Source: an uncultured Candidatus Saccharibacteria bacterium (GTDB taxonomy: Bacteria > Patescibacteriota > Minisyncoccia > Phycocordibacterales > UBA9973). Taken from it: 64,000 nt of DNA. A model generated the notes under the pieces. That model was not told the origin of the DNA and did not search any database. It saw only the letters and a list, made by a program, of their open reading frames with translations. How positions within the stretch are numbered: the stretch's first letter is position 1; each line of letters begins with the position of its first letter. Below, piece after piece: positions 1 through 64,000 of this stretch. The stretch lies in NCBI GenBank assembly GCA_964634365.1, contig CAZWJU010000002.1, positions 103,150 to 167,149 on the forward strand, written 5' to 3'. The position numbers and the translations under genes are program-made.

Positions 1-32
1 AGTGCGATGACGAGAAGTCGGTTTTCGCGCAT
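1..32 (-). CDS. N-terminal fragment of a paralogous secreted protein; the gene continues off the window edge. Start codon about 30-32.
   Basis: Reverse complement of 1-32 reads ATG CGC GAA AAC CGA CTT CTC GTC ATC GCA..., encoding MRENRLLVIAL. Nucleotides 1-29 are essentially identical to 1832-1861, which lie inside the signal peptide of the next gene. Confidence 0.4.
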   Translation of the reverse strand, partial: MRENRLLVIA

Positions 33-146
33 TGAAAAAGTGTAGAACTTATTGATTTTTAGTAAAATCTTTTGTCTAAACATCTACAAGCCTATTATAT
101 CTCAAAAAATATAATATATCCTCCTGTATATGTTTAAAACCGAGGA

Positions 147-1895
147 TTATTCTAGTACTGAATATGATTCTTCGGGAATTGGTTCAACTTCAGGTAGAGT
201 CTCTTCTTCTGGGGTGATTATTAATTCAGATTCTACACTAGGTTCTTCGTTTGGCAATTCAATTTCTCCATCTGGGTCTAAATCACCGTCTGGTAAAATT
301 TCTTCTGGAGTAGCTGGATCATTTTGATTTTCATCGGGAACACTATCTTCAGATGGCTGCTGAACAATCTCAGTATTATTATTTTGATTTACTATGTTTA
401 AAAATTCTTCTTCTGTTACACACACTTCTCCAACACATAACTTTTTTGTATGTATTTCACCTGCAAAAAAAGTCTGTACACCATTGGCAGTATCTGCAAA
501 CCACTTGATCATGATACTTGCGAGTGATTTTTCATTTTCAAGAGAAACAGATGAAATGTCTTGAACTGATATATCAAGTTCTTGTATGACCTTAACCAAT
601 TCCCATGTGCTTGGTATTTCAACAGTATAAAAACCATTTCCTCCCATTTTAACTAAATCTGGATAAATTTCTGCAACCTCCTGAGCAACAACTCCAACCA
701 TATGATCTCCTGAAGCACGCACATCATATTCACGAATATTGAATCCTCTAAAATATGGTAACAATGAATCTGCATCAACTATATTCTCTTTTAATCGCTC
801 ATCAGAAGAACATGTTACTGTTTCAGCTCCCGCTTCTGGGTTGTGAAGACATGCTCCATCTGAGTCAGTAAGTGCAAAAATATTTGTGTCTGCACCTGAA
901 TTCTCTACATCAAGAAGATAATCTGGAGTTGTATCGCCTATACCCACCTCGCCTGCTGCATCTATGCGAACACGCTCAGTACTTGCAGTTACTAAACCTA
1001 TCTCGTCTGTTGTCGCTCGATATAGACCATTATTCGTATCACCAACAAAACCAAAACCTGGGGTTGTAACTGAACCTGAACTTGCTTGAACCAAACCACC
1101 AGCAGTTAAAGCAGTGAGAGTGCTTCCACTGTTGTCGGTAACAGTGATAGCATTTGCAGTCTGGCTCGTTGCAAGATTAATCCATAACGGCATGATTCCT
1201 GCGGCACTAGAATAAATAGCCATTTCAACAGTGTTCGCACCTGGAGAAATACCAAGACCATCACCGTCTGAACTCACCACTAAATCAGTACCAGTAGAAT
1301 TATTAATACTTGTTTGACCCCCTGTGAGCATAAATGATCCAGATTCAATTGAAAAATAATAATCTTCTGTTGCCATATCTCCTAAATATATTGCTTCATC
1401 TGTATCTAGTTCAAAACGAGCGTTTGGCCCATCCCACCCAAGTATCGCCTTGCTTGCACTGGCATCCACAAAGTTTATCTGAGCTGTTTTATTCGTTCCT
1501 CCAGTATTAAATGTGAAAAGAGCACCACCACCAGTACCTGTTATGTCAAAAATAGTATCGGGGGTTGTAGTTCCGATTCCAAGTCTATTGTTTGTATCAT
1601 CCCAAAAGAAATTTGAATTATCCTGTGCAAGAATTCCTGATGTTCCTAAAAACAACACTGAACCGAGAGTCCCCGACCCAACAGTCTCCCCGATCGCCAT
1701 AGGTGTAACATAACAGTTTGCGTCACCAGGAGAACATGATGGATCATTTTCTTGGTCAGATGGAACAAATGGAGTTGTTGGATATGTAGCGAAAGCTTTT
1801 ATTGTTATAGAGAATACAAATAGAAAAAGAAGTGCGATGACGAGAAGTCGGTTTTCGCGAAATATATTTTCTTTGAATTTAATAAATTTTTTCAT
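147..1895 (-). CDS. Secreted fibre/tailspike-like protein with a C-terminal intramolecular chaperone (peptidase S74-like) domain and an acidic tail
   Basis: N-terminal signal/TM (MKKFIKFKENIF...LLFLFVFSITIKAFA). Gly/Thr/Ser-rich beta-rich body. The motif SSDERLKENIVDADSLLPYF...GVVAQEVAEIYPDLV...YTVEI...LVKVIQEL matches the S-D-x-R-L-K-x-N-I chaperone-of-endosialidase signature. Acidic C-terminal extension. Confidence 0.7.
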   Translation of the reverse strand: MKKFIKFKENIFRENRLLVIALLFLFVFSITIKAFATYPTTPFVPSDQENDPSCSPGDANCYVTPMAIGETVGSGTLGSVLFLGTSGILAQDNSNFFWDDTNNRLGIGTTTPDTIFDITGTGGGALFTFNTGGTNKTAQINFVDASASKAILGWDGPNARFELDTDEAIYLGDMATEDYYFSIESGSFMLTGGQTSINNSTGTDLVVSSDGDGLGISPGANTVEMAIYSSAAGIMPLWINLATSQTANAITVTDNSGSTLTALTAGGLVQASSGSVTTPGFGFVGDTNNGLYRATTDEIGLVTASTERVRIDAAGEVGIGDTTPDYLLDVENSGADTNIFALTDSDGACLHNPEAGAETVTCSSDERLKENIVDADSLLPYFRGFNIREYDVRASGDHMVGVVAQEVAEIYPDLVKMGGNGFYTVEIPSTWELVKVIQELDISVQDISSVSLENEKSLASIMIKWFADTANGVQTFFAGEIHTKKLCVGEVCVTEEEFLNIVNQNNNTEIVQQPSEDSVPDENQNDPATPEEILPDGDLDPDGEIELPNEEPSVESELIITPEEETLPEVEPIPEESYSVLE

Positions 1896-1901
1896 TTTAT
1901 T

Positions 1902-3791
1902 TTATACACTGAATACATCTCTAATGTGTCCATCCTTCACTTCAAATGCTAGAGAAACAAAAACTTTTGTATATGTAGAATCTGCATTTTTCTTCTCTAT
2001 TGTCACATAATAATTTCCATTTGAAATCAAACAGTAGTAGTGGCCTCTCGCATCAGAAACCTTGTGAGTAATTTCTTGATTATTGGATACAGAATACACG
2101 CGCAGAATTGCATATGATAGAGGTAGTCCTGTTGCTTTGTCTACAATACCTCCAAGTTTATGATTCTTGTACCCTACCTCTCTCAAAATAAACAAAAGTA
2201 TATATAGAGCAAATATAATTATGTTGTATAAAACAGGCGAAACCAAAAAGGCAATAAATGCTATGAAGAAACCGGCAGCAAAAAGAGTGTCTGATATTTG
2301 TCTAAAAATAGCATCGCGTCTTGAATAAAACTTCATCAATTTCTGTTGTTTTTTAGCAAATTCATTCCAATCGAAGTTGATCGGATCCATAGGGATATTT
2401 TTTGTTATAGGAGAATTCTCTGTAACCTCCAAGTCTTCACCAAAATACAAGTCTTGATATAGTTCGTCTTTTTTCTGTCCTGCTAATTTTTCTGAAGGAA
2501 ACTTATAGTTAGTTTTATTGGCAACTATTTTATAAGTCCCACTAGGTACCAAAAATCCAAAACGCCCATCTAGATCGGTTATAGATGTAGAAACTTCAGT
2601 TCCATATTTGTCGTACAAAACAACATAAGCAGGATCAAGTGGCTGCTTTGTTATAGAGTCATATACAGTTCCCCATGGTGGACGACGTTTCGATAGACCA
2701 AAAGCTGCTAGTAGTAGTGACCACAATCTAAAAGGTATGAAAACAAGTTCAGAGAGCGAAAGTGGATTCATAAATAGCAGTGAGGCAATAGATATAACCG
2801 CACTGGTTGTCAAAGCAAAACCAGTAAAAATCTTTGTAGCAAGACCTCCACTTTCGCTGTTTATATAATCCTCTATTCCTCCTGGTATACCATCTGTAAA
2901 ATCAATTCCTCCGTCTGTAATACAATCAATTCCTACGCAAATCTCTGGATCTGTAGGTGGGGGTACACAATCAGCACCGACACAAGTCTCTGGAGGATTG
3001 CACTCTTCACCTACACAACCAATCGGCGCATAATCACAAGGTGATGGACTGCCATAGTTTGTTGCAAACAAATCTTCACAGATATTTTCTTCTTCCGGTG
3101 GATTACAATCTTCACCTACACAGCCAACTGGTGCATAATCACAAGGCGAAGGCCCACCAAAATTTGTTGCTGCAACATCAGAACAGATAGAGATTGTGTA
3201 AGTACAAGGCAGTGCTCCGCCATAGTTTGCTGCATTCGTATCAGAACATAAACTAGGAGGATTACCGCCTCCACCTCCACCCGTAGTATCTCCATCTCTA
3301 GCATCTTTAGGTCTCCAATCAGTTTTCACACAAGCATCAGCGACTCCACAATCAAACTGAATCCAACCATAGTTTTCGCTCCATGCAAAACCTACAAATT
3401 CCCCGTCCATATCTATATAAACTTCTTGTGTAGAACTATTCGAGAAAGGGCCGAAGTTTATCCAGCCAGCAGCCTCACCCCATGCATATCCAGAAAGCTG
3501 ACCTCGAGAAGAATCTGTGTCTGGATCATTCAATACACCTCCTGAGTTAGGATCTAAGTGAATCCATCCTAGACTAGGACCCCAGATATCTCCAGTTACA
3601 GCGTCATCAGTTATAAGAACATCTTCTGCGCCAGCATTGCCAGGAACAAGCCAGTAAATCAATTGGCCGTGTGTGTATATTTTTGAAGTATAACTATCTA
3701 CATCGATAGTACCCTCTTCTTCAGAAGCAACTGCAGAAAAAACATTTAGAAAAAATATTGATATTATAAATAAAAATAAAATTTTCTTCAT
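1902..3791 (-). CDS. Large secreted, membrane-anchored protein. N-terminal repeats AW(G/S)E..GWI.F, tandem Cys-rich repeats about 35 aa long, TM segments, and a C-terminal CarboxypepD_reg-like beta domain.
   Basis: Signal peptide MKKILFLFIISIFFLNVFSAVASE. Repeats GYAWGEAAGWINF / GFAWSENYGWIQFD. Tandem repeats ATNFGGPSPCDYAPVGCVGEDCNPPEEENICEDLF x2-3. Hydrophobic helices. C-terminal GTYKIVANKTNYKF-like beta-sandwich motif. Confidence 0.6.
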   Translation of the reverse strand: MKKILFLFIISIFFLNVFSAVASEEEGTIDVDSYTSKIYTHGQLIYWLVPGNAGAEDVLITDDAVTGDIWGPSLGWIHLDPNSGGVLNDPDTDSSRGQLSGYAWGEAAGWINFGPFSNSSTQEVYIDMDGEFVGFAWSENYGWIQFDCGVADACVKTDWRPKDARDGDTTGGGGGGNPPSLCSDTNAANYGGALPCTYTISICSDVAATNFGGPSPCDYAPVGCVGEDCNPPEEENICEDLFATNYGSPSPCDYAPIGCVGEECNPPETCVGADCVPPPTDPEICVGIDCITDGGIDFTDGIPGGIEDYINSESGGLATKIFTGFALTTSAVISIASLLFMNPLSLSELVFIPFRLWSLLLAAFGLSKRRPPWGTVYDSITKQPLDPAYVVLYDKYGTEVSTSITDLDGRFGFLVPSGTYKIVANKTNYKFPSEKLAGQKKDELYQDLYFGEDLEVTENSPITKNIPMDPINFDWNEFAKKQQKLMKFYSRRDAIFRQISDTLFAAGFFIAFIAFLVSPVLYNIIIFALYILLFILREVGYKNHKLGGIVDKATGLPLSYAILRVYSVSNNQEITHKVSDARGHYYCLISNGNYYVTIEKKNADSTYTKVFVSLAFEVKDGHIRDVFSV

Positions 3792-3801
3792 GAAGATTGA
3801 T

Positions 3802-4419
3802 TTAAAATCCAGTTAATACTCCAAACAGCCACAGTAAAATAGGCGAAACATACTTCCATATAAAAACAATAAAAAATATTAGTATCACTAACGCGAAACG
3901 CTCCATGAAAATTTCAACGTTTCTATATCTGGCTGGCAAAAATGCGAACAGGATCTTTGAGCCATCGAGCGGAGGGATAGGTATTAGATTGAAAATAAAT
4001 AAAACTAGATTTACTAAAACAATAGCTCCTAATATAGATACAAATGTACTACCAAAAACACCCGCTACCCCAAGTATTCTTATGACAATCGAAAATATAA
4101 CTGCTAGCGACAGGTTCGCCAATACTCCTGCAGAAGCCACAAAAACTGTACCCCATTTTTTATCTCGAAGATTGTTCGGATTGTATGGAACGGGCTTTGC
4201 CCAGCCAAACACAAAACCAGTATTTGATATAACTAACAAAAGAGGTATTAGAACTGAACCGATAGGGTCTAAGTGCTTGATTGGATTCAAGGTCAATCTA
4301 CCTGCTAGTCTTGCTGTTGGATCACCCAATTTTTCAGCTGCAAAACCATGAGCCACTTCGTGGACCACTACAGACATCAAAAGTATTAAAACATAAAAAA
4401 TTGCGTCTAGTTCTTGCAT
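3802..4419 (-). CDS. Site-2 protease family (peptidase M50) zinc metalloprotease
   Basis: HEVAHGF zinc-binding motif in the first TM, and a polytopic profile that includes NLIPIPPLDG. Confidence 0.8.
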   Translation of the reverse strand: MQELDAIFYVLILLMSVVVHEVAHGFAAEKLGDPTARLAGRLTLNPIKHLDPIGSVLIPLLLVISNTGFVFGWAKPVPYNPNNLRDKKWGTVFVASAGVLANLSLAVIFSIVIRILGVAGVFGSTFVSILGAIVLVNLVLFIFNLIPIPPLDGSKILFAFLPARYRNVEIFMERFALVILIFFIVFIWKYVSPILLWLFGVLTGF

Positions 4420-4594
4420 TCTATATGGAACAGTTTGCAGTCAATGCATTTTGACTGTTCAAATTAAGTAAATTAATGATTGAATTGATAAAAAGCCAGA
4501 TCTCCCATACCTTGTGACCGCGAACCTGGTACGGGATTGCATATCAATACTATATATGATAACATGCAAAAGCTTATATCTTAAGTGAATATTT

Positions 4595-4840
4595 ATGTCA
4601 AAACAATGCGCAGTCACAAAAAGAAATAGTATTACAGCAGGTAAATACGCGAATCGCACTCGTGCGACGATCTTTACCCCTACCGGCAAAACTCGCCGTT
4701 ATGTAAACCTACAAAAGAAGCGAATTTATGTACCCGAAATTGGCAAGACTCTAAACCTAACAGTATCAACAAGAGGCCTACGCACAATAAACAAAAACGG
4801 TGCATACGCTACTTTGAAAAAAGCTGGAGTAATAAAATAA
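4595..4840 (+). CDS. rpmB: 50S ribosomal protein L28
   Basis: 81 aa basic protein. MSKQCAVTKRNSITAGKYANRTRA...RRYVNLQKKRIYVPE...TRGLRTINKNG matches the bL28 pattern. Confidence 0.85.
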   Translation: MSKQCAVTKRNSITAGKYANRTRATIFTPTGKTRRYVNLQKKRIYVPEIGKTLNLTVSTRGLRTINKNGAYATLKKAGVIK

Positions 4841-4842
4841 AA

Positions 4843-4876
4843 AAACTCTCACTACAAAGTGAGAGTTTTTTTATTT
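4843..4876. terminator. Rho-independent terminator between rpmB (+) and the MBL gene (-). Bidirectional.
   Basis: aaaaaactctcact-acaa-agtgagagttttttt; a perfect 10-bp stem flanked by an A-run and a T-run. Confidence 0.7.
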
Positions 4877-5731
4877 ACACACAAACTCTACCCCGTCGCT
4901 TTGGCAATTTATTGTCCCATCATACATCGTCACAAAATACGGAATATTAAAACTTGTGAGTCTGTCTGTTACATCTTTTTTAGGATGACCATATCTGTTA
5001 TTTAGACCAGCCGATATGATTGCAAGTTTTGGGCGAGCTTCTTCTAAAAGAGGCGTTCCTGTAGAAGTAGATGATCCGTGGTGTCCCACCTTCAATATAT
5101 CCGTACCAGACAAATCACTCCCAGATACTACAATACCCTCAGTCAGTTTAGTCCCATCTCCAGTAAATAAAACTGAAGTGTCATCATATACCAATCTGCC
5201 AACAAGAGAGCCGTCATTTGAAGACCATTTTGATACATCTCTGTCTGGAAATAAAATTTCAAAATATATATTTCTATTTTCGTCTAAAACAACACGGTCA
5301 CCCTTTTTGGCGATTATGTGTGGGATATTTTCATTTTTTATTTTATCTTCAAGCTCTTTGTACATACTTGTACTAGAGCTAGTACCAGCTTCTAAAACAG
5401 CACCAATTTTGTGACTATCGAGCAGTGCTAGAAAACCACTATAATGATCGAGGTCTGGATTGGTAACAACAATCACATCTATAGTCTTATCGCCATACGA
5501 CATAACTTCTGGTAACGCTCGCAAAATAGACTGATTTGGACCACCGTCGATTATCATCTGCTTGCCGTTTGGAGATTCGATATATATCGAATCTCCTTGC
5601 CCTATGTCTAAAAATGAAACCTTTAAAATATCACTCTCCTTCACAGGACTACTAATATAGGATTGTGACCAAACAACTGCACAAAATAAAAATAGGAGTG
5701 CAAATATGGTTAAAATCTGTCTATTTTTCAC
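4871..5731 (-). CDS. ComEC/Rec2-type metallo-beta-lactamase fold protein, stand-alone and secreted/anchored
   Basis: N-terminal TM. LDIGQGDSIYIE...IIDGG and ILKVGHHGSSTSTG motifs are typical of the ComEC C-terminal MBL domain. Confidence 0.75.
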   Translation of the reverse strand: MKNRQILTIFALLFLFCAVVWSQSYISSPVKESDILKVSFLDIGQGDSIYIESPNGKQMIIDGGPNQSILRALPEVMSYGDKTIDVIVVTNPDLDHYSGFLALLDSHKIGAVLEAGTSSSTSMYKELEDKIKNENIPHIIAKKGDRVVLDENRNIYFEILFPDRDVSKWSSNDGSLVGRLVYDDTSVLFTGDGTKLTEGIVVSGSDLSGTDILKVGHHGSSTSTGTPLLEEARPKLAIISAGLNNRYGHPKKDVTDRLTSFNIPYFVTMYDGTINCQSDGVEFVCK

Positions 5732-5804
5732 AGATTAAATTATAACAAAATCAATAAATCTGGATATGGTAGAATAAAAAGTATTAGCAATAAACCTAAA
5801 AAAT

Positions 5805-6389
5805 ATGTTTACACCAAAAACTTTCAATATTCCCGAGCTAAAAGGAATAAGTAAAAAAACTATCGATGAGCACATAAAACTCTACGAGGGGTATGTGAAG
5901 AATGCCAACGCGATAATAGAAAAAATGTCGACTATCGATAGTGAAAAAGATGCATATATCACAGGCGAACTTTTTCGCAGATTTAGTTTTGAATACAACG
6001 GTATGCGAAACCATGAAGTATATTTCTCATCCCTAGAAGCCGGATCAGTCACTTTTAACCCAGAAGGCAACTTAGGTAAAAGACTTGTCGAACTTTTCGG
6101 ATCATATGAGAACTTCGTAAAAGAATTCTCTGCACTTGCACTCACTCGTGGCATCGGCTGGGCGGTGCTATGGTATGACAGAAAAGAAGATAAGTTTCTT
6201 GCCTCATGGGTAGATGAACAACACCTTGGACAACTAAACGGCTGTGCGATGATACTAGGGCTCGACATGTGGGAGCACTCTTATGTTGCTGACTATCAAC
6301 CAAGTGGCAAAAAACAGTATGTTGCAGATTTCTTCACAAATCTAAATTGGAAAGTAATAGAGGAAAATTATTTGTCTGCAGTAAAATAA
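5805..6389 (+). CDS. Fe/Mn superoxide dismutase family protein. The first His motif is partly degenerate.
   Basis: 194 aa. C-terminal LGLDMWEHSYVADYQ corresponds to SOD DVWEHAYY, and GMRNHEVYF to the NHxxFW region. The HHxKHH block appears as DEHIKLY. Confidence 0.6.
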   Translation: MFTPKTFNIPELKGISKKTIDEHIKLYEGYVKNANAIIEKMSTIDSEKDAYITGELFRRFSFEYNGMRNHEVYFSSLEAGSVTFNPEGNLGKRLVELFGSYENFVKEFSALALTRGIGWAVLWYDRKEDKFLASWVDEQHLGQLNGCAMILGLDMWEHSYVADYQPSGKKQYVADFFTNLNWKVIEENYLSAVK

Positions 6390-6400
6390 AAATCTACAAA

Positions 6401-6428
6401 TCAAAAAACCGCTTGTTCACGCGGTTTT
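6401..6428. terminator. Rho-independent terminator after the SOD-like gene
   Basis: aaaaaaccgc-ttgttcac-gcggtttttt. Confidence 0.65.
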
Positions 6429-6467
6429 TTGTATATAGATATAAAATTTAAATAACTATCGACAAAT

Positions 6468-7115
6468 CTATTCCAACCCATCAAATCGAAGGGTCATGGT
6501 TGTGTGATCTTTGAAGATAACACTCACATCAGTCCCTGTTGGTTCGTGGATCATCGAAACATTGAAAGTATATCTTGAGTTGTCTCCTATGTACTCACTC
6601 CACTCTTCCCAAAGTAACTTGTTGGTATTGAAAATAGTTCTCTTTCCATCTTCGTACCAGTAAAATATATCTTTGTAGACGACAGTTTCTCCTGTGTCGG
6701 GCAAAGTGAGATAGAAATCTATATTGTGTAGATCAATAGTTGTTCCTGTTTCTTCTTCAATATACGGAATAATAGTCCGGCGAAATTTTGGTGCGATCTG
6801 GTGGTCAAATATCACTACACCGTCAGCACATTTGAGCGTACCGTCTGGATTGATAAATCTCTCTGGGTGCAAATAGTCGTCAGGTGTACCGTTACTACAA
6901 TCGCGACTAGTGTCTGCACTAGGCGCAGTATCTATTCCTTTTTCAGAAGTTATAATCTCAGCATTTTCAAAAGTTTGCTGAGACAGACTGTTTTTGTTTT
7001 TCTTAACAGAGATATTTTCATCAGAACCTCTAAACAAAACAAAGATCAAAACTAAGGCAAGAATACCTAGAAAGCCTGACAAAATTATTATTATTTTATT
7101 ATGAGAAATTTTCAT
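6468..7115 (-). CDS. Hypothetical membrane-anchored extracellular protein
   Basis: N-terminal TM helix followed by a hydrophilic Cys-containing domain. No recognisable motif. Confidence 0.5.
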   Translation of the reverse strand: MKISHNKIIIILSGFLGILALVLIFVLFRGSDENISVKKNKNSLSQQTFENAEIITSEKGIDTAPSADTSRDCSNGTPDDYLHPERFINPDGTLKCADGVVIFDHQIAPKFRRTIIPYIEEETGTTIDLHNIDFYLTLPDTGETVVYKDIFYWYEDGKRTIFNTNKLLWEEWSEYIGDNSRYTFNVSMIHEPTGTDVSVIFKDHTTMTLRFDGLE

Positions 7116-7117
7116 GT

Positions 7118-8218
7118 TTAACTATTGGTATTTATAAAGCTAATAACTTCATCGAGATAGCGCGCGAGAAGACCCCCGACATGGGCCAAATCTGACGCAA
7201 CATAAATATCACTAGGTACACCCACCACAGAAAGTTTCTGATCTAATGTTGTTGCTTGTATCGTTGGAACACTTCTATCCTTATCTCCATGAAGTATCAA
7301 AAATGGTGAGTCGCCACTTGTGATGTATGTCTCTGCAGATAATGCTTTATATTCATCTTCACATTCTGTACTTGGTACGGGCGAACAACCCACCTCGTTA
7401 CCAATAGAATTTTTGATTCCACCTGACATTGTATCTACAATAGATGCAACATAGCTTCCAGAAATATTTATAACACCAGCAATATTGCTGTTATATCCAT
7501 TGTTCCCACCGATAGTGCCTTCAAGTGTTGTATTTCCTTCTGTTACACCCATAAGTGAAGCGAGTACTCCACCTGCTGACTCACCTAACGTGAAAAATGC
7601 ATTTGGGTCTACATTGTAATCATTTGCATGCGCCTTCATATAGCGAGCAACTCCCTTGATATCGTTAAGTGGCGCCGGGAAAACAGCTGTACCAGAAAGT
7701 CTGTAATCTATAGCCACAACTGCAGTTCCATGTTTGGCGAGCATGAGGGCATCATCTGCAACGCCGTTTTTACTTCCACCCTTAAAACCTCCTCCGTGAA
7801 TATATAAAACCAAAGGTGTTGGATTAGAAACATTGTTTGGAGTATAGATATCAATTTTTAGATTCATTCCACTACCTGTTCCATACACAATATCTTTTTT
7901 GGTAGTAACAGAATAATCTTCACTATATGAAAGAGCTCCAGTAGCTGTAGAGCCGGAACCAGCAGAAATTCCAGAAGAATCGCTTGTTTGCGTATTGTTT
8001 CCAGTATCTGTATCAGTATCTTCTTCCGTTGTGCTATCTACCTCTTCTGTGTTTTTATAATTATCTATTTTCTTCTCTATTTGTCTTGCAATTTTTGCAT
8101 TTGTTACAAAAAGGGCAATTAGTATTCCAATAATTATTAAAAAAATAAAACCAACAATAGAGAGCTTAAGCTTCTTATTGCCTTCAGGGGTTTCTATATT
8201 AGGTGTTATGTTATCCAT
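7118..8218 (-). CDS. Membrane-anchored alpha/beta-hydrolase (esterase/lipase, Abhydrolase_3-like)
   Basis: LYIHGGGFKGG oxyanion-hole HGGG motif, GESAGG nucleophile elbow, and an N-terminal TM. Confidence 0.75.
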   Translation of the reverse strand: MDNITPNIETPEGNKKLKLSIVGFIFLIIIGILIALFVTNAKIARQIEKKIDNYKNTEEVDSTTEEDTDTDTGNNTQTSDSSGISAGSGSTATGALSYSEDYSVTTKKDIVYGTGSGMNLKIDIYTPNNVSNPTPLVLYIHGGGFKGGSKNGVADDALMLAKHGTAVVAIDYRLSGTAVFPAPLNDIKGVARYMKAHANDYNVDPNAFFTLGESAGGVLASLMGVTEGNTTLEGTIGGNNGYNSNIAGVINISGSYVASIVDTMSGGIKNSIGNEVGCSPVPSTECEDEYKALSAETYITSGDSPFLILHGDKDRSVPTIQATTLDQKLSVVGVPSDIYVASDLAHVGGLLARYLDEVISFINTNS

Positions 8219-8241
8219 ACCTACAAGTATATTATAAAAAA

Positions 8242-9735
8242 TTAAAATATGCTCTTTCTATTTATATGCCAGCGGCGCACAAAAAAGAATATGAATGCGT
8301 ATATAAAAATCACAAACAAAAGAGAAAACCTGTTTATGGATATAGAAGAAAAAGGTATTTTCGCCCCAAAGCTAATAACAGAAAGTATAGTATTTAAAAT
8401 CACAGTACTTACAAGACCAAAAGGATAGGCTATAAATTGCCCGAAAAAACCCAAAACCCCTACCAAGAATCCCAAATACATCGCTAGTGGTATAAAAGGC
8501 AAGATAAGTATGTTTATAGGAAAAGATATTATAGACAGGTTCCCCATCGTATATACAATAAATGGCAAAGTTGCAATCTGCGCAGCTATAGTTGAGGCGA
8601 CGATTTCTCTAAACCAACCAAATCTTCTTTTATTTATAAAAGAGAACAAAATCTCAGTTATGGGAGTTATGTATATGATCCCGATAGTAGCTAGGAAAGA
8701 CAATTGAAAAGAAATATCGAAAATCAAAGTTTTTGGATTTACTATTACCATCAGAACTGCAGCCAAAACTAATCCACGATTTATATCATAATTTTTACCA
8801 CTAAAACGAGCGAGTATAACCAACAAAGCCATAATACCTGCTCTGACGGCAGTAGAAGTGGCACCACTCATCAGTACAAATAATGTTATGGATAAACCAC
8901 CAAAAGACAATGCTCCATAGCGAGACAAAAATAGAGTAAAAAATTTTTGAATTCCATTTGCAACTACAGATATGTTGTACCCAGAAAGTGCAACTATATG
9001 TATAGTGCCAGTTTTTACAAATTCATCACGAATATTACTAGGTAAACCAGAGCGTGCACCGAGTGTAATCCCGGACATAAAGGTGCTTGCGGGTGCAGGT
9101 ATTGCACTCTCAATATTTTTTATAATCCTATTCTTAAAATCAAACAATTTTTCTTGTAAAACGGAAGGCGCATCGTGATCTATCACTTCTACCTGACCTT
9201 TTTGTATTAAATAAAATATATTATCCTTACCTAAATACGATATGTAATCAAAGGTATTTCCTTGCTCAGTTTCAAAATTTGTAGGCGATTTTAAAACTCC
9301 TAAAACAGACACTGCATCTCCATATTCAAAAACAGGATAGAGATCTGTGGTTACTAAAATATTTGATTCCAAATCTTCTCCTGCCACCTCTACTGTCTGA
9401 ACTAAAATTTTCTGATTATTCTCTCTTCTGTCTGGCTCATCTACTATGGTTCCAAAAATTTCAACTCTCTCGTCCAAGTATGAGTCTAGATTTTTAAAAT
9501 AATGATTATTTTCATATATTTGAAATCTTAAAATTCCAAAAAACACAGACACGACTAATATAGAAAACAAAACAAAAATCTCTTTTGTATTTTTAAATAC
9601 AAAAGAGACGATCATTGAAACCACTGAAACGAGAACAAAAATAACCAACATATTTGCTGGTATCGACAAAAAAGATTCTATACCTACGCCTAAAATAAAA
9701 CCTAGTGTGACCGTGTAAAATAATCTATCGGGCAT
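8242..9735 (-). CDS. comEC: ComEC/Rec2 DNA internalisation channel protein (OB-fold DUF4131 + competence domain) without the lactamase domain
   Basis: Polytopic membrane protein. Competence-domain pattern: ...GTIHIVALSGYNISVV...ARFSGKNYDINRGL... Confidence 0.7.
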   Translation of the reverse strand: MPDRLFYTVTLGFILGVGIESFLSIPANMLVIFVLVSVVSMIVSFVFKNTKEIFVLFSILVVSVFFGILRFQIYENNHYFKNLDSYLDERVEIFGTIVDEPDRRENNQKILVQTVEVAGEDLESNILVTTDLYPVFEYGDAVSVLGVLKSPTNFETEQGNTFDYISYLGKDNIFYLIQKGQVEVIDHDAPSVLQEKLFDFKNRIIKNIESAIPAPASTFMSGITLGARSGLPSNIRDEFVKTGTIHIVALSGYNISVVANGIQKFFTLFLSRYGALSFGGLSITLFVLMSGATSTAVRAGIMALLVILARFSGKNYDINRGLVLAAVLMVIVNPKTLIFDISFQLSFLATIGIIYITPITEILFSFINKRRFGWFREIVASTIAAQIATLPFIVYTMGNLSIISFPINILILPFIPLAMYLGFLVGVLGFFGQFIAYPFGLVSTVILNTILSVISFGAKIPFSSISINRFSLLFVIFIYAFIFFFVRRWHINRKSIF

Positions 9736-9746
9736 ACTTTAAAAGA

Positions 9747-10568
9747 CTAAATATTTTTGAACTTATTTACTAGTTCATCTTCCTCGTTTTTTGAAAATAC
9801 TTTTTTATATTTTACTCCACTTTTACCTGTAACTCTCTTTTTACACTCATCCCAAGTTTTATCTTTATATATCTTCCCATCTACCAAGCTAACATATGAA
9901 TACGCCGGTTTAGTACTCTTAGATTTAGTTTTTTTACTTTTCAATACAGGATTCAAATCTTTAGCTGCTCTTAGTTCTGTTGGGTGAATACCTAAGTCAA
10001 AACCAAAAAGATTTTCATAATCTAGAAGTGTACCTGTAAACAAAAGTACATGCTCTCCTAGAGCACTCTTTGTGGCGATCTCGTCTACGCGCTCGTTTGC
10101 AACTAGACCTGCGTGACCTTTTACTTTCTGCCAGATTATCTCACGCTCACGAGATAATTTTGCTTTGTATGTAATAGCAAGCAATCTTTTCCAAATTTCT
10201 TGGTTGGCTACATCATTTCCCTCTTTTGTTTTCCATCCATTTTTTTCCCAAGCATAAATCCAAGATTCTATACCTTGTAGTAGATAACTGGAGTCAGTGT
10301 GTAGCGCAATATTGCCTTTAATAGCGCGATTTTTTACTTCTTCGAGAGCTCTCAGGGCACCGGTAAGTTCCATTGCGTTGTTGGTTGTGTGCTCATCTTT
10401 GCCTCCAAGCTCAATTATCTTTACGTGCTTTTTCCAATCTGCAGATTCTGAATTTTCAGACTTAATAATCAAAATAGCCCCCCATCCACCAGGACCTGGA
10501 TTCCCTCTAGATGATCCATCTGTATATATTTCTATGCCGTATTGCATAAAAGCCATTATAATTGACAA
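9747..10568 (-). CDS. rnhA: Ribonuclease HI with a C-terminal hybrid-binding (HBD / Cauli_VI-like) domain
   Basis: IEIYTDGSSRGNPGPGGWGAIL...NNAMELTGALRALE...HTDSSYL...KVKGHAG..NERVDEIA is the RNase H core. C-terminal AYSYVSLVDGKIYKDKTWDECKKRVTGKSGVKYKKV matches the HBD motif (G.Y..W.EC...V.G..GA.YKKF). Confidence 0.8.
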   Translation of the reverse strand: MSIIMAFMQYGIEIYTDGSSRGNPGPGGWGAILIIKSENSESADWKKHVKIIELGGKDEHTTNNAMELTGALRALEEVKNRAIKGNIALHTDSSYLLQGIESWIYAWEKNGWKTKEGNDVANQEIWKRLLAITYKAKLSREREIIWQKVKGHAGLVANERVDEIATKSALGEHVLLFTGTLLDYENLFGFDLGIHPTELRAAKDLNPVLKSKKTKSKSTKPAYSYVSLVDGKIYKDKTWDECKKRVTGKSGVKYKKVFSKNEEDELVNKFKNI

Positions 10569-10712
10569 ACCTAATTTATGCTATGATTTAATAGGATATG
10601 AGATTTTTGACCTTTGGTCTTTGTCACAGAATGAGCAATCATTCGTAATATAGTATGTAAGGTAAAAAGCCTTATATTTAAAAGCATTAATCTTAACTAA
10701 TATAAAATATAT

Positions 10713-11174
10713 ATGAAAAACAAATTAGCAATCGGAGCATTGGCTCTAGCAGTATTATTTACAAGCTCTAGTGCCCTCGCTGCAAAGCCAGAAGGCCTAT
10801 CATCTTTCAAAGGACGTCTAGATAGTCTAGTTGTCCGCATGGATGGAATCCTAGATAGATTCGAAGCTTTCATGGTAAAAGCAGAAGAAAAGGGTTATGA
10901 CACATCAAAAGCTGAAGTAGCTTACGATGAGGTTATAGCAAAGCAAAACACTGCAAAAGCTGAAGTAGAAGCTCTAAAGACTCTAATCGATGAAGCAATA
11001 GCAGGTGGCGTAACAACTCCAACAGTTGAAATACGAACTCAAACTAAAGAAGCAAAAGATGCACTTATGGCTTACAGAGATTCTGTAAAAGAATTGCGTG
11101 ATGAACTAAGAGAAGCGATTGAAAACAAGAAAGGAGAAGCAGAAGACGCACCAGTAGACGAACCAGCTCTCTAA
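10713..11174 (+). CDS. Secreted coiled-coil protein, hypothetical
   Basis: Signal peptide MKNKLAIGALALAVLFTSSSALA, then an alpha-helical, charged sequence. Confidence 0.5.
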   Translation: MKNKLAIGALALAVLFTSSSALAAKPEGLSSFKGRLDSLVVRMDGILDRFEAFMVKAEEKGYDTSKAEVAYDEVIAKQNTAKAEVEALKTLIDEAIAGGVTTPTVEIRTQTKEAKDALMAYRDSVKELRDELREAIENKKGEAEDAPVDEPAL

Positions 11175-11242
11175 TACAATTATCATTAAAAAGTATTAAA
11201 ATTAACAATAGTTATAGAAAATGCACACCGAAAAAAATCTGT

Positions 11243-11506
11243 GTGCATTTCTATTTTAAAAATATGAAATCACAAAAAGGCAATTCAATTATTTGGGTTC
11301 TTGTAGTAATAGTAATACTAGTGGGTGTGTATTTCGTAATGAAAGCAAACAAAGGTGGTGAGTTCAATTATGAAACACAACCAACAAACACTGGCGTTTC
11401 AGGAGGAGGAATAGTAGAAGAAACATCAGATTTATCAGCTGAACTCAACTCTATTGGCGCAGATTTAGATAGTGTTGATGTGGAGGGTGTAGATTCAGAT
11501 TTATAA
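11243..11506 (+). CDS. Small membrane-anchored protein, hypothetical
   Basis: One N-terminal TM (IIWVLVVIVILVGVYFVM) and an acidic tail. Confidence 0.45.
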   Translation: MHFYFKNMKSQKGNSIIWVLVVIVILVGVYFVMKANKGGEFNYETQPTNTGVSGGGIVEETSDLSAELNSIGADLDSVDVEGVDSDL

Positions 11507-11518
11507 TCAAAATATAAA

Positions 11519-11553
11519 ATAAAAACTCGCACATGTGTGCGAGTTTTTATTTT
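11519..11553. terminator. Rho-independent terminator, bidirectional (recJ end / small + gene end)
   Basis: aaaactcgcacatgtgtgcgagtttttatttt. Confidence 0.65.
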
Positions 11554-13199
11554 ATATCAACTATCCGCAGGCGAAGCTCTTCCCTGCCAGCAAAACGAGA
11601 TAGCTCAAATGTTCCGTACAGGTCTATATTAAAACCATCTGACAAGTTGGCGTACTCGCTTGGTGAATCAAAAAAAGATATGGCCTTAATTTTTTTATTC
11701 CCAGTAGACACGGTCAGTTCTAAATGATTTTTTTCTTTGCCAAATTGTTTTGTAGATTCTACTTTTACATTCTTAAATAAAAAAACTGGTTTTGGATTGC
11801 CTAAACCATACGGAGCTAACTGTTCTATAGCCTTATAGTTTTTTTTGTTTATATCATCAATACTCAGACAAGCATCATACGCTACGTCATCTATTTTTAG
11901 ATCCCTCTTTACTGTAGAAAATTTAGATACTAATTTTTCTTCTAGAAAATGTATATGTTCGCTTTTAACACTAAAACCGCCAGCAAGCTCGTGTCCGCCA
12001 AAACTAGCAAAAGATTCAGTTTCTAGTTCCATAAGCTCAACTATGTTTACACTCCCGTCTGATCTACAAGAACCCTTTATCGGAGCGTCGTCTTCTTGAC
12101 TACCCCCCTCTCTACCCCATACAAAAGCTGGGCGTTTATAGGTCTCACATATTTTTGAAGCAACAAGCCCTAGCACCCCAATTCGCCAAGATGGATTACC
12201 GATAACTATTACTGATGAAAGTTCTCTTTTTTCTAAATTCTTGTGAACCTCTTTCATTATGCTTGCGACTATTGTCTTCCTCTCGTCATTTATATTTGTT
12301 AAATATTCAGCAAAACCTTGTGCCTTTGAAGGATCTTTTTCTGCAAGCATCATAAAAGCACTCTTAGGAGAAGCCATACGTGAAGCAGCGTTTAGTCTAG
12401 GTGTTAGAGAAAAAGTTATATCTTCTTCGGTTAAATAGCGCATATTTATTCCTGCGCTTTTAAATAAATGCACCAATCCTGGTCTAGGAGATTTACGCAT
12501 CACATGAAGACCCCAATAGGCAATTGTCCGGTTTTCATCGACAAGAGGAACCATGTCTGAAAGTGTCGCAAGACCCGCCATATCAAGAAGCCATTTTTCC
12601 CACCCAGCTTTTATATTCCAGTATTCTCCATATTTTTTTATCAACGCACATACAACCTTGAACGCAACACCTGCACCGCAAAGTCCACTAAACGGATAAT
12701 CTGTATCGTATTTAGGATTAATAATCGCAAAAGCTCGCGGGACTTCTGCATGTGGTAGGTGATGGTCAGTTATAATCACATCAACGCCAGAAACTTTTGC
12801 ATCCCTAACTTCGTCGACTGCTGTTATACCTAAGTCTACGGTAATAATCAGTGACACACCTTGTCTGATAAATTCATCGACTGCGTTTTTGTGTAAACCA
12901 TAACCTTCGTCGTGGCGATCTGGAATATATATATCAAAATTTTCATAACCAATTTTCTGAAAAAAATCATTGAATATAACCGCCCCAGGGATACCGTCTG
13001 CGTCATAATCTGCGTACACAACTATTTTCTGTTTTTGTTCTATAGCCTCAAATATGCGCACGCAGGCACGCTCCATATCTTTAAATAAAAATGGGTCATG
13101 CAGAGTTTTTTCATAATCTGGTAATAAAAAAGATTCCGTCTTTTCTTCTGTTATCCCTCTGTTTTCTAATAGTTTTCTTAATAGTTCGTCTGCTTGCAT
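11547..13199 (-). CDS. recJ: Single-stranded-DNA-specific exonuclease RecJ. Likely start is the internal Met, 13 codons into the track ORF.
   Basis: DHH/DHHA1 motifs: VYADYDADGIPG, ITVDLGI, IITDHH and the GGH region. Start moved to MQADELL; cat at about 13197-13199. Confidence 0.85.
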   Translation of the reverse strand: MQADELLRKLLENRGITEEKTESFLLPDYEKTLHDPFLFKDMERACVRIFEAIEQKQKIVVYADYDADGIPGAVIFNDFFQKIGYENFDIYIPDRHDEGYGLHKNAVDEFIRQGVSLIITVDLGITAVDEVRDAKVSGVDVIITDHHLPHAEVPRAFAIINPKYDTDYPFSGLCGAGVAFKVVCALIKKYGEYWNIKAGWEKWLLDMAGLATLSDMVPLVDENRTIAYWGLHVMRKSPRPGLVHLFKSAGINMRYLTEEDITFSLTPRLNAASRMASPKSAFMMLAEKDPSKAQGFAEYLTNINDERKTIVASIMKEVHKNLEKRELSSVIVIGNPSWRIGVLGLVASKICETYKRPAFVWGREGGSQEDDAPIKGSCRSDGSVNIVELMELETESFASFGGHELAGGFSVKSEHIHFLEEKLVSKFSTVKRDLKIDDVAYDACLSIDDINKKNYKAIEQLAPYGLGNPKPVFLFKNVKVESTKQFGKEKNHLELTVSTGNKKIKAISFFDSPSEYANLSDGFNIDLYGTFELSRFAGREELRLRIVDIK

Positions 13200-13280
13200 A
13201 GAGATGATTGTAACACACAAGACACTTCTACCGCTCAAAAAGCACTAGCCCAAAAGAGAGTGTTGTGGTATTGTTTTTTT

Positions 13281-13688
13281 ATGGAAAATTGTATCTTTTG
13301 TAAGATAATTGCCGGAGAAATCCCTTGCAACAAAGTATACGAAGATGAAAATAGCTTCGCATTTTTGGATGTCAACCCTATAAATCCTGGTCATACTCTT
13401 CTTATACCAAAAGAGCACCATGAAAATTTACACGAAATGCCAGATCAGTTACTTGAAAAAATAACCCCTGTGGTTAAAAAAATAGCCACTGCTATAAAAA
13501 CAGGAGTTTCAGCCAGCGGAATAAACATAGGACAAAATAACGGCAAAAGTGCTGGACAAGTTATATTCCACTATCATATACACATAATCCCTCGCTTTGA
13601 CAATGATGGCCTAAAACACTGGCCAGGCAAGCCCTATGTACTGGGTGAAGCAGAAGAGATAGCTGAAAAAATCAAAAGTGTATTATAG
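13281..13688 (+). CDS. HIT-family (histidine triad) hydrolase. Start taken at the internal MENCIFCK.
   Basis: CIFCKII...NPGHTLLIPKEH...HYHIHIIP histidine triad motif. Confidence 0.8.
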   Translation: MENCIFCKIIAGEIPCNKVYEDENSFAFLDVNPINPGHTLLIPKEHHENLHEMPDQLLEKITPVVKKIATAIKTGVSASGINIGQNNGKSAGQVIFHYHIHIIPRFDNDGLKHWPGKPYVLGEAEEIAEKIKSVL

Positions 13689-13714
13689 AAAATCCCCCAT
13701 CAAGGGGGATTTAT
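13684..13714. terminator. Bidirectional terminator hairpin of the AAAATCCCC...GGGGATTT family
   Basis: gaaaatccccc-atcaa-gggggatttatttttt between convergent genes. Confidence 0.6.
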
Positions 13715-13718
13715 TTTT

Positions 13719-13991
13719 TCAGGATGTAGTTTTTTCTTCTGGGATTGGGATTAATGGCAGTGCGATTTCTTTCCCTTTTTCGGTGATATTCCATTGTCCA
13801 AGGCGTTTATCACCCTTGGCAATCAATTCTTCTGACTCAAGACCTCTCATAATCTCAGCTACCAATAGGACCTTGGGAGATCTTGGGTCACTTTTAAACT
13901 TTTCAATAATATCGCCAATCTTTAGCGAACCACCATTTTCCTCCAGAATAACAAGGATCAATTCATGATCTTTAAGTTGTTGTTGCGTCAT
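13719..13991 (-). CDS. Small hypothetical protein, possibly a winged-helix type
   Basis: 90-aa ORF with good coding look. No strong motif. Confidence 0.4.
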   Translation of the reverse strand: MTQQQLKDHELILVILEENGGSLKIGDIIEKFKSDPRSPKVLLVAEIMRGLESEELIAKGDKRLGQWNITEKGKEIALPLIPIPEEKTTS

Positions 13992-14050
13992 ATTCAGTTG
14001 TATTTGCCAAAATTATACTTTTTTTATAGAAATTGTCAAAAAAGTATAAT

Positions 14051-15430
14051 TTATTGTATTCTATAGCTCCAAAGAATCCCGTCTTTTTTATTTGTAAAGA
14101 AAATATATTTTTCGCTTCCGTCCAAGAAAAGATTTGTCATATCAATAGTTGTATTCAAAATACTAGCTGGATCAATCAAAGTATAGTAGACACTAGTATC
14201 CAAATTCATACTCCAAAGAGCATCCTCAAAAGATACTCGCCCTTGATACCAGACATCAGGATATGTTCCAGAAGAAAAACTTTTTGGCACAGCACAGAAA
14301 ACAGTAATACTATCTTTTGACCACACACACTTTTCTGGCAAAGTAGACATCCCTAGATCTGTGGTTAATTTTGTATTCAAATCATAAGAATAAAGTCTTA
14401 CTCCATTTGCAACAGACGCACTATATAAAACTTTTTTACCATCAGGGCTCATTTTTGTAGTTAAACCTACGATTCCACCAAGCACCTTATCAAAGCTTTT
14501 TTTGTTTACATCTACAGAATACATATATCCTGCGGTAATTCCTGAAGGCTTTGTAGTAAGAGTTATGGTTGATTGGTTTGGCCAAAATGATAACCATTCG
14601 GAAAGTGAAGATTCAAAAACTTGAGATTTTTTACCACCAAGAAAATCTTCTGTTATACCCACAACTCCACCAACTACAGGCTCGATAGTAAAAAATCTAG
14701 TTTTATCAGGTGAAACTGAAACATCTGTTATTCCTTCGACTAAAAAATTACCTTTCAAATCTTTAATCTCAGATGGATTCTGACTATCACCACCATCTGC
14801 AAAAACGCTAGGAGATGAAAGTGTAGCGAGATAGGTTTGTATCTTATTTGTACCATCTTCTAAATATCTAAATACAACAGATTCTCCGTTTGTGTTCCAG
14901 TAAGTATCATATATTCTAGGTATAGTTGTGTTAGAAACTCTCGTTTCAGTCAATGAGTCAGTATAAGTTTGATATATATGTGCAGTTGATTGCTCCATAT
15001 ATCTTATGGCTGTTACATCTTCTGTTATTGTCTCTTCTGTAGGCGCAGGCTCTGTTGTAAGAGGATCGCCACCAGCATCCCCTTCAATTGGAGCAGGAGG
15101 TATCGGGATTGTGCGTGTTCTTTGTGTTAAAAATGCTGTTGCACCAGAAACAGGAAAAGTTGAAATCTGTCTAAATCTCGGCACGACGACCTCACCATTT
15201 TCATCCACTTCGACTACTCCAGTATCTACAACATCATCATTTGTATCGTTACCTATTGTATTTCCACCCCGATCAGTTAACGATGGAAAAGGAAACAGAT
15301 CTGACAAATTAAAACCATTGCCATCTCCGCTAGGAGTCGTATTTTTATTCTTAAAAAATACAGCTAAAAAAACAATCAAAATGATTACAAATATAGAAAC
15401 TGTAATTAAAATTAATTTATTTTTAGACAT
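14051..15430 (-). CDS. Secreted/anchored protein, possibly a beta-propeller with TolB/PD40-like repeats. Hypothetical.
   Basis: N-terminal TM. MSPDGKKVLYSAS-like propeller repeat. Last gene of the T4SS-like cluster, in the same orientation. Confidence 0.5.
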   Translation of the reverse strand: MSKNKLILITVSIFVIILIVFLAVFFKNKNTTPSGDGNGFNLSDLFPFPSLTDRGGNTIGNDTNDDVVDTGVVEVDENGEVVVPRFRQISTFPVSGATAFLTQRTRTIPIPPAPIEGDAGGDPLTTEPAPTEETITEDVTAIRYMEQSTAHIYQTYTDSLTETRVSNTTIPRIYDTYWNTNGESVVFRYLEDGTNKIQTYLATLSSPSVFADGGDSQNPSEIKDLKGNFLVEGITDVSVSPDKTRFFTIEPVVGGVVGITEDFLGGKKSQVFESSLSEWLSFWPNQSTITLTTKPSGITAGYMYSVDVNKKSFDKVLGGIVGLTTKMSPDGKKVLYSASVANGVRLYSYDLNTKLTTDLGMSTLPEKCVWSKDSITVFCAVPKSFSSGTYPDVWYQGRVSFEDALWSMNLDTSVYYTLIDPASILNTTIDMTNLFLDGSEKYIFFTNKKDGILWSYRIQ

Positions 15431-15442
15431 TATTTTAATAAA

Positions 15443-16684
15443 CTATTTTCCATCAACTGACCAGTGCCAAGGTTCTTTACTAAAATTTATCAAAGTAGGA
15501 TTGTTGCTTTTGTTTGAAAGCCATACAAAGCATGTATTTGATTGACTTGTTATTCCACCTCCGTCACATCTAAAATCAATCGCGAGACCACTTTCATGAT
15601 TTGAATAACCAGGATAGGCTGTTGGTGGCTTACAAATTGCATTTTCATTGTAAATATTTGCTTCTCCACAATTCTCAGCCCGCAGAGCAACTTGCTCTTC
15701 ATGTGTTCTAAATCCACCACCAGATAGTTTTACTCCTTCGCTCCAAGCTTTGTTAATCATAGTCTGCATCGCGGCTGATATTCTTTGACATACATACATA
15801 TTACCACCACTTGTCTCAATATTAACAATTCCCTCAGGACATTGTGCTACGGCACCGGCTGGTATAGGACCAGTATCGTTGAGCTCAAATGGATTATATG
15901 TTTCTTCTTCGTATGCAAGATCAACACCTTTTATCCCAAGATGTAGATTTATAAGGTTCGGATTTATTGTGTTCAATATCAAGTAACTAGCCAACGCAAG
16001 CAGTAAGCCACCGAGTGCATAAGTAATCCGTTCCCTACCCTCACTTTTACCAGAAAGTGCATCTGTAGACATATACTGAATACCTCCTAGCACCATCATG
16101 ATCACAGCCAGTGCTCCAGCAAATCCAATAGTAAATTTTATAATTATATTCAAATAATCTCCTAAGTCGGTGTTTGCTGGATTAACTTCAGATATTCCAG
16201 GTATAGGTGCGAGCAAGCAATATGAATCGCTACCACTTGCACAATTAGTACTTGAAGTTGTTGTTCCAGAACCACTAAGATCGAGAGCATCTTTCCCATC
16301 AACAACGTCAACAGCTACGAGAGGTGTAGTGAAAGAATCTACAGTAGTGAGTTTTATTGTATTATCAGCCCCATCTACAAACTGATAATAGTATGTAGTG
16401 TTTGGTGTGAGCCCTGTTATAGAACCGGAAAAAGATCCATCAGCAGATGGTGTAATAGTAGGACCTGAGTTTGTTAGTGATGTAGAAGTTGTACCCCATT
16501 TAGGAACCATAGAGAAACCAGGCTCTGCTTCTACAACATCCCCTCCAAAAGAAAGAGAAGTTGGGTTTAGGTCTATTTCTCCAGAATCAATAAAAACATC
16601 GACAGCATGTGCACTCTTTGAATAAAGCAATCCTAGAAATAAAATCGCGGATAAGAATATTTTATATTTTTTAAAAATGATCAT
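15443..16684 (-). CDS. Secreted FN3 domain + VirB2/TrbC-like two-helix hydrophobic hairpin + C-terminal peptidase M15 (VanY/LAS-type) cell-wall hydrolase domain
   Basis: Signal peptide. FN3-like GLTPNTTYYYQF. Hairpin IGFAGALAVIMMVLGGIQYMS...TYALGGLLLALASYLIL. M15 region GGFRTHEEQ...YSNHESGLAIDF (SxHxxGxAxD). Confidence 0.6.
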   Translation of the reverse strand: MIIFKKYKIFLSAILFLGLLYSKSAHAVDVFIDSGEIDLNPTSLSFGGDVVEAEPGFSMVPKWGTTSTSLTNSGPTITPSADGSFSGSITGLTPNTTYYYQFVDGADNTIKLTTVDSFTTPLVAVDVVDGKDALDLSGSGTTTSSTNCASGSDSYCLLAPIPGISEVNPANTDLGDYLNIIIKFTIGFAGALAVIMMVLGGIQYMSTDALSGKSEGRERITYALGGLLLALASYLILNTINPNLINLHLGIKGVDLAYEEETYNPFELNDTGPIPAGAVAQCPEGIVNIETSGGNMYVCQRISAAMQTMINKAWSEGVKLSGGGFRTHEEQVALRAENCGEANIYNENAICKPPTAYPGYSNHESGLAIDFRCDGGGITSQSNTCFVWLSNKSNNPTLINFSKEPWHWSVDGK

Positions 16685-16688
16685 AATT

Positions 16689-17723
16689 TTAAAGATTAAC
16701 GTTTAGAGTTTTTTCTGCTGATTGAAAAAGTCTAGGCTTACTTTCAATTGATAAATTGATAAAAGCATTTCCACTAGCTCCAGCAGGTTTTCTGACAACT
16801 AAAGTATTTTTAGGATCTTGATTGTCGATTCTTGTGCCGTTGATTTTCCATTCATAATCAAGATCAGTAGAAAGTGCGTTTTTTGGAGAAAAGAAGTAAG
16901 GTTCCGCGATAATAGTTGTTTCATCTTTTCCTAAAGAAAAATACTCGCCAAGATTTTTCCTATAATTCACACCAGACAAAGGGTTGTATTCATAAAAACC
17001 AATAAATGGAGAATATGTTCTGATCGTAGATATCTTTTGAGCAGACAGACCTCCGCTGATAGCTGTTGCTTTCAGTGAGATAGTCTCTGTTGTGTTCAAG
17101 TAGCTAGATTTAAAAATAAAAGAATCTTTTGAATACCCAGAGAAGTTTGGCAGTGCGTTGAAGTTTCTTTCCCATGAAAAAGTTAAATCATTTTTAGATA
17201 GCTTAGTACTCCCCAATTTCATATCTGGTATGCCGACGACTTTAATTACAGCCTCAGAAGACGGCAACGCTTTGCCTTTATAAAAAGGTGGAGTGTATGA
17301 ATCTACCGCTTCCCATATCAAATCAATAGTCGAAGGTTCAATTGATATTGTCTTAACTAAAGTTGACCCTCTAAAAACAATTACTGCTTCTACTGCAGTT
17401 TTAGAACCACTAGCTCCAGAATTTAGAGTATATGAAGTAGCACCATTTCTTGATAAAACAGTTTTACCTGAAACTTTCCATGTAATTAGTGAGCTATTTA
17501 AATCTATAGCGTAGCTAGTGAGTTTGATTGTAACTTGTTCGTTTGGACCAGGTATTTCTGGTGTAATTTCTGCTATAACATCACTTCCGACAAGTGCTTC
17601 TGAGTAAAGTGGTGCAGAAAACATAATCACAGAGAAAATTGTGACTGAAAAAATAGAATAGAGTAGGCAATATCGCTTTTTATTCATTAAAACTATTATA
17701 AAATAAGCACCTATTGTATACAA
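16689..17723 (-). CDS. Secreted hypothetical protein. By position a possible VirB8-like or accessory T4SS component.
   Basis: N-terminal TM/signal and a beta-rich body. Sits between the VirB4 and hydrolase genes. Confidence 0.45.
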   Translation of the reverse strand: MYTIGAYFIIVLMNKKRYCLLYSIFSVTIFSVIMFSAPLYSEALVGSDVIAEITPEIPGPNEQVTIKLTSYAIDLNSSLITWKVSGKTVLSRNGATSYTLNSGASGSKTAVEAVIVFRGSTLVKTISIEPSTIDLIWEAVDSYTPPFYKGKALPSSEAVIKVVGIPDMKLGSTKLSKNDLTFSWERNFNALPNFSGYSKDSFIFKSSYLNTTETISLKATAISGGLSAQKISTIRTYSPFIGFYEYNPLSGVNYRKNLGEYFSLGKDETTIIAEPYFFSPKNALSTDLDYEWKINGTRIDNQDPKNTLVVRKPAGASGNAFINLSIESKPRLFQSAEKTLNVNL

Positions 17724-17726
17724 GGA

Positions 17727-19553
17727 CTAACTAGAAGCTTCCTCCAAATCCTTTTTAGCCTTTTGTATAGCCAGAACCTGGGATGGATCAGAAGTTATAA
17801 TCTGGTCTTCGGTATATGAAGCAATAACCTTTATAGCTACGTGCTTCAATCCAGCAAAGAATATACCCTCTCCCACTCCACTCTCTAGGAGCAAATACTT
17901 TTCTTCATCGGTTAAGTTAAAAGTCTTCTGTAATACATCTATTGAACTAGGAGATTGTTTCAAGAGTAGCTGGATGGACGAGTTTGTAACAATCGGTAGT
18001 CCATATGGACTCTTCAAGAAGTCTCCTACGTCTTGAGTAATAGTCATCAATCCTAAATAGTATTTTCTTCCACGTTTTGCGATTGAGTACAGGAAAGATG
18101 CTGTGTCTTCACTTTTCATCATCCACCAAGCCTCGTCCACCACAAGCAATCTCTTGCGAAGATTCTTACGCACAGCGTTCCAGATATAGTGAGTAACTAT
18201 ATACATTGCTACAGGCTTAAGTTCGTCTTCCATATCGCGCACTGAAAACACCACAAACTTTTTGTTGATATCTACGTTTGAAGGTTGGTTCAAAAATCCT
18301 GCCCAGCTACCTCGAGTATATTTTTGCAACTTCTGAACTATAGACTCTGTGTTCTCCATACCAGAGAGAACCATTTCAAAGTCAGACAAAAGTGGTGGCT
18401 CAATATTTGAAAAGTCAGAATTTGCAGTGATATCTTTGATAGCATAAGTTTCAGTTATTGCTCTGTCGATAATCGCATCTTCTTCTGGAGTAAGACCTCC
18501 GAGCATTATACGGAAAAGACCTACTAGATTGATTGTGTTTGATCTTAGGACATCACTAGCGGTTTCATCTTCGCGAGGTATAGGTAAGTCAAAAGGGTTT
18601 ATGTGGTGGTCAGATGATAGAGATATATTGAAATATCTTCCCCCTACTGCTTCTGCCAAATATTCGTATTCACGCTCTGGGTCGATTACAATCACCTCTG
18701 TATCAAACATGAGTGTACGGATAAGCTCTAGTTTTGTTGCATAAGATTTACCAGAACCAGACTTAGCAAAAGTAATAGAGTTGTAGTTTTCTAGAGAAAA
18801 GCGATCAAATATAACTAGACTAGAATTGTGACGGTTCACGCCGTACAAAATCCCCTTGTCACTAGTTAGGTCAAAAGAAACAAACGGAAAAATACTAGAA
18901 AGAGGTTCGGAGTTTAATTTCTGATGAACACCGAGTAGGTCTGTACCTATTGGAATCACACTCTTGAAGCCTTCTTCTTGTTGAAATAGTGCTGGCTTTA
19001 GATACACGAGCTTAGCATCCAGGATTGATTTGATTTCATTTTCTAATTTGAAAAGTTCGTCTTCGTTGTCAGCGTACATGGTTATATACAAACCAACATC
19101 GAACATCTTTTCTTGGGCTTGTTGTAGACTATCGCGCAAAGACTCAAGATCTCTGTAAGCAGTATCAAGCATCGGATCACGCACAAGACCGCGACTCTCT
19201 CGCATATTTATCTGACTCTGCACTTCAGCAACCTTTTTCTGAAATTGACGCAATATAGTAGCTGTATCAATCGGATGCACGAAAAATGAAACGTCGAATA
19301 TTTTGTCTAGATTGATTATAGGAGCAAACCAGTTGTCTGTTAGATATCTTGGATAAGATATAACAAAGAAAGTTCTCGCTATTTTATCTCCCAGGTGCAA
19401 AGCTTTTGGTTCAATTTGAAGTGCTGAAGGTGCAATAACATCCTGAAGTTCGAGTGTTGCAGCTTCATATATCTCGCCTGGCAAAACAGGCAAAACTTGA
19501 TGTTCGTTCGCCTTCTTGCTTGATTTACCTAAAATTTTATCTAAAAGTCCCAT
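17727..19553 (-). CDS. virB4: VirB4/TraC/PrgJ-type conjugative ATPase, C-terminal ATPase portion
   Basis: Walker A FAKSGSGKSYATK, Walker B LLVVDEAWWMM, and TITQDVGDF. 608 aa. Confidence 0.75.
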   Translation of the reverse strand: MGLLDKILGKSSKKANEHQVLPVLPGEIYEAATLELQDVIAPSALQIEPKALHLGDKIARTFFVISYPRYLTDNWFAPIINLDKIFDVSFFVHPIDTATILRQFQKKVAEVQSQINMRESRGLVRDPMLDTAYRDLESLRDSLQQAQEKMFDVGLYITMYADNEDELFKLENEIKSILDAKLVYLKPALFQQEEGFKSVIPIGTDLLGVHQKLNSEPLSSIFPFVSFDLTSDKGILYGVNRHNSSLVIFDRFSLENYNSITFAKSGSGKSYATKLELIRTLMFDTEVIVIDPEREYEYLAEAVGGRYFNISLSSDHHINPFDLPIPREDETASDVLRSNTINLVGLFRIMLGGLTPEEDAIIDRAITETYAIKDITANSDFSNIEPPLLSDFEMVLSGMENTESIVQKLQKYTRGSWAGFLNQPSNVDINKKFVVFSVRDMEDELKPVAMYIVTHYIWNAVRKNLRKRLLVVDEAWWMMKSEDTASFLYSIAKRGRKYYLGLMTITQDVGDFLKSPYGLPIVTNSSIQLLLKQSPSSIDVLQKTFNLTDEEKYLLLESGVGEGIFFAGLKHVAIKVIASYTEDQIITSDPSQVLAIQKAKKDLEEASS

Positions 19554-19555
19554 AA

Positions 19556-20200
19556 TTATATTTTTATATTTTGTTCAGTCTCACCTGGGTTAAATACCTT
19601 ATAAAAAAGCTCTATAACCTCTTCGGTTCCAAGTTTTGTACTACGAACACCGCAACGATTTAAACCCTGCTGCACAACAGATATACGTTGTTCAAGCTGA
19701 GTTCTCTTTTCTTCGAATAGAGAGAGGGCGTCGTTTTTCTGGCTAACTTTGTCGCCGGCGCCAGTAAGGTCAGAAAAAGCTTTTGTTATACTACCCTGTT
19801 TTGATAGGGGCGCTGCAGAATAAGGTACTACTATAAAAAAGTTTTTGGTCATTATGTTAACTTGCTCTGTGAAAGATCTTATGAATTCTATGTATTCTTT
19901 TGTCTGCACCTTGAGCAGAGGCTCAACCTGATCCTTCATGCGATTTTCGAGAGTAAGCAGATACGGCTTTATATCCAGTCTTCGTGACTGGACGATGATC
20001 TGTGTTGAAAATTCTAGGGAGTTTAGAAATGTTTGAAATTGCATTATTATAGCCTGCTGTTCGTCACTTGATTTTAAAGATAGGTTTACAGAAGAAGCCA
20101 TGATCACAGCACGCAAACCTCCGTCTTTAAGCACAACAACACCATCCCGAACTTCTTTGATCGGTACGAATGATTGTGTTGAGCGTGCGTTGATTGCCAT
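19556..20200 (-). CDS. virB4: VirB4 N-terminal domain encoded as a separate ORF. Split or frameshifted VirB4.
   Basis: FVPIKEVRDGVVVLKDGGLRAVIMASSVNL..SDEQQAIIMQFQTFLNSLEFSTQIIVQSRRLD matches the N-terminus of Gram-positive VirB4 proteins. The stop TAA is 2 nt before the ATG of the ATPase ORF, in another frame. Confidence 0.65.
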   Translation of the reverse strand: MAINARSTQSFVPIKEVRDGVVVLKDGGLRAVIMASSVNLSLKSSDEQQAIIMQFQTFLNSLEFSTQIIVQSRRLDIKPYLLTLENRMKDQVEPLLKVQTKEYIEFIRSFTEQVNIMTKNFFIVVPYSAAPLSKQGSITKAFSDLTGAGDKVSQKNDALSLFEEKRTQLEQRISVVQQGLNRCGVRSTKLGTEEVIELFYKVFNPGETEQNIKI

Positions 20201-20222
20201 AGAGTTTAGTATATCAAATAGT

Positions 20223-20627
20223 TTACTTTTTAGAGTTCACATCGAGCACATCTAGACTCCAAGATATGTCTTTGAGCTTACTTTCTGATAATCTGGGTAC
20301 AATCGGTGCAGGGAGTACATCTTCACTCTTTTTAATTTCCTTTTTATTTGGATCTTTTTTCCAAATATACAATTTACCTTGAACGAGAAATCTGATATAG
20401 GATTCTAGTATTGCAATAAAAGGCTTGTTGTTGACTTTATAAAAAGTCAGAGCAAGAGAGAGACCTGCTATAGGAACAATAAGTAAAACCGCAAAGAAAA
20501 ATGGCAGTAATTTGTAAATAATAAAACAAATACCTGCTCCACCAGCTAGGTAGACAAATTGCTTGAAAGTAAAAGGTCCAAATATTTTGTCTTCAATATC
20601 AATAAATTGAGGGACACTAAATCGCAT
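20223..20627 (-). CDS. PrgI/TcpE-like small two-TM protein (VirB3 analogue)
   Basis: MRFSVPQFIDIEDKIFGPFTFKQFVYLAGGAGICFIIY fits the PrgI-family N-terminus. Two TM helices. Immediately upstream of VirB4. Confidence 0.6.
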   Translation of the reverse strand: MRFSVPQFIDIEDKIFGPFTFKQFVYLAGGAGICFIIYKLLPFFFAVLLIVPIAGLSLALTFYKVNNKPFIAILESYIRFLVQGKLYIWKKDPNKKEIKKSEDVLPAPIVPRLSESKLKDISWSLDVLDVNSKK

Positions 20628-20680
20628 ACAAGTATTATATCAGAACTTTTTAGGATTTTAGGCACATTATATACACAGCA

Positions 20681-20731
20681 AAAATCCCCTAGTCTACTTT
20701 ATGAAAAGTGAGCACAACGGGGATTTTTGCT
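20681..20731. terminator. Long-loop inverted repeat using the same arms as the terminator family (gcaaaaatcccc ... ggggatttttgc)
   Basis: 12-bp arms separated by a 29-nt loop, downstream of the 299-aa gene on the minus strand. Confidence 0.45.
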
Positions 20732-20742
20732 GTATTTTATTT

Positions 20743-21642
20743 TTAGATTGGCTCTCTATATGGATCGCCTTGAGTTTTCTTTTCTCCCAAACCAGGGACT
20801 GTGTAATTGCTTACCTCTTTTGGAATTTTAAAAGTTGCCTGTAACTTACTTCCTACTATACCTGCACTAGGAACCTCTGGTGTGGTAGAAACCCCTTTGG
20901 ATTGTGCAAGTTTTTGGATTGGTGAGATTGAGGTGTTGCCTATAACTGGTGTTTCTAATTTTTCTACAACCTTAGGTGCTGGTGGGACAATATTTGTCGG
21001 TACTTTTATTTTTTGTAGACCAGTGTCTTCTATTTTTCCTATAATTAGAGGTTTTACAACTTCTGGATTCTTTATAGAAGTCTCGCTTTTAGGAGGATTC
21101 TCAAGTGTTCTGAGTAGCTTGTCTCTATCTAGCCTCTTTGCATCTACATCTTCTAATGCTTCTCGGACTTGCTCTCCAGGGTCTTCTTCTATTTCTATAT
21201 CAGTACTACGAAGTATTGCGCTATCATTTTGCTCTTGTTTATTTGGAGTACTTGGAAAGTTCAACTTTATTGGGGTATTTTCTTTCACTGCTTCCTCGCT
21301 TTCCAAAACCTCTTCTGACTCAGGTTCGTACGAAAAGGCGATCATGGCTTGTCTATATGGAACAAAAATCTTTTTGTTTATCTCATCGACAATTTTTATA
21401 AGCACATCGTCTGGTAGGCCTGTAATAGATTTAACTGAGTCATAGAATTCACTAGCCTTCTCTAGGCCAATAAGTACAAATGTAACTTGTCCAGATATTT
21501 GAGACATTTTATCAAGTGACACTTGATGTGTTCCTGCAATACCTTGCATGACTTTATCAACAGAGACTATACTCATAGCTTTACGCCCTGCTTCACTCAT
21601 TGATTCAAATGCTTTATTTATTTGTTCAACTGTATATGCCAT
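20743..21642 (-). CDS. Hypothetical soluble protein within the T4SS-like cluster
   Basis: 299 aa with no TM. Acidic middle and Pro/Lys-rich tail. Confidence 0.5.
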   Translation of the reverse strand: MAYTVEQINKAFESMSEAGRKAMSIVSVDKVMQGIAGTHQVSLDKMSQISGQVTFVLIGLEKASEFYDSVKSITGLPDDVLIKIVDEINKKIFVPYRQAMIAFSYEPESEEVLESEEAVKENTPIKLNFPSTPNKQEQNDSAILRSTDIEIEEDPGEQVREALEDVDAKRLDRDKLLRTLENPPKSETSIKNPEVVKPLIIGKIEDTGLQKIKVPTNIVPPAPKVVEKLETPVIGNTSISPIQKLAQSKGVSTTPEVPSAGIVGSKLQATFKIPKEVSNYTVPGLGEKKTQGDPYREPI

Positions 21643-21647
21643 ATATT

Positions 21648-24600
21648 TTAACTAGATAATTTTTCTTGAGCTTCAGACTTATTGTTTTGTTGCTGAGCTT
21701 TATCGTTAAACAATGTCTTATAAGAAGCAATTTCTCCTTTCGTTTTATCATATTGCGACTTAACTTGTGCATATTGTTGAGCTGTTATAGTGCCGTCTGC
21801 AACATCTTTTTCTGCTTTTTTCAATTGTGCTTCGTATATAGCCAAGCTAGACTGACCTTCATTCATAGCGAATTCAACATGATCAAACGATACATCTGCA
21901 GCAGTAATTTGATTTCCTGCATTCGCTGGATCCAAATTCCAAGTATCTGCAATATCTTGTAAATGTTGGTCAATTTTCTTGAGCTCATAATTAGCCCGTG
22001 TAAGCTGATCTTCTGCTTTCTTTTTCTCTTTTCCACTAATAGGTTTATTTTCTTCACCAGCTTTTTTACGTGTATCGGTAGTAAATTGTTTTTCAGATCT
22101 AGACATATCAGTTCTAGCTTCAATATTTTGTGCCTTTCTCCATTCCACTTCATTGAATACTTGACCTTGTGCGAGAGCTTGTTCACGTGCTTCGTTTCGT
22201 TTTTGTGTGTATCCATTGCCATATTCAACTTCATTTGCCTGATCATGCAATCTCTCTGAATTAACCTCTTTTGCAGTTTTTTCTTTTGCTCTACCGTTGA
22301 TAGTTTGTACTTGTCCAGAAGCATCTGTGTATGTAGTAGAAGTTTGACCTCTTTCAAATCTCTTTCTGAAATCAACTTCATCAAGATTAGGATTTTGTTT
22401 TCTTTCTTCTTCAAGAGCCTTTTCAAGATCAGCCTTCCATGCACCTGCCTTTTTATCTTGCTGGTTAGCCTCATATCCTTTGAGCAAGTATGTATCTGCT
22501 TTATCTGATTTTTCTTTTGTTTTACGTTCGTTTGCACCTTTTGCTCCACCTTCAGAACTTAGATCAAAGCGACCTGTTCCTCCAACCATATTGCCAAGAT
22601 TTTGTGCAAATTTTGCACTACCCTTTGTATCCATATCCCAACCTGTATTTTTACCAAATGCAGCACCAGCCTTTGTCTTTCGAAAATCAAATGAACTTGC
22701 TGCACCGTAGTTTGCAAGAGCAAGTTTTCTCTGTGCACTTTTATCTCCTGCCGCAGCTGCTGCCTGAAGTTCTGGATTAGCTGCTTGTCTAGCTGCATAA
22801 GCACCAACAGTTCCTCGCATAGCAAGTGCTGCTCCGCCAGTTGCTGCTCCCACCGCAAAACCTCCGACTTTATTCATAACTGACATAGATTGTTGTCCAA
22901 TTTCCCCAGACAAATCTATCGCTAGTTTTTCTGCCTTCATAAGAAGTGTGTAGACAATTGCAAAAGGAAGTAACACATACAAAAGATTTGCTCCGGCAGA
23001 TGCAGTGTCAGATATAGCAAGAGTTTTTAAATCCAAAAACAAAACTATCAAATACAAAAAGAATAAAAATACCGGTGCCAGAAATGCAGTTTTAATAAGC
23101 TCGCTAGACCAGTTAGACCAACCAACATTTTTCCAACTCTTCATACCCGGGACTATCATAGATATGAAAGCCATAGGAGAAAAGATCATGGCAACCATCA
23201 GAGATATAACTCTACCAACAAACAAAATACCAATCTTCAGAAACATCATTATCAAGAGGACGTTCATTACGACAGCTACTAAAGTAACAATGATATACAT
23301 ACCGATATCATTGTTTGCGTCTATTTCACTCTTTGAAAAAAGTGTTTGTGGGTTAAACTGACTAACCAAAGCTCCTGAAATAGTTTTCTCGTCGCCAACA
23401 CCATCCCCTCCACCGACCGATATAGTACTGTACATCAAGTTGGCTAAGATATTTGAAGTATCGACAACTATTTTAGTAAAAAATAAACTGAAGTTTATAA
23501 GTAGAGCCACAACAACAAGTGTGCCGATCATCTTCTTTGCATCAACAGAAGGTAGTCTGAGAATCGTTCCTATGGCTATGTATAAGAGTATGAAAATAAA
23601 TACTATGTTTGATATATCGCGCACAAGTGACCAACCTTGTGATATAAATTCAGATTCACTATATGTAGAGCTCTGTATTGAAAAGTGCATAAACCAGTCC
23701 AAAAACATAGCTGCGAGCCCAGCCAAGAACGCTGTTGGTTTATAGAAAACATAATAAAGTAAGTTTGCAAAACATCCAGGAAAATTTATACCAGTTGGCA
23801 CACCAAGATCATTAAACCTTATACATTCTGGTCCATTATCTGAATTTTCTGTTGCTGTTGTGCCCGTAGAAACAAGCTCAACAGTATCTCCAGTTGTTGC
23901 AGATTCATCTACACCACTAGCATCAGTTGTAAATTTAATAAATTTACTATATCCAGTTTCAGTACCTCCTGCTGAATGAAAAGATATGCGAGCATAGTAG
24001 GTCTGACCTGGCTCTAATCCATTGTTTATTATCTTAATCTTTGTATCAGCCTGGGTTGTTGCTTCAAAATTTATAAATGGGTCTAATTTTGTCTTTAAAA
24101 ATCTATCTGACAAATCTGGGGCAAGCGGTGGCGTGTCAGTACCCTCAAGCGCACCTCCTCCTTCATTTGTCCCTGTACCAATTTCTAAAAACATACCTCG
24201 ATCAGAACCGTAAACCGCACCACTAAAACTCTCAAGTGGTATTCCATCATCTTTTGTATTATATATAGCAGCCCAAGAACCAATATCTTCTATGTCATCA
24301 CCTATTATTGTATTACCGTCTCTATCTGCAGCTGCATTTGTACCACCAGCCATAGTAAAGCCGAAATTTACATCAACCCAGTTTGAACCGACATCACTTA
24401 AAGAGAGTGTTACATTGTTTGTTATGAATAAATCTCTAGATCCCAAAAATTCAGTACCAAGCAAACCAGCAGTCTGCCCTTCGTAGAGACCAGTAGGCCA
24501 TTCATCATCTAATCCTGTAGAATTAGCATTTGCTGGAAATAGGTCAGTTAAATCATTTGGATCAAAATCTGCCAATACGGTCCCTTTTGGCAAAAACAAA

Positions 24601-24659
24601 AAGGAAAAAGAGCTCATCACTATAGCGAGGAGTAGTGTCGATGCGCAAATATTCTTCAT
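21648..24659 (-). CDS. VirB6/TrbL-like polytopic membrane protein with an N-terminal secreted FN3-like domain and a long C-terminal charged/coiled-coil tail. Start at the internal MKNICAS.
   Basis: Signal peptide. FN3-like GLEPGQTYYARISF. About 8 hydrophobic helices. C-terminal 400 aa Lys/Glu/Gln/Ala-rich. Confidence 0.55.
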   Translation of the reverse strand: MKNICASTLLLAIVMSSFSFLFLPKGTVLADFDPNDLTDLFPANANSTGLDDEWPTGLYEGQTAGLLGTEFLGSRDLFITNNVTLSLSDVGSNWVDVNFGFTMAGGTNAAADRDGNTIIGDDIEDIGSWAAIYNTKDDGIPLESFSGAVYGSDRGMFLEIGTGTNEGGGALEGTDTPPLAPDLSDRFLKTKLDPFINFEATTQADTKIKIINNGLEPGQTYYARISFHSAGGTETGYSKFIKFTTDASGVDESATTGDTVELVSTGTTATENSDNGPECIRFNDLGVPTGINFPGCFANLLYYVFYKPTAFLAGLAAMFLDWFMHFSIQSSTYSESEFISQGWSLVRDISNIVFIFILLYIAIGTILRLPSVDAKKMIGTLVVVALLINFSLFFTKIVVDTSNILANLMYSTISVGGGDGVGDEKTISGALVSQFNPQTLFSKSEIDANNDIGMYIIVTLVAVVMNVLLIMMFLKIGILFVGRVISLMVAMIFSPMAFISMIVPGMKSWKNVGWSNWSSELIKTAFLAPVFLFFLYLIVLFLDLKTLAISDTASAGANLLYVLLPFAIVYTLLMKAEKLAIDLSGEIGQQSMSVMNKVGGFAVGAATGGAALAMRGTVGAYAARQAANPELQAAAAAGDKSAQRKLALANYGAASSFDFRKTKAGAAFGKNTGWDMDTKGSAKFAQNLGNMVGGTGRFDLSSEGGAKGANERKTKEKSDKADTYLLKGYEANQQDKKAGAWKADLEKALEEERKQNPNLDEVDFRKRFERGQTSTTYTDASGQVQTINGRAKEKTAKEVNSERLHDQANEVEYGNGYTQKRNEAREQALAQGQVFNEVEWRKAQNIEARTDMSRSEKQFTTDTRKKAGEENKPISGKEKKKAEDQLTRANYELKKIDQHLQDIADTWNLDPANAGNQITAADVSFDHVEFAMNEGQSSLAIYEAQLKKAEKDVADGTITAQQYAQVKSQYDKTKGEIASYKTLFNDKAQQQNNKSEAQEKLSS

Positions 24660-24750
24660 TCTTTTTGATATTTTTTGCACAATAATATTGTACGTATATT
24701 GTACCACGCAAATACACAGTAAATACAACAAAAAAAGTGAATTTCTATAG

Positions 24751-24778
24751 AAAATCCCCCACTCGGGGGATTTTCTAA
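24751..24778. terminator. Terminator hairpin of the AAAATCCCC...GGGGATTTT family
   Basis: gaaaatccccc-actc-gggggattttc. Confidence 0.55.
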
Positions 24779-24786
24779 ACTATTTA

Positions 24787-26901
24787 CTAAAAAGAATCAC
24801 CTGTATAATCACTTATTGTACCTCTATACCAACTACTACAATCGAATTCAAATTTTTGATCTGTGTTATAACCTCTTGTCTGTGTATATAGAGTACCCCA
24901 TGATGTTTCCCAACCACAAAATAAAGTTTGTCTTATATCGTCAGTTGCAATATGCCAAGCATCTGAATACATAGGCGCTGCTGCAAAGTCTAATACTTCT
25001 GATTTACACTGGGAAAATAGAGATTCTGGATTAACTGGATCAAATATATCGTAATCTTCGTTTTGATATTGCTTGAGCTCCGCATCTGCGTCTGCGATCG
25101 TGTCCGGGCGACCAATTTGTGATTTTATCGAAGTATATTGTGATGCCAATTTATTTTTAAGCTCTATGTTTTCTGGAGAATCTTCTACTGATGGATCTAT
25201 AGGTTTTGGGTGAGCTATGATACTAGCTTTTATGCTTTGAAGTAGGCCTAGAGTTCTAATCTTAGAAGATATCTTTGCATCAAGCGCTCCAATATCATCG
25301 TTGTATTTTGAAATTCTATTTACTTGATCATATATAAGTGGAGCAGATGGAATATTTTTGATTGGAAAATTAACATCTTCAAAAGGAAGCCCCCCTGTGC
25401 AACTTGATATATCTGACTGCGCTATCGCAGGAGCATCGCGTTCAGTTCCTGCTGTAAGCGCCAATTTTATATTTGATATGAGCTGAGACATGAAACCATC
25501 GAAACATTTTATTTGATCTTGAGCTTCGTCTCCATTTTCAGAATTGTTGTCTGATTTATTTTGGATCTTTTTTGATTCAAGTAAATATTGTTCACGCATT
25601 CTGGTAGTAAATTTATAATCTGGACCTGGTAGGCACTGATCTAGCTCCATAGTTTTTTGAGGAAAATCTCTAAGAATTTCTTTTGTATCCATCAATAAAT
25701 CAAACTCTGCTTGAGTATCTTCTATAGAAGTTTCAAGTAATTCACTTGGCACGCCAGTTAGCACTCCGCCTATATATACAGGAGAGGCTTCTAGGTCTAC
25801 AGTATCAACTGTATTCCACACAAAAGTATCGCCACTTGATTGGAAAGCTGAGTTATTACCTGGACCACCAGCAGTAGGATCTTCTGGATCGGCAGTAGCT
25901 ATGTTGCCTATAAGTTCTGTAATACCATTTGTAATAAGACCTGCAGCCAAATTTGAAACAGCATCGAGAATCGGACTTCCAGAACTAGCATCAGTAATCG
26001 CCTTTTGTAAAGGAGCTTCGACTGTTTGTTGTAGTTGTGCTGCGATCAGTTTACCAGGGGTAACAGTTTCGTATCTTGCACAATCGTCACTAGCATCAAA
26101 CTCTATATCACTACCGAGACTTATACTTAGACTATTCAAATACTCTTCCATGTCCTCTCCTATTGGTGCAAGACCAGATGCATCTACACCGTCTTTGTAT
26201 TGAACACATTTTTTCATAGAAAGAAAACCTCCACTTTGAGTAAGTTCTGTTTTAGTAGTACCCTGGACAGAATCTATTCTGCTTTCCAATTCCTCCGCAG
26301 ACCTCAAATACGCACCAACTGGATTGTTGGCATCATTTTGTGTGTAATCCATCCAAGCATCCCAGCCACCAACATTAAAATCATCTTCAGTAAAATCTTG
26401 CCAATTAGGTCCAATAGTTTCATCGAGAGAAAAATTCAACTTACTTTTAAAAGTATCACTATTTCCAGAAACCTGATCGGTGATCAAGTTCATTGATATG
26501 TTTCTAGCATAAGGAAAAGCACTCTCATCTGCACTAATTTCATTTACAAAAGCTTCAACTTGTTCATCTGCTACACTTTTGAAAAAACTTTTCTCGTCTC
26601 TTACAAAAAATGGGTCGCCCTTGAATCCAGTTGAACCCCAGTTTATAACCTGCTGAGTCATATTGAGTGCTACTTGTGAACCAATCTTCTTTAGCATTTT
26701 ACCCAAGACTGACTCATTGAACTCTTTGACTGTTGTTGCAGCAGTTTGAGCTGATTTTATAGCATTACCAATATTTACGGGTAGATTTGCAAGGTCTATT
26801 GTAGGCAATCCTGTAGCTTTGGCCTGATTGACATTAAAAACAAAAATAAAAGCCAGAACAAGAATTATTTTGCCGATTGATTTTAGATTCTTAGATTTCA
26901 T
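24787..26901 (-). CDS. Large secreted hypothetical protein in the T4SS-like cluster
   Basis: Signal peptide MKSKNLKSIGKIILVLAFIFVFNVNQAKA. 704 aa. No recognisable catalytic motif. Confidence 0.55.
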   Translation of the reverse strand: MKSKNLKSIGKIILVLAFIFVFNVNQAKATGLPTIDLANLPVNIGNAIKSAQTAATTVKEFNESVLGKMLKKIGSQVALNMTQQVINWGSTGFKGDPFFVRDEKSFFKSVADEQVEAFVNEISADESAFPYARNISMNLITDQVSGNSDTFKSKLNFSLDETIGPNWQDFTEDDFNVGGWDAWMDYTQNDANNPVGAYLRSAEELESRIDSVQGTTKTELTQSGGFLSMKKCVQYKDGVDASGLAPIGEDMEEYLNSLSISLGSDIEFDASDDCARYETVTPGKLIAAQLQQTVEAPLQKAITDASSGSPILDAVSNLAAGLITNGITELIGNIATADPEDPTAGGPGNNSAFQSSGDTFVWNTVDTVDLEASPVYIGGVLTGVPSELLETSIEDTQAEFDLLMDTKEILRDFPQKTMELDQCLPGPDYKFTTRMREQYLLESKKIQNKSDNNSENGDEAQDQIKCFDGFMSQLISNIKLALTAGTERDAPAIAQSDISSCTGGLPFEDVNFPIKNIPSAPLIYDQVNRISKYNDDIGALDAKISSKIRTLGLLQSIKASIIAHPKPIDPSVEDSPENIELKNKLASQYTSIKSQIGRPDTIADADAELKQYQNEDYDIFDPVNPESLFSQCKSEVLDFAAAPMYSDAWHIATDDIRQTLFCGWETSWGTLYTQTRGYNTDQKFEFDCSSWYRGTISDYTGDSF

Positions 26902-26925
26902 AAATATATTCCAATTGTAACATGA

Positions 26926-27855
26926 TTATTGTGTCACACTAGCACTTCCGCTAGTAGCGTCTATAATATCCTGATTTAAAGTTTCAAGATTTTTAAGCAT
27001 TTCATTGACTATAGAGTCTGCTTGGTAAGCACTCGCAAGAGCAGGTATGGGGTCTATTGCATACCTCGATATATCTCCAAACATTTCTGAAGTTGAAATT
27101 ATGCTATTTATGAGAGCTAGGTGCACCTCACTTTCTCCGATAACAACTGGAGTTAGAAGTAGGGCATTTGCTAGTGATTTATACTTATCAGAAACTGCTT
27201 TTAAGTCTGCATTTACTGTATTTGTATTTGGTGTAGTTACAACTGTATCAAAAAGTATAAAATCATCTACTTTTATAGGATATTTTGTAAAAGCACTATC
27301 TACTGATTGTATATACGCAATTGCATTTGCACTAGTATCAGCAACGGTTTTTATATCTTTCATATAATACACAGTCCCAGCAGGTTTATTTTGTATAAAA
27401 GCTGATATCTCGGCTATGATACTTGACTCAGACTGGTCTGTTAACTCCCCGTTTTCTTGTAGTGCAGATATGAGCGAAAACAATTGCTGACTAAATGCTT
27501 CAGTTTGAGTAAGTGTCTCTAACTCACCAGAAGAAGATGCATTTGTGTTATCTATTGAGTTCTTTATATTCGAAACCTCCACTCCATCGCTTACACCATC
27601 TCCATTAGTATCACTATTCTCTGGATCCATACCCCACAAACCTTCCTCCCAATCTTTTAGACCGTCAGCGTCGGCATCTTGCTCAACAAGCTCCCCCACC
27701 TCAAGAACAGCAAAAGGTTCTTTTTCTGCTTCCTGTTTTTTAATTATGTCTGGAATTTTAGATACCAAAAACAATATTACTAGAGCCAAGATAACAGCAA
27801 AGATAGCTTTCTGAAAATTCTTGCTAGGAAGATACTTGGAAAACTGAGTATTCAT
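26926..27855 (-). CDS. Membrane-anchored protein with Ca-binding-like DxDxDG repeats, hypothetical
   Basis: N-terminal TM. DADADGLKDWEE and DTNGDGVSDGVE resemble thrombospondin-type-3 / dockerin-like Ca loops. Confidence 0.5.
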   Translation of the reverse strand: MNTQFSKYLPSKNFQKAIFAVILALVILFLVSKIPDIIKKQEAEKEPFAVLEVGELVEQDADADGLKDWEEGLWGMDPENSDTNGDGVSDGVEVSNIKNSIDNTNASSSGELETLTQTEAFSQQLFSLISALQENGELTDQSESSIIAEISAFIQNKPAGTVYYMKDIKTVADTSANAIAYIQSVDSAFTKYPIKVDDFILFDTVVTTPNTNTVNADLKAVSDKYKSLANALLLTPVVIGESEVHLALINSIISTSEMFGDISRYAIDPIPALASAYQADSIVNEMLKNLETLNQDIIDATSGSASVTQ

Positions 27856-27892
27856 ATGAAGACATTATACACTCTGTATGATTTTATGTAGA

Positions 27893-28705
27893 TTAACTCC
27901 TGTTAATATCTAAAACAGCCTTGCTGAGCAAAATCCAGTCTTTTAAGTTTAAGTCTTCGGCTCGAATCTCTGGATCAATCGAAATTGAGCTTAAAATAGA
28001 ACGCCATTGTATATCTTTTGAATAATCCTTTAGATTACCGGCTAGTTTCTTCCTTTTATGAGAGAAGCCTATTTTTAACAATCTAAAGAAAATAGACTCA
28101 TGGTCAAAGTTTTCAAAATTCTTGCGGGAAATATTTTTGACCGCCAAAATAGCTGAATCAACTTTTGGAATTGGGAAAAAAGAACCTTTGACAACCTTCT
28201 GTGCATATACAGGATCTCCGTAGGCTTTTATAGAAATCGATAAAATACTCTCTTTACCATCTTTGGCAACCACTCTCTTTGCGACTTCATCTTGGATAAG
28301 TAACACAAGTACAGAAGGCTGATATTTGGCAGACAAAAACTTTTCAAAAATTGCACCTGTAATATTGTACGGAATATTTGCGATTAGCTTATATTCTAAA
28401 TCTTTATAAAAAGATAAATTTTCTGGATCAAAATCTAAAGCATCGCCCTCTATAACATCTAGCTTCCCCTCTCCAATCTCGGTCTTGAACTCATCTTGTA
28501 AAAACGATGCTAGCTCATGATCTTTTTCTATTGCGACTACTTTACCTGCAAGTTTTAAAAGCGAACGTGTGAGCACGCCCTTGCCTGGACCAATCTCTAG
28601 TACAACATCCCCTGCATTTACATCACTCACATCTATCATCTTTGAAATTGCCCCGGGTGAGTTCAAGAAATTTTGTCCTAAAGATTTTTTAGCAATGTGT
28701 TTCAT
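27893..28705 (-). CDS. rsmA: 16S rRNA (adenine1518/1519-N6)-dimethyltransferase
   Basis: SLGQNFLNSPGAISKMIDV...VLEIGPGKGVLTRSL SAM motif. Confidence 0.85.
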   Translation of the reverse strand: MKHIAKKSLGQNFLNSPGAISKMIDVSDVNAGDVVLEIGPGKGVLTRSLLKLAGKVVAIEKDHELASFLQDEFKTEIGEGKLDVIEGDALDFDPENLSFYKDLEYKLIANIPYNITGAIFEKFLSAKYQPSVLVLLIQDEVAKRVVAKDGKESILSISIKAYGDPVYAQKVVKGSFFPIPKVDSAILAVKNISRKNFENFDHESIFFRLLKIGFSHKRKKLAGNLKDYSKDIQWRSILSSISIDPEIRAEDLNLKDWILLSKAVLDINRS

Positions 28706-28708
28706 ATA

Positions 28709-30625
28709 CTAATCTAGAAAAATAGTTTTTAATATTCCGCTTTGGCCATCCTGCTCAAATTCAACTAGATGCTCGGGTATATCTTCTATAAAACTAGATC
28801 TGCTGTTTACTTGGCGCATACCATATATTGTACGAGTTGTCGCATAAGTTAGATAGAGCTTCTCTTTTGCGCGAGTTATCGCCACATAGAAAAGTCTGCG
28901 CTCTTCTTCGGCTTCTTCTGTTTTTTTATATTGCCCGGAACGCTCATGCGGGAAAAGACCTTCTTCTAGTCCAACAATAAACACAACCTTAAATTCAAGA
29001 CCTTTGGCTGCATGCACTGTCATAAGTTTTACACCAGCACCGGCTCCCTCAAGTGTGTCTTGATCGCTTGCAAGTGCCGCACTTGTAAGAAGAGCGTCTA
29101 GTCCCTCCTCTGGACCAAGTGGATCATAGCGAGTAGCGAGAGTAACAAGCTCTTTTATGTTTTCTAGTCTTTCTTGCTCTTCTTCTGTACCTGTTTTATA
29201 AGCATCTTCTATACCAGATTCTGAGAGAGTAAACTTTACAACCTCGCTCGGTATATTAGATTTTGCAAAATTATTTATTTTCTCGAGTTTTTCATAAAAT
29301 ACTTTTATCTTGGCTTTCATCGCAACTGGGAGATTTTCTGTATCACCTGCCATAATCTTCAGCACAGTTGTCTTACCTATGCCACGAGCAGGAGTATTGA
29401 TTATGCGTTTTATATCTGAAAGTGAATCGTTGTTTAACGCAGCTCTAATATATGAAAGAATGTCTTTGATTTCTTTTCGGTCAAAGAATTTCGTACCGAG
29501 CACCTGATAAGGCAGGCTAAGATCGAGCATGGCTTCTTCTATAACACGAGACTGAAAGTTTGCCCGATATAGCACAGCGATATCACTAGCGTCTACACCA
29601 TCGCGAATATAAGATGAAGCTGTTTCAGCAACAAAATTTGCTTCGTCTATTTCTCCAAAACATTCTTTTAGAGTTATTTTTTCTCCTCCATCTTTCAGAG
29701 TGAAAAGATTTTTAGGAACGCGAACAGTATTTTTCTCTATAACACTATTTGCGGCTTCGAGGATTATGCTAGTCGAACGGTAATTTTGTTCAAGAAAAAC
29801 TATTTTTGCATTTGGATAATCTTTTTCAAATCTAAGCATGTTTTTTAAATTTGCTCCACGCCAAGAATATATATTTTGATCTGTATCCCCCACAACACAT
29901 ATGTGCCTATCTGTACCAACTAGAAGCTTAGAAAGTTCGTATTGAACCTGGTTTGTATCTTGGTATTCATCTATATGAATATATTTCCATCTAGATTGGT
30001 AAAATTCCTTTATCTCAGGATTTTTTTTCAACAACAAAACACTTTTCAAAAGTAAGTCGTCGAAATCTAGAGCGTTTTCTTTTTTCTTTTTTATTTCATA
30101 TCTAGCCCATATACGCGCATACAACTCTTCGGCGGCACTGCCGACCTTTGCTGCATATTCTTCTTGGGTAAAAAATTCTCCTTTTTCTTTTGAGATTACA
30201 TATTTATATTTTCTAGGCTCGTGCTCTTTTGGATCTAGGCCTTCTTCGCGAATAGACTCTTTTATCATAGAGATAGCATCGGATTCATCGAGTATCGTGA
30301 AATGTCTAGTTATACCAACCTCACGAGCATTTTCTTTTAAAATATGAACACCTAGCGCATGAAAAGTAGATATAAAGGGCTTAGAAGAGAGTCTCATATC
30401 AGAAATCGCATGCATTACTCGCTCTCGCATCTCACTTGCAGCTTTGTTTGTAAAAGTAATAGCTAAAATTTTATCTGGATCTATGCCTTTGTGTATGAGC
30501 TCGAGAATTCTGTGAGTTATAGTTTTTGTCTTACCGGCGCCAGCACCAGCGACAATCATCAAAGGTCCTTCAGTTGCTAAAACTGCTTCCGTTTGCGCTT
30601 GGTTTAGACCTTCAAGATGTTTCAT
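28709..30625 (-). CDS. UvrD/PcrA-family ATP-dependent DNA helicase
   Basis: LNQAQTEAVLATEGPLMIVAGAGAGKTKTITHRI Walker A, DEYQDTN motif II, and a C-terminal helicase domain. Confidence 0.85.
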   Translation of the reverse strand: MKHLEGLNQAQTEAVLATEGPLMIVAGAGAGKTKTITHRILELIHKGIDPDKILAITFTNKAASEMRERVMHAISDMRLSSKPFISTFHALGVHILKENAREVGITRHFTILDESDAISMIKESIREEGLDPKEHEPRKYKYVISKEKGEFFTQEEYAAKVGSAAEELYARIWARYEIKKKKENALDFDDLLLKSVLLLKKNPEIKEFYQSRWKYIHIDEYQDTNQVQYELSKLLVGTDRHICVVGDTDQNIYSWRGANLKNMLRFEKDYPNAKIVFLEQNYRSTSIILEAANSVIEKNTVRVPKNLFTLKDGGEKITLKECFGEIDEANFVAETASSYIRDGVDASDIAVLYRANFQSRVIEEAMLDLSLPYQVLGTKFFDRKEIKDILSYIRAALNNDSLSDIKRIINTPARGIGKTTVLKIMAGDTENLPVAMKAKIKVFYEKLEKINNFAKSNIPSEVVKFTLSESGIEDAYKTGTEEEQERLENIKELVTLATRYDPLGPEEGLDALLTSAALASDQDTLEGAGAGVKLMTVHAAKGLEFKVVFIVGLEEGLFPHERSGQYKKTEEAEEERRLFYVAITRAKEKLYLTYATTRTIYGMRQVNSRSSFIEDIPEHLVEFEQDGQSGILKTIFLD

Positions 30626-30663
30626 AAGTCCTTAGACTATAACATGTAAACAACATAACAGTA

Positions 30664-31052
30664 AAAATCTACAACCCGCCTCTGGCGGGTTTTTTTCTAA
30701 TCATTACTTTTTCAAAAAAGTAATGCAAAAATTTCTTTGCGTATAACTCTGTGTATATTCACGAAACTCGGACTCACTAAAAGTATTAACTCGGCTACCA
30801 CCTCAAACAGAATACTTTTTCCTAACGGAACGTTCGTCCTCGTTTGTTCATATATACACAGAGTTATAAGGCAAAGCTAGGGCCCAAATACACCAATCCA
30901 TACTTTTAAAAAGTCTTGCGCAGCCGGGCAGGCGAGCAGAGCAAAAATCTAGCAAGATTTTATGCGTGCTTTTTAAAAGTTATGGATAAAAGAAAGTTTT
31001 CCGGAAACTAGGCTCTGAGTTACTGTAGACGTGATGTGGGTTACAAAAACAA
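30664..31052 (+). repeat. Copy A of a multi-copy structured non-coding element of about 390 nt. It starts with an A-run + cccgcc-tctg-gcggg hairpin. Strand uncertain.
   Basis: About 80-90% identical to 38181-38580 and 56392-56760. No ORF. Compensatory base changes between copies; see findings. Confidence 0.75.
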
Positions 31053-31083
31053 TAAAAAATCCCCAGAGGGGATTTTTTATTGT

Positions 31084-31389
31084 TTATCCTATTTGATTCA
31101 TTACTGACATACTTTCTCTTTGAAATTTTTCTGCTTCTTCTTTTGCAATATTTTCGAAATCAGAAACATTTTCTCGCAAGAATCCAATTATCATCTCAGG
31201 AGATGCGTCTTTGTCTAGCATCTCTTCAAATTCTGACTGGAGATTCTCTGGCATACCATCCATAACTCTCATCAATATCCCTTGAAATATTAGTGAGCCA
31301 ATCCGCTCAATAATATCATTTTGCTCGTCTTCTGAAAGGGAGCTGAGATTATATGCATTTATAATTGTTTGACGTAATTTTTGATCCAT
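31084..31389 (-). CDS. Small acidic hypothetical protein
   Basis: 101-aa ORF followed by a terminator hairpin at 31058-31083. Confidence 0.5.
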   Translation of the reverse strand: MDQKLRQTIINAYNLSSLSEDEQNDIIERIGSLIFQGILMRVMDGMPENLQSEFEEMLDKDASPEMIIGFLRENVSDFENIAKEEAEKFQRESMSVMNQIG

Positions 31390-31411
31390 ATTTTTTAGTT
31401 TAAATTAATAA

Positions 31412-34400
31412 TTATTTTGCATTTTGTATCTCAGCTTTTTCCAACAATTCTATGTATTGTTGCAATCCCATACCAGACTGTGGAGGAATATCATATTTAT
31501 TTGCGATCTTTTCTATAGCATCCAACATTTTATTGATTGAATTTGTATCAGCTTTTGAAGCAGTTTCAATTATCTTTCCAGAAGCATCTTGGTAATTTCC
31601 ATCAAAATTTATTGAGTGATTAATATTACCCAATTCATCTGTTTCATATATTGAATCTGCTGGATAATTCTTCCAAATTTCCCATGTTCTTGTGTTAACA
31701 CCTTCAACAGAACTGTTATCTAGGTATTTATTTATGAAATCAGTAGTATTTTGTTGCACTTCTATAGATAGTTGGTCTGGAGTTACTTCTGGTGCATTTG
31801 GCGCACTTGCATCTACTGATACATCTGGTGTTTCAGGTGTATTTGCATCTGGGGCAGAAGCATCTATTGTTCCGCTACTGCCACCCATCTGACCTCCAGT
31901 ATTAGTATTTAAATCTATAAGCTTTCCTCCAGATAAAGGTGTGTTGTCTAGACCAGAAGCTCCCATTTGATTTTGGCCTATACCTGTAGCCGCATCAATA
32001 CTTCCACCCATCTGTCCAGAACCAGAATCTACTGTATCTGCAACACTTGGCTCTGCTTCTAGTGTTCCACCACTTTTTGTTCCGCGATAAATATACTCTG
32101 TATCATCTGGAGTTGCTTCAAACGGAGAACCTGCACTATGAGTTTCAATCAATTTTCCATCAATAAATTCTCTTACACCAAAACTTCCGTCTGGCATCTT
32201 TGTTATAACGTATGAAGAGTGTCCGATTGTGTCATATCCAAGTCGAAGTTCTGTACCATGGTTGAAATATCCTGTGCTGATAGCTAGTCTATGAGCTTCA
32301 CCTTGTGCAAAAGTATGCAAACTAGAACTTCCATCCCATCCCATAGAACGAGCCAAGTCTGGATCTGCTTCAATCTGACGTATAAACAAGTGCTCCACAC
32401 CATCTCCAGGTCGTACAGTAGCAAGAGGGTTTATAGTCTCAATCTCTGGCTCTGGTGGTGGAGTGTGATCAACAACTGGACCTGTGCTCTCGTTTGCATT
32501 TTCAGCAGCAAAGTGTCCCGCCATAAGACCCGCTCCAATGCTTGAACCCATTCTTATGCCGGCATTTATATAGCGATTTACTTTTTCCAATTTTTTCTTT
32601 TTCTTCAATTCTGCTCCAAATCTATCTTCTTGAGCCTTCAGCCATTCTTCGGAGAATTCTCCCTCTCCTGTGCCTTGGCCTAGTGCCTTTTTATTTTTCT
32701 CGAATCTCTTATCGATCTTTTTCTGACTAAAGAATAGACTTTTTAGTCCTATACCTGCCTCTCCTGCTAGTGCACCACCTACTACACGTGCACCAACACC
32801 AACCGCCACTCCTCCAAGTGCTGCCAAGCTTCCAGCAGAAAATGCTGCAACACCTGTTCCTATGGCAATAGATAGAGCTACGCGCTTGTATCTAGGTTTT
32901 ACCTTGCCGTACCATTGTAGTGCTTTTAGGAGCACACCCTGTTCTCTCTTTGGAAGTGCTTCTATTTTTTCCTGGGCTAGTATATCTCCTTCGTCTAAGA
33001 TAATTTTTCTAAACAAAGTACCGGATTTATATTCAGCGAGCGCTTGTGCCTTTTGTTCATCTGTTTGATTTGTCTTTTCAAGCCGAGCTTTTTCTCTTGC
33101 ATACAATTCATTACCAAAAATAACTTTAGCGCCTTCGTAATTCTTTTTAGCTTCGTTGTATGCTATTAGCTTTGCATTGTCTTCTGGTAAATCTTCGGTA
33201 GAAATCTTTTCACCGCCAATTTTTGCCCACATTTTTTGGAAGATATTACGCTTGCTCTTCATCACACTTTGTCGTTCAGAGAGCATCTCCTCATATGCTT
33301 TCATGTATGCATCACGTGAAGCATCAAGATTTTGTGAAGGTGACATTTCTTTCTCTTTATTCTTTTTCTCTGTATCTTCTAGAGGAGTTTCATCTTTTTC
33401 TTCTGACAAAATATCTTCTGGTTTTTGATCTTTAGATTCTTCTGTACCAGATGTTGATACAATCTCAAATGCATCACTTCTGAGCGCGCCCACCATCTCT
33501 CTTTCACTCTCTGATCTCTTTTCTCCAGTTTTGTTATTTTCAAATTCAAAAATCTTGTTACCATTTTTATCAGTAACAACTCTGATTAGAGTATATTCAT
33601 CTCCACTATCTCTACCTTTTACAACTGCTCCTATATCGAGGTCGTTTATAGTGTTTTTTATTGCTCCAATATCAATCTCTGGTCTTTCTATCTTTCCAAT
33701 ATTTTCACTTGGAGAATCTATAGCAACCTTGCCGAGACTAAACATACTAGCTAACTCTTTAGCAGAATATGTCATAACCTCACCATTTGCACGTTTTTCA
33801 AGTGTATATATTTTTTGTTTTTTCTTGCCTTTACCTTTGGTTTCAATATTTACAATATTTGCATATTCATCCTTTTCAACTCCGTATAAAACATCTCCTA
33901 TCGCAAGACCCTCTACACGAGCATCTGCACCCTCCTTTGTCATAGAAATGGAACTTTCTACTGGAGTTTTTTCTGTTTCTTCTTCTAAGTCAGGATTTTC
34001 AGTTTTATTAATTTCCCAAGTTTGACCAACAAGCTCTACGTTTGGATTCGATTCAAAAAACTTGCGAGTATCTTCTTCGTTCATAACTACAGGCGTCTTA
34101 CTCTTACCAGCTCTATATGAAACTTTTCCATTTTCTACTTTAACAATCTCGTATTTAAAAGAAGGTTTATCAGTATCTGCATACTCTTGGCCAGCCATAA
34201 TCTTTATTCCATTTCCAAGATCTAAAACATTTTCTGCTTTTATATCTTTATCTTCGTTTTTAGGTGCAGTTTTTTTGTTTATAGATTTTTTATCTATACC
34301 TAAACCAACTTTTCCAATCGCTCTTGCATAAAAAAGCTCTTTATCATTGTGAGAAGACCCATCGTCCAGATTGAAAGTTCTTACACCTCTTTTGCTTGTT

Positions 34401-34756
34401 GTGATACTTTGCACGATTCTTGTCTCTTTTGTCTGATTGAAATATAGAGGAGTGCCTTCTGTGATCTTGTCCAAAAATTTATTGGCTTCTTCGCGCACAG
34501 ACTCAGGTATAGCTTCTCTATCCTGTGTAGGCTTATCATCTTTTGCTTTTGTCTTTGCAGTAGACCTTGCTGAAGGTTTTTTACCAGACCCCGCTTTTGG
34601 TTCTGATTTTTTATCCTTTTCTAAAGCTCCAAGTATTTTATTTTTTAGATCACCCAACCCAGCTGAACTTTTTTCTATATCAACCTCAAGTTTTTTTGCT
34701 TGTTCCAAAAGCTCTTCATCAGTTAGTTTTTTTATTTCTGGCTCTTTTTCACTCAT
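31412..34756 (-). CDS. Very large hypothetical protein (1114 aa). Charged N-terminal half, a Gly/Ala-rich TM segment, and a GGQMGGS-repeat C-terminal region.
   Basis: Long uninterrupted ORF. Hydrophobic block ALSIAIGTGVAAFSAGSLAALGGVAVGVGARVVGGALAG. No catalytic motif recognised. Confidence 0.6.
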   Translation of the reverse strand: MSEKEPEIKKLTDEELLEQAKKLEVDIEKSSAGLGDLKNKILGALEKDKKSEPKAGSGKKPSARSTAKTKAKDDKPTQDREAIPESVREEANKFLDKITEGTPLYFNQTKETRIVQSITTSKRGVRTFNLDDGSSHNDKELFYARAIGKVGLGIDKKSINKKTAPKNEDKDIKAENVLDLGNGIKIMAGQEYADTDKPSFKYEIVKVENGKVSYRAGKSKTPVVMNEEDTRKFFESNPNVELVGQTWEINKTENPDLEEETEKTPVESSISMTKEGADARVEGLAIGDVLYGVEKDEYANIVNIETKGKGKKKQKIYTLEKRANGEVMTYSAKELASMFSLGKVAIDSPSENIGKIERPEIDIGAIKNTINDLDIGAVVKGRDSGDEYTLIRVVTDKNGNKIFEFENNKTGEKRSESEREMVGALRSDAFEIVSTSGTEESKDQKPEDILSEEKDETPLEDTEKKNKEKEMSPSQNLDASRDAYMKAYEEMLSERQSVMKSKRNIFQKMWAKIGGEKISTEDLPEDNAKLIAYNEAKKNYEGAKVIFGNELYAREKARLEKTNQTDEQKAQALAEYKSGTLFRKIILDEGDILAQEKIEALPKREQGVLLKALQWYGKVKPRYKRVALSIAIGTGVAAFSAGSLAALGGVAVGVGARVVGGALAGEAGIGLKSLFFSQKKIDKRFEKNKKALGQGTGEGEFSEEWLKAQEDRFGAELKKKKKLEKVNRYINAGIRMGSSIGAGLMAGHFAAENANESTGPVVDHTPPPEPEIETINPLATVRPGDGVEHLFIRQIEADPDLARSMGWDGSSSLHTFAQGEAHRLAISTGYFNHGTELRLGYDTIGHSSYVITKMPDGSFGVREFIDGKLIETHSAGSPFEATPDDTEYIYRGTKSGGTLEAEPSVADTVDSGSGQMGGSIDAATGIGQNQMGASGLDNTPLSGGKLIDLNTNTGGQMGGSSGTIDASAPDANTPETPDVSVDASAPNAPEVTPDQLSIEVQQNTTDFINKYLDNSSVEGVNTRTWEIWKNYPADSIYETDELGNINHSINFDGNYQDASGKIIETASKADTNSINKMLDAIEKIANKYDIPPQSGMGLQQYIELLEKAEIQNAK

Positions 34757-34783
34757 ATATTTTAGATAAAATTGATAATTGTT

Positions 34784-36700
34784 TTATAGACCTCTTTTTT
34801 TAATCTCTTCTTTTAATTTTTCCAACAAATCTTTCTTCTCTTTGAGATTCTCTTCCTCTATCTCAACTGTTTTTAAAAGTATACCAAGATATTCCCTTTT
34901 TGTGACTCTGTCTTCTGTGATATCTTCGGATTTGTATTCTCTACGTTCGGAATATTGAAAATCTTTTAATTTGTCTTTTGGGATATCTCTAGGGGGATTG
35001 TCTTTGTTGTATCGTGTCTTTTTATAGTGCGTATAGGTATACAAAGTTCGTCCTTCAAATACAGTAAAAGGGTGTTTGATTATAAATTCATTTTCTCCTC
35101 TTACAGGCAAGATAAAATCACCCTGCTCAAAAGAAATTTGGGCTTCTTCTATAAAACGCTTTATTTGAGCTTCAATTATACTTTCTTTGTTTTCATATTT
35201 TAAAAGATCCTTGAGTTTATTTCTTTTATCAAAAATTTCTTTTTGTAAATTATCCTTCAGGGCATGCTCATCTCTTGTTTTCGGTGATTTCAAACCTCTA
35301 AGTTGCTTTTCCAGTTCGTCTATATCATCTGCCAATGAATCTATGAATCCCTGAGACTCTCTTTTTATTTCAGGATTTTCATCTGTAGTAGGGATAAATT
35401 CTCCAGAAGAAATCATTTCCCCAAACTCTTTATTGCTTATTTTTTTAACCACATTTTTACCTGTAGCGTAATTAAAAGGCCCTTCTAGTAAGACAAAGTC
35501 TTTGTTTTCATAAAAATCAAACCCCTCTTCTTTATTTAAATCTACAGGTTCTTCTTCAGAACGGATCGAATCAACAACTCTAAATATTGTTCCAGTTTTT
35601 TTATCTAAAAATTTTTCTCCTCTATATACTTTAATATCAGAATCTTTATATGGACTATTTTTTTCAAGAATAGATGTCAACTTATCAAAAATAATATCTG
35701 CATTTAATCCAATACCTTTGTCATCAGAGACAATATCTTTGAATTTTGAACTGTTTTGATTCTTTTCTCCTTTTCTAATTATTTCTTGCTTTCTATCTTT
35801 TGATAGACTCTTGATTTGCTTCTTTGTCCAACCAAGTTCCATAAGCGCATTGACCTCTTTCATTGCTTCAATCTGTTCGGTATTTCCTACACCTTGATCC
35901 TCTTGGTTATCGTCATCCTCTCCTATAGAATCCAAATTTAAGTCTTCTAAATTTTTAATCACCTTTGTAGGTTTTTTATTTTTTACAGATGCACGAATAC
36001 TTTTAACTGATGGTTTTTCTTCAACAGACTCTTCTGTTGATACTTCTTCTCCAGAATTATCTTTGTCTATTGTATTTCCATCCGCAACTTCATCTGCAAT
36101 ATCTTCCGACGCACTTTCTTTTGTTTCAATACTGTGTGTTTTCATGTATTTATCTACAATAGAAACAATAGAAGATATCATGGATTCGTCTTTTGTATGT
36201 ATTTCATTTTGAATTTCTTTTTGAATTGAAGATATTTGACCTGCCTCAAAAGACTCAATTATCTTCTTTATCTTTTTACGATCAGCTACTTTTATTTTTT
36301 TTGAAGAAGCTTCAATCTCTTCAATCAATTCACTAGCATCAAAAATCCCAACTGGGATTTCTGTGTCTTCTTCTTGTTCTGGGCCAGAGATATTTTCTGC
36401 TCGTTCTATTGAACCATTCATATCAATAGAGCCTACTATATTATGACTTCTCATATATTCATTGAACGCATCTGCAATCAGCGAAGCTTCATCTTTTGTA
36501 AGCTTTCCGGAATTTCGAAGTATCACAAGAATTCTTTTTATAGATTCTGGGTCTTTGTTTTTAGAAAATAAGGCTATAGGCTTCTCTAGTCTTGATTTGA
36601 TAAAAAGATAGTTTGAAATATCCTTTAAAATTTGCTCGTCCAAATAGGCTATGATTTGAATAGGGTTAATATCTGAAACCTTTGGGGGTTGTTCTGACAT
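34784..36700 (-). CDS. Large acidic hypothetical protein (638 aa)
   Basis: Long ORF of Glu/Lys-rich, low-complexity segments. No motif recognised. Confidence 0.55.
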   Translation of the reverse strand: MSEQPPKVSDINPIQIIAYLDEQILKDISNYLFIKSRLEKPIALFSKNKDPESIKRILVILRNSGKLTKDEASLIADAFNEYMRSHNIVGSIDMNGSIERAENISGPEQEEDTEIPVGIFDASELIEEIEASSKKIKVADRKKIKKIIESFEAGQISSIQKEIQNEIHTKDESMISSIVSIVDKYMKTHSIETKESASEDIADEVADGNTIDKDNSGEEVSTEESVEEKPSVKSIRASVKNKKPTKVIKNLEDLNLDSIGEDDDNQEDQGVGNTEQIEAMKEVNALMELGWTKKQIKSLSKDRKQEIIRKGEKNQNSSKFKDIVSDDKGIGLNADIIFDKLTSILEKNSPYKDSDIKVYRGEKFLDKKTGTIFRVVDSIRSEEEPVDLNKEEGFDFYENKDFVLLEGPFNYATGKNVVKKISNKEFGEMISSGEFIPTTDENPEIKRESQGFIDSLADDIDELEKQLRGLKSPKTRDEHALKDNLQKEIFDKRNKLKDLLKYENKESIIEAQIKRFIEEAQISFEQGDFILPVRGENEFIIKHPFTVFEGRTLYTYTHYKKTRYNKDNPPRDIPKDKLKDFQYSERREYKSEDITEDRVTKREYLGILLKTVEIEEENLKEKKDLLEKLKEEIKKRGL

Positions 36701-37055
36701 ATTGTACTTTAATTATACTAAAATTTTTAATTTTGTCAAATTTTAAGAATTTTCTGTAATCCACAGGGTGTGGATATAGTTCGTTGACTGGACTGCCAGT
36801 ATCGGATACCCTCTAATATGTAGGGTTCATATAGATAAGTATACCTTATTTTATATAATCCCTAATACAGATATCCCCATAAAGCTATATTTTGATAGAT
36901 TTTCCGGACGATTGTAACCCCAAAACAGTCAAAAAAGCTTGTAGTTACTACATTTTTGGTCACCTACATGCGACTAGTGGAGGGAAATAAAACAGCCTAT
37001 AAAACCTCAAATAAAAGATTCCGGCCTGAAAAACACAGATAATTCAAGGGGTCAG

Positions 37056-38120
37056 ATGAAAATAGCCTTATATAATAAGCTTCCTACCAAAGAAGTTTGT
37101 TTTTCTATATCTATAATAGGAGCTTTTGTAATGTTCCCGCTTAGAACAGAGGCCAACATATTGTCGATTTTTGGTCTTGGTTCTACCACAGAAGTATATG
37201 CCGAAACTAGTAACGCAGAGCAAAACTCACAAACAATGCCTATTTTGATGGCTTATCATAGCCCAGATCCTACTCAAGTTCTTATAGAAAAGACTGTAAC
37301 TATAGACGACGGGGCTCTTCAGTCTGAAATTGGACCACTTGGTACACTTGCAGACGTTGTAGAATACGACTTCCCAGAAAGCGACGAGATCAGTCTATAT
37401 GTTGTAAGATCTGGAGATTCTATAGGGGCAATTGCTGAAATGTATGGTGTTTCTGTAAACACAATAATGTGGGCAAATGATCTCAAAAAAGGAGACAGTC
37501 TAAAGGAAGGTCAAATGTTGACAATACTACCAATAACAGGAGTTAGACACGTTGTTAAAAAAGGAGAAACAATTTTTAGTATTGCAAAAAAGTTTAATGC
37601 TGATGCAAAAGAAATAGCCCAATTCAATGGAATCATAGAAACAGCCTCTTTAAGAGCAGGCGAAATACTTCTTATACCAGATGGAGAAATTGCAGCTCCA
37701 AAAGTAACCAAGACCACTAAAACATCATCGTCTGGTAAAAAAGAAAGAACCTGGGGAACAAATGCACCTGAACAAAAAGGTTATTATATAAGACCACTAT
37801 CTGGAGGAAGAAAATCTCAAGGGCTTCATGGTTTCAACGGCATAGATATCGCTGCACCAATTGGAACACCAATATATGCATCAGCAAGTGGAACAGTGAT
37901 CGTCTCTAGATCAGGCGGATGGGGTGGAGGCTATGGAAGTTATGTAGTTATAAGACATGCAAACGGTACACAAACTCTATATGCACACATGTCTAAAGTA
38001 TCCGTACCTCTAGGAGCAACAGTTACACAAGGACAAGTTATCGGTGCTGTAGGAAATACAGGAAGATCAACTGGCCCACACTTGCACTTCGAGGTTCGTG
38101 GAGCAAAAAATCCATTTTAA
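37056..38120 (+). CDS. LysM-domain M23-family peptidoglycan DD-metalloendopeptidase
   Basis: N-terminal TM, two LysM-like repeats (YVVRSGDSIGAIAEMYGVS; HVVKKGETIFSIAKKFNAD), and M23 motifs GIDIAAPIGTPIYA ... HLHFEVR. Confidence 0.85.
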   Translation: MKIALYNKLPTKEVCFSISIIGAFVMFPLRTEANILSIFGLGSTTEVYAETSNAEQNSQTMPILMAYHSPDPTQVLIEKTVTIDDGALQSEIGPLGTLADVVEYDFPESDEISLYVVRSGDSIGAIAEMYGVSVNTIMWANDLKKGDSLKEGQMLTILPITGVRHVVKKGETIFSIAKKFNADAKEIAQFNGIIETASLRAGEILLIPDGEIAAPKVTKTTKTSSSGKKERTWGTNAPEQKGYYIRPLSGGRKSQGLHGFNGIDIAAPIGTPIYASASGTVIVSRSGGWGGGYGSYVVIRHANGTQTLYAHMSKVSVPLGATVTQGQVIGAVGNTGRSTGPHLHFEVRGAKNPF

Positions 38121-38129
38121 ATAAAAAGA

Positions 38130-38580
38130 TTCGAAAGAAAAAATCCCCTCCGGGGATTTTTTCTTTTATTTAAAATAAAAATCTACAACCCGCCTCTGGC
38201 GGGGTTCATTTTTTAATCATTACTTTTTTAAAAAAGTAATGCAAAAACTTCTTTGCATGTATGAAAAATCTAGCTCACAACACGATAGCTCGTTAAAAAT
38301 ATTAACTCGCCCCGCAGGCTCAAAGCGGGGCTCAAACAGAATATTTTTTACTCCGTAACACTCGCTCTCGTGTGTTCACTTACGATTTTTCATGCAAGGC
38401 AAAGCTAGGGTTCAAATACACCAATCCATACTTTTAAAAAGACTAGCGAGTGTGGCGACACGAGCTCGAGGAATTTTCTAGCAAGAAAATATCCGTGCTT
38501 TTTAAAAGTGATGGATAAAATAAAGTTTTCCGGAAACTAGACTCTGAGTTACTGTGGACGTGATATGGGTTACAAAAAAC
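38130..38580 (+). repeat. Copy B of the structured non-coding element. Includes a shared upstream terminator hairpin.
   Basis: ttcgaaagaaaaaatcccctccggggattttttc + atctacaacccgcctctggcgggg... Collinear with copies A and C. Confidence 0.75.
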
Positions 38581-38598
38581 AAAAACCCTTACGGGTTT

Positions 38599-39708
38599 CT
38601 ATTTCAAAGCTTTTATTCCAGGAAGCGTCCCTTTAGCCAAAAATTCTAAAGTAGCACCACCACCAGTAGAAACAAAAGTAAATTTATCTTCCATTTTCAT
38701 CTTGGACACAAGCGCAACCGTATCACCACCACCAATTATTGTCTTCGCTTTTGATTTAGCCAAGATTTTCAGTAGAGCAACAGTACCGTGATCGAAACCT
38801 GCTTCGTACTCTCCTGTCGGACCGTTCCATAGGACAAATTTTGATTTTTTTATTAGTATTTCAAACTCTCTTATTGTTCTATCTCCTATATCTACAATCT
38901 TATCCATCTTGCCCACCTCATCTATGCCTTTGGTTAGTCTTCCCCCGTCTTTACCAGTAACCACAACATCGACAGGTAACAGTAGTTTTGGATTGTTTAT
39001 TATTTTACTTATTCCATATTCTCCTTTTTCTACGAGAGATCTACCGACTTCAAAAGAAGCTTCTTTGAAAAAGTTGTTCATCAGCGCACCTGTAACCACT
39101 ACTCTATCTGCATCCTTTAGAAACTTTTTTATGAGAGGCATCTTTGTATCAAACTTTGCTCCACCTAAAATAAATAAAAATGGTCTTTTAGGTTTGTCTA
39201 GAACAATTGATAAGTTTTTAATTTCTTTTTCAAATTGAAATCCAACATATGATGGTAAGTATTTTGGAATCCCGACAATAGATGCGTGTTCTCTATGTGA
39301 AACCGGGAAGGCTTCATTTACATAAATATCAGCAAAACTAGCTAGATGTTTTGCAAATTTAGAATAATTTTCTTTTTCACCGATTTGTCGACGAATATTT
39401 TCTAGCAAAACAATTTCCCCTTTTTTTAGATCAATAGATTTTGGAACAGGTCCATCTATAAACCTAACTTTTATATGTTTATTTAAAAATTTTGCGACAG
39501 GTAAAAGTGTCTGTGCATCTTTTTGTAAATCAGAATGAGATACGAGTATTATCGAAGCTCCTTTTTTTTGTAGATACTGTATTGTAGGAAGTGCTTTTAA
39601 TATTCTAGTAGAATCTATTATTTTATCTCCTTCGATCGGAACATTAAAATCTGTTCTCAATAGAACTTTTTTACCTTTTAAATTTTTAATACTTTTTACT
39701 GATTTCAT
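38599..39708 (-). CDS. pgk: Phosphoglycerate kinase
   Basis: KGKKVLLRTDFNVP N-terminal motif, and the GGGA/GGGD C-terminal domain motifs. Confidence 0.85.
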   Translation of the reverse strand: MKSVKSIKNLKGKKVLLRTDFNVPIEGDKIIDSTRILKALPTIQYLQKKGASIILVSHSDLQKDAQTLLPVAKFLNKHIKVRFIDGPVPKSIDLKKGEIVLLENIRRQIGEKENYSKFAKHLASFADIYVNEAFPVSHREHASIVGIPKYLPSYVGFQFEKEIKNLSIVLDKPKRPFLFILGGAKFDTKMPLIKKFLKDADRVVVTGALMNNFFKEASFEVGRSLVEKGEYGISKIINNPKLLLPVDVVVTGKDGGRLTKGIDEVGKMDKIVDIGDRTIREFEILIKKSKFVLWNGPTGEYEAGFDHGTVALLKILAKSKAKTIIGGGDTVALVSKMKMEDKFTFVSTGGGATLEFLAKGTLPGIKALK

Positions 39709-39724
39709 CCCAAAATTGTAGCAT

Positions 39725-39752
39725 AAAACCCGCCAATTTTGGCGGGTTTTAT
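39725..39752. terminator. Rho-independent terminator after tpiA (minus strand)
   Basis: aaaacccgcc-aatttt-ggcgggtttt. Confidence 0.6.
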
Positions 39753-39755
39753 GCT

Positions 39756-40520
39756 CTATATAGAATCTATTGCCTCTATTATTTTTTCAAACTCTTTTGG
39801 ATTCAAACTCGCCCTACCAACCAGAAAACCATCTACACCCCCGTTCATCACAAAATCCCGAGCGCCTTTTGAGTCTACTGAACCACCATAGATTATCTTA
39901 GGTGCTTGAGTATTCTTTGCACCGAACTTATCGGACAAAACTTTGCGTATATATATAACCATTTCTTCGCATTCGCTTGGTGTTGCCACACGCACCGCAT
40001 CTTTCCCAATTGCCCACACAGGCTCATAGGCTATGATTATTTTTGATAGATCACTTGGTCGCAAGCCTTCGAGAGATGCATCTACTTGAGTTTTTACCGT
40101 ATGCAAATACCATGCATCTCCTGTTCGCTCTTTCTCTCCCACACATAGTATTGGTGTTATACCAGATTTTATAGCCATCTTAATCTTCTGATTTATAAAA
40201 GCATCATCTTCACCCATCGCTCTACGTTCAGAGTGACCCACAATAGTATATGAAACTTTAAAATCCTTGAGCATTTTTACTGATATCTCCCCTGTAAAAG
40301 ACCCTACCTGGTCAGAGTGAATATTTTGAACACCGAGTGAGCATTTTGTAGAAGAAGATTTGTATAGCGCCGACAAAAAAACAAACGGCGCACATACAAC
40401 TACAGAGGTTTTTTTATTTTTTTGAGATACAGATTTAGTAAGAGAAAATAGTTTTACTGCGTCTTTTAAGTTAGACGGGTTCATCTTCCAATTCGCAATT
40501 ACAATTTTCTTGATTATCAT
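39756..40520 (-). CDS. tpiA: Triosephosphate isomerase
   Basis: IANWKMN, VVGHSERR and AYEPVWAIG motifs. Confidence 0.9.
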   Translation of the reverse strand: MIIKKIVIANWKMNPSNLKDAVKLFSLTKSVSQKNKKTSVVVCAPFVFLSALYKSSSTKCSLGVQNIHSDQVGSFTGEISVKMLKDFKVSYTIVGHSERRAMGEDDAFINQKIKMAIKSGITPILCVGEKERTGDAWYLHTVKTQVDASLEGLRPSDLSKIIIAYEPVWAIGKDAVRVATPSECEEMVIYIRKVLSDKFGAKNTQAPKIIYGGSVDSKGARDFVMNGGVDGFLVGRASLNPKEFEKIIEAIDSI

Positions 40521-40557
40521 AAATTATATTATAACAGAATATGTTTTATGATAAAAA

Positions 40558-42036
40558 TTATTTCTGTTCTTCCCAAAAAACAGTGGAATATTTATCTGAA
40601 GTAAGCGGAAATGATGGTGGTGGTCCATAAAGTAAGTTCGCATCGTAATTTAAATAACGTAGATCGTATCCTGTTCCATCAGTGAAAGCAAAACCATAAC
40701 GAAGATTTGTTGCTATCATACCAAACAAGGTCAGTATGTCTCTTTGGGCTGTAGAACCACAGTTTCCTGCAGACCCTCCGTTTCCATAATAATATCTACC
40801 TGCACGTCCATTTTGCGCAACTAAGGCCGCATCTATACGCAAATCATCTTCAGAAATAAGTCCGACATTGATATTTTTCTGAGCTATAAGACCAATAACG
40901 TCTTGTCCATCATAATTTGTATAAATAAGATCGTTGTTTATAGTTATGCTTCTTCTACTTGCAATTATATCTGGAAAGTGACCAGCGGTAATGGTTAATC
41001 TAGCTGTGTTTATTTGACCATCAACCCAAACGTTATCGTCTAAAAATATAATCCCATTATTAGGAAAAGTATAATTTCCAAGCAATGTCTGCCCTCCAGA
41101 AGATTTTATACTCCAAGTACCCCATCCGTCTTCATTTAATTTATTCTTACATCCATTAGGAACAGCTGTAAGACTTGTAACTTTGTACAAATCATATGTA
41201 TCATTAGTTTTTAATACTATATGATATCCAAGTGAGCCTGAAGGATTGTAGTAATGCCCATCTGACTGAGCATCTGTTTTCATCTGCGATATATTCGCAG
41301 TGATACCAACGAAATCTGCAGTTGGGTATGGAAAAGACCTGCCTGCCATAAAAACATCAGATCTTTCATTTATGGTATTTGGTGGGGTTTCAGCAGAAAC
41401 ATAATTAGTATATGTACCAGAAGATGGAGGGGGTTTCACGTGAGTATGTACTCCAAATTCTAGCTTCTCTGAACCAGAATCTTCGTGATCCGGATCATCG
41501 TAAGAAGAAACAGCTGATGTTACTAAATTATGAGCAAGACCATCAAAACGAACACCTCCATTTGCGTGAATAGGGCCAAATGTTTCAGTTCCCTCACCAA
41601 AACGCATAACATCATTTGCCACAACGGCATATTTTGCCAAAGAAGGTATCGCTAAGTGAGTCATTATTGTACGATATACGCCTGGATTTGATACAACAGT
41701 ACCTGTGGATTTAATTTTTATTAGAGTAGAACCTGTAATAGGGGGGGTTATAGTTAGGCTGTATTGACCTATTATATTACCGTCTTTATCTTTAAAATCA
41801 TGTATATATGGACCTGGAGATCCTGTGCCGTCTTGATAATCTGTGGGGGAATGTGCCAAATGCCATCTATAGTAATCTATCCCCGCTTCTGCAATCTGAA
41901 AAGCCTGCTCTCTTGCAACAAGATGTCTAGTGGCCTTAAGACTTGTGTTAGCCCAACCAATAAATGCATACACAACAGTAATTGCAATTGATGAAAAAAT
42001 AATTGTATTTAAAAGTATAAAACCTCTTTTTTTCAT
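40558..42036 (-). CDS. Large pilin-like / minor pilin-type secreted protein with an N-terminal hydrophobic anchor
   Basis: MKKRGFILLNTIIFSSIAITVVYAF is a prepilin-like leader lacking Glu5. Sits in the T4P cluster. Confidence 0.5.
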   Translation of the reverse strand: MKKRGFILLNTIIFSSIAITVVYAFIGWANTSLKATRHLVAREQAFQIAEAGIDYYRWHLAHSPTDYQDGTGSPGPYIHDFKDKDGNIIGQYSLTITPPITGSTLIKIKSTGTVVSNPGVYRTIMTHLAIPSLAKYAVVANDVMRFGEGTETFGPIHANGGVRFDGLAHNLVTSAVSSYDDPDHEDSGSEKLEFGVHTHVKPPPSSGTYTNYVSAETPPNTINERSDVFMAGRSFPYPTADFVGITANISQMKTDAQSDGHYYNPSGSLGYHIVLKTNDTYDLYKVTSLTAVPNGCKNKLNEDGWGTWSIKSSGGQTLLGNYTFPNNGIIFLDDNVWVDGQINTARLTITAGHFPDIIASRRSITINNDLIYTNYDGQDVIGLIAQKNINVGLISEDDLRIDAALVAQNGRAGRYYYGNGGSAGNCGSTAQRDILTLFGMIATNLRYGFAFTDGTGYDLRYLNYDANLLYGPPPSFPLTSDKYSTVFWEEQK

Positions 42037-42038
42037 AT

Positions 42039-42641
42039 TTATAAGTTATCTTTTAAATTACGAAAAGATACTTGTGTACTAATTGTAGTTGCAGGTGGTA
42101 ATTTATTCAAATCAGAGTCAATTATAAAATTGATTCTGATTAATCTTATGGACGATATAGATACTGGCTCTGGTAATGGATCTGTAGATCCATCATAATA
42201 TGCGTCGTAATAAGAAAATATGGGCACGCCACCGTTTTGTATATTATGAACAATATTCGTATTAACCTCAGACGCAGTAGGATAAACAGCTGGATTACCT
42301 GATGGATTTATAACCCCCTTCTTTAATGTTGTGCCTGATAAATAGTACCTAACACGATCCTTATCTCCATCACTATCTATATCAGAGAAAAAAACAAAAG
42401 ATGTTGCCGTAGCACTTTCTATTGGATAGGCACCTGCAGAAGACGGGGAAGCTGAACGGATTTCATTTGCTATTGGTCTTAATATCTTTCTGGCCTCATC
42501 TGCTGTATTTAAACCGGATTGAAATATTCTACTAAATACAATTGTGTCTTTATCTACCGAACTTGATATAACAACAACCAAGCCTATAACGGCAACAGTC
42601 ACTAAAATTTCTGTAAAAGTAAAACCTTTTTGTTTATTCAT
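42039..42641 (-). CDS. Type IV prepilin-like protein with an N-terminal cleavage/methylation domain
   Basis: MNKQKGFTFTEILVTVAVIGLVVV is the classic G/FTxTE prepilin motif. Confidence 0.75.
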   Translation of the reverse strand: MNKQKGFTFTEILVTVAVIGLVVVISSSVDKDTIVFSRIFQSGLNTADEARKILRPIANEIRSASPSSAGAYPIESATATSFVFFSDIDSDGDKDRVRYYLSGTTLKKGVINPSGNPAVYPTASEVNTNIVHNIQNGGVPIFSYYDAYYDGSTDPLPEPVSISSIRLIRINFIIDSDLNKLPPATTISTQVSFRNLKDNL

Positions 42642-42645
42642 GCAG

Positions 42646-44442
42646 TTATTGAGATATTGCTATCTCTTCTTTTTGCCAATCTTCTGATAAATTGATTGAT
42701 TGTATATAATCCTGATATCCGGACTTGGTTACCGTTATTGTATATTCACCATAAGTAAGACCAGAAAAAGAAACTTGCCCGGGTGGAGTGCATTCAGTTG
42801 TGAAAGTAAATGATATATCAGAAACATTTGGTGTATACAATGAATCTTCAGTATTTAAATATATTTTGTATCTAAAATACCTGTTACCACTTATAGAAGA
42901 ATTTATATTTGTATTTGATACAGTATAGTATGTCCCATCTGTGCCATCAGGTCCAGAAAAATTCCAAGTTATACCATCATTATTGGCGGCAACTTGTATT
43001 TTAACACTATCAACACCTGTCAATAAAGGCTGACTATTTGGACTCCATAATATCTGATGGAAGTTACTAATACTATTAGTATCAAAAGTAGAGGATTCTA
43101 GCCAACCTCCTTCTATATATGAACCAAATACATCTTCAATCTTTATAGATCCAGGAACAGAGTTTGTATCTATACGTCCACCAATATTCATATATTTAGA
43201 ATAAGAACCTACAAGTTCCTGACCAGCACCATCAGACCAATCTGTTTGTGTTAGAGATCCCCGGCCAGTAATTAAAGTGTTATCATAACCCGAAGGACCT
43301 TCTAGACGCACAGAGACATCAGTTAGAGGTAAGCCCGTAGATTGATCTCTAATTACAACAAGTATTCTTGCTGGATCTTTGGGAGCAACTATTAAATCTA
43401 AATCTTGAGAAGAATCAGGGACTAGACCTAAAGTTAAAAGTGGGTTTGTCCCTATTAAATCATATGAGCTATCAGTTAAATTTATATTATAAGTGTCCCA
43501 TTCAAGATTTGATATATTTTTATCTCCAAAAGAATCCGTTGTAAAATATGAATCGTATTTGAGAACATCTGGTAATGTACCTATTATTTTTGACCCATTT
43601 ATTTGAAAATCAATATTTTGTGCAGTTGTACAATCTTCAAAAATTGTATTGGCTTTTATTGTACTTACCTTATCTATAAAAAAGCTTACTTGGGTTATTT
43701 GCTGTACTATAACAGTTTGGTTGGGTTTAGTTGGGTTAGGATTTTGAAGATCACCAATAGGATAAGTCTCTTCACTTGAGTATCCATCCTTAGAAACTTT
43801 TATTTTATAAGAATCTATAGAAGGCGGTGCATCTACTATATTTAAAGTACCGTCTACGCCAGAAAAATCATCTATATGAATCTCTGGTGATAGTTCAGTA
43901 TTGTCAATCTCAATTAAGGCATCTGGGACAGGTAATCCGTTTGCATCGTACACTCTTATTACAAGAACACCGTTAGTAGAAGCTGTCTCTAGGTTTTTAG
44001 GTGCTATGTGTGTTGTATATTCGACAGGTATAAAGTTTTTACAAGTAGAACAATTAATTTCAATTGCTACTAATTTATTATCCGCTGGAGATAAATCATT
44101 CGGCATTCCTCCTAGTGTACCGTCAAAAGGATCATCTATGTTTCTTATTGTAATAAATACATCAAAATTTATATTATCCCTTGTTAATGTTTGTGATTGG
44201 AGAAGTGTACCGGAGGGAATACCTCCGACTGTGCCTATATTCTCGTAGGGCATATTGCGTATTATTTCAAATTGTTCGTTTGCTAATGCTGCTGCTATTT
44301 GTCTTTTAGATAAAACAGATGTGGTTTCAAGTATTTTTGAATACACATTAAATATAGCGATAGAAAAAGCCACTATAAAAGCTACAGCCACCAAAGTTTC
44401 AATTAATGTAACCCCATTATTATTTTTTTTAATTGAAATCAT
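42646..44442 (-). CDS. Very large type IV pilin-like protein (598 aa) with a prepilin N-terminus
   Basis: MISIKKNNNGVTLIETLVAVAFIVAF prepilin motif, followed by a large beta-rich domain. Confidence 0.7.
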   Translation of the reverse strand: MISIKKNNNGVTLIETLVAVAFIVAFSIAIFNVYSKILETTSVLSKRQIAAALANEQFEIIRNMPYENIGTVGGIPSGTLLQSQTLTRDNINFDVFITIRNIDDPFDGTLGGMPNDLSPADNKLVAIEINCSTCKNFIPVEYTTHIAPKNLETASTNGVLVIRVYDANGLPVPDALIEIDNTELSPEIHIDDFSGVDGTLNIVDAPPSIDSYKIKVSKDGYSSEETYPIGDLQNPNPTKPNQTVIVQQITQVSFFIDKVSTIKANTIFEDCTTAQNIDFQINGSKIIGTLPDVLKYDSYFTTDSFGDKNISNLEWDTYNINLTDSSYDLIGTNPLLTLGLVPDSSQDLDLIVAPKDPARILVVIRDQSTGLPLTDVSVRLEGPSGYDNTLITGRGSLTQTDWSDGAGQELVGSYSKYMNIGGRIDTNSVPGSIKIEDVFGSYIEGGWLESSTFDTNSISNFHQILWSPNSQPLLTGVDSVKIQVAANNDGITWNFSGPDGTDGTYYTVSNTNINSSISGNRYFRYKIYLNTEDSLYTPNVSDISFTFTTECTPPGQVSFSGLTYGEYTITVTKSGYQDYIQSINLSEDWQKEEIAISQ

Positions 44443-44444
44443 TT

Positions 44445-45662
44445 TTATATAGAATCCATCAATGAATACATAGGAGATATCATCGATATGGCAAAAAAAC
44501 CTACAGCTGCTCCTATAAGAATCATAAGTACAGGCTCAATTATTGTAGATAGATCTTTTGTTTTACTATCGACCTCAGCTTCATAAAAAACTGCTACATC
44601 TACCAGCATACTAGATAGCTTACCTGTCTCTTCTCCAACCTCTATCATTTCCCCTACCATTATTGGATATAAATCTACTCTCTCTTTAAAAACTGATGAT
44701 AGTGCGACACCTTTTTGAATATCGACAACAGCTTTTTGTATTATATCTTTATAAAATTTATTTTGTAAAACTTCTCCTGTAATAGTAAGGGCTTTTGTCA
44801 TGTCGACACCGGAAATCAGTAGAGATGAGAGGGTTCTTGTTGTGCGAGCAGAATTAACTTCTTTAACTATTTGACCAACAACTGGAATACGAAAAACTAA
44901 AAAATCAAAATATTTCTTCAAAAATTTGGCTCTGAATAGAAAAAATAAACCTATAAAAAATATAAATATAAACAGTAAAGACAACAAGGGATTTTTTGAT
45001 AATGAATCACTAATAAAAATAATAAATTTTGTACTAGCTGGTAAATCTATGTTCAATTCCTTAAAAGTAGACGTTAGTACAGGAACAACAAAAATCATCA
45101 TAAAAATACCTATTAGAAATATAGCCCCTACTATTATAGAAGGGTACATAATTGCACCTTTAATTTTCTTATTTAGATCATAAGTTTTTTGAAGATTTTG
45201 GCCAATCTCTTTAAGAGAATCCGACATGTTTCCAGACTCTTCTCCAGCTCTAACCATCGATACAAAAAGAGTTGAGAATACTTTTGGATATTTTGACATA
45301 CCATCAGACAATGTTCCGCCCTGATCTATCTCTTTTAGTAAAGAATTTAAAATATTTCTAAATTTTTCATTTTTTGTTTGTTTTTCTAAAACTGTGAGTG
45401 CTCTGTAGAGTGAGAGCCCAGCATTCAACATACCACTCAAGTTTTTTGTAAAAATTATTTTTTCGTGAAGTTTTATTTTTCCAAAAATAGAATCTAGATA
45501 TGGTATGGTCAATCCAGATTTTTTGTTTTTTACTTCAGATATAGATACTGGCACTCCGCCATCAGCACGCAAAGACTTTGCTGCAGCAAATTTATCTGGG
45601 GACTCTATTTCTCCAGTTTTTTCCAATCCATCTTTTGTTTTTATTTTATATGCATATTTCAT
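44445..45662 (-). CDS. pilC: Type IV pilus assembly platform protein PilC (GspF family)
   Basis: 405 aa with three TM. Duplicated GspF cytoplasmic-domain pattern. Confidence 0.85.
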   Translation of the reverse strand: MKYAYKIKTKDGLEKTGEIESPDKFAAAKSLRADGGVPVSISEVKNKKSGLTIPYLDSIFGKIKLHEKIIFTKNLSGMLNAGLSLYRALTVLEKQTKNEKFRNILNSLLKEIDQGGTLSDGMSKYPKVFSTLFVSMVRAGEESGNMSDSLKEIGQNLQKTYDLNKKIKGAIMYPSIIVGAIFLIGIFMMIFVVPVLTSTFKELNIDLPASTKFIIFISDSLSKNPLLSLLFIFIFFIGLFFLFRAKFLKKYFDFLVFRIPVVGQIVKEVNSARTTRTLSSLLISGVDMTKALTITGEVLQNKFYKDIIQKAVVDIQKGVALSSVFKERVDLYPIMVGEMIEVGEETGKLSSMLVDVAVFYEAEVDSKTKDLSTIIEPVLMILIGAAVGFFAISMISPMYSLMDSI

Positions 45663-45674
45663 TGTGAAATATTT

Positions 45675-47432
45675 TTATTCTGAAACCACACGCAAAACCT
45701 CTTCGGTTGTAGTTAAACCCTGAACCGCCATATAAAGACCATCTTCAATCATAGTCATCATACCTTCCTTTTTTGCCTGAGCTTCTATTACATCCTCTGA
45801 TGCACCTTTTAAAATAAGCTCTTTGATCGTCGGTGTAACTGTCATAACTTCATGTATTCCAAGTCTTCCACTGTAGCCACTCTCAGACTCTTCTGAAGCT
45901 TTTGTTTTATAAAAAGGTATTGTCTCCCAAGTTGCATCTTTTGGTACAACCCCCTCGCCCTTCAATAGATCGAGCATCCTATCTAGATCAACTATTTTTG
46001 AAAGTGCAGATATCTCTTCTTCTTCTAAAAAATATTTTTCTTTTGTATTTGTAAGTCTACGCACAAGTCGCTGGGCTATTATAGTTTTGACTGTAGACAC
46101 AATCAGAAAAGGCTCAGCTCCCATATCTATCATACGAGGTATCGCTCCTGCAGAAGAGTTGGTATGGATTGTAGACAATACCAGATGTCCAGTTAGGGCT
46201 GCGTTTATAGCAAGAGAAACTGTTTCCGTATCTCGAATCTCCCCAACCATTATTATATCTGGGTCTTGGCGAAGCAGTGTTCTTAGTCCATTTGCAAAAG
46301 TTAGACCTATTTCAGATTTTACTTGAGTCTGATTTATTCTCTGCATTTGATATTCAATAGGATCTTCTACTGTAGAAATATTTACATCTGGTGTGTTTAA
46401 GATATCGAGCATTGTATAGAGAGTTGTTGTCTTACCGGATCCAGTTGGTCCTGTTGCTAGCATCATTCCTGTTTTCTGTTTCATTCCATTGTGTATTCTC
46501 TCCAGAGCTTCTCCGTGAAAACCTAATCCTTCGAGTGTATAACCTTTGGAATTTTCTTTCAAAATACGGATAACTGTTTTTTCTCCATAATAAGTCGGTA
46601 ATGTAGACACACGAAAAGATACTCTGTCCCCAGATTCTGTTGTGATTTTAAATCTACCGTCCTGAGGAAGTCTTTTCTCGTCCAGCTTTAGATTAGACAA
46701 AACTTTTATACGCGCAGTTATACCTGCTGCTGCATCACGCGGCAAAACCATCGCATCACGGAGTATTCCGTCTATTCTATAACGAACTAGGAGCTGTTCT
46801 TCTTCTGGCTCAATGTGAATATCAGAAGTATTTTGCAAAATAGCGTGAGATATCAGCGTGTCTACGATTTTTACTACAGGCAGATCCTCGGCCATTTCTT
46901 TTAGTTCTTTTTCAGACAAAGCTCCTTCTCCACTATCCTCTGAAACTGCTTTCAAAGACGCAGATTCTTTTTTTATAATATCGTCAAAATCTGCTTTCAA
47001 ACTTTTTTTGTATTGAGATAGTGCGTGCTTTATTGAATCAGAATCAGTAAGTCTAGGAGATATTTTAAGCTCAACTTTTTTCTTTATAAAATCTATAACT
47101 GAGAGATCGTCTATATCGAGCATTGCTACCTCTAGTTCATGAGGTCTTTTCTTGTATGCGATTATATTATGTTTACGAGCAATGGTCTCAGGAATCATTG
47201 ATAGAGTTTCAAAATCAATTTTTTCTGTTGCAAGAGATATAAACGGTATACCAAGTACATACGCTTGCATACGCTTGAGATCAATATCAGTAATTTTCCC
47301 AAAAGAAACTAGCACATCACCAATTGACTGATCACTTTCCTTTGCTGTTTTTTCAGCAAGTGCAATATCTGCTTTGGCTACAAGCCCAGATTCAATAATA
47401 AACTTTTTTAATTGATCTTCTTTGATCTGCAT
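45675..47432 (-). CDS. pilB: Type IV pilus assembly ATPase PilB (GspE family)
   Basis: Walker A LATGPTGSGKTTTLYTML, Asp box / His box, and an N-terminal GspE N domain. Confidence 0.85.
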   Translation of the reverse strand: MQIKEDQLKKFIIESGLVAKADIALAEKTAKESDQSIGDVLVSFGKITDIDLKRMQAYVLGIPFISLATEKIDFETLSMIPETIARKHNIIAYKKRPHELEVAMLDIDDLSVIDFIKKKVELKISPRLTDSDSIKHALSQYKKSLKADFDDIIKKESASLKAVSEDSGEGALSEKELKEMAEDLPVVKIVDTLISHAILQNTSDIHIEPEEEQLLVRYRIDGILRDAMVLPRDAAAGITARIKVLSNLKLDEKRLPQDGRFKITTESGDRVSFRVSTLPTYYGEKTVIRILKENSKGYTLEGLGFHGEALERIHNGMKQKTGMMLATGPTGSGKTTTLYTMLDILNTPDVNISTVEDPIEYQMQRINQTQVKSEIGLTFANGLRTLLRQDPDIIMVGEIRDTETVSLAINAALTGHLVLSTIHTNSSAGAIPRMIDMGAEPFLIVSTVKTIIAQRLVRRLTNTKEKYFLEEEEISALSKIVDLDRMLDLLKGEGVVPKDATWETIPFYKTKASEESESGYSGRLGIHEVMTVTPTIKELILKGASEDVIEAQAKKEGMMTMIEDGLYMAVQGLTTTEEVLRVVSE

Positions 47433-47470
47433 GTTGATTTTATTATAGCAAATTAAATAAAATTACTTTG

Positions 47471-47500
47471 TGCAAAACAAAAAACCGCTCGCGCGGTTTT
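47471..47500. terminator. Rho-independent terminator after the Gly-rich secreted protein gene
   Basis: aaaaaaccgc-tcg-cgcggttttttgtttttt. Confidence 0.6.
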
Positions 47501-47515
47501 TTGTTTTTTAAATTT

Positions 47516-48919
47516 TTACCAAGTTACAACAACCATTCCTTTTGCTCCATCTGCACCCGCAGAAGTAGATCCCCCTCCATCACAATCCGGGCTTCGGTCA
47601 TATGTACCTCCACCTCCGCCTCCGCCAGGAATATTACCAACCTTAGCAGTTGCACCTAATATTTGTGGCAAACCTCCAGCGCCACCACTTGGCGCATCAC
47701 CACCTTTACCACCGAAACCTTGTTTTTCATAATTTCCTCCTCCGCTTTTATTTAAACATGCATATGCTTCAGATTGTTCGGACTGACCACCTATTATTGA
47801 ATATCCTGTAACTGTTTTACCATTTATAGTACCAGATACTGCATTCACTCCTCTTGATGCATTTGTTAGATATGCACTACTATGTAAGCCATTTTCTGCT
47901 CCATATCCTCCCGCAGCTTTAATAGTAACCCCTCCACCAATCACACTACTCTGTTCTCCCGGGGCACCATCATAAGTTGTTATACCCCCCACTGTCTTAC
48001 CACCAAGACCACCTGTTCCTACTACTACAGTGTACTCATTTGCAGTATTATTCTCTGGTAATATCGCAACAGTGTAACTTCCAGCTGCTCCTCCGCCTCC
48101 GCCAGCGCCAGCGCCAGAATCTGTAAAGGCTCCACCTCCACCTCCACCCCAAACTTCTATCATTACAGGCACTCCATAAGGAATATCGTTACCGTAGAGA
48201 GTTCCATCAGAAGTGAAAACTTTCATACCATGCTCATCTGCAGGACCAGAAACAGTTATACCGACACTTCTAGTAACACCTCCACACTCTAAGTTTAATA
48301 ACTTATAACCATTTGTCGCAAAGTTAATTATTTCAACACCTGAACCTGCTTTTGTACCTGACCATAAAATCGGCAAACCACTTGCAGTACAAGAAGCACT
48401 ATCTGAAGACCATGTTACCGTAACACCAGTAACTCCGGGATATAGATCATTTGGATAATATGTATTTGTTGCTCCGTCAGCTAAAAATACAAAATCGTCT
48501 CCGGCGCCATCACAAATTATTAAATTACCATCTGTGCCTGTACAAATTGGCGCAGGATAGGACACGTTTGTTAAGTTATCTTCAAACAACTGGCGAAAAG
48601 CATCCAATCCAACATCTCCATATACAAACAAATTCTTTGGTCCAACAAGACCAAATCCAGAAGGAGTTCCAACTTCTAAATTTCCCCAAAATGAACTAGT
48701 TGATCCGTCTCCTCCACCCAAAAATGCATTTACTGACAATCCTCCGTCTTTTACTTGATCATACGCACCAATATTTACCGGTGCTGCAACGTTACTACCA
48801 GGAGCAGGTGCTGTTGGCCCAACGAAAGCCATAGCATAGTTCATACCCATTGCAACAAACAAACCGAGTACGATTATCTTTGCGGTGCTTATTATTTTTT
48901 TTATAGAATTCTCTTTCAT
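47516..48919 (-). CDS. Secreted Gly-rich protein, hypothetical; possibly pilus- or surface-associated
   Basis: Signal peptide followed by poly-Gly tracts (GGGGGAFTDSGAGAGGGGGAAGS). Confidence 0.5.
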   Translation of the reverse strand: MKENSIKKIISTAKIIVLGLFVAMGMNYAMAFVGPTAPAPGSNVAAPVNIGAYDQVKDGGLSVNAFLGGGDGSTSSFWGNLEVGTPSGFGLVGPKNLFVYGDVGLDAFRQLFEDNLTNVSYPAPICTGTDGNLIICDGAGDDFVFLADGATNTYYPNDLYPGVTGVTVTWSSDSASCTASGLPILWSGTKAGSGVEIINFATNGYKLLNLECGGVTRSVGITVSGPADEHGMKVFTSDGTLYGNDIPYGVPVMIEVWGGGGGGAFTDSGAGAGGGGGAAGSYTVAILPENNTANEYTVVVGTGGLGGKTVGGITTYDGAPGEQSSVIGGGVTIKAAGGYGAENGLHSSAYLTNASRGVNAVSGTINGKTVTGYSIIGGQSEQSEAYACLNKSGGGNYEKQGFGGKGGDAPSGGAGGLPQILGATAKVGNIPGGGGGGGTYDRSPDCDGGGSTSAGADGAKGMVVVTW

Positions 48920-48982
48920 AATTTATTTAAATCTACTAATAATAAAAGTTTTTATATATCTAATATCATATCACAATATATT

Positions 48983-50818
48983 TTATGGATTGATATCTTC
49001 CTGTCTTTGCTCATTAAATATTGGTCTTACTCCACCTGAAGCTGTACACCAAGGATCTACTGCCGGATCACAAGGAGTACAGGTAGGATCAAGGTCTGGA
49101 TCACATCCTGTAGGTGTGCAAGTTTCTCCAATTGGCAAATACCAAACACTTGCAACCTCTGTATCAGAACCGGTATCGTTTTCACACTCTATCTCATATT
49201 CATATGGAGATGTTGATGGGCTGAGTGTTGCCACAGAATCATATCCAGATGCATCACCTCCTGTATCAAAGTTTGCTCCAGATAGAGACTCACAAGATAC
49301 TGCATCACTTGAACTCCAGCTTACATATGGATCAAGACCTGTGACTGATTCAGTACAGCTTCCTGTAAATGTTACTGATGGCTCACCTACTTCTGTTTTG
49401 TTTATGATTACAAGATTAGAACTTACCAATGTTCCGTTTGTAGCAGTACAAGTTATTTTAAAATATGTAGGATCGTTTGGAACATTCATGCCGTATTCAG
49501 TATAGTAAGTTCCCGCAACTGTAGGTACTGCTTCTGCGTCTGCGTCCCATCCTGCAATCACAACTCCAGTTTCATCTGTCTGTGATCCAGTACAAGATAT
49601 AGCTGGATTAAAGTTTGGACTATCTGATTTCCAAGATAGATCTATTTCATAAGGACTAAATACGGACCCTATAGTGTTTGTGGTTCCAGCTATGTATAGA
49701 TCAAGTGGAGGTAACATATTTTCATCAACATTTACAATTGCAGTTGAACTTACAGGAGCGCCTCCATCAGCTGGAAAACATTGTATTGTAAACATATTTA
49801 CACCTGTTCCTGTAACTAAAGGTATACTTTCTTTGTATTCAAACGCTGGAGCCATAGGTGGAAGATTTGATGCTGTGGCATTTATGATCGTACTATTCCA
49901 TGTAGGATTTACCGGAGAAGATGTGGGTATACAATTGTTATATACAGTTCCATCTGGAGAGTTCCAGTTTAGTACCACAGGTCCACTAGGAACTGTAATC
50001 GTATTTGGTAATCCTGTTATAGAAGTAGGCACTGTTGTAGTTGGTACAAACTTGAGACTACCAGTATCGGCGATTGCATTTACATGTACATCTGTAAATT
50101 GAATCCATCCTGTTGCAACAGATCCCCAAGCATAACCACTCAAGACACCTGTTCCTGGGGTATAAGAAACTCCGTAAGCAAAAGGTGATGTGTTTATGCC
50201 TGTAGCAATAAAGTTATGATCATTTGAATCATTCAAACTTATCCATCCATCAAATCCATCAGTAGCGATATCATCTCCAGATAAAACTTTTGCAAAACCT
50301 GCAAGTTCATTTGTCACCAAATCTAATTTAGCGCTACATTGACCTGTTGTACCCGCTGGACATCCAGCGTCAAATTTTACCCAACCATAGTTTTCACTCC
50401 ATGCATTACCAGTCATTAAACCAGTTGCCATGTCTATATTTACACCATAGTCTACAGCGCAACCATAAGGAGCAGTGCTACAGTTAAAAGACAACCATCC
50501 CATACCCCCAGCTTTATCATCTCCGTCTTCTGCTCCTGGAACATCGTCATAAAAAGCTAAGACTTGTTTAGCTAAAATATCTGTAATATTTTTTAAATAA
50601 AAATTATCTATTAGACCTATTTCATCTCCAACCCCACCATCATCTGGATCTCCTGCGTATATTGACCAATCTATATAAGCCTCTCCCCATGCCCAACCAG
50701 AAACATTTTGTCCGGCAGAAGCTGTAACCTGATCTGGCTTGCTTAATCCACCAATACATAGAGCAATCAGCACTAGGCTAAAAATTAGAACGATTTGTTT
50801 TTTAAGTTTATTAAACAT
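48983..50818 (-). CDS. Secreted protein whose N-terminal AW(S/G)E..GW(I/V).F repeat domain is shared with the 1902-3791 product
   Basis: Signal peptide. GWAWGEAYIDW, GNAWSENYGWVKFD and GYAWGSVATGWIQF repeats. Cys-rich C-terminus. Confidence 0.55.
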   Translation of the reverse strand: MFNKLKKQIVLIFSLVLIALCIGGLSKPDQVTASAGQNVSGWAWGEAYIDWSIYAGDPDDGGVGDEIGLIDNFYLKNITDILAKQVLAFYDDVPGAEDGDDKAGGMGWLSFNCSTAPYGCAVDYGVNIDMATGLMTGNAWSENYGWVKFDAGCPAGTTGQCSAKLDLVTNELAGFAKVLSGDDIATDGFDGWISLNDSNDHNFIATGINTSPFAYGVSYTPGTGVLSGYAWGSVATGWIQFTDVHVNAIADTGSLKFVPTTTVPTSITGLPNTITVPSGPVVLNWNSPDGTVYNNCIPTSSPVNPTWNSTIINATASNLPPMAPAFEYKESIPLVTGTGVNMFTIQCFPADGGAPVSSTAIVNVDENMLPPLDLYIAGTTNTIGSVFSPYEIDLSWKSDSPNFNPAISCTGSQTDETGVVIAGWDADAEAVPTVAGTYYTEYGMNVPNDPTYFKITCTATNGTLVSSNLVIINKTEVGEPSVTFTGSCTESVTGLDPYVSWSSSDAVSCESLSGANFDTGGDASGYDSVATLSPSTSPYEYEIECENDTGSDTEVASVWYLPIGETCTPTGCDPDLDPTCTPCDPAVDPWCTASGGVRPIFNEQRQEDINP

Positions 50819-50821
50819 ATT

Positions 50822-51154
50822 TTATTTTTGATTCAAAGCTTCCATAGCTTTTAACTTTTCAAATGTAGAGATTTGAACTGTGCCACTGCCTTCTGCGTTT
50901 GATATTGCATTGTATCTGTCTTCAACTGTTGAAGCTGGTTCACCAGTATTACTAAGTCGCAATAACTCTGCATATCTTGCATCTATAGAATAGGGTTCGA
51001 TTCTGTCTTTTCTGATCAATACTATGTAAACAATAGACAAAAACACAATTACGGAAAGTAGTATATATAGTATGTGTTTATTTCTGTTATGGCTTAAACC
51101 AGGGTAGTTTATTGTAGATTCAATATCCATATTATGTAAATAATAATACCACAA
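50822..51154 (-). CDS. Small membrane protein, hypothetical
   Basis: One TM (ILYILLSVIVFLSIVYIVLI). Confidence 0.45.
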   Translation of the reverse strand: MWYYYLHNMDIESTINYPGLSHNRNKHILYILLSVIVFLSIVYIVLIRKDRIEPYSIDARYAELLRLSNTGEPASTVEDRYNAISNAEGSGTVQISTFEKLKAMEALNQK

Positions 51155-51273
51155 CCTAGTTTTTGAGCTTATTTTAAATAGATTTATGGTGTGGATAACT
51201 AGCTAGACATTTGACATAATCTCTGCTCTAATGTGTTATATAGTGTTTTTTTGAAAAACGAAAATCGTTAAAT

Positions 51274-52566
51274 ATGAGAAAGTTATATACTTTTCTTCTT
51301 ATTTTGGTAGGTTTGGGATTAAATGCCCAAACAGAGGAACTTATCCCATTGGAATATGTTCCCGGAACCATCTATGCACTGTCAGCAGATGAAACTACTG
51401 GCAAGATCATGGTAGGTGGCTCATTTAACGAAAGCGCCGGCTTCCCTTTTGCAAAGTTTGCAATTATGGAAGATGATGTTTTTGTAAATCCAGGAACTGG
51501 ATTGCCTGAAGATGGAAGTGAAGGCATTATGACTTTCGCCAAATCAAAAGGTATCTTGTATTCTGGCTCTGCATCGGATGACCCGACGTGGAGGCTTGCA
51601 AAAAAAGAACCAGCCAACGGAAATTGGGAAGGTACAATTAGTATAGACGGGCCGGTTTACGCGCTCGATACACTTAGCAATGGAAACTTGCTTGTGTTAG
51701 GAGATTTTACAACTCCTTATGCTGGTGCATTTATCTATGACGGAGAAAACGCCCTACCGTTAAACGGTTTTGAGGTAATAGGAACTCCAACCGGAGTAAC
51801 TAAATTTGGCAGTAAATACTTTATCAACTACATCTCGGCGCCTCAGGATTATAAAAACATCTTCATATGGGATGAGACTTGTGAATGCGAGAGTGCAGAC
51901 GAAACAAATCTGCCAACCAACTTTATAGTTTATGCAGTTGAAAAATCAGAAGAAGAAAAACTTTATCTTTCCTTGTGGAATTTTGAAGGAGGCGATAAAG
52001 AATTTTATCAATCTTCTGATGGTATAAACTTTGAAGTAATAGGTGAATTAGATGGCACAGTCATAGGGATAAAATCTCACGGTGAACTCATTTACTTCTA
52101 TGGAGATTTGTTCGAAGTAAACGGAGAGGAGGTCAACCCTATTGTTACCTACGACCCAAATACTAGTGCCTGGGAATCTGTAGGCGGAACAACTTGGGCA
52201 GGAACAGGAGTCGCACGAGCAGTCGATTTCATGGACGATAAATTATATGCGGCCATAGGATCTTGGGTGTTCGTGTATGAATATGAAACTCCAGTAGATA
52301 CTACCGAGGATACTGTAAACATCTCAGTGTTCGATATTGAAAAAAATATCAATATCTACCCGAATCCAACAGCGAACTATGTAACACTCGAATTCGATAA
52401 CGTATTTTCTCAAAATGTGACAATCTACAACTCACTCGGAGAAATTATGTCCTTAATCGAAATTTCACGGTCAGAGGAAAAAATCGTGTTCGATGTTTCT
52501 AGCTTACCAGCTGGAATATATTCGGTAAAATCCGAAGAATTCACTGGAAGATTTCTGAAACTTTAA
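51274..52566 (+). CDS. Secreted beta-propeller-like protein with a Bacteroidetes-type signal peptide and a C-terminal T9SS (Por) sorting domain
   Basis: MRKLYTFLLILVGLGLNAQ. C-terminal IYPNPTANYVTLEF...VTIYNSLGEIMS...FDVSSLPAGIYSVKSEEFTGRFLKL matches the Por_Secre_tail/TIGR04183 pattern. Confidence 0.7.
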   Translation: MRKLYTFLLILVGLGLNAQTEELIPLEYVPGTIYALSADETTGKIMVGGSFNESAGFPFAKFAIMEDDVFVNPGTGLPEDGSEGIMTFAKSKGILYSGSASDDPTWRLAKKEPANGNWEGTISIDGPVYALDTLSNGNLLVLGDFTTPYAGAFIYDGENALPLNGFEVIGTPTGVTKFGSKYFINYISAPQDYKNIFIWDETCECESADETNLPTNFIVYAVEKSEEEKLYLSLWNFEGGDKEFYQSSDGINFEVIGELDGTVIGIKSHGELIYFYGDLFEVNGEEVNPIVTYDPNTSAWESVGGTTWAGTGVARAVDFMDDKLYAAIGSWVFVYEYETPVDTTEDTVNISVFDIEKNINIYPNPTANYVTLEFDNVFSQNVTIYNSLGEIMSLIEISRSEEKIVFDVSSLPAGIYSVKSEEFTGRFLKL

Positions 52567-52814
52567 TTACAACCCCCTTTATAGGGGGTTTTGCTTTGGG
52601 CGAAACCCCGTGAGATATATAAAATAAACTTTTTAAACAAATTTGCAGTAATTATCTCACGGGGTATACTATATATATGTCTACAGAAGAACTCGAAAAA
52701 TTAGCTAGAAAAATAATCTTTGGAACTACAACCGACGAGGAATACGCCCGCTTTATCAAAGAAAGCAAGCGCCTCATAGCCGACGCAGAGGTTGTGTTCG
52801 CTTCTTAAATATAT

Positions 52815-53228
52815 ATGTTTGAAAAACCAGAAATAAATTTAAATAAAGTAGAAAAAATAAACCCAAACGAGGAAGGCTTGTCTTTACTTAGACGAATTCA
52901 CAATCTAAAAAATCGCATCGGAGAACTTCCTCCGGAACTCGCAAATTCAATTAAAGTGATAATCCCTGCGATTGTGTTTATGACTCTTTCTAAAACTGGT
53001 ATGGCTCAAACAACACCAGAGGCAGATACTACTGGAACAAACACAGAACAACCGGGTATTTTCCCATCTTTTGAAGAAGACAAGCCACTTCTAACAGAAG
53101 AGGAAAAAGAAGAAGCCAAAGAAAAAGCCGACGATGTGATAGGTGTCGTCCTAGATGACACAAAGTACGAAGATATGTACGAAGTTGCAAAAGACGTTGT
53201 AAAAATCTTCAAAAAAGATGACGAATAG
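52815..53228 (+). CDS. Hypothetical acidic protein with one TM
   Basis: 137-aa ORF with good coding appearance. Confidence 0.45.
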   Translation: MFEKPEINLNKVEKINPNEEGLSLLRRIHNLKNRIGELPPELANSIKVIIPAIVFMTLSKTGMAQTTPEADTTGTNTEQPGIFPSFEEDKPLLTEEEKEEAKEKADDVIGVVLDDTKYEDMYEVAKDVVKIFKKDDE

Positions 53229-53235
53229 TCTATTT

Positions 53236-53264
53236 GCGCAATACGAAGCTTTGTGGTAATATGT
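53236..53264 (+). promoter_or_regulatory. Candidate sigma70-like promoter upstream of nusA
   Basis: ttgcgc - 17 nt - taatat. Confidence 0.3.
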
Positions 53265-53389
53265 GTGTATTAAGTTCGCTGTCAGCGGGCTTTTTTTAAT
53301 AAAAATTTAATAACAATTTAATATATTGGTTATCTTGTATTTGATTTGGCCCTGCCTATCACCTACAACCTAAAACCTAAAACCTATTT

Positions 53390-54622
53390 ATGTTAGATCT
53401 AAAAGTATTACGTTCAGCTCTTGAACAATTAGAAGAGGAGCGCAAAATTCCAAAAGAAAAAATAATCGAAGCCATAGAACAAGCCCTCGCTGCAGCGTAC
53501 AAAAAAGAGTACGGTAAGCGCGGACAAATTATCCGTTCAAAATTCGACCTAGAAGATGGTACTACTCAATTTTTCCAAGTAAAAAAAGTTGTTGATGAAA
53601 CAACTGTTCGCATAGTACCTGAGGGTACTCCAGAAGATGAAGATGTTGTAGAAGAAGGCGACGAGAGAGTTCGCTACAACGAAGAGCATCATATTTTCTT
53701 AGAAGATGCTCAGAAAATTAAAAAAGGTATAGAGCTCGATGAAGAAATCATATTCCCTCTTGAAACAAAAGATGATTTCGGACGCATTGCAGCACAAACT
53801 GCAAAGCAAGTTATAATCCAGCGCATCCGTGAAGCTGAGAGAGGCTCTATCATGGATGAATATGGAACAAAAGAAGGTGATATCGTATCTGGAATCGTTC
53901 AAAAAATCGAACGAGGTATCGTGTATGTAGACTTCAACCGTGCAACTGGAATACTTCCTTTCGAAGAACAAATCCCAGGCGAACAATACCGTCGCAACGA
54001 ACGTATCAGAGCATACCTATACATGGTAGAAGAGTCTCCACGTGGAATCTCTCTGAAGCTATCACGCACTCATCCAAAATTCTTGTCAAAACTATTTGAA
54101 CTAGAAGCACCAGAAATTGCAAACGGAATAGTAGAGATAAAATCTATAGCTCGTGAAGCTGGAAGTCGCTCAAAAATCGCAGTATTTTCAAACGACGATC
54201 ACGTAGACCCAGTTGGTTCATGTGTTGGTCAGCGCGGTGTTCGTGTAACAACTGTTATGAACGAACTAAATGGCGAAAAAATCGACATCATACCTTGGTC
54301 AAAAGATGCAAAGACTTTAGTTTCAAACTCTCTATCACCTGCAAAAGTACTTGATATTGAAATAGATGAAGACGAACACAAAGCAGTAATAGAAGTTGCC
54401 GATGATCAGCTATCTCTTGCAATCGGTAAAGGTGGACAAAACGTACGCTTGGCTGCAAAACTTACTGGATGGAAAATTGATATCAAAGGTGTAAAAGGTG
54501 AAACTATCGGAAGCTCAGAGGATGAGTCTGACGAAGGCTACATATCTCTAACAGATCTTGGCGCAAAAGAAACTCCTGAAGTTGCAACAGAAGATACGAT
54601 AGAAACAGAAGATTTGGCTTAA
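53390..54622 (+). CDS. nusA: Transcription termination/antitermination factor NusA
   Basis: N-terminal domain, S1 (GDIVSGIVQKIERGIVYVDF) and KH motifs (GSCVGQRGVRV; LAIGKGGQNVRLAAKLTGWKIDI). Confidence 0.9.
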   Translation: MLDLKVLRSALEQLEEERKIPKEKIIEAIEQALAAAYKKEYGKRGQIIRSKFDLEDGTTQFFQVKKVVDETTVRIVPEGTPEDEDVVEEGDERVRYNEEHHIFLEDAQKIKKGIELDEEIIFPLETKDDFGRIAAQTAKQVIIQRIREAERGSIMDEYGTKEGDIVSGIVQKIERGIVYVDFNRATGILPFEEQIPGEQYRRNERIRAYLYMVEESPRGISLKLSRTHPKFLSKLFELEAPEIANGIVEIKSIAREAGSRSKIAVFSNDDHVDPVGSCVGQRGVRVTTVMNELNGEKIDIIPWSKDAKTLVSNSLSPAKVLDIEIDEDEHKAVIEVADDQLSLAIGKGGQNVRLAAKLTGWKIDIKGVKGETIGSSEDESDEGYISLTDLGAKETPEVATEDTIETEDLA

Positions 54623-54665
54623 AGACTATTCCCTATTATCGTTTATTACTAATCAATAAAATATT

Positions 54666-55250
54666 ATGGCAAATATAAACCTACCCCCATCAAAGTTTAT
54701 GTACAATCTGCAACACACTATCCCTTCATTTGCAGATGAAGACAAAGGTATTGTAAACGGACTTGTAGAAATAAACGCAAATTCAATAAACAAATATGAA
54801 TTCATAACTGAAAGCGGACAGCTAAAACTCGACAGAGTCGGATACTCATCGCTCGCATACCCGGTAGCTTATGGACTTATCCCACAAACATGGGATCAAG
54901 ACAACGATTTGATAGATTTCGTAATCGCAAATGTTACAGAGCCACTTGTGCCTGGAACACTCGTAGAATTGCGTGTAATCGGAGTTATGAAATTTGAAGA
55001 CGGAGGAGAGCGTGACGACAAGATCATAACAGTTATCGCCGATGACAAGAGAATGGATCATATAAAGTCTTTTACTGATCTTGGTGAGCACTGGCAAAAA
55101 GAAGTCGAACACTATTTCGAATTCTATAAACACCTAAAGAAGCCTGGTACATGTAAGCCTCTTGGATTCTTCGATAAAGACGAAGCAATCAAAATAATCA
55201 AAGAGTGCCAAGATAGATACAAAACTGATTACGCACCTAAATTAGACTAA
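54666..55250 (+). CDS. ppa: Inorganic pyrophosphatase (family I)
   Basis: YPVAYGLIPQTWDQDNDLIDFVI and VIGVMKFEDGGERDDKII motifs. Confidence 0.85.
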   Translation: MANINLPPSKFMYNLQHTIPSFADEDKGIVNGLVEINANSINKYEFITESGQLKLDRVGYSSLAYPVAYGLIPQTWDQDNDLIDFVIANVTEPLVPGTLVELRVIGVMKFEDGGERDDKIITVIADDKRMDHIKSFTDLGEHWQKEVEHYFEFYKHLKKPGTCKPLGFFDKDEAIKIIKECQDRYKTDYAPKLD

Positions 55251-55264
55251 TAAAAAATAAAAAT

Positions 55265-56329
55265 ATGATTATAAAAGTTACAAAGCTAGAAAAAAGCCAA
55301 GTTGAAATAGAGGGCACTATACCAGAAGAAAAATTGTTGAGCTATGAAAAGAGTATTGTGGATGCAATGCTGAAAGATTTTGAAATACCAGGTTTTCGAA
55401 AAGGTAAAGTCCCTGAAGCAATGTTCCGAAAAGAGATTTCTGATATGACAATCCTAGAAGAAATGGCAGAGCGCGCTATCGGCGATGAGTACCCGAAAAT
55501 ACTAGAGAGTGAAAAGATTGATGCTATTGGCCGCCCTGAAGTCATAATCACAAAACTTGCTCGTGGAAATGCACTCGAATTCAAGATCAAGACTGCAGTA
55601 CTCCCAGAAATAAAACTTCCAGACTACAAAAAGATTGCTCGTGAAGAGATGTCAAAAAGTGAGAGCGTCGATGTAACTACAGAAGAAGTAGACAACGCTC
55701 TACTAGAACTTCGTAAAATGAAAGCTCACCAGGCTTTACATGAAAATATGAAAGAGGGAGAGGAGGCTAGCCACGATCACAATCATGAAGAGCTAAATGA
55801 TGAAAAAAATCTTCCAGAACTAAACGATGAATTTGCAGCTTCACTAGGAGATTTTAAAACAGTCGCAGAGCTTCGTGCAAAAATAGAAGAAAACATGGCT
55901 TTAGAAAAAGCAAACAAAGCTCATGAAAAGAAACGTATCGCTGTTATGGAGAGAATAATCGATGAGGCTAAAATAGATGTTCCAGAAGTATTTATTGAAG
56001 CAGAGCTTCGAAAAATGATGTCTCGTATGGAAATAGATATCGCAAACATGGGTCTAAAAATAGACGACTATCTAGCTCATGTAAAAAAGACTCGCGAAGA
56101 TCTTATGAGTGAATGGAGAAAAGACGCAGAGCGTAGAGCAATCTTAGAATTATCAATAAGTGAGATTGCTAAAATTGAAAATATAAAATCTGAAAAAGAG
56201 GAACTTGATAGAGAAGTGAAAAAACTTCTTGAAAACTATCCAGACGCTGACCCACTTCAAGCAGAATTGTATGTAGACAATGTGCTTAGAAATGAAAAAG
56301 TATTTGTGTTTTTTGAGAATCAAAAGTAG
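55265..56329 (+). CDS. tig: Trigger factor (short form, 354 aa)
   Basis: N-terminal ribosome-binding domain with GFRKGKVP, then a PPIase-like region. Confidence 0.8.
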   Translation: MIIKVTKLEKSQVEIEGTIPEEKLLSYEKSIVDAMLKDFEIPGFRKGKVPEAMFRKEISDMTILEEMAERAIGDEYPKILESEKIDAIGRPEVIITKLARGNALEFKIKTAVLPEIKLPDYKKIAREEMSKSESVDVTTEEVDNALLELRKMKAHQALHENMKEGEEASHDHNHEELNDEKNLPELNDEFAASLGDFKTVAELRAKIEENMALEKANKAHEKKRIAVMERIIDEAKIDVPEVFIEAELRKMMSRMEIDIANMGLKIDDYLAHVKKTREDLMSEWRKDAERRAILELSISEIAKIENIKSEKEELDREVKKLLENYPDADPLQAELYVDNVLRNEKVFVFFENQK

Positions 56330-56335
56330 AATCAG

Positions 56336-56820
56336 TTCGAAAGAAAAAATCCCCTGGAGGGGATTTTTTCTTTTATTTTAAATAAAAATATACAACCCGC
56401 CTCTGGCGGGTTGTATTGTATTTTAAATATTACTTTTTCAAAAAAGTAATGCAAAAACTTCTTTGCATGTATCAAGAAAGACACTCACAAAACTCGGACT
56501 CACTAAAAGTATTAACTCGGCCACTACCTCAAACAGAATACTTTTTCCTGTCGGAACGTTCGTCCTTGTTTGTTCGTGTATATTTCTTGAAACAAGGCAA
56601 AGCTAGGGCCCAAATATAACCAATCCATACTTTTAAAAAGTCTTGCGCAAGGTCGACGGGCCGAGCAGAGCAATTCGCTAGCAAGCGAATATGCGTGCTT
56701 TTTAAAAGTTATGGATAAAATAAAGTTTTCCGGAAATTGGACTTTGGGTAGCCAATAAAAAAGATGAAGTTGTTTTGAAAAAGTAATGATTAAAAAAATG
56801 AACCCCGCCAGAGGCGAGTT
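56336..56820 (+). repeat. Copy C of the structured element. It carries terminal inverted repeats; the 3' end mirrors the 5' hairpin region.
   Basis: The 5' end cccgcctctggcggg...attactttttcaaaaaagtaat and the 3' end gaaaaagtaatgattaaaaaaatgaaccccgccagaggcg are mutually reverse-complementary. Confidence 0.75.
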
Positions 56821-56864
56821 ATTATTAACTATTCCCTTATCCCTTATCACTATTCCCTAAAATA

Positions 56865-56905
56865 AAAACCCCGTAGATTACTCTACGGGGCCGGGCTGGC
56901 AAAAG
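56865..56905 (-). terminator. Rho-independent terminator for the lipoprotein gene
   Basis: On the minus strand: ccccgtagagtaatctacgggg followed by tttttatttt. Confidence 0.6.
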
Positions 56906-56918
56906 CCCTAACCAAATA

Positions 56919-57584
56919 TTATTCTCCGGCGTCCACTGACGGCTCCGGACTCGATGCATCTACCACATCTCCGAGATTGGTTGTGGTCTCTGAAACCACT
57001 TTTCCTTTCTCTTTGATGATGGTGATTACCTCGTAATCCTTTGCCGTGAAGCAAGGGTGGAGATCTTTGGCTGCAATCTCCTTCTTTGCCGGCTTCGGCT
57101 CATCCTTTACTACAGGAGCCGGTTCAACTTTTTTTACCGGTGCCGGGTTTTCAACCACAGGAGCGGGAGGAGTTGATTCCTCCTTTTCGCAATCACACGG
57201 AGCGGGCTCCGTTTTTGTGATCACTCCGAACTCTACGATTTCAAACTCTGTGTGCTGGCCGTTGTACCATATTGGATGGATTAGACGCACCTTAACCCAA
57301 ACCCTGTTGTGGTTAGCAACAAGATTATTAAGTTTGGTGGCACGATCTTTGTCTTCATCCTCCATACGGGCATAACTTACTTTATTGTCCCCGCACAACT
57401 TAAATGGCATACTCAGCTCATCAAATGCAATTCCGTACATTTCACCGGAAAAATTAGCAATATTAGCATTTGATGTTGAGGGCTGATTATTCATTTCTGC
57501 AGAATCCCTTTTACCGGAATCCCCACAAGAGGTCAGCACAGCCATAAATAAAACAGTAAATAAAGAAATGAAACCTATCTTCAT
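56919..57584 (-). CDS. Lipoprotein with a Pro-rich linker. Hypothetical. Markedly higher GC than its surroundings.
   Basis: Lipobox LTSCG. Local GC about 48% against about 35% for the neighbourhood. Inserted between tig and clpP. Confidence 0.6.
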   Translation of the reverse strand: MKIGFISLFTVLFMAVLTSCGDSGKRDSAEMNNQPSTSNANIANFSGEMYGIAFDELSMPFKLCGDNKVSYARMEDEDKDRATKLNNLVANHNRVWVKVRLIHPIWYNGQHTEFEIVEFGVITKTEPAPCDCEKEESTPPAPVVENPAPVKKVEPAPVVKDEPKPAKKEIAAKDLHPCFTAKDYEVITIIKEKGKVVSETTTNLGDVVDASSPEPSVDAGE

Positions 57585-57763
57585 ATTTATTGGTTTTATT
57601 GTGAATTCAATATAGAACTTTTACTCACGTAGTATAGCACATATACCCCCCATTTGTCAAGCCCTCCCGTACCCCCTATTTTTCTGTTATAATCTCAATA
57701 GTTTATAGGATTTCTTTGTATTTTTACTAAAACCTAACACCTATAACCTTAAACCTATCCAAT

Positions 57764-58348
57764 ATGTTAATCCCAACAGTCCTCGAAAAATCCCAATTTG
57801 GCGAACGCGCATACGATATTTACTCTCGCCTGCTAAAAGAGCGTATTATTTTCCTAAACGATGAGGTGAACGACTACACTGCAAACTTAGTTATTGCTCA
57901 GCTTATCTTCCTTGCTCACGAAGATCCAAAAAAAGATATTCAGCTATACATAAACTCTCCAGGAGGATCAGTTACAGCTGGTATGGCGATATATGACACA
58001 ATGCAATTCATAAAACCAGACGTTACTACTATATGTGTTGGTATGGCAGCATCTATGGGAGCAGTGCTTCTCGCTGGTGGTGCAAAAGGCAAACGTTTTG
58101 CTCTTCCAAACTCTCGCATGATGATCCACCAAGTACTCGGTGGCGCTGAAGGTCAGGCAAGTGACGTTGAGATTCGTACACGCGAACTATTACGTATGAA
58201 AAAAATGTTGAACGAACTTCTTGCAAAACACACAGGACAAAAACTAGCAAAAGTTGAAGCCGACGCTGACCGAGACTATTTTATGACAGCCGACGAAGCA
58301 AAAAAATACGGTCTTATAGATGAAGTAATCACAAAAGCTAAGATATAA
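57764..58348 (+). CDS. clpP: ATP-dependent Clp protease proteolytic subunit
   Basis: [27 protein letters not shown] Ser site, and MIHQ His. Confidence 0.9.
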
Positions 58349-58365
58349 ATACAATATCAAAATAA

Positions 58366-58392
58366 AAAACCCGCCTAGCGGGTTTTTTATTT
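58366..58392 (+). terminator. Rho-independent terminator after clpP
   Basis: aaaaaacccgcc-tagc-gggttttttat. Confidence 0.65.
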
Positions 58393-58410
58393 AATTGGTG
58401 TATTTAGAAT

Positions 58411-58620
58411 CCTTGGAGCCTAACTTTGCCTTGTAGATTTACATATCTAGACGAACGCAAATAGTGTTTCAAAAGACTCTGTGTAGTGCGACGGCGCGAA
58501 ACAAAGAAAATTTATAGCAGTAAATTTTCGTGTCTTTTGAAACACTATTAAGTGAGTTGTTTTTTGAAAAAGTAATAGTTAAACAAGTAAAGAAAAATTC
58601 CGCTTTGCGGAATTTTTCTT
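58411..58620 (+). repeat. Partial, diverged copy D of the structured element. It holds the conserved three-way-junction core plus a 3' hairpin.
   Basis: tagtgtttcaaaagact...aaaatttaTAGCAGtaaatttt...gtcttttgaaacacta aligns with the core of copies A-C, with compensatory changes. Confidence 0.6.
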
Positions 58621-58763
58621 TGAATTTTTAATACATAAACTACCGAGCGTATTCTATTACTCTCGCCTCTCGAATCAAGGTTACCCCGGTACGAAAATTG
58701 CACAGCGAATGCCTGTGCAATTTCATACGGGGCGAGACGTGGTAAATTTATTTTTTGTGATTT

Positions 58764-60290
58764 CTATCTTGCATACTCAATTACCCGAGTTTCTCTAATC
58801 AGGGTGACTTTTATTTCACCTGGATATTTCAATTCAGACTCTATTTTCTTTGCTATCTCACGAGCCATCTCTTTTGCTTCTACATCACCGACTTTTTCAG
58901 GAGTTACAAAAAGTCGTATCTCGCGACCAGCTTGGAGTGCATAAGATTTTTCTACACCTTCAAACTGATTTACAAGAGCTTCAAGTTCTGCAAGTCTGCG
59001 CAAGTAGTTTTCGACACTATCACGTCTTGCACCAGGTCTTCCGCCAGATATATAGTCTGCTGTTTGTACTATCACAGCTTCTAGTGTTTCGTGTGGGCAG
59101 TCATCGTGGTGAGATTTCATAGCTTGTATAACGCGTGGATCAGCACCAAATTTCTGCAAGATTCTGATACCGATATCTATGTGTGTACCTTGAACCTCAT
59201 GGTCTAGGGCCTTACCTATATCATGTACAAGCGCACCAGCTTTTGCTATCTGCACATCTGCACCGAGCTCTTCGGCTATCATGCCCGCGATGTGAGTCAT
59301 CTCAATTGAGTGTTGAAGTACGTTTTGTCCATAACTTGTTCGGAAATATAGACGTCCGATTATGGCTACTATACGAGGATCGAAGTTGAATATTCCACAT
59401 TCGTACACTGCTTGCTCACCCTTCTCTTTGATAATTTTATTTATATCTTCTTTTGCCTTATCTACCATTTCTTCGATCTTTGCAGGTTGGATACGTCCAT
59501 CGAGGATTAGGTTCTCAAGTGCAAGTCTTGCTATCTGTCTCCTAACTGGATCAAAACTAGATATTACAATAGTTCCAGGTGTGTCATCTACGATTAGCTC
59601 TACTCCGGCTGCACGCTCAAACGCTCTGATGTTTCGTCCTTCCTTTCCAATTATCTTTCCTTTGATTTCATCGTTTGGAATAGAAACGTTTGTCGCCATC
59701 AGTTCAGCTGCAGTAGAAGATGCTAGTCTTTGGATTGATGTTGCGAGTATTTCTTTTGCGCGTCCATCGAGTTTCTCCTGACCTGATTGTTCGAGCTTCT
59801 GGATTCTAACAAGTAAATCTTCTTCATAATCTTTTTCGATAGTAGTCATGAGCTCTGCTTTTGCATCTTCGCGAGTTAGTCCGGCTACACGCTCAAGCTC
59901 TTTGTGTTTTGTTTCTTCTAGCTCAACTGTTTTTTCTTTGATTTTTTTGATCTCTTCAACTTTGAGTTTTATATTCTCAACCTCTTTGTCTATTTCGGTT
60001 TGGCGAGCATCTAAAAGCTCCTCTTTTTTGATAAGGCGCTTTTCAGTTTCTTTGAACTCTATTTCGCGATTTTTCTCTTCCCTTTTTAGTTCTTCGTCAC
60101 GCTCCTCAGCTTTCTTTTTTGCTTCGTCTATTATTCTTTGCGCTTCCTCTTTTGCAGAGATCAATATCTTTTTGATCTCAAGCTCCATTGAACCCTTTTG
60201 TCCGAGGGCTATGATTAGTCGGAGATAATATCCGACTGCAACACCTACGACTAGTGCTAGTCCTAGGAATGCCAATAAATGTAAATTCAT
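58764..60290 (-). CDS. rny: Ribonuclease Y
   Basis: N-terminal TM, coiled coil, KH domain (GKIIGKEGRNIRAFE) and HD domain (HSIEMTHIAG...LVHDIGK). Confidence 0.9.
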   Translation of the reverse strand: MNLHLLAFLGLALVVGVAVGYYLRLIIALGQKGSMELEIKKILISAKEEAQRIIDEAKKKAEERDEELKREEKNREIEFKETEKRLIKKEELLDARQTEIDKEVENIKLKVEEIKKIKEKTVELEETKHKELERVAGLTREDAKAELMTTIEKDYEEDLLVRIQKLEQSGQEKLDGRAKEILATSIQRLASSTAAELMATNVSIPNDEIKGKIIGKEGRNIRAFERAAGVELIVDDTPGTIVISSFDPVRRQIARLALENLILDGRIQPAKIEEMVDKAKEDINKIIKEKGEQAVYECGIFNFDPRIVAIIGRLYFRTSYGQNVLQHSIEMTHIAGMIAEELGADVQIAKAGALVHDIGKALDHEVQGTHIDIGIRILQKFGADPRVIQAMKSHHDDCPHETLEAVIVQTADYISGGRPGARRDSVENYLRRLAELEALVNQFEGVEKSYALQAGREIRLFVTPEKVGDVEAKEMAREIAKKIESELKYPGEIKVTLIRETRVIEYAR

Positions 60291-60562
60291 GTAATCTTCG
60301 TCTGCTTACGATAGTAGTTTCGCTTTTTGAGTGATTTCTATTTGAATTTTAGTATTTTGATGATTCATATCAGAGCTTTGCAGAAATATTTTCTCACACA
60401 CTTCGCGTCTAAAATCTGGTAAGTAGGTAAATTGTTTATAAGTTCGATGTCTCCATATTAGCACACCTTTTTCATTGTGTCATTGATATTCTTGACATAG
60501 TACATATTCAGTTATACTTTATAGACATTAAAAATCCGCCTCGTTAGCAAGAGGCGGATTTT

Positions 60563-60943
60563 TTAATTTGTCTGAGATTCGTCTTCTTCCTGCAAGACTT
60601 TTTCTATCTTTGCACTATGAGTTCCCTTGTCTATACCAAGTATTATCATACTAGCACCCATACCAATCATAGATACTGCTAGTATTCTATATGCTATTAA
60701 AATTTCTTTTATTGTCTCTGGCGGAAGACTGTCTATATTTTGCGCTAGAGTAGAATGTTCACCAAAAACTCTTTTTGCTACAAATGAACCAGCAATTACA
60801 GCAAAAACACCCGCCCATGTTGCTGGTTTTTTTAAGATTTCTTTTATTTTTAAAATAGTTTCTGGTTTTGCATTTTCAACCTTTTCCATGAAAATATCTT
60901 TCTCGCTTTTTTCTATTGGTGTATTTATATTTTCTTTTTCCAT
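60563..60943 (-). CDS. Small membrane protein, hypothetical
   Basis: Two TM helices. 126 aa. Confidence 0.5.
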   Translation of the reverse strand: MEKENINTPIEKSEKDIFMEKVENAKPETILKIKEILKKPATWAGVFAVIAGSFVAKRVFGEHSTLAQNIDSLPPETIKEILIAYRILAVSMIGMGASMIILGIDKGTHSAKIEKVLQEEDESQTN

Positions 60944-60945
60944 AT

Positions 60946-61105
60946 TTTACTTGTTGTCTTCATCTAATATATTTTCAATCTCTTTCATTGCATTTAGAGC
61001 AAGTTCCTCTATCGCAGCCTTTTCTGATTCGGTCGCAGTACCCTGCTTTATCTTTTCGACCATAGCTTCGTATTCTTCTTTTGTGTATTTTATTTCGTCT
61101 TGCAT
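60946..61105 (-). CDS. Small acidic protein, about 52 aa. Hypothetical. Approximate coordinates.
   Basis: ATG...MQDEIKYTKEEYEAMVEKIKQG... read from the minus strand; too short to appear in the provided ORF track. Confidence 0.3.
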
Positions 61106-61140
61106 ATTTTTTATTTTACCATATTTAAAAAAATGAAATA

Positions 61141-61440
61141 AAAAAAACCCGCAGAACTATTGTCTGCGGGGCGGGTCCACGGCGTGGGACCCTGTTTTTT
61201 GCCGGGGGGGGTCATGACTTCCTCCTGGCTCTCTTTTTTGGCCCAGTCGCTTCCGGTTATGGAAGTCTTCCTTTCGAAAGACTTCGGCGTAGTGCGACGG
61301 ATCGGGCCTCTGTTGTGCCCCGGCTCTTGGCCTAGCCCCTATCCTTTCGGTAGGGGGGCGGGCTCTGGCACGGGGGCTTCCGGCGTTTTAGACGTCCTTT
61401 ATCGACGCATAGGTAGTATAGCACAGTGACTAATCTTTGT
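61141..61440. ncRNA. GC-rich structured non-coding segment. It appears to be a divergent fifth member of the repeat-element family; strand uncertain. A minus-strand terminator sits at 61141-61175.
   Basis: GC far above the local background. GNRA-capped hairpin gaagtcttt-c-GAAA-g-gaagacttc. Shares tttcgaaagact + tagtgcgacgg with copy D and ccgg...tagacgt with copies A/B. No credible ORF. Confidence 0.45.
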
Positions 61441-61600
61441 CAAGCCCCTTATGCTTATCCTTCCGAGTATACCTGGCTTTATCTTTATGTGTCTTCCCTT
61501 TCATGTTTACTCCTGCAAATACATTTCGAGACATCTCTCTGCTTTCCTTTGCGAGATCATGTTTCACAACAATACGGATATTTTTCTTTTTCTTGCTCAT
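61430..61600 (-). CDS. Small Lys-rich basic protein (56 aa), hypothetical
   Basis: MSKKKKNIRIVVKHDLAKESREMSRNVFAGVNMKGKTHKDKARYTRKDKHKGLDKD. Not in the ORF track because it is under 60 aa. Confidence 0.35.
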   Translation of the reverse strand: MSKKKKNIRIVVKHDLAKESREMSRNVFAGVNMKGKTHKDKARYTRKDKHKGLDKD

Positions 61601-61659
61601 AATTTTTTATTTTAAAAAATTAAACGAAAAAAGAAGGGATTACTCCCCTCTTTAAAAAA

Positions 61660-61974
61660 TTAATTCACCCAGTCATTCACGAGGGGTATTCGTGCTTGTT
61701 TGAAATATTTTTTCAAACCTACACAAATACTCTTTTGAATGTGAAGTGACACATTAAAACCAGTTACAGAAGCGAAGACCTTGTGGTCATACGCCCACGA
61801 AGTTTGATCAAGAATTTCAAGAATCTGATGGTTCATCGATATTGTCCGAAATATTCGAAGTACAATATCATCCAAAGATTCCCTGCCTCCCCAGAGAAAT
61901 AATTCGGTATGAGGCTCTTGATATCCTTCGTGGGGCACTTCTACTGCCAATGTAACTACAACAATTTTTTCCAT
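61660..61974 (-). CDS. Small hypothetical protein
   Basis: 104-aa ORF. Confidence 0.45.
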   Translation of the reverse strand: MEKIVVVTLAVEVPHEGYQEPHTELFLWGGRESLDDIVLRIFRTISMNHQILEILDQTSWAYDHKVFASVTGFNVSLHIQKSICVGLKKYFKQARIPLVNDWVN

Positions 61975-62080
61975 ACGTTTACGTTTTTTGGTTTATTTTT
62001 TGTTTCGTGTAACGTTTAAAATTTATTCTTATTTTTACTTGTGAAACTGACTAAACGTATGGATATACTTAGGCAATATA

Positions 62081-62386
62081 TTACTTTTTCTTCAGATTTT
62101 CCGGAGTCGAACAGCCGACAAAATTAAAATCAATCCCATCACTTGTGTTCGACTGGTACGGAAGCACTGCACCAAGCAGCTTTTTCATGCCATCAACAAA
62201 ATTATCAACCTCATTTGGAGCGGCTTTCTCAATTTCATCCCACGCCACATGTAAGGTCACGGTTTTACCACGCTTGTCATCTTTTTGTGAAACAAAGGTA
62301 TATTGCATATATTTATTTTTTAAAGGTTTAAAGAACAAACGCGCGGCACTGCTGTGCCTGTGCAATGTCGCATGTTCGTCCTTCAA
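62081..62386 (-). CDS. Small hypothetical protein (possibly starts at the internal MQYTFVSQ)
   Basis: 101-aa ORF. Confidence 0.4.
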   Translation of the reverse strand: MKDEHATLHRHSSAARLFFKPLKNKYMQYTFVSQKDDKRGKTVTLHVAWDEIEKAAPNEVDNFVDGMKKLLGAVLPYQSNTSDGIDFNFVGCSTPENLKKK

Positions 62387-62831
62387 TCTCTCTACAGAAC
62401 TCCGAATATTTCAGAATCCTGATAAAGGGAGCGAGTTATACTCGCCCTTTTTACCTTTTGATACCCATTGGTGTCATCAAAATCCTTTTCTCAAAAAAAT
62501 TCTGGGCTTTGCAAAGTTTTTGTTTTTTCTCCCCTGTAGGAAGAAATCCATTTTTCTTTAAAAGCTTGCTAGCTTCTTGTTCAAGTCTTTTTTGTTCCAA
62601 TGTTGTTTTTTCCATAAGATTATTTTTTCGACACAGAGTTTTTCTGAACAGACTTGTTGCATTGATCACAACACAGCAAGTCTTTTTATTTCCAAGGAAA
62701 ACTTGATGGGAGAGACGCGCCTCTCTTGCATCGCTAAACCTACCAGTCCGGCTGGCTTCGCATCTTTAGCAGACGCGATCACGTGGTCTTCGACTGTTCA
62801 TCGAGTTTTTGTTTTTGGGTGAAAAAATATT

Positions 62832-63245
62832 TTAAAACCAGATTACATGAGGCTCATACCCGAGTGGGAGTGTGAATTCTTTTTTGTAATCATCGAGGGC
62901 TTTCGAAAAATCCTCGCGACCATACCACCAGCCGGAGATACACTCACCTTGTGGATGTTTCTCAAACTGCAGAAATGCGCGATTGGCCTCATCTTGTGTT
63001 TCAAACACAAAGGTGTTTTCGCACATCATAGTAGTTACGGCGATAGGTTTATAACCAGCCGATTTCAAAATTTCAAGATCAAAATAAAACTTCTGTAAAT
63101 CTTTAGAGATATTATTTTCTTCCATCCATCTTTGACGTCTTTCAATTTCTTCAAACCATTCGTCCATTTCTTTTGCAATTTTTGGGTCGATTGGCCCTAA
63201 AAGATCATCGAGTTCTTTCAGATAATTTCTTCTTATAGATTTCAT
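62832..63245 (-). CDS. Hypothetical protein (137 aa)
   Basis: ORF with a coiled N-terminus and Trp-rich C-terminal region. Confidence 0.45.
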   Translation of the reverse strand: MKSIRRNYLKELDDLLGPIDPKIAKEMDEWFEEIERRQRWMEENNISKDLQKFYFDLEILKSAGYKPIAVTTMMCENTFVFETQDEANRAFLQFEKHPQGECISGWWYGREDFSKALDDYKKEFTLPLGYEPHVIWF

Positions 63246-63556
63246 TTATTATTTTTTAGAATTTAAAGAACTATATTCATTTTGAAAACTCAACCTAAGT
63301 TCAGTTCTCAAAAATCAGGACGAAAAAAATAATACTGTCGTCCGGCAGTCGTTCGATATGAACTCCCACTTGCAATACGCAATTTACTTTACGCTCGTGG
63401 TATAACGCAGCTAGAGGCAACAACCTACTTCCTTCAGTTTTGCTTTATTTAGACTTTTCCTAGGTTGATCCAAGCTCAATCAATTTTCATCCCTGTAAAG
63501 GGATATATGATGAGAGCGTGAACCAGAGCCTTCATGAATCTGGACACCATTTTGTT

Positions 63557-63877
63557 TTACAAAATACAATAAATAGGAAGGAGAAGTTTTAATTTCATCT
63601 CCTCAACTATCTCTTCATTTGTTGCTTCGGGTTTTACAATTACTCCGATCCACAACGTATTTGCATCACTTGGGTATCTGTTAAAAATATAAGCTTTTTT
63701 TATATCAACATTATTTGTTTTTACGGCTTCCATAATATTTACAATTCTTCTAGCACATACAGAGCAATGCCCTTCTTCGGCAACTTCAAAATATGCCCTA
63801 CCATCATCACAAATACGAATTTCACGCTTAGTTGACCAGCCATTTAAGACTACAAAAAAAGATTTTATAACGTTCAT
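63557..63877 (-). CDS. Small Cys-containing hypothetical protein (106 aa)
   Basis: C..HC..C cluster (CDDGRAYFEVAEEGHCSVCARR). The start is overlapped by a 19-bp inverted repeat. Confidence 0.45.
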   Translation of the reverse strand: MNVIKSFFVVLNGWSTKREIRICDDGRAYFEVAEEGHCSVCARRIVNIMEAVKTNNVDIKKAYIFNRYPSDANTLWIGVIVKPEATNEEIVEEMKLKLLLPIYCIL

Positions 63878-64000
63878 GGTGATTCATTTGGTGAAATGGG
63901 GTTTCTAGAATTACCCCGTTCCACCAAATGAATTATTTTTATAAAGAACTTACTTTCTACCAAGCCGCAATCGAAATTGTAGTCTGGATAAAAAGGGCAA

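Follow-up and report, generated by a model that had tools for sequence, protein, structure and literature searches.

A candidate family of modular, structured intergenic repeats in a Patescibacteria clade

Most of the large intergenic gaps of the window (the 64-kb stretch of DNA analyzed here) are occupied by a composite repeat of ~400 bases, in which a 5′ domain (~160 nt) and a 3′ domain (~130 nt) lie back to back. We tentatively propose, with somewhat less than even confidence, that these copies represent a new modular repeat family that is BOX/BIME-like, structured, intergenic, and lineage-restricted, and whose folded form is under constraint. Flips, module swaps, and gain or loss between close relatives argue for a real new repeat family. 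Genomes of Patescibacteria measure ~0.7 Mb, leave very little DNA to spare, and have few repeats or non-coding RNAs on record; a repeat that fills most large gaps of the window stands out in such a lineage. Its elaborate fold has been kept through dozens of double substitutions, far above synonymous conservation, despite flipping and the exchange of parts. Should the fold work as RNA, the modules would add two RNA classes to a phylum in which even housekeeping RNAs go undetected; should it work as DNA, the repeat would be a non-autonomous element of a new type, in organisms regarded as poor in mobile DNA.

Layout of the repeat in the window

Searches with nhmmer and with covariance models of the 3′ domain (R1) and the 5′ domain (R2) found three full copies and one partial copy in the 64-kb window. 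The full copies, A (30662-31085), B (38176-38603), and C (56383-56826), all occupy intergenic gaps (3/3), and elements generally lie at the 3′ ends of genes, in gaps that are rich in terminators and mostly flanked by convergent genes. The initial annotation had called these three copies collinear, which blastn and alignment bore out (76-79% pairwise identity); the ranges it gave for B and C also took in the neighboring gene's terminator. Its statement that they contain no ORF likewise held, as we found no conserved ORF, only chance ORFs of at most 47 aa in A and B and one of 108 aa in C that has no homologue among 5.8 billion proteins.

Read on its better-folding strand, each module leads into either an AT hairpin (H1) or a conserved tail, with an intrinsic terminator beyond. 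Copy A begins at its left end with a terminator-type hairpin, T1 (AACCCGCC-TCT-GGCGGGTT, 30673-30691), detected by a terminator scan of both strands, followed by the end module H1 beside it (CATTACTTTTT-CA-AAAAAGTAATG, 30702-30725); we assign no strand to T1, H1, or the tail in any copy. The 5′ domain (30732-30892; R2, 186.9 bits) is predicted to fold better on the minus strand and the 3′ domain (30888-31017; R1, 146.5 bits) on the plus strand. The copy closes with the tail (..GACGTGATGTGGGTTAC) and a bidirectional terminator that the DUF5663 gene shares (31018-31085), identified from the sequence and the terminator scan. Copy B follows the M23 peptidase gene's own terminator (38134-38167), which lies directly before its T1 (38187-38206) and H1 (38218-38241; together 38187-38241). 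Its 5′ domain (38248-38420, minus strand; R2, 159.2 bits) carries a 13-nt extra hairpin in the apical loop, and its 3′ domain (38416-38546, plus strand; R1, 138.3 bits) continues into the tail and terminator (38416-38599 overall). This right terminator, AAACCC-TTAC-GGGTTT, overlaps the PGK stop codon and also follows copy F in CP064973.

Copy C comprises T1 (56390-56416) and H1 (56428-56451; together 56390-56451), a 5′ domain (56458-56618, minus strand; R2, 186.2 bits), and a 3′ domain (56616-56746, plus strand; R1, 148.6 bits). An inverted-repeat search located an inverted half H1 with T1 at its right end (56773-56820), which pairs with the left-end type as a 48-nt terminal inverted repeat. 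Copy D had been listed as a partial copy, and so it is: a 3′ domain alone on the plus strand (58452-58578; R1, 54.7 bits, E ~5e-10; fold z = -6.35), with an inverted half H1 (58560-58586) and the rny terminator (58588-58622), spanning 58452-58622 in all. Its flanks are inverted relative to this hairpin module: a linker block (AAGGCAAAGTTAGG..AAATACACCAATT) lies in minus orientation beside the clpP terminator (58395-58434; nhmmer), and nhmmer matches 58587-58394 to the left half of the family profile in reverse (E = 1.5e-5).

The GC-rich locus at 61141-61440, originally taken for a divergent copy, did not survive as one. It matches neither R1, even with filters off, nor R2, shares with D only a local stretch of ~27/32 nt (by eye), and has its own promoter on the other strand, and we rejected it as a family member. 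A promoter and terminator scan delimits a GC-rich non-coding unit of ~270 nt on the minus strand (61140-61443), with a promoter at 61443->61415 (TTGACA-N17-TATACT) and a terminator at 61170->61148. Judged by these signals, the unit is a predicted separate ncRNA gene; it has no Rfam match, and a syntenic counterpart with the same promoter type is present in CP064973 (L087, 6066-6345).

Searches for known families agreed with the earlier failure to place the repeat in one. Rfam gave no matches at gathering thresholds across the whole window and none on related loci, and E-value scans of copy A and of 56200-61700 returned terminator-type chance matches only, well below gathering scores; ARAGORN found no tRNA or tmRNA. 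A group IIC intron was discarded as a candidate, with no group II (domain V/VI) match inside any copy and no GUGYG after the terminators. Copies do stand directly after terminator hairpins, and a D1-D4 listing (E = 3.7) at 57066-57160 lies inside a coding region.

Covariation, strand preference, and conservation of the two domains

In both modules, a conserved multi-loop core is enclosed by a long helix whose arms are hypervariable. In copy A, the 3′ domain is made up of an enclosing helix (CCATACTTTTAAAAAG/CTTTTTAAAAGTTATGG), a GC-rich variable apical hairpin, a hairpin with a TAGCAA loop, and a TTTCCGGAAA hairpin, and the 5′ domain of an outer clamp (CTTTGC/GCAAAG), a hypervariable 17-bp helix, and a conserved core. 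This core holds three conserved TC/TC 2x2 loops, which are GA/GA (tandem G.A) on the minus strand.

We aligned 8-9 sequences per domain from closely related genomes. With relatives included, 95.3% and 96.2% of cells were paired in the two domains, where shuffles gave 79.6% and 78.6%. In each domain, 26-27 pairs had changed on both sides. None of the shuffles (0/500) reached the observed pairing, a control that overstates significance because the sequences are few (8-9 per domain) and closely related; sliding of the 3′ partners dropped pairing to ≤53%. All three helices singled out in the initial annotation covary: the TAGCAA-loop hairpin (R1 helix 3) has 10 pairs, seven of them changed on both sides, and is 100% paired; the enclosing helix (R1 helix 1) has 19 pairs with 13 so changed; and the upstream long-range helix (R2 helix 1) has 38 with 23. 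Copy A folds far better than shuffles on each strand (z = -5.9 and -5.4), and pairing-preserving changes also separate copies at the same site in two genomes. Pairing kept through so many double changes, beyond these controls, implies that a folded single-stranded form, RNA or ssDNA, is constrained or actively maintained. The earlier reading of a conserved RNA or ssDNA structure rather than drift therefore stands as far as pairing beyond shuffled and slid controls goes, and fails as to a single RNA: what was described as one element of 390-490 nt is two separable modules with opposite strand preference.

The minus strand is the more stable for the 5′ domain in 7/7 copies, by 7-14 kcal/mol (A, 7.5; B, 7.5; C, 8.5), and the plus strand for the 3′ domain in 8/8 (A, 3.9; C, 8.5 kcal/mol). 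G.U outnumber A.C mismatches by 5 to 1 in the two main helices of the 3′ domain, and those of the 5′ domain are strand-symmetric (5 G.U, 7 A.C). The latter pattern is not the usual RNA signature and would fit a DNA-level process equally well. That G.U is not favored over A.C in the 5′ domain, and that the helices are ~96% Watson-Crick, sits uneasily with the reading we favor, and for this repeat covariation by itself is no proof of an RNA gene.

Conservation extends to unpaired positions. Between genomes, 5′ domains at the same site are 82-86% identical at the A site and 76-82% at the B site, above the 54% identity of four-fold degenerate sites in flanking genes, and asymmetric features (the bulge, TC/TC loops, and loop sequences) are kept across at least three genomes. 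These observations bear on the very improbable alternative that the repeats are palindromic DNA with no function, in which replication template switching or intrastrand gene conversion maintains the complementarity of the arms, so that the "compensatory" changes would be a mutational artefact. A single template-switching event can both make and mend a perfect stem (PMC8794818), and the ~96% Watson-Crick helices, the A.C mismatches of the 5′ domain that are as frequent as G.U, and the replacement of whole helix arms rather than single pairs are all as this alternative would have them. It leaves unexplained, however, the conservation of the unpaired cores (76-86% identity, compared with 54% at neutral sites), the asymmetric features shared across at least three genomes, and a recognizable relative in Kaiserbacteria. 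The conserved unpaired cores and the three G.A-type loops also exceed the needs of a passive 3′-end structure or a selfish repeat, which counts against our own preferred reading.

Rearrangement among relatives and possible modes of spread

In comparisons with related genomes, the copies have the behavior of a repeat that recombines or is mobile. In the related contig L001, the copy C site is empty, the whole insert (56389-56859) being absent; AAATAAAAA flanks copy C on both sides in the window and occurs once in the empty site, a possible 9-bp duplication that is A-rich and could be due to chance, and the window has 40 nt of extra sequence outside copy C's right inverted repeat relative to L001. 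In a second relative (L094), the A and B elements each stand inverted at their own site, their 3′ domains have been exchanged between the two sites, and the 5′ domains belong, by their variable arms, to the same lineages as those of the window. Orientation is uniform within each contig set (L094-L103; L083 and L085) and differs between lineages. At the rny/clpP site, where the window has a 3′ domain alone (D), L088 has a 5′ domain alone, bounded by flanks matching those of D; L090 has two 3′ domains head to head, and L087 has a deletion derivative of the element. Separable modules thus occur in permutations (L088, D, L090, and L094), as in BOX-type repeats. Short-read assemblies of these genomes are broken by the repeat, as Logan contigs end inside it.

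Under the reading we prefer, the repeat would spread by copy-to-copy recombination, with copies gained or lost, flipped at their sites, or trading domains across loci, and the constrained unit would be the folded form of each module. That form is most likely a transcript arising from read-through of a flanking gene's terminator and ending at the far terminator, and it may act in cis as a 3′-end structure or insulator. The sequence data show the repeat's anatomy, covariation, modularity, polymorphism, and distribution; its transcription, the identity of its functional strand, and a benefit to the host are what we infer.

An unlikely alternative is a non-autonomous element that moves as ssDNA in the manner of REPINs or IS200/IS605 derivatives, with its enzyme encoded elsewhere and its hairpins needed in the ssDNA intermediate. 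Such an element would account for the presence/absence and orientation polymorphism, the near-perfect Watson-Crick helices and strand-symmetric 5′ domain mismatches, the hairpins at both ends with a terminal inverted repeat in C, and the position beside hairpin-type targets (terminators). It would also fit the 5′ domain of A, which is 91-97% identical, variable helix included, to the L088 copy at a different locus, compared with 62-89% at four-fold sites of three neighboring genes. The ~40 window proteins scanned, however, include no transposase of any kind, nor an integrase, reverse transcriptase, Y1/HUH, TnpB, IscB, or IS110 protein. Against it, too, are the inconsistent ends (H1 in some copies, the tail in others), the shortness of REPs (20-40 nt, where the modules measure 130-160 nt and have conserved loops), the failure of end recognition to account for conserved internal loops, and the pairing-preserving changes between same-site copies of two genomes. 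The preferred reading has a related difficulty, in that there are no clean ends marking a transposition unit and only C has terminal inverted repeats.

We also compared the repeat with several defined element classes. Terminal inverted repeats occur only in C, and another sequence, the tail, terminates A, B, and F, unlike a MITE; the modules are multi-branch and 130-160 nt long, unlike a REP/BIME unit (a 20-40 nt palindrome in many copies). An inverton was rejected on the grounds of no promoter, no recombinase in the window, and a single orientation per contig set, and since B lies between convergent genes there would be nothing to switch at that site. An attC site was rejected for its wrong size and because no integrase was among the window proteins scanned.

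Ends, promoters, and the rny site

T1 is kept in A, B, and C together with 11 nt of flank. In blastn searches, copy A matched no plasmid, and its only phage match lay in T1, 26/26 positions of which agree with a rho-independent terminator annotated in phage N15; we regard T1 as a generic terminator type because of this match. H1, with 10 invariant pairs (RNAalifold), stands beside a terminator in all copies read, C and D each have an inverted half of it at the right end, and the tail motif (GACGTGATGTGGGTTAC) recurs in B, F, L001, and L087. The polarity of these ends is consistent: in D, at the right end of C, and in L089, the better strand of the 3′ domain leads into the same combination of inverted half H1 and terminator that comes after the 5′ domain on its own better-folding strand. 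In the terminator scan, each module had a terminator on the side expected for it. Terminators flank the elements at both ends, which counts against the reading we prefer.

By consensus scan and strict pattern, we found no sigma-70-type or other canonical promoter in A-D, including the 30-70 nt between the modules, although non-canonical promoters may be present. The strict motif occurs at four other places in the window (0.27 expected), and perfect TTGACA-N17-TATACT promoters are carried by this genome's other non-coding units. A TAGAAT or CAGAAT box lies in the linker of some copies only. In canonical promoters, which these other units have and the copies lack, there is no sign that the modules are independent genes.

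This bears most directly on the possibility, unlikely but the most probable of the alternatives weighed here, that the modules are two new classes of trans-acting structured RNA genes, paralogues running divergently from the element center and ending at the outer terminators, their hypervariable helices being structural spacers or specificity determinants. On the better strand, each domain leads through H1 or the tail to an intrinsic terminator that has a T tract; stems covary and the loops and junctions stay conserved; tandem G.A motifs are typical of structured RNA; and identity is well above neutral, all of which such genes would predict. Their weakness lies in the missing sigma-70-type promoter, in a linker box confined to some copies, and in module loss, inversion, and swapping between close relatives, which would be unusual for needed genes. 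No 12-mer of the variable arms matched elsewhere in the 64 kb, and we accordingly dropped a guide-like role for these arms.

The element lies downstream of rny in five related genomes (window, L001, L087, L088, and L089). By sequence searches, the family appears confined to one Nomurabacteria-like clade, with one distant relative of the 3′ domain in a Kaiserbacteria MAG. A search with nhmmer, R1, and R2 of 80 clpP loci of other bacteria gave this one 3′ domain match only, and in 1.35 Mb of other loci it is the only distant R1 match (33.8 bits; E = 4e-4, roughly calibrated). It lies directly after rny in the Kaiserbacteria contig L074, on the same strand and with no evident terminator between, and carries a G.A/A.G tandem and a G.U pair on rny's strand. 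In the ~4.4 kb that follow the window's right end (L092) we found no further copy, and exact-pattern scans with three conserved motifs found nothing in genome_contigs, metagenome_contigs, or viral_contigs.

These positions could mean that the repeat began as a cis-acting 3′ structure of rny (RNase Y), serving for example in mRNA stability control or as an RNase Y substrate or decoy, which was duplicated to other loci in one genus and combined with a second module. The location immediately downstream of rny in five related genomes and the Kaiserbacteria match at the same place speak for such an origin; we consider it quite unlikely as the whole account. Orientation relative to rny is inconsistent, being the same strand in L087 and L074 and the opposite in the window, L089, and L001; L088 has a 5′ domain alone at rny; five other Patescibacteria rny loci (RNase Y identity 75-81%) match neither R1 nor R2; and the Kaiserbacteria match is a single sequence with a roughly calibrated E-value. 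Our preferred reading, for which the variable orientation relative to rny is likewise a difficulty, would retain one part of this idea, in that the 3′ domain may derive from a structure linked to the rny 3′ end.

Among known systems, the large structured RNAs associated with mobile elements (HEARO/IscB omega RNA, TnpB omega RNA, and IS110 bridge RNA) and ornate RNAs such as ROOL or GOLLD are likewise multi-copy, strongly covarying, intergenic, and a few hundred nt long, whereas the repeat has no Rfam match, promoter, nearby IscB, TnpB, or IS110 gene, or guide-like arm match. A bolder proposal, to us a long shot, is that the modules are new functional RNA classes whose paired hypervariable helices would be programmable specificity elements (guide- or bridge RNA-like), or that they are mimics of RNase Y substrates, the 3′ domain lying beside the RNase Y gene even in a distant Kaiserbacteria genome; the repeat behavior would then reflect an undescribed system of mobility or regulation directed by RNA. 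MITEs such as Correia elements resemble the repeat in being small, non-coding, and polymorphic in presence between strains, and C has their kind of end in its 48-nt terminal inverted repeats; most copies here, however, have no such repeats, no clear target duplication, and no parent IS that we could find, and it is the helix arms that vary, while the ends are the conserved part of a MITE. Like REP, BIME, and REPIN sequences (PMC2817692, PMC3337134), the repeats are extragenic palindromes at gene 3′ ends, form alternating mosaics, are non-autonomous, and persist in a lineage. REPs, however, are simple hairpins of 20-40 nt in tens to hundreds of copies, elaborate conserved loops are found only in the present repeat, and the window proteins scanned include no RAYT-like one of the kind that accompanies REPINs.

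The closest parallel is BOX (boxA/B/C in S. pneumoniae, boxE/F in S. suis), whose modular stem-loop repeats are enriched downstream of genes and transcribed with their neighbors (PMC3049150). Both are non-coding and interspersed, combine modules in varied ways, are predicted to form extensive stem-loops, are enriched downstream of genes in a narrow clade, and lack a transposase of their own (PMC3049150). At 130-160 nt, the present modules exceed both the pneumococcal boxes (~45-60 nt) and boxE/F of S. suis (115-133 nt), and they differ in their multi-branch cores, conserved loops, hypervariable perfectly paired arms, opposite strand preferences, and low copy number in the sequence seen; the likeness is one of kind.

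Repeat copies in the long intergenic gaps

The window represents an ordinary chromosomal stretch from a Patescibacteria organism (Paceibacteria or Nomurabacteria-like), with a GC content of 31-44% and housekeeping genes that include UvrD, KsgA, PGK, TIM, type IV pilus genes, NusA, pyrophosphatase, trigger factor, ClpP, RNase Y, ComEC, and RecJ; among species-representative genomes, the closest ClpP is that of a Nomurabacteria MAG (74% identity). Genes are tightly packed, leaving nine gaps of at least ~250 nt, six of which measure 300-590 nt, and five of these six are occupied by the elements A, B, C, and D and the GC-rich locus E (61141-61440). The initial annotation had described A, B, and C as collinear copies of one non-coding element; we confirmed this collinearity, at 76-79% identity, for the three loci (A, 30662-31085; B, 38176-38603; C, 56383-56826). 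Two covariance models were built, R1 from the right half (hereafter the 3' domain) and R2 from the left half (the 5' domain); as home-made models, they give rough E-values. D, proposed as a partial copy, was confirmed as such, matching the 3' domain (R1 match, 54.7 bits). E, which had been listed as a divergent GC-rich copy, is not a copy, as neither R1 nor R2 matches it; its sole similarity is ~27/32 nt common to D.

The evidence best supports reading the copies as a new modular repeat, structured and restricted to one clade, whose nearest counterparts in kind are BOX/BIME elements (PMC3049150, PMC2817692). No Rfam family matched A, B, C, D, or E; Rfam family membership was rejected on testing, as were a group IIC intron, an inverton, a classical REP, and a MITE as strictly defined.

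Two covarying modules of opposite polarity

A full copy has six parts, in order on the window's + strand: a terminator, which is either the T1 hairpin or one belonging to the adjoining gene; the AT hairpin H1 (CATTACTTTTT...AAAAAGTAATG); the 5' domain, with a CTTTGC/GCAAAG clamp, a ~17-bp hypervariable helix, and a conserved two-hairpin core; a linker (AAGGCAAAGCTAGGG..AAATACACCAAT) with an optional ~12-nt insert; the 3' domain, with an enclosing helix, a GC-rich variable apical hairpin, and a bulged-A hairpin carrying a TAGCAA or CAGCAG loop; and a tail (..AAAGTTTTCCGGAAAC..GACGTGATRTGGGTTAC) followed by a terminator. In C, D, and the Logan contig L089, an inverted half of H1 with a terminator takes the place of the tail, which gives C its 48-nt terminal inverted repeat. 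The inserted segment of C also has ~40 nt outside the right inverted repeat (56821-56859), itself repetitive (TTCCCTTATCCCTTATCACTATTCCCT). Separately, the T1 hairpin at 30670-30695 matches, at 26/26 positions, a terminator annotated as rho-independent in Escherichia phage N15, most likely through convergence of generic terminator sequence.

Copy A folds much better than shuffled sequence on both strands (z = -5.9 and -5.4, one value per strand), and RNAalifold on A, B, and C alone gave 30 pairs changed on both sides, whichever strand was taken. Pair counts for the two domains take in relatives found later, beyond A, B, and C. For the 5' domain (8 sequences), 95.3% of cells were paired versus 79.6% in 500 shuffles, with both-side changes at 27 of 52 pairs; for the 3' domain (9 sequences), the values were 96.2% versus 78.6%, with both-side changes at 26 of 38 pairs. 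The observed pairing was reached by 0/500 shuffles for either domain, and slid controls paired at 53% or less. All three helices that the initial annotation had named are among the covarying ones. These alignments hold few, related sequences (8-9 per domain, from one genus-level clade) fitted to the model; nevertheless, the effect is large and visible by eye, and entire 17-bp arms differ from copy to copy with complementarity kept.

Simple counting of G.U versus A.C was indecisive as to strand (counts of 5 to 1 for the main helices of the 3' domain and 5 to 7 for the 5' domain). Three 2x2 internal loops are conserved in the 5' domain; they read TC/TC on the + strand and, on the minus strand, form 5'-GA-3'/3'-AG-5' tandems in a CGAG context, the classic sheared G.A motif. 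The minus strand of the 5' domain is more stable by 7-14 kcal/mol in 7/7 copies, and the + strand of the 3' domain by 0.5-8.5 kcal/mol in 8/8 copies. By the tandem G.A loops and fold energies, the two modules have opposite polarity. Downstream of each module, on its better strand, come H1 or the tail and next a T-tract terminator. Single-module elements agree with this picture: at the rny/clpP site, the ENA contig L088 has only a 5' domain and the window a 3' domain, each flanked by the same inverted linker on one side and the same H1-terminator on the other, with their better strands in the same frame. This polarity makes sense for transcripts, short of proof.

A rival reading, to which the opposite polarity and flanking terminators are also relevant, takes the modules for two divergent sRNA genes. 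Neither a consensus scan nor a strict pattern found a promoter in any copy; the strict motif occurs elsewhere in the window 4 times (0.27 expected), and a TAGAAT or CAGAAT box is found only in the long-linker copies (D, L088, F, and L094-B). The lack of a recognised promoter in the copies leaves read-through transcription, an unrecognised promoter, or no transcription. Returning to the structured repeat, it would most probably work in cis, as RNA, at the 3' ends of genes, a prediction in which we have only moderate confidence.

Relatives, rearrangement, and constraint

Pattern scans of public genome, metagenome, and viral collections returned no relatives; relatives were found by look-up of neighbouring proteins. 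The window's own strain is represented by Logan contigs that end within elements, as expected of a repeat. In the Logan contig L001 (DNA 87-93% identical), site C is empty, the tig terminator being followed directly by the terminator of a 221-aa gene. Its clpP/rny gap (site D) has a 147-aa gene (2266-2709) without a Pfam match and no copy D, and rny (2959-4485) is inverted, on the same strand as clpP in L001 and the opposite strand in the window; this difference is a local rearrangement at the element site. Another Logan contig (L084, ~90% identical) carries, at the same site, a diverged version of A's right end. The complete Nomurabacteria genome CP064973.1 (L087) has a full two-domain copy, F, directly 3' of the rny terminator; its tig site holds a deletion derivative. 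Of two further Logan contigs, L090 has two 3' domains head to head and L089 a 3' domain followed by an inverted half-H1 and a terminator.

The MAG contig JAGOTF010000003.1 (L094) has elements at the orthologous sites A and B, both on the opposite strand: L094 3600-3990 and 11125-11480, compared with window 30662-31085 and 38176-38603, are inverted in place. The two sites have swapped 3' domains, and by their variable arms the 5' domains belong to the lineages of the window copies (e.g., window TATAACTCTGTGTATAT corresponds to L094 TATGACCCTGTGTATAT, the partner arm having changed to match). Identical 25-nt terminators (AAAAAATCCGCAAAGCGGATTTTTT) stand on either side of site B in L094. We propose that the repeat would spread and reshuffle through recombination between copies; a rival account, on which the empty site and C's terminal inverted repeat also bear, is an ssDNA-mobilised element with a distant transposase.

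Neutral self-repairing palindromes are a further rival: stems can be repaired without selection when replication switches templates (PMC8794818). The near-perfect helices fit such a process, which leaves the conserved loops unexplained. In the comparison of the window with L094, seven flanking genes share only 54% identity at their four-fold degenerate sites; same-site 5' domains, with paired and unpaired columns counted separately, are 82-86% identical at site A and 76-82% at site B. Against CP064973, the 5' domain is 74-78% identical, with a neutral identity of 57-68%. In the modular-repeat reading, the fold of each module would be under constraint. The 5' domains of A and L088, at different loci, are 91-97% identical, variable helix included, and three neighbouring genes show 62-89% identity at four-fold sites, making recent copying between loci or genomes likely.

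A possible rny link and other non-coding units

Among 80 clpP loci from other bacteria, other Patescibacteria included, the family was missing in all but one case, and the locus encoding an M23 homologue with 69% identity also lacked it. The exception, a distant, GC-richer 3' domain relative, is an R1 match at L074 8470-8592 (Kaiserbacteria MAG MFLV01000011.1; 33.8 bits; E = 4e-4 over 1.35 Mb, rough for a home-made model). It has a CAGCAG-loop hairpin with a bulge, a GC-rich apical hairpin, and an enclosing helix with a G.A/A.G tandem and a G.U pair, and it directly follows rny on the same strand, no terminator being obvious between the two. In five Nomurabacteria-like genomes the element adjoins rny; taken with the Kaiserbacteria match, this adjacency suggests that the 3' domain may have started as an rny-linked structure, which is a lead, not a result. 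A rival reading makes the element an rny-linked regulatory structure, for which the same adjacency speaks; its orientation relative to rny varies, and other rny loci gave no model match.

Locus E (61140-61443, minus strand) is a GC-rich non-coding unit of ~270 nt (fold z = -4.1) with a perfect TTGACA-N17-TATACT promoter and an intrinsic terminator on that strand, and has a syntenic counterpart with the same signals at L087 6066-6345 (CP064973.1). As the ~27/32 nt common to D lie on E's plus strand, an E transcript would complement D's plus strand there. The same strict promoter motif and a terminator also mark two divergent non-coding units just past the window's end (position 64000), on L092: ~300 nt at ~3290-3650 (minus) and ~500 nt at ~3763-4300 (plus), in a 1.1-kb gene-free gap equivalent to L087 3474-4365. 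Neither has an Rfam match; they may be divergent housekeeping RNAs (e.g., RNase P, tmRNA) or unknown RNAs.

Among the protein-coding genes, two large proteins without a Pfam domain (31412-34756 and 34784-36700; 1114 and 638 aa) are 72% and 63% identical to their L094 orthologues, their neighbours being 93-94% identical; the two are fast-evolving and may be surface proteins. Two tandem ~96-nt units at 2989-3189, 76% identical and within a 629-aa CarboxypepD_reg-domain gene, are an internal protein repeat.

Follow-up and report, generated by a model that had tools for sequence, protein, structure and literature searches.

Modular ~400-base intergenic elements built on a conserved 105-base three-armed fold in ultra-small CPR bacteria

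BOX elements of Streptococcus pneumoniae are modular boxA-boxB-boxC intergenic repeats that are transcribed, insert only rarely and are found in a narrow clade (PMC3049150). The family described here shares with BOX a dispersed intergenic location, modules that occur in varying combinations and an extensive predicted RNA structure. However, by inspection the sequences are unrelated, Rfam gave no match, and, unlike BOX, the present elements have a three-way-junction core with conserved junction nucleotides, heavy covariation, head-to-head pairs of subtypes and bracketing by terminators. Copies within one genome are also much more divergent than those of BOX.

REP sequences are GC-rich simple hairpins of roughly 20–40 nt with a conserved 5′ GTAG. 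REPINs are inverted REP doublets mobilised by RAYT transposases (PMC3116915). The present elements are likewise extragenic structured repeats, often located between convergent genes and, in some relatives, arranged as inverted doublets, and as in REP, BIME and REPIN sequences selection appears to act on the fold rather than the sequence, with long persistence in a lineage. However, the GC-rich palindrome with its 5′ GTAG was not found; the repeated unit here is an A/U-rich three-way junction of 105 nt, each doublet combines two subtypes, and no RAYT was seen in the 64 kb analysed.

ERIC (IRU) sequences of enterobacteria are 127-bp single long hairpins located in transcribed intergenic regions in either orientation. 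Both families consist of imperfect palindromes of ~100–130 nt whose presence varies between species and which are conserved across genera, but ERIC lacks a multi-helix junction, pairing of subtypes and an added 5′ domain. Orphan non-coding RNA motifs of the Rfam type resemble the present core in their covarying RNA-like fold, conserved unpaired nucleotides and lack of an associated ORF, whereas the present core is repeated several times within 64 kb of a CPR genome and is rearranged between close relatives. CPR bacteria (Patescibacteria) carry little spare DNA in their very small genomes. A literature search on non-coding RNAs or repeats of CPR, Patescibacteria and Nomurabacteria found nothing relevant. 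The three-way-junction core, the two pairing subtypes, the terminator bracketing and the CPR host set the family apart from BOX, REPIN, ERIC and orphan RNAs, and these ~400-base intergenic elements form an undescribed family.

Copies and modules in the window

The window, meaning the whole 64-kb stretch of DNA that was analysed, contains exact + strand matches of the 19-mer TACAACCCGCCTCTGGCGG at 30670, 38184, and 56391, and an inverted copy with three mismatches at 56805–56823; none of 100 window shuffles matched. The three copies at the exact matches, A (30662–31085), B (38130–38598), and C (56336–56823), aligned mutually over ~370–415 nt with 76–82% identity by BLAST, repeat search, and alignment, and they are homologous + strand elements. 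B lies between the LysM-M23 gene (+) and pgk (−), and C between tig (+) and a 221-aa gene (−) without a Pfam match, where the initial annotation had placed them. A, which had been put in the 5′ region of the UvrD-like helicase gene, lies instead outside the uvrD ORF, in the spacer from the uvrD start (30625, − strand) to the stop of a DUF5663 gene (31084), and on the strand opposite uvrD; the UvrD Pfam domain starts at residue 7 of this ORF. A fourth, rearranged copy, D (58365–58622), was found between clpP and the RNase Y gene.

The modules follow one another in the order T2, M2, 5′ domain (~150 nt), M4 linker, core (~105 nt), tail, and a bidirectional terminator that the element has in common with its neighbour gene. 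In B, the T2 boundary hairpin (38184–38209, +) is CCCGCC-TCTG-GCGGG at 38189–38203 followed by a T-run, and it is kept in A, B, and C. Next come M2 (38218–38241), a perfect 24-bp A/T-rich palindrome with the sequence CATTACTTTTTTAAAAAAGTAATG, and the 5′ domain (38242–38395, provisionally +), a long irregular hairpin whose outer stem is hypervariable and whose internal loops are conserved. The M4 linker (38396–38423, +), AAGGCAAAGCTAGGGTTCAAATACACCA, leads into the B-type core (38416–38522, +), a covariance-model match of 111–119 bits with stem P1 at 38424–38516. The tail (38523–38580, +) comprises an A-rich linker, the small hairpin GUUUUCCGGAAAC, and then ACUCUGAGUUAC...ACGUGAUAUGGGUUAC, and the copy closes with the bidirectional terminator AAACCC-TTAC-GGGTTT (38581–38598), which it has in common with the convergent pgk.

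The corresponding + strand modules of A are T2 at 30670–30691, M2 at 30702–30725, the 5′ domain at 30726–30867, M4 at 30868–30895, an A-type core at 30888–30993, the tail at 30994–31046, and, at the 3′ end, a T1-type terminator hairpin at 31047–31085. Those of C, also +, are T1 at 56339–56374, T2 at 56390–56416, M2 at 56428–56451, the 5′ domain at 56452–56594, M4 at 56595–56623, an A-type core at 56616–56722, and the tail at 56723–56765, followed by an inverted M2 plus T2 at 56766–56823. C therefore ends in 48-nt terminal inverted repeats (T2 plus M2); none such were found at A or B, which end in unrelated hairpins. D consists of a terminator (58365–58387), an M4-like segment on the minus strand (58396–58436), a core on the + strand (58452–58555), an M2 half-site on the minus strand (58555–58576), and a second terminator (58588–58622). 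The D core is thus +, the M2-like and M4-like segments beside it are minus, and 5′-domain remnants lie on both flanks of the core. M2 has the general form CATTACTTTTTYAAAAAAGTAATG, a 24-bp palindrome always located 8–25 nt from a terminator hairpin, and C and D carry hybrid M2 half-sites at their right ends. The M4 linker has the general form AAGGCAAAGCTAGGG..CAAATACACCA.

B and C alone have ~55 additional upstream bases in common, ttcgaaagaaaaaatcccc(tccg/tggag)gggattttttcttttatttaaaataaaaat. In B this stretch begins 10 nt past the LysM-M23 stop (38120), and in C 6 nt past the tig stop (56329); the earlier remark had likewise placed the start of both copies just after a + strand stop codon. 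In B it occupies 38130–38183 (+) and includes the hairpin T1 (38134–38166), the bidirectional LysM-M23 terminator, of the form AAAAAATCCCC-N4/5-GGGGATTTTTT. Other window terminators resemble T1 in a generic A-tract/C-run/G-run/T-tract style, so identity outside the hairpin matters here; since the identity of B and C does cover the non-hairpin flanks, their upstream similarity is attributed to homology rather than convergence. T1 itself is the terminator belonging to the upstream protein gene. A T1-like hairpin also follows tig in the relatives L011 and L012, and because relatives keep T1 at the tig site whatever the form of the element, T1 is an extension of the homology between B and C and not part of the core unit. 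The initial annotation had taken the repeat unit to include a terminator-like hairpin followed by a second hairpin. The second hairpin, T2, holds for A, B, and C, where T2 plus M2 form the true 5′ boundary, while the first belongs to the upstream gene. Tandem double terminators precede B and C, and C is bracketed by double terminators at both sides.

The core fold and its distribution

The core is predicted to fold into a three-way junction of ~105 nt (P1, P2, and P3) with conserved junction strands. P1 is a long A/U-rich stem with CUUUUWAAAAAG. P2 has two G-C pairs, tandem G.A/A.G pairs, a covarying 4-bp stem, and a GACG-type loop, and P3 is a covarying hairpin of 9–10 bp carrying a bulged A. 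The outer P1 arms vary with compensation between copies in the core alignment.

In a first pass with seven core sequences, the structure was 89% paired. When 13 cores from six genomes were aligned to the model, 97.7% of the base-pair cells were paired, and 24 of the 34 pairs had changes on both sides. None of 500 shuffles of this alignment matched the observed value on any measure, and sliding the structure by 1–3 columns left only 36–57% paired. Folded singly, all 13 cores gave the same three-way junction. Double changes were also seen in the 5′ domain (17 of 38 pairs), and RNAalifold predicted 113 pairs for window copies A–C, with compensatory double changes in 31. Paired substitutions separate orthologues as well, for example UAACUCUG/CAGAGUUA in window A versus UGACCCUG/CAGGGUCA at site A of the relative L019. 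No loop–loop covariation between P2 and P3 was visible in the core alignment. Pairing between the 5′ domain and the core was considered and rejected; a 9-nt complementarity in B is not kept in the other copies.

Three observations bear on the strand of the core. G.U outnumbered A.C by 7 to 2, the forward fold was more stable than the reverse in 12 of the 13 cores, and the conserved GCGA...GAGC tandem G.A motif is sensible only on the forward strand of the core. For the full-length element, the folding energies of the forward and reverse strands were about equal (z = −4.95 versus −4.82), so the strand was assigned from the core.

By its Pgk, Tig, and UvrD proteins, the window belongs to Patescibacteria, near Candidatus Nomurabacteria. 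Searches with two covariance models (R1 and R2) recovered 14 cores in seven Patescibacteria genomes. Four are in the window, two in L011 (an ENA assembly, Tig 93% identical to that of the window), two in L019 (CP064973.1, UvrD 93%), four in L014 plus L020 (GCA_031972635.1, Pgk 81% and UvrD 84%), one in L028 (an ENA groundwater-type scaffold, UvrD 63%), and one in L006 (MAG ELA233, Pgk 52%). A second assembly, GCA_031972835.1 (L015/L021), repeats the matches of L014/L020 and was not tallied separately. The junction nucleotides are kept in L006 and L028 despite these protein identities of only 52% (Pgk) and 63% (UvrD). The cores fall into two subtypes. The A-type, GAGC-AGAGC, comprises window A and C, the minus core of L011, the plus cores of L014 and L020, and the core at the L019 pgk site; the B-type, GAGCUCGAGG, comprises window B, the plus core of L011, the minus cores of L014 and L020, L006, and the core at the L019 uvrD site. 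Cores occur alone, as divergent A/B pairs, or behind a 5′ domain, the last module being confined to the window clade (the window, L019, and L017/L018).

About 130 kb of further Nomurabacteria-like loci (L007–L010, L013, and L024–L026) contained no copy. Rfam 15 (4227 models) gave no match at the gathering score in the whole window, and a permissive search with A, B, and L014 returned sub-threshold matches only, none of them on the core of A or B. Scanning with GGCAAAGCTAGGGNNCAAATA gave no match in GTDB species genomes or viral contigs and three chance matches in JGI metagenomes. Two wider core patterns found in viral contigs either nothing or one chance match in a coding region, which the model rejected. 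Copy B had no match in phages and just two short A/T-rich matches in plasmids, over M2 and the adjoining sequence.

Orthologous sites in related genomes

The initial annotation had pointed to orthologous intergenic regions as the place to look for presence/absence differences, and these sites proved to be polymorphic: elements are inverted, have modules exchanged, are replaced by head-to-head pairs of cores, survive as remnants, or are absent. At the site between tig and the 221-aa gene, the window carries the full element C. In L011, T1 is kept and is followed by an A-type core (minus) head-to-head with a B-type core (plus); the L012 contig breaks within T1, and L013 has a different neighbour gene and no element.

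An element is present at the pgk 3′ site of the window (B), L014, L016, L017, and L019. L016 is the same as the window, and L014 has a B-type core beside pgk in the window orientation and then a divergent A-type core. In L017, L018, and L019 a full element is present in the orientation opposite to that of the window; the L019 one joins an A-type core to a B-like 5′ domain and is flanked by two identical 29-nt terminator palindromes. The site upstream of uvrD is occupied in the window (A), L019, and L028. In L019 the element there is full and inverted, its 5′ domain is A-like, and its B-type core carries an extra hairpin; L028 has a bare core in the window orientation, 34 nt from the uvrD start in a 154-nt spacer. 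The spacer is 156 nt long in L020, L022, and L023, and that of L020, when read, holds a tail remnant only; tail-only remnants are present in L020 and L019. Upstream of prgI, a second A/B pair is found in L020, and the site is empty in the window and L019. Between tpiA and pgk of L006, a bare core fills the 95-nt spacer, antisense to both genes; the bare core of L028 is likewise antisense to co-directional genes.

Head-to-head core pairs occur in L011, L014, and L020 and not in the window, and each joins two different subtypes. The two A/B pairs of GCA_031972635.1, on stretches at least 13 kb apart on one contig, look ~90% identical by eye, most of their differences being compensatory changes in P2 and P3. 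In this assembly, pgk and its core pair adjoin a block consisting of a small ORF (no Pfam match), HIT, and RecJ. The HIT/RecJ block is 25 kb from pgk in the window, and the element therefore sits at a synteny breakpoint. Several short-read contigs terminate within or beside an element.

Both inverted elements of L019 have their breakpoints at the flanking terminators, and L017 and L019 differ by a flip of the terminator loop. Recombination acting on similar palindromic terminators would therefore be a sufficient route of inversion. Among the few contigs of close relatives sampled, L001 and L016 agree in orientation with the window, and L017/L018 agree with L019.

The elements had been likened to MITE/REP-like mobile elements. 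The repeat is indeed dispersed and associated with terminators and with the ends of convergent genes, and it shows presence/absence polymorphism (upstream of prgI, and upstream of uvrD, where the element is full, a remnant, or a core only). Several other marks of such elements were not seen. There were no target-site duplications at A, B, or C, the longest direct words shared by the flanks being 3–6 nt, no longer than expected from shuffled flanks; the sole exception on flank duplication is the L019 pgk site with its duplicated 29-nt terminator. Conserved terminal inverted repeats at both ends are lacking outside C, and a Pfam scan of 50 window ORFs detected no domain of a transposase, recombinase, RAYT, or reverse transcriptase. 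The copies of the window genome share 65–82% identity, with compensatory changes, and are not near-identical. With no target-site duplications, terminal inverted repeats in C only, divergent copies, and no transposase domain among the scanned ORFs, the classical MITE reading is unsupported.

Candidate roles of the elements

The initial annotation had also mentioned terminator-associated small-RNA genes, and the covariation and the terminators at the element ends fit this reading better than the MITE one. Compensatory changes maintain the secondary structure, and an intrinsic terminator lies on the same strand at the 3′ end; of the 13 cores, 9 have a terminator hairpin past the tail, in most cases bidirectional and in common with a neighbouring gene. 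We tentatively favour the view, at a probability a little short of even, that the elements are putative terminator-bounded structured small-RNA genes reshuffled by recombination, because of the depth of covariation, the strand-specific motif, the conservation of the junction at a distance, the long occupancy of sites, and the terminators after the tail. In this view, the proposed RNA genes are specific to a Candidatus Nomurabacteria-like clade of Patescibacteria.

Under the small-RNA-gene reading, a full-length copy would yield a + strand RNA of ~340–370 nt, starting just past the T2 hairpin and the M2 palindrome. T2, together with the T1 of the upstream gene in B and C, would stop read-through from upstream. 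The RNA would fold into the 5′ domain and the ~105-nt three-way-junction core, and would end at the bidirectional terminator common with the convergent neighbour gene. The core may be an old and widespread module in two conserved subtypes, A and B. The copies would have been spread and remodelled through recombination and not by cut-and-paste transposition, the possible routes being inversion between similar palindromic terminators on the two flanks and gene conversion among copies. To judge from the conserved junction, the RNA may be catalytic, may bind a ligand, or may serve as a scaffold for proteins.

Scanning upstream of A, B, and C with the sigma-70 consensus found no promoter, although CPR promoters are poorly known. 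Across the five full-length copies, no ORF keeps its frame, start codon, and length. Several known kinds of locus were considered and rejected. The conserved short hydrophobic ORF of a type I toxin–antitoxin (hok/sok, ldr, ibs/sib) or small-peptide locus is absent, and the window contains no tRNA or tmRNA. GGA motifs occur by our estimate at the frequency expected from composition and not above it, unlike in a CsrB-like protein sponge. For a retron or an IscB/TnpB/IS110 guide RNA, there is neither such a protein adjacent or nearby nor an Rfam match.

Some observations count against the RNA-gene reading. The 95-nt spacer of L006 and the 154-nt spacer of L028 leave scant room for a promoter and terminator of the core's own. 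The distribution is patchy. The sigma-70 scan without a promoter and the equal folding of both strands of the full-length element count against it as well. Units of 250–400 bp are dispersed to unlinked intergenic sites, as with the two similar A/B pairs of GCA_031972635.1, and this implies mobility of some sort.

The strongest rival, to which we assign a probability well below even but still considerable, is a selfish non-autonomous mobile element that spreads via a folded single-stranded DNA or RNA intermediate, in the manner of REPIN or IS200/IS605 but on a larger scale. The core would then be the mobile unit, the P1 arms its terminal inverted repeats, and the A/B head-to-head pair a replicative doublet; a trans-acting enzyme encoded elsewhere would recognise the fold, and the structure would be maintained by selection on mobility, not on any use to the host. 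Changes of presence and form agree with this (the prgI-upstream site filled in L020 but empty in the window and L019, the uvrD-upstream site reduced to a remnant in L020), as do cores in either orientation and at new positions, including the D core within a disrupted 5′-domain unit, the antisense cores in the short operon spacers of L006 and L028, and inverted doublets at three different loci, as in REPINs. The broken short-read contigs, the patchiness among relatives, and the position at a synteny breakpoint point the same way. However, the window copies lack target-site duplications, none of the 50 scanned window ORFs gave a candidate enzyme of the transposase, RAYT, recombinase, or reverse transcriptase kinds, and the identity of same-genome copies is only 65–82%. 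The outer P1 arms vary with compensation, unlike conserved ends, and a tandem-G.A three-way junction with conserved junction bases is a feature of no known MITE or REP. Moreover, several sites have been occupied since divergence to 63–84% UvrD identity. If the mobile-module alternative is true, the module would live at terminators and drive inversions and synteny breaks in very small genomes.

The RNA-gene and selfish-element readings are not fully exclusive. It is possible, though we think it rather unlikely, that the core represents either a new class of CPR functional RNA (ribozyme, aptamer, or RNP scaffold) or the module by which a new mobile element that depends on its structure is recognised.

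The elements might instead be host cis-acting features of gene ends, with roles comparable to those proposed for REP/BIME or ERIC repeats, namely to block read-through between convergent genes or to protect mRNA 3′ ends, and no RNA gene would be involved. Most copies are located between convergent genes and adjoin terminators, tandem terminators stand before B and C and double terminators on both sides of C, and both strands fold strongly, all of which would suit such a role. However, the copies would seldom be within mRNAs because they are positioned beyond efficient intrinsic terminators, and neither a roadblock nor a protective hairpin needs a strand-specific three-way junction with conserved junction bases. 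The orientation relative to the neighbouring genes flips among close relatives, and most convergent gene pairs in the window have no element. We therefore consider a cis-acting role improbable.

An inverton, in which a site-specific recombinase flips the element at M2-type palindromes and so switches which neighbour gene is transcribed, could account for the 48-nt inverted repeats containing M2 that flank C, the hybrid M2 half-sites of C and D, the inversion of both orthologous L019 elements relative to the window, and the flipped terminator loop between L017 and L019, but it is very improbable, as inverted repeats at both ends occur only at C, A and B have no second M2 site, the window contains no recombinase gene or domain, orientation is consistent in the few close-relative contigs sampled, and the breakpoints lie at the flanking terminators, where general recombination can explain them.

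If the elements are small-RNA genes, they would constitute a new multi-copy class of structured RNA; if they are selfish, a new kind of structure-dependent repeat. Under either reading, the family marks synteny breakpoints and is inverted among close relatives, and as it breaks short-read assemblies, it affects the assembly and comparison of CPR genomes. The covariance model from this analysis permits a direct census. About 1.6 kb of the 64-kb window consists of structure-constrained elements of the A–D family; the complete genome of a close relative measures 705 kb.

Gene order and terminator loops at the pgk site

Gene order around pgk was compared between the window and GCA_031972635.1. In the latter (L014, 11100-12400), pgk and a core pair, that is, an A-type and a B-type core of the ~400-base intergenic repeat placed head-to-head, preceded a gene block comprising a 109-aa ORF without a Pfam match, HIT and RecJ. 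The homologous block of the window was separated from pgk by 25 kb, at 11.5-14 kb, and had no adjoining element. The element thus coincides with a synteny breakpoint (window 13690-14050 and 38100-38600 versus L014 11100-12400).

The pgk terminator was also compared between two close relatives, the contig L017 (11110-11140) and CP064973.1 (L019, 2148-2176). The two shared the same stem, with the loop in opposite orientation (CAAAG versus CTTTG), an apparent footprint of recombination inside palindromic terminators.

The short-read (Logan) contigs L001, L002, L012, L016, L017, and L018 all terminated within or directly beside the element. Genome assemblies of the window organism and its relatives are thus broken up by the repeat.

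The uvrD-upstream region and a core variant

Immediately upstream of uvrD, a conserved sequence, TATGTTATAGTCTAAGGACTTATG, was found in the window (30626-30665), in CP064973.1 (L019, 9960-10000), in GCA_031972635.1 (L020, 9960-10000), and in an ENA scaffold (L028, 9968-10000). A -10-like TATAGT or TATACT was present only 6-12 nt ahead of the ATG, and this short distance suggests that the uvrD mRNA may be leaderless or near-leaderless. The left edge of the element abuts this putative uvrD promoter.

In CP064973.1, the core at the uvrD site was of the B type and carried an additional hairpin (CCUGCCUGUC-GACA-GACAGGC; L019, 9826-9850), inserted in the P2-P3 junction strand, which turns this core from a three-way into a four-way junction.

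The prgI-upstream site and other stretches of the window

The genes at 17727-20640, for a TraG/VirB4 P-loop ATPase and for TraC-like and PrgI-like proteins, form a cluster similar to those of type IV secretion or conjugation systems; this cluster was conserved in L019 and L020. At the prgI-upstream site (20678-20729), the window held a stem (AAAAATCCCC...GGGGATTTTT) in the style of T1, the terminator hairpin upstream of copies B and C, around an unusually long loop of ~29 nt; at this site in L020, an A/B core pair was present.

In the 3.7 kb at 60300-64000, the ORFs were all short (62-169 aa), and none of the 10 scanned had a Pfam match. This stretch also had no notable repeat and no Rfam match in a gathering-threshold scan of the whole window. 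Elsewhere, two tandem 96-nt units with a spacing of 105 nt and 76% identity were observed at 2989-3189. They fall within a 629-aa ORF (1902-3791) bearing a CarboxypepD_reg domain and are probably a repeated protein segment.

Follow-up and report, generated by a model that had tools for sequence, protein, structure and literature searches.

The window analysed here, that is the whole stretch of 64,000 nucleotides, contains between a type IV pilus operon and nusA a complete gene for a protein built like a T9SS cargo, with a signal peptide, a beta-propeller body, a linker and a T9SS type A C-terminal sorting domain (CTD). The open reading frame starts with ATG and has exactly the extent reported in the first-pass annotation. 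The features of the locus are as follows.

40558..47432, minus strand: type IV pilus genes (PilB ATPase, PilC platform and three prepilin-like proteins), divergent from the CTD gene
47516..50818, minus strand: genes for two secreted proteins with unassigned function, one of 467 aa with a Gly_rich_2 domain and one of 611 aa
51192..51220, plus strand: promoter-like site TGGATA-17-CATAAT with a TG-extended -10, a candidate from a consensus scan
51274..52566, plus strand: complete gene, 430 aa (signal peptide, beta-propeller, linker and T9SS type A CTD)
51274..51330, plus strand: Sec/SPase I signal peptide, aa 1-19, predicted cleavage LNA↓Q
51343..52281, plus strand: beta-propeller body of about seven blades, aa 24-336 (AF2 model, Foldseek)
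52282..52347, plus strand: acidic, Thr-rich, disordered linker, aa 337-358, ETPVDTTEDTVNISVFDIEKN (pLDDT <50)
52348..52563, plus strand: T9SS type A C-terminal sorting domain, aa 359-430 (profile matches, AF2 model, motifs)
52571..52590, plus strand: intrinsic-terminator-like hairpin AACCCCCTTTATAGGGGGTT with a T-rich tail, a putative terminator by consensus match

The promoter-like site is located within a 119-bp divergent intergenic region shared with the pilus-side operon, and the terminator-like hairpin starts 5 nt past the stop codon of the CTD gene, which implies that this gene is a monocistronic unit; it would be self-contained, with a promoter-like site and a terminator-like hairpin of its own. 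Rfam and tRNA scans of the 64-kb window gave zero matches. The missing Shine-Dalgarno sequence was considered as a Bacteroidota relic and discarded, such sequences being present in only 1 of the 50 genes of the window anyway. The two unassigned secreted proteins terminate the pilus-side operon and belong to a mosaic, variable tract. The surroundings are CPR-like, as the first-pass annotation had proposed: a prepilin carries MNKQKGFTFTE with an N_methyl match, PilB and PilC are present, and the housekeeping genes are short. The T4SS that it had described as Gram-positive-type is likewise there (PrgI and a VirB4/TraG-type ATPase), and both the T4SS (PrgI) and the pilus genes of the window are of monoderm type.

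The C-terminal region of the protein is a genuine type A T9SS CTD. It scores 45 bits against Pfam PF18962 over aa 361-422 (curated cutoff 27) and 35.1 bits against TIGR04183 (curated cutoff 23), far beyond chance, and the canonical Por/T9SS sorting domain initially recognized from the sequence is thereby substantiated; precomputed PF18962 matches exist for all orthologs, which have already been auto-annotated by NCBI. The domain ends on the final residue of a protein that also bears an N-terminal Sec signal peptide. Type A CTDs are defined as a compact 7-stranded Ig-like beta-sandwich, beta1-beta7 (PMC11285876, PMC10994853), and the AF2 model of the CTD alone (pLDDT 86) is an Ig-like sandwich of seven strands. 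Its best PDB match is the CTD of mirolase from Tannerella forsythia (8QB1, TM 0.79), also a 7-strand Ig-like sandwich, followed by the translocon-bound CTDs of FspA and NucA (8GLJ_D and 8GLK_D; TM 0.70-0.72, 25-28% identity, phmmer E 2.6e-4 to 8GLJ_D); the CTDs of FspA, NucA and RemA in the SprA-PorV translocon of Flavobacterium johnsoniae (8GLJ, 8GLK, 8GL6) are all of the same fold class. The motifs YPNP, N..G, LPAGIY and R..K can be followed along the domain: Y362, P363, N364, P365, N386, G389, L411, P412, A413, G414, I415, Y416, R426 and K429 correspond to the consensus of 35 non-CPR CTDs, and 13 of the 16 strongly conserved family positions are identical. The C-terminal [KR]xxKx motif is also common to the structurally characterised CTDs, and K429 is invariant across the five CPR alleles. 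However, the characterised CTDs have been proven to act as T9SS signals; PorV carries them and PorU often cleaves them, and no such machinery is evident for the CPR domain. The same small beta-sandwich (TM 0.71-0.76) occurs in the DUF3244 Ig-like proteins of Bacteroides (3D33, 3SD2, 4G5A), a genus without T9SS core genes (PMC11285876). The Pfam DUF3244 match of the CPR CTD is weak (12 bits, against 45 bits for PF18962), and DUF3244 proteins are stand-alone domains, whereas the CPR CTD is a C-terminal tag on a passenger.

At the other end of the protein, the N-terminus reads MRKLYTFLLILVGLGLNA↓QTEE, in agreement with the Bacteroidetes-style signal peptide ending LNAQ that had been noticed at the outset, the predicted cut lying between A and Q. 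Every allele has this signal peptide (aa 1-19), and Gln occupies the +1 position in all five of them (LNA↓Q, LTA↓Q, LSA↓Q, ANA↓Q and SIA↓Q, with the cleavage site predicted by eye). Such a residue is atypical within the window, where the other signal peptides mostly end AFA↓T, AVA↓S, ALA↓A or AHA↓V; the Q-rule (Gln at +1 of SPase I substrates) is Bacteroidetes-specific (PMC5837995). No glutaminyl cyclase was seen within the 64-kb window. Between the two export-related ends, the body of the protein is a propeller by fold according to the AF2 model, in which the propeller part has pLDDT values mostly >85 (mean pLDDT of the model 78) and for which Foldseek returned WD40, Kelch and BT4663 propellers from the PDB. 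The corresponding Pfam scores are below the curated cutoffs (Rax2 20.8 bits vs 28.8; DUF5122 16.5 vs 27; Kelch_FKB95 12.6 vs 70), and at these cutoffs the protein is not assignable to the named families Rax2, DUF5122 or Kelch. The WD40/Kelch-type matches are generic and were set aside as a guide to function, giving neither a ligand nor an enzyme clue. Inspection of the 430-aa sequence revealed no lipobox, LPXTG motif or second TM segment that could serve as an anchor.

CPR bacteria are not known to have an outer membrane. Pfam annotation of all ORFs in the window retrieved no T9SS, BAM, LPS or OMP family, which upholds the early impression that nothing else in it suggests a diderm Bacteroidetes organism, and secretin families are also absent from the 64-kb window. 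None of the T9SS core components (SprA/Sov, PorV, GldK/L/M/N = PorK/L/M/N, PorU) appears among the Pfam-annotated ORFs of the 64-kb window or among the genes called in the ~10 kb flanks at 12 related loci, and the related loci likewise showed no outer-membrane genes; the absence of T9SS genes refers to ~64 kb plus these flanks and to published phylum-level statements, according to which T9SS genes are absent outside the FCB phyla (PMC11285876). A functional T9SS cargo is expected to co-occur with several other CTD cargoes, and no such co-occurrence is seen in the sampled CPR sequence: an HMM built from 39 CTDs matched this gene alone in the window and at each CPR locus, against four CTD ORFs in 17 kb of a Bacteroidota-type locus (L009). 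A CTD-profile search for further CPR CTD proteins returned only short proteins (70-135 aa), the named ones all from Bacteroidetes, and was uninformative on CPR. Two loci from a metagenome scan (L017 and L018) were dismissed as CPR cases, since they consist of a CTD array of Bacteroidota style and of a propeller locus that is unrelated and high in GC.

In at least five Paceibacterota lineages and more than ten independent assemblies, the gene occupies one and the same slot, flanked by the type IV pilus operon on one side and by nusA on the other. The same synteny is found at L001-L007, L010-L013 and L015, among which are the closed genome CP064973.1 (705,143 bp) and a Candidatus Paceibacterota record. 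The first-pass annotation had suggested looking at the taxonomy of the best homology matches; these are the CPR orthologs. A search of 1.84 billion representatives gave 8,047 protein matches at E<=1e-3, and the CPR family makes up a single 50%-identity cluster. Next after this cluster come two orphans, then Bacteroidota-type proteins with a signal peptide, a propeller and a CTD; the full-length and CTD relatives outside the clade that bear an organism name are all Bacteroidota, and the nearest outgroups (P0013 and P0014) carry no taxon label. The Bacteroidota type A cargoes (P0012 and the tandem paralogs P0006, P0011 and P0018) are of the same length class (403-472 aa) and have the same three-part architecture; they align with the CPR protein from end to end at 23-25% identity (pairwise E 5e-17) and have in common with it the Q-rule signal peptide, the propeller blades and the YPNP/N..G/GxY/K..K motifs. 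For instance, P0006, which aligns end to end, is a member of a tandem CTD paralog array on a 4.5-Mb contig, and P0012 is MFH0893731.1, a 'T9SS type A sorting domain-containing protein [Bacteroidota bacterium]' from a MAG. The Bacteroidota cargoes are encoded in multi-megabase genomes, in tandem arrays beside other CTD cargoes, and are T9SS-exported, whereas the CPR genome is of the ~0.7-Mb class and has one copy of the gene, with no T9SS genes observed in its vicinity. The conserved acidic linker of the CPR protein is missing from the Bacteroidota relatives, and the CPR sequences form a tight separate clade.

From these sequence comparisons, the most likely origin is one old transfer of the whole cargo gene from a Bacteroidota-like donor. 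The gene would have been acquired once, complete with Q-rule signal peptide, propeller and CTD, from a Bacteroidota/FCB-type bacterium, long enough ago to adopt the composition of its host. Horizontal acquisition from Bacteroidetes, one of the explanations put forward in the first-pass annotation, thus survives as an old event, given that the named non-CPR homologs are Bacteroidota proteins with the same architecture and the Q-rule; as a recent event it is contradicted by the CPR best matches and the native composition. Gene transfer from Bacteroidota to Paceibacteria has a precedent (PMC12455944). The immediate donor was perhaps not a Bacteroidota cell, because the contig of P0013 (L014) is mobile-element-like and has conjugation-type genes nearer to those of monoderm bacteria and archaea than to those of Bacteroidota. 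Its coupling ATPase has its best plasmid matches, at 22-35% identity, in monoderm bacteria and archaea, which is no more than suggestive. P0013 itself is an orphan whose homology search matches itself alone, and besides the CTD gene no protein of this contig matched those of the window.

Within the clade, the gene is a mosaic and varies more than any of its neighbours, with identities of 49-79% vs 90-99% for NusA and discordant topologies. In the comparison with L010, pS amounts to 0.74 in the gene and 0.47-0.61 in the flanks; the drops in identity fall on the gene boundaries, and allele replacement tracks them. A swap of the CTD alone, with its breakpoint at the linker, separates L001 from L004. 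Purifying selection acts in every domain, with an overall dN/dS of 0.09-0.16, an estimate that comes from five alleles with saturated dS, in which positive selection is not separable from recombination. The CTD has a pN of 0.14-0.37 vs a pS of 0.59-0.76, and pS is reduced in the linker (0.31-0.55 vs 0.55-0.75 elsewhere). Invariant positions among the alleles account for 48% of the linker, the most conserved stretch, 40% of the propeller and 22% of the CTD; the latter is the fastest-evolving folded domain, and its fold motifs are nonetheless intact in all alleles. This organization is reminiscent of hypervariable surface/adhesin loci as a general class, with a fixed slot, conserved flanks, alleles down to 49% identity, discordant trees, intragenic breakpoints at domain boundaries and purifying selection on the fold. 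By analogy, the likeness would be one of function and not of homology; in contrast to that class, the CPR locus showed no phase-variation repeats, silent cassettes or invertible elements.

Three accounts would give the gene a different history. A Bacteroidota fragment mis-joined into a CPR contig, the chimera or contamination considered in the first-pass annotation, is practically out of the question: it would explain the Bacteroidota-style signal peptide and CTD within a CPR context and nothing more, whereas the junctions and neighbours, identical in the independent assemblies including the closed genome, match across NCBI, Logan, ENA and JGI assemblies from different samples at 49-100% protein identity, and a single erroneous reference behind all of them is excluded because the assemblies differ in sequence. 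Nor is the composition of the gene foreign. Its GC content does exceed that of its neighbours, as had been remarked (0.399 vs a gene mean of 0.373), but with z 0.9 the difference is inside normal scatter; its tetranucleotide distance lies at the 56th percentile among same-size windows, and by these two measures the gene matches the rest of the contig. Since the deviation in GC, GC3, codon usage and tetranucleotides is not significant, composition can neither date nor prove a transfer. A freshly transferred neutral passenger, functionless in the CPR cell and heading for decay, would be consistent with the slightly raised GC3 (0.346 vs 0.270, z 1.4), the slightly atypical codon use (z -1.3, fourth lowest of 42 genes) and the apparent absence of T9SS machinery; it is scarcely credible for an ORF which is intact in all five lineages, between which synonymous sites are saturated, and which combines a low dN/dS (0.09-0.16) and complete fold motifs in each allele with a native tetranucleotide signature. 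It is also highly improbable that CPR possessed the propeller-CTD family ancestrally and that it has spread outward from there, by vertical descent or transfer in the opposite direction. The unlabelled nearest outgroups and the mobile element of P0013 with its monoderm-type conjugation genes would suit such a scenario, but only one 50%-identity cluster among the 8,047 matches is the CPR family, all the named relatives are Bacteroidota, tandem arrays of such genes are found in Bacteroidota loci, and signal peptides that follow the Q-rule are particular to Bacteroidetes.

If the cell lacks both an outer membrane and a T9SS, Sec export suffices, and the CTD would be unable to serve as a cis-acting secretion signal. 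The Sec step alone would operate, crossing of the single membrane already placing the protein outside the cell, and the CTD would have lost its role as a T9SS signal. Since the domain has been retained and shuffled where cis secretion signalling would be impossible, it would have to possess another selectable activity. We consider it probable that the gene, a stable resident of the clade, derives from an old whole-gene capture and that its CTD has been repurposed in a fast-diversifying surface or secreted interaction protein. The reuse of a T9SS-CTD-like domain, the third explanation offered in the first-pass annotation, is therefore the reading that we prefer; purifying selection, the preserved fold motifs and the lack of T9SS genes and of a second CTD protein in the sampled DNA argue for it indirectly. 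The CTD would persist as a folded Ig-like module, its fold-determining motifs and C-terminal Lys being kept and its surface being free to change, and variants would arise by whole-gene allele replacement and by CTD-module swap, as in a recombining surface or secreted interaction protein. The protein would probably be an adhesin or recognition factor directed toward host or partner cells, or else a phage target, and may act together with the adjacent pilus.

Two other roles for the CTD have to be weighed against such a repurposing. The clade may have its own non-T9SS CTD pathway, in which the domain would be a cis-acting anchoring or sorting module, binding for example the S-layer, the cell wall or the pilus. 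Purifying selection on a preserved fold, the lack of any other anchor in the protein and the adjoining pilus operon and secreted proteins are compatible with this proposal; we nevertheless hold it to be unlikely, as a sorting tag of general use should be borne by several cargoes and there is one CTD ORF in all the sampled CPR sequence, and as an exchangeable module that is the fastest-evolving folded domain (22% invariant positions vs 40% in the propeller) is a poor fit to a fixed cellular receptor. Quite improbable, in our opinion, is a trans-acting mimic, whereby the CPR cell would display or release a CTD engaging the PorV or PorU-PorZ of a Bacteroidota host; in variants of this proposal, the domain would dock the epibiont or a pilus-associated adhesin, hijack the host sortase, or cause the protein to be covalently attached to the host surface. 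The C-terminal basic motif is indeed kept, with its Lys invariant in all alleles, and in type A CTDs the only conserved residue in contact with PorV is an almost invariant C-terminal lysine (PMC10994853). Moreover, the CTD module is swapped between close relatives, as a specificity determinant would be, CTD compatibility is species-specific (PMC11285876), the gene adjoins a type IV pilus operon, and Bacteroidota often donate genes to Patescibacteria and co-occur with them (PMC12455944). However, the solved complexes place the CTD inside the SprA pore with ~1,000 A^2 buried on SprA, and their authors expect a lower PorV affinity outside the translocon (PMC10994853), which casts doubt on access from the cell exterior. 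Most of the conserved residues determine the fold, and a single invariant Lys is weak evidence in a CTD with only 22% invariance.

CTD proteins and T9SS genes have been treated as strictly co-occurring and as confined to the Bacteroidota/FCB phyla (PMC11285876). The CPR gene, a whole gene of the cargo type long kept under selection in a lineage with a ~0.7 Mb genome, is an exception with good support. A literature search on T9SS/Por_Secre_tail in Patescibacteria, CPR, Parcubacteria and Saccharibacteria found nothing relevant, and no paper on the orthologs. The practical impact is moderate, as this is one gene whose function we infer. If the trans-acting mimic were true, CTD swaps between strains would track host specificity, and this would be the first instance of trans use of a secretion signal across phyla and would indicate Bacteroidota as the hosts of the clade. 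Irrespective of that improbable case, the gene would record a past contact of a Paceibacterota clade with Bacteroidota-like bacteria, and is as such a lead to the host; and it is at a locus of this kind, a hypervariable surface-protein slot beside a type IV pilus operon, that one would expect the partner or phage specificity of episymbiotic CPR bacteria to be decided.

Judged by its sequence and predicted fold, the C-terminal domain of the 430-residue protein under study is a member of the type A T9SS C-terminal sorting domain (CTD) family. The first-pass annotation had placed the reading frame exactly; the gene and its immediate surroundings are laid out as follows:

47516-50818, - strand: genes for a 467-aa Gly_rich_2 protein and a 611-aa protein, both secreted; after PilB, in a mosaic tract
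51192-51220: promoter-like site with an extended -10
51274..52566, + strand: T9SS-CTD gene, ATG start, 430 aa
52571-52590: GC-rich hairpin followed by a T-tract, 5 nt past the stop codon

Because of the promoter-like site and the hairpin and T-tract after its stop codon, the gene looks monocistronic and divergent from the pilus-side operon. The N-terminus, MRKLYTFLLILVGLGLNA followed across the cleavage site by QTEE, is a signal peptide of the classic SPase I type, the +1 residue being Gln, and the sorting domain occupies the final ~70 residues, above the curated thresholds of both PF18962 (45 bits, cutoff 27; aa 361-422, Pfam) and TIGR04183 (35.1 bits, cutoff 23); both features had been recognized in the first-pass annotation. 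The full-length AlphaFold2 model (20 input sequences, mean pLDDT 78) has four parts: a predicted signal-peptide helix, a confident all-beta propeller body of approximately seven four-stranded blades (aa 24-336), a disordered linker (aa 338-359) and a 7-stranded sandwich. In Foldseek searches of the PDB the body matched only generic propellers (e.g. WD40, Kelch and the Bacteroides BT4663 sensor), and the modelled fold therefore indicates a binding platform rather than an enzyme. Taken whole, the protein is distantly homologous to propeller-CTD cargoes of Bacteroidota, themselves uncharacterised.

The CTD modelled separately (39 input sequences, pLDDT 86) has as its top PDB match the crystal structure of the mirolase T9SS CTD (8QB1, TM 0.79), followed by the FspA and NucA CTDs (8GLJ_D and 8GLK_D; TM ~0.7, 25-28% identity), which were captured within the Flavobacterium johnsoniae SprA-PorV translocon; 8GLJ_D is also matched directly by phmmer (E 2.6e-4). 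When compared with 35 non-CPR CTDs, the query is identical at 13 of 16 strongly conserved family positions (YPNP, N386, G389, LPAGIY and K429), the other three being conservative substitutions, including R426 where the family has Lys. It ends in the family's [KR]xxKx, either basic position of which may be the almost invariant C-terminal lysine that PMC10994853 describes as the single conserved type A residue in contact with PorV. That paper holds that the conserved type A motifs dictate fold, not translocon contacts. Across the five CPR alleles, 40% of propeller, 48% of linker and 22% of CTD positions are invariant, those of the CTD being the fold-determining motifs and K429.

That the gene is real, resident and not chimeric is virtually beyond doubt. 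Exact-sequence look-ups and pattern scans recovered it from MAGs at NCBI, from assemblies of Logan and ENA, from a metagenome contig of JGI and from CP064973.1, a closed chromosome of 705,143 bp, and at all recovered loci it is preceded by the pilus operon, the Gly_rich_2 protein, the ~611-aa secreted protein and a ~100-aa protein, and followed by small ORF(s), NusA, pyrophosphatase and trigger factor. One such small, conserved ORF (52678-52809, + strand, 43 aa, MSTEELEKLARKIIFGTTTDEEYARFIKESKRLIADAEVVFAS) lies between the terminator-like hairpin and a 137-aa ORF, and a 43-48-aa gene is called at the equivalent place in several relatives. The five distinct alleles have 100, 75, 68, 62 and 49% protein identity to the query; the 75% ortholog comes from a record named 'Candidatus Paceibacterota bacterium', and the 62% ortholog bears the NCBI name 'T9SS type A sorting domain-containing protein [Candidatus Paceibacterota/Pacebacteria bacterium]'. 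Diverged independent assemblies cannot share one mis-join, and the chimeric or contaminated contig initially considered, to which we give next to no probability, is therefore excluded. The elevated GC also noted at that stage is marginal (0.399 against a gene mean of 0.373, z 0.9; GC3 z 1.4); codon-usage fit has a z of -1.3, and the tetranucleotide distance lies at the 56th percentile.

The exhaustive profile search (1.84 billion representatives, E<=1e-3) returned 8,047 proteins, nearly all through the CTD. The CPR family formed a single 50%-identity cluster. Next in rank came two orphans, P0013 (E 5e-31) and P0014 (E 2e-27); the full-length matches below them are weak and share the whole architecture with the query. 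One homolog, P0006, can be aligned over its full length (24% identity, E 5e-17); its signal peptide ends FS/QT, and its gene is one of three to four CTD paralogs arrayed in tandem on a 4.5-Mb contig. Another, P0012, is annotated as a Bacteroidota MAG protein, and all named matches of the CTD-profile search are Bacteroidetes except one record labelled cyanobacterium. The A/Q junction kept in all five CPR alleles fits the 'Q-rule' (Gln after cleavage), which is described as Bacteroidetes-specific in PMC5837995; the other signal peptides of the window end mostly in AFA/T, AVA/S, ALA/A or AHA/V. Transfers of genes from Bacteroidota to Paceibacteria are on record, Bacteroidota being among the commonest non-CPR donors (PMC12455944). 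Taken together, family distribution, architecture, Q-rule and known gene flow favour a single, old acquisition in which the clade's ancestor received the cargo gene complete, and an FCB/Bacteroidota origin is probable. The horizontal acquisition first suggested thus stands in the form of an old event, while a recent neutral passenger is given hardly any weight, as is transfer in the reverse direction. P0013, the nearest outgroup (26% identity, L014 10001-11233), likewise consists of signal peptide, propeller and CTD, and its sample (Logan SRR12487045) also yields a 100% copy of the query. Its contig, L014 (1-12721), is mobile-element-like: the gene sits among a large serine recombinase of 638 aa, HTH regulators and two ATPases of the T4SS coupling type, and the plasmid relatives of these ATPases belong to monoderm bacteria and archaea. 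The vehicle may therefore have been a mobile element, for which this contig provides a candidate, and the immediate donor may not have been a Bacteroidota cell.

Pfam annotation of all substantial ORFs confirmed the surroundings proposed at the outset: an operon for type IV pili that encodes PilB, PilC and N_methyl prepilins, among them MNKQKGFTFTE, and a T4SS of Gram-positive type comprising PrgI and an ATPase of the VirB4/TraG type, alongside ComEC, RecJ, PGK, TPI, NusA, trigger factor, ClpP and RNase Y. None of these ORFs in the 64-kb window belongs to a T9SS, BAM, LPS or porin family, in agreement with the initial remark that nothing else suggests a diderm Bacteroidetes, and at 12 related loci no gene called in the vicinity of the T9SS-CTD gene belongs to T9SS or outer-membrane families. 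An HMM built from 39 CTDs detected no second CTD-bearing ORF in the CPR sequence examined, and four within 17 kb at a Bacteroidota-type locus (L009). According to PMC11285876, no T9SS genes occur outside FCB phyla, and a species that lacks them lacks CTD proteins too. Over the window and the 12 related loci, absence of the T9SS from the clade is strongly suggested. Since the sampled DNA holds no co-occurring CTD proteins and the machinery was not found there, the query should not be filed as functional T9SS cargo.

Some other features of the window deserve mention. A Shine-Dalgarno-like motif lies within 20 nt of the start in only one of 50 genes, and TATAAT-like boxes stand almost directly before many starts (e.g. 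of 45675-47432, 39756-40520 and 34784-36700), which suggests SD-independent, possibly leaderless translation genome-wide. A 582-aa secreted protein (147-1895, - strand) carries a Peptidase_S74 domain (E 5.6e-8), for which Pfam gives no description beyond 'chaperone of endosialidase'; the domain is typical of phage tail-spike and tail-fibre proteins, and is encoded here in CPR chromosomal surroundings. Four large proteins of 1114, 638, 1027 and 704 aa (31412-36700 and 21648-26901, both - strand) gave no match to Pfam at E<=1e-3, and two of the four belong to the T4SS-like cluster, adjoining PrgI and the VirB4-like ATPase. Approximately 2.5 kb (~60300-62830) contain only short ORFs, some weakly conserved in CP064973.1 (61437-61655, 71% aa), with no Rfam family at gathering score and no tRNA; the 64-kb window as a whole has no tRNA gene.

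Between alleles (Nei-Gojobori estimates), dN/dS of the whole gene is 0.09-0.16, and the CTD has a pN of 0.14-0.37 against a pS of 0.59-0.76; every domain is therefore under purifying selection, with synonymous sites near saturation. Among the five lineages, identity is 90-99% for NusA and 49-79% for the T9SS-CTD gene, and the two trees are discordant: by NusA the window groups with the CPR locus L010 (97%), whereas by the T9SS-CTD gene it is nearer the CPR locus L001 (76%) than L010 (63%). Between the window and L010, the flanking genes have a pS of 0.47-0.61 and a pN of 0.01-0.125, and the gene itself a saturated pS of 0.74 and a pN of 0.234, the top of the block. Over 15 kb, a sliding nucleotide comparison gives L010 as nearest to the window (80-91%) except inside the gene boundaries: there L010 drops to 65-71% and L001 takes its place as nearest (up to 89%). 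L001 and a third CPR locus, L004, are 99% identical in NusA and 92-97% in flanking DNA; inside the gene they share 85-94% in the propeller and 40-59% in the CTD, with recovery directly past the stop codon and the 5' breakpoint at the conserved linker/IYPNP junction. The CTD of L004 resembles the L010 type (60% aa) more than that of L001 (47%), and its propeller is L001-like (87% versus 64% for L010). These discordant trees, gene-bounded drops in identity and CTD-only divergence show that homologous recombination exchanges whole-gene alleles, and also the CTD module alone. The lowered synonymous divergence of the linker (pS 0.31-0.55) is compatible with a role as crossover site. The invariant linker VDTTEDTVNIS (52282-52347, aa 337-358) also holds an N-I-S sequon and two of the protein's three D-(S/T)-(A/I/L/V/M/T) triplets (DTT 342 and DTV 346), for which chance predicts, by a rough estimate, about one per 430 aa. 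This triplet is the general O-glycosylation motif of Bacteroidetes (PMC8550257), and the linker copies could be a donor glycosylation relic or simply the recombination junction.

The neighbouring 611-aa and Gly_rich_2 secreted proteins share this mosaicism to some degree. Their genes are the most deviant part of the window by tetranucleotides; the 611-aa protein has GW-rich repeats, a Cys-rich tail and no Pfam match, and its gene is 68-74% identical in nucleotides between L001 and L004. A 221-aa lipoprotein-like gene (56919-57584, - strand, MKIGFISLFTVLFMAVLTSC...) is only 64% identical to its CP064973.1 counterpart (pS 0.70), against 94-99% for the adjacent ClpP, RNase Y and trigger factor; by this sequence pattern it is a putative second hypervariable surface-protein slot. 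The inorganic pyrophosphatase gene (54666-55250, + strand) is 93-96% identical to L001 and L010 and 66% to L004 (13229-13813), and between L001 and L004 it is 67% identical in nucleotides amid flanks of >92%, so that this housekeeping gene too appears to have been replaced through recombination in one lineage.

The domain call itself is not new, orthologs being already labelled by NCBI's pipeline. A literature search gave no paper on T9SS CTDs in Patescibacteria/CPR, and what appears to be new is that the gene has persisted under selection, that it keeps to a fixed slot, and that alleles and CTD modules are swapped.

What the CTD does in such a cell can be read in several ways. The clade might possess a dedicated CTD-dependent anchoring pathway of its own; this is unlikely, as there is just one cargo and the CTD is variable. 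Still less probable is a CTD acting in trans on the T9SS surface machinery of a Bacteroidota host. Retention of the C-terminal basic motif, swapping as a module and the species specificity of CTDs described in PMC11285876 are consistent with such a role, but the structures reported in PMC10994853 show CTDs bound within the pore of SprA, which supplies a large share of the binding.

We favour, at somewhat better than even odds, a mechanism in which the protein is expressed from its own promoter and exported by Sec, its signal peptide being cut before Gln20. In a single-membrane cell, a protein once through Sec would already be extracellular, and without a T9SS the CTD could not serve as a secretion signal in its own cell. 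Because its fold is kept, its surface changes fast and the module is exchanged, the CTD would be a functional component, and perhaps one that bears specificity, of an interaction protein that is secreted or at the surface; to this interaction role we assign an even chance. The high allelic turnover next to the type IV pilus operon is what would be expected of a protein exposed to partners, hosts or phages.
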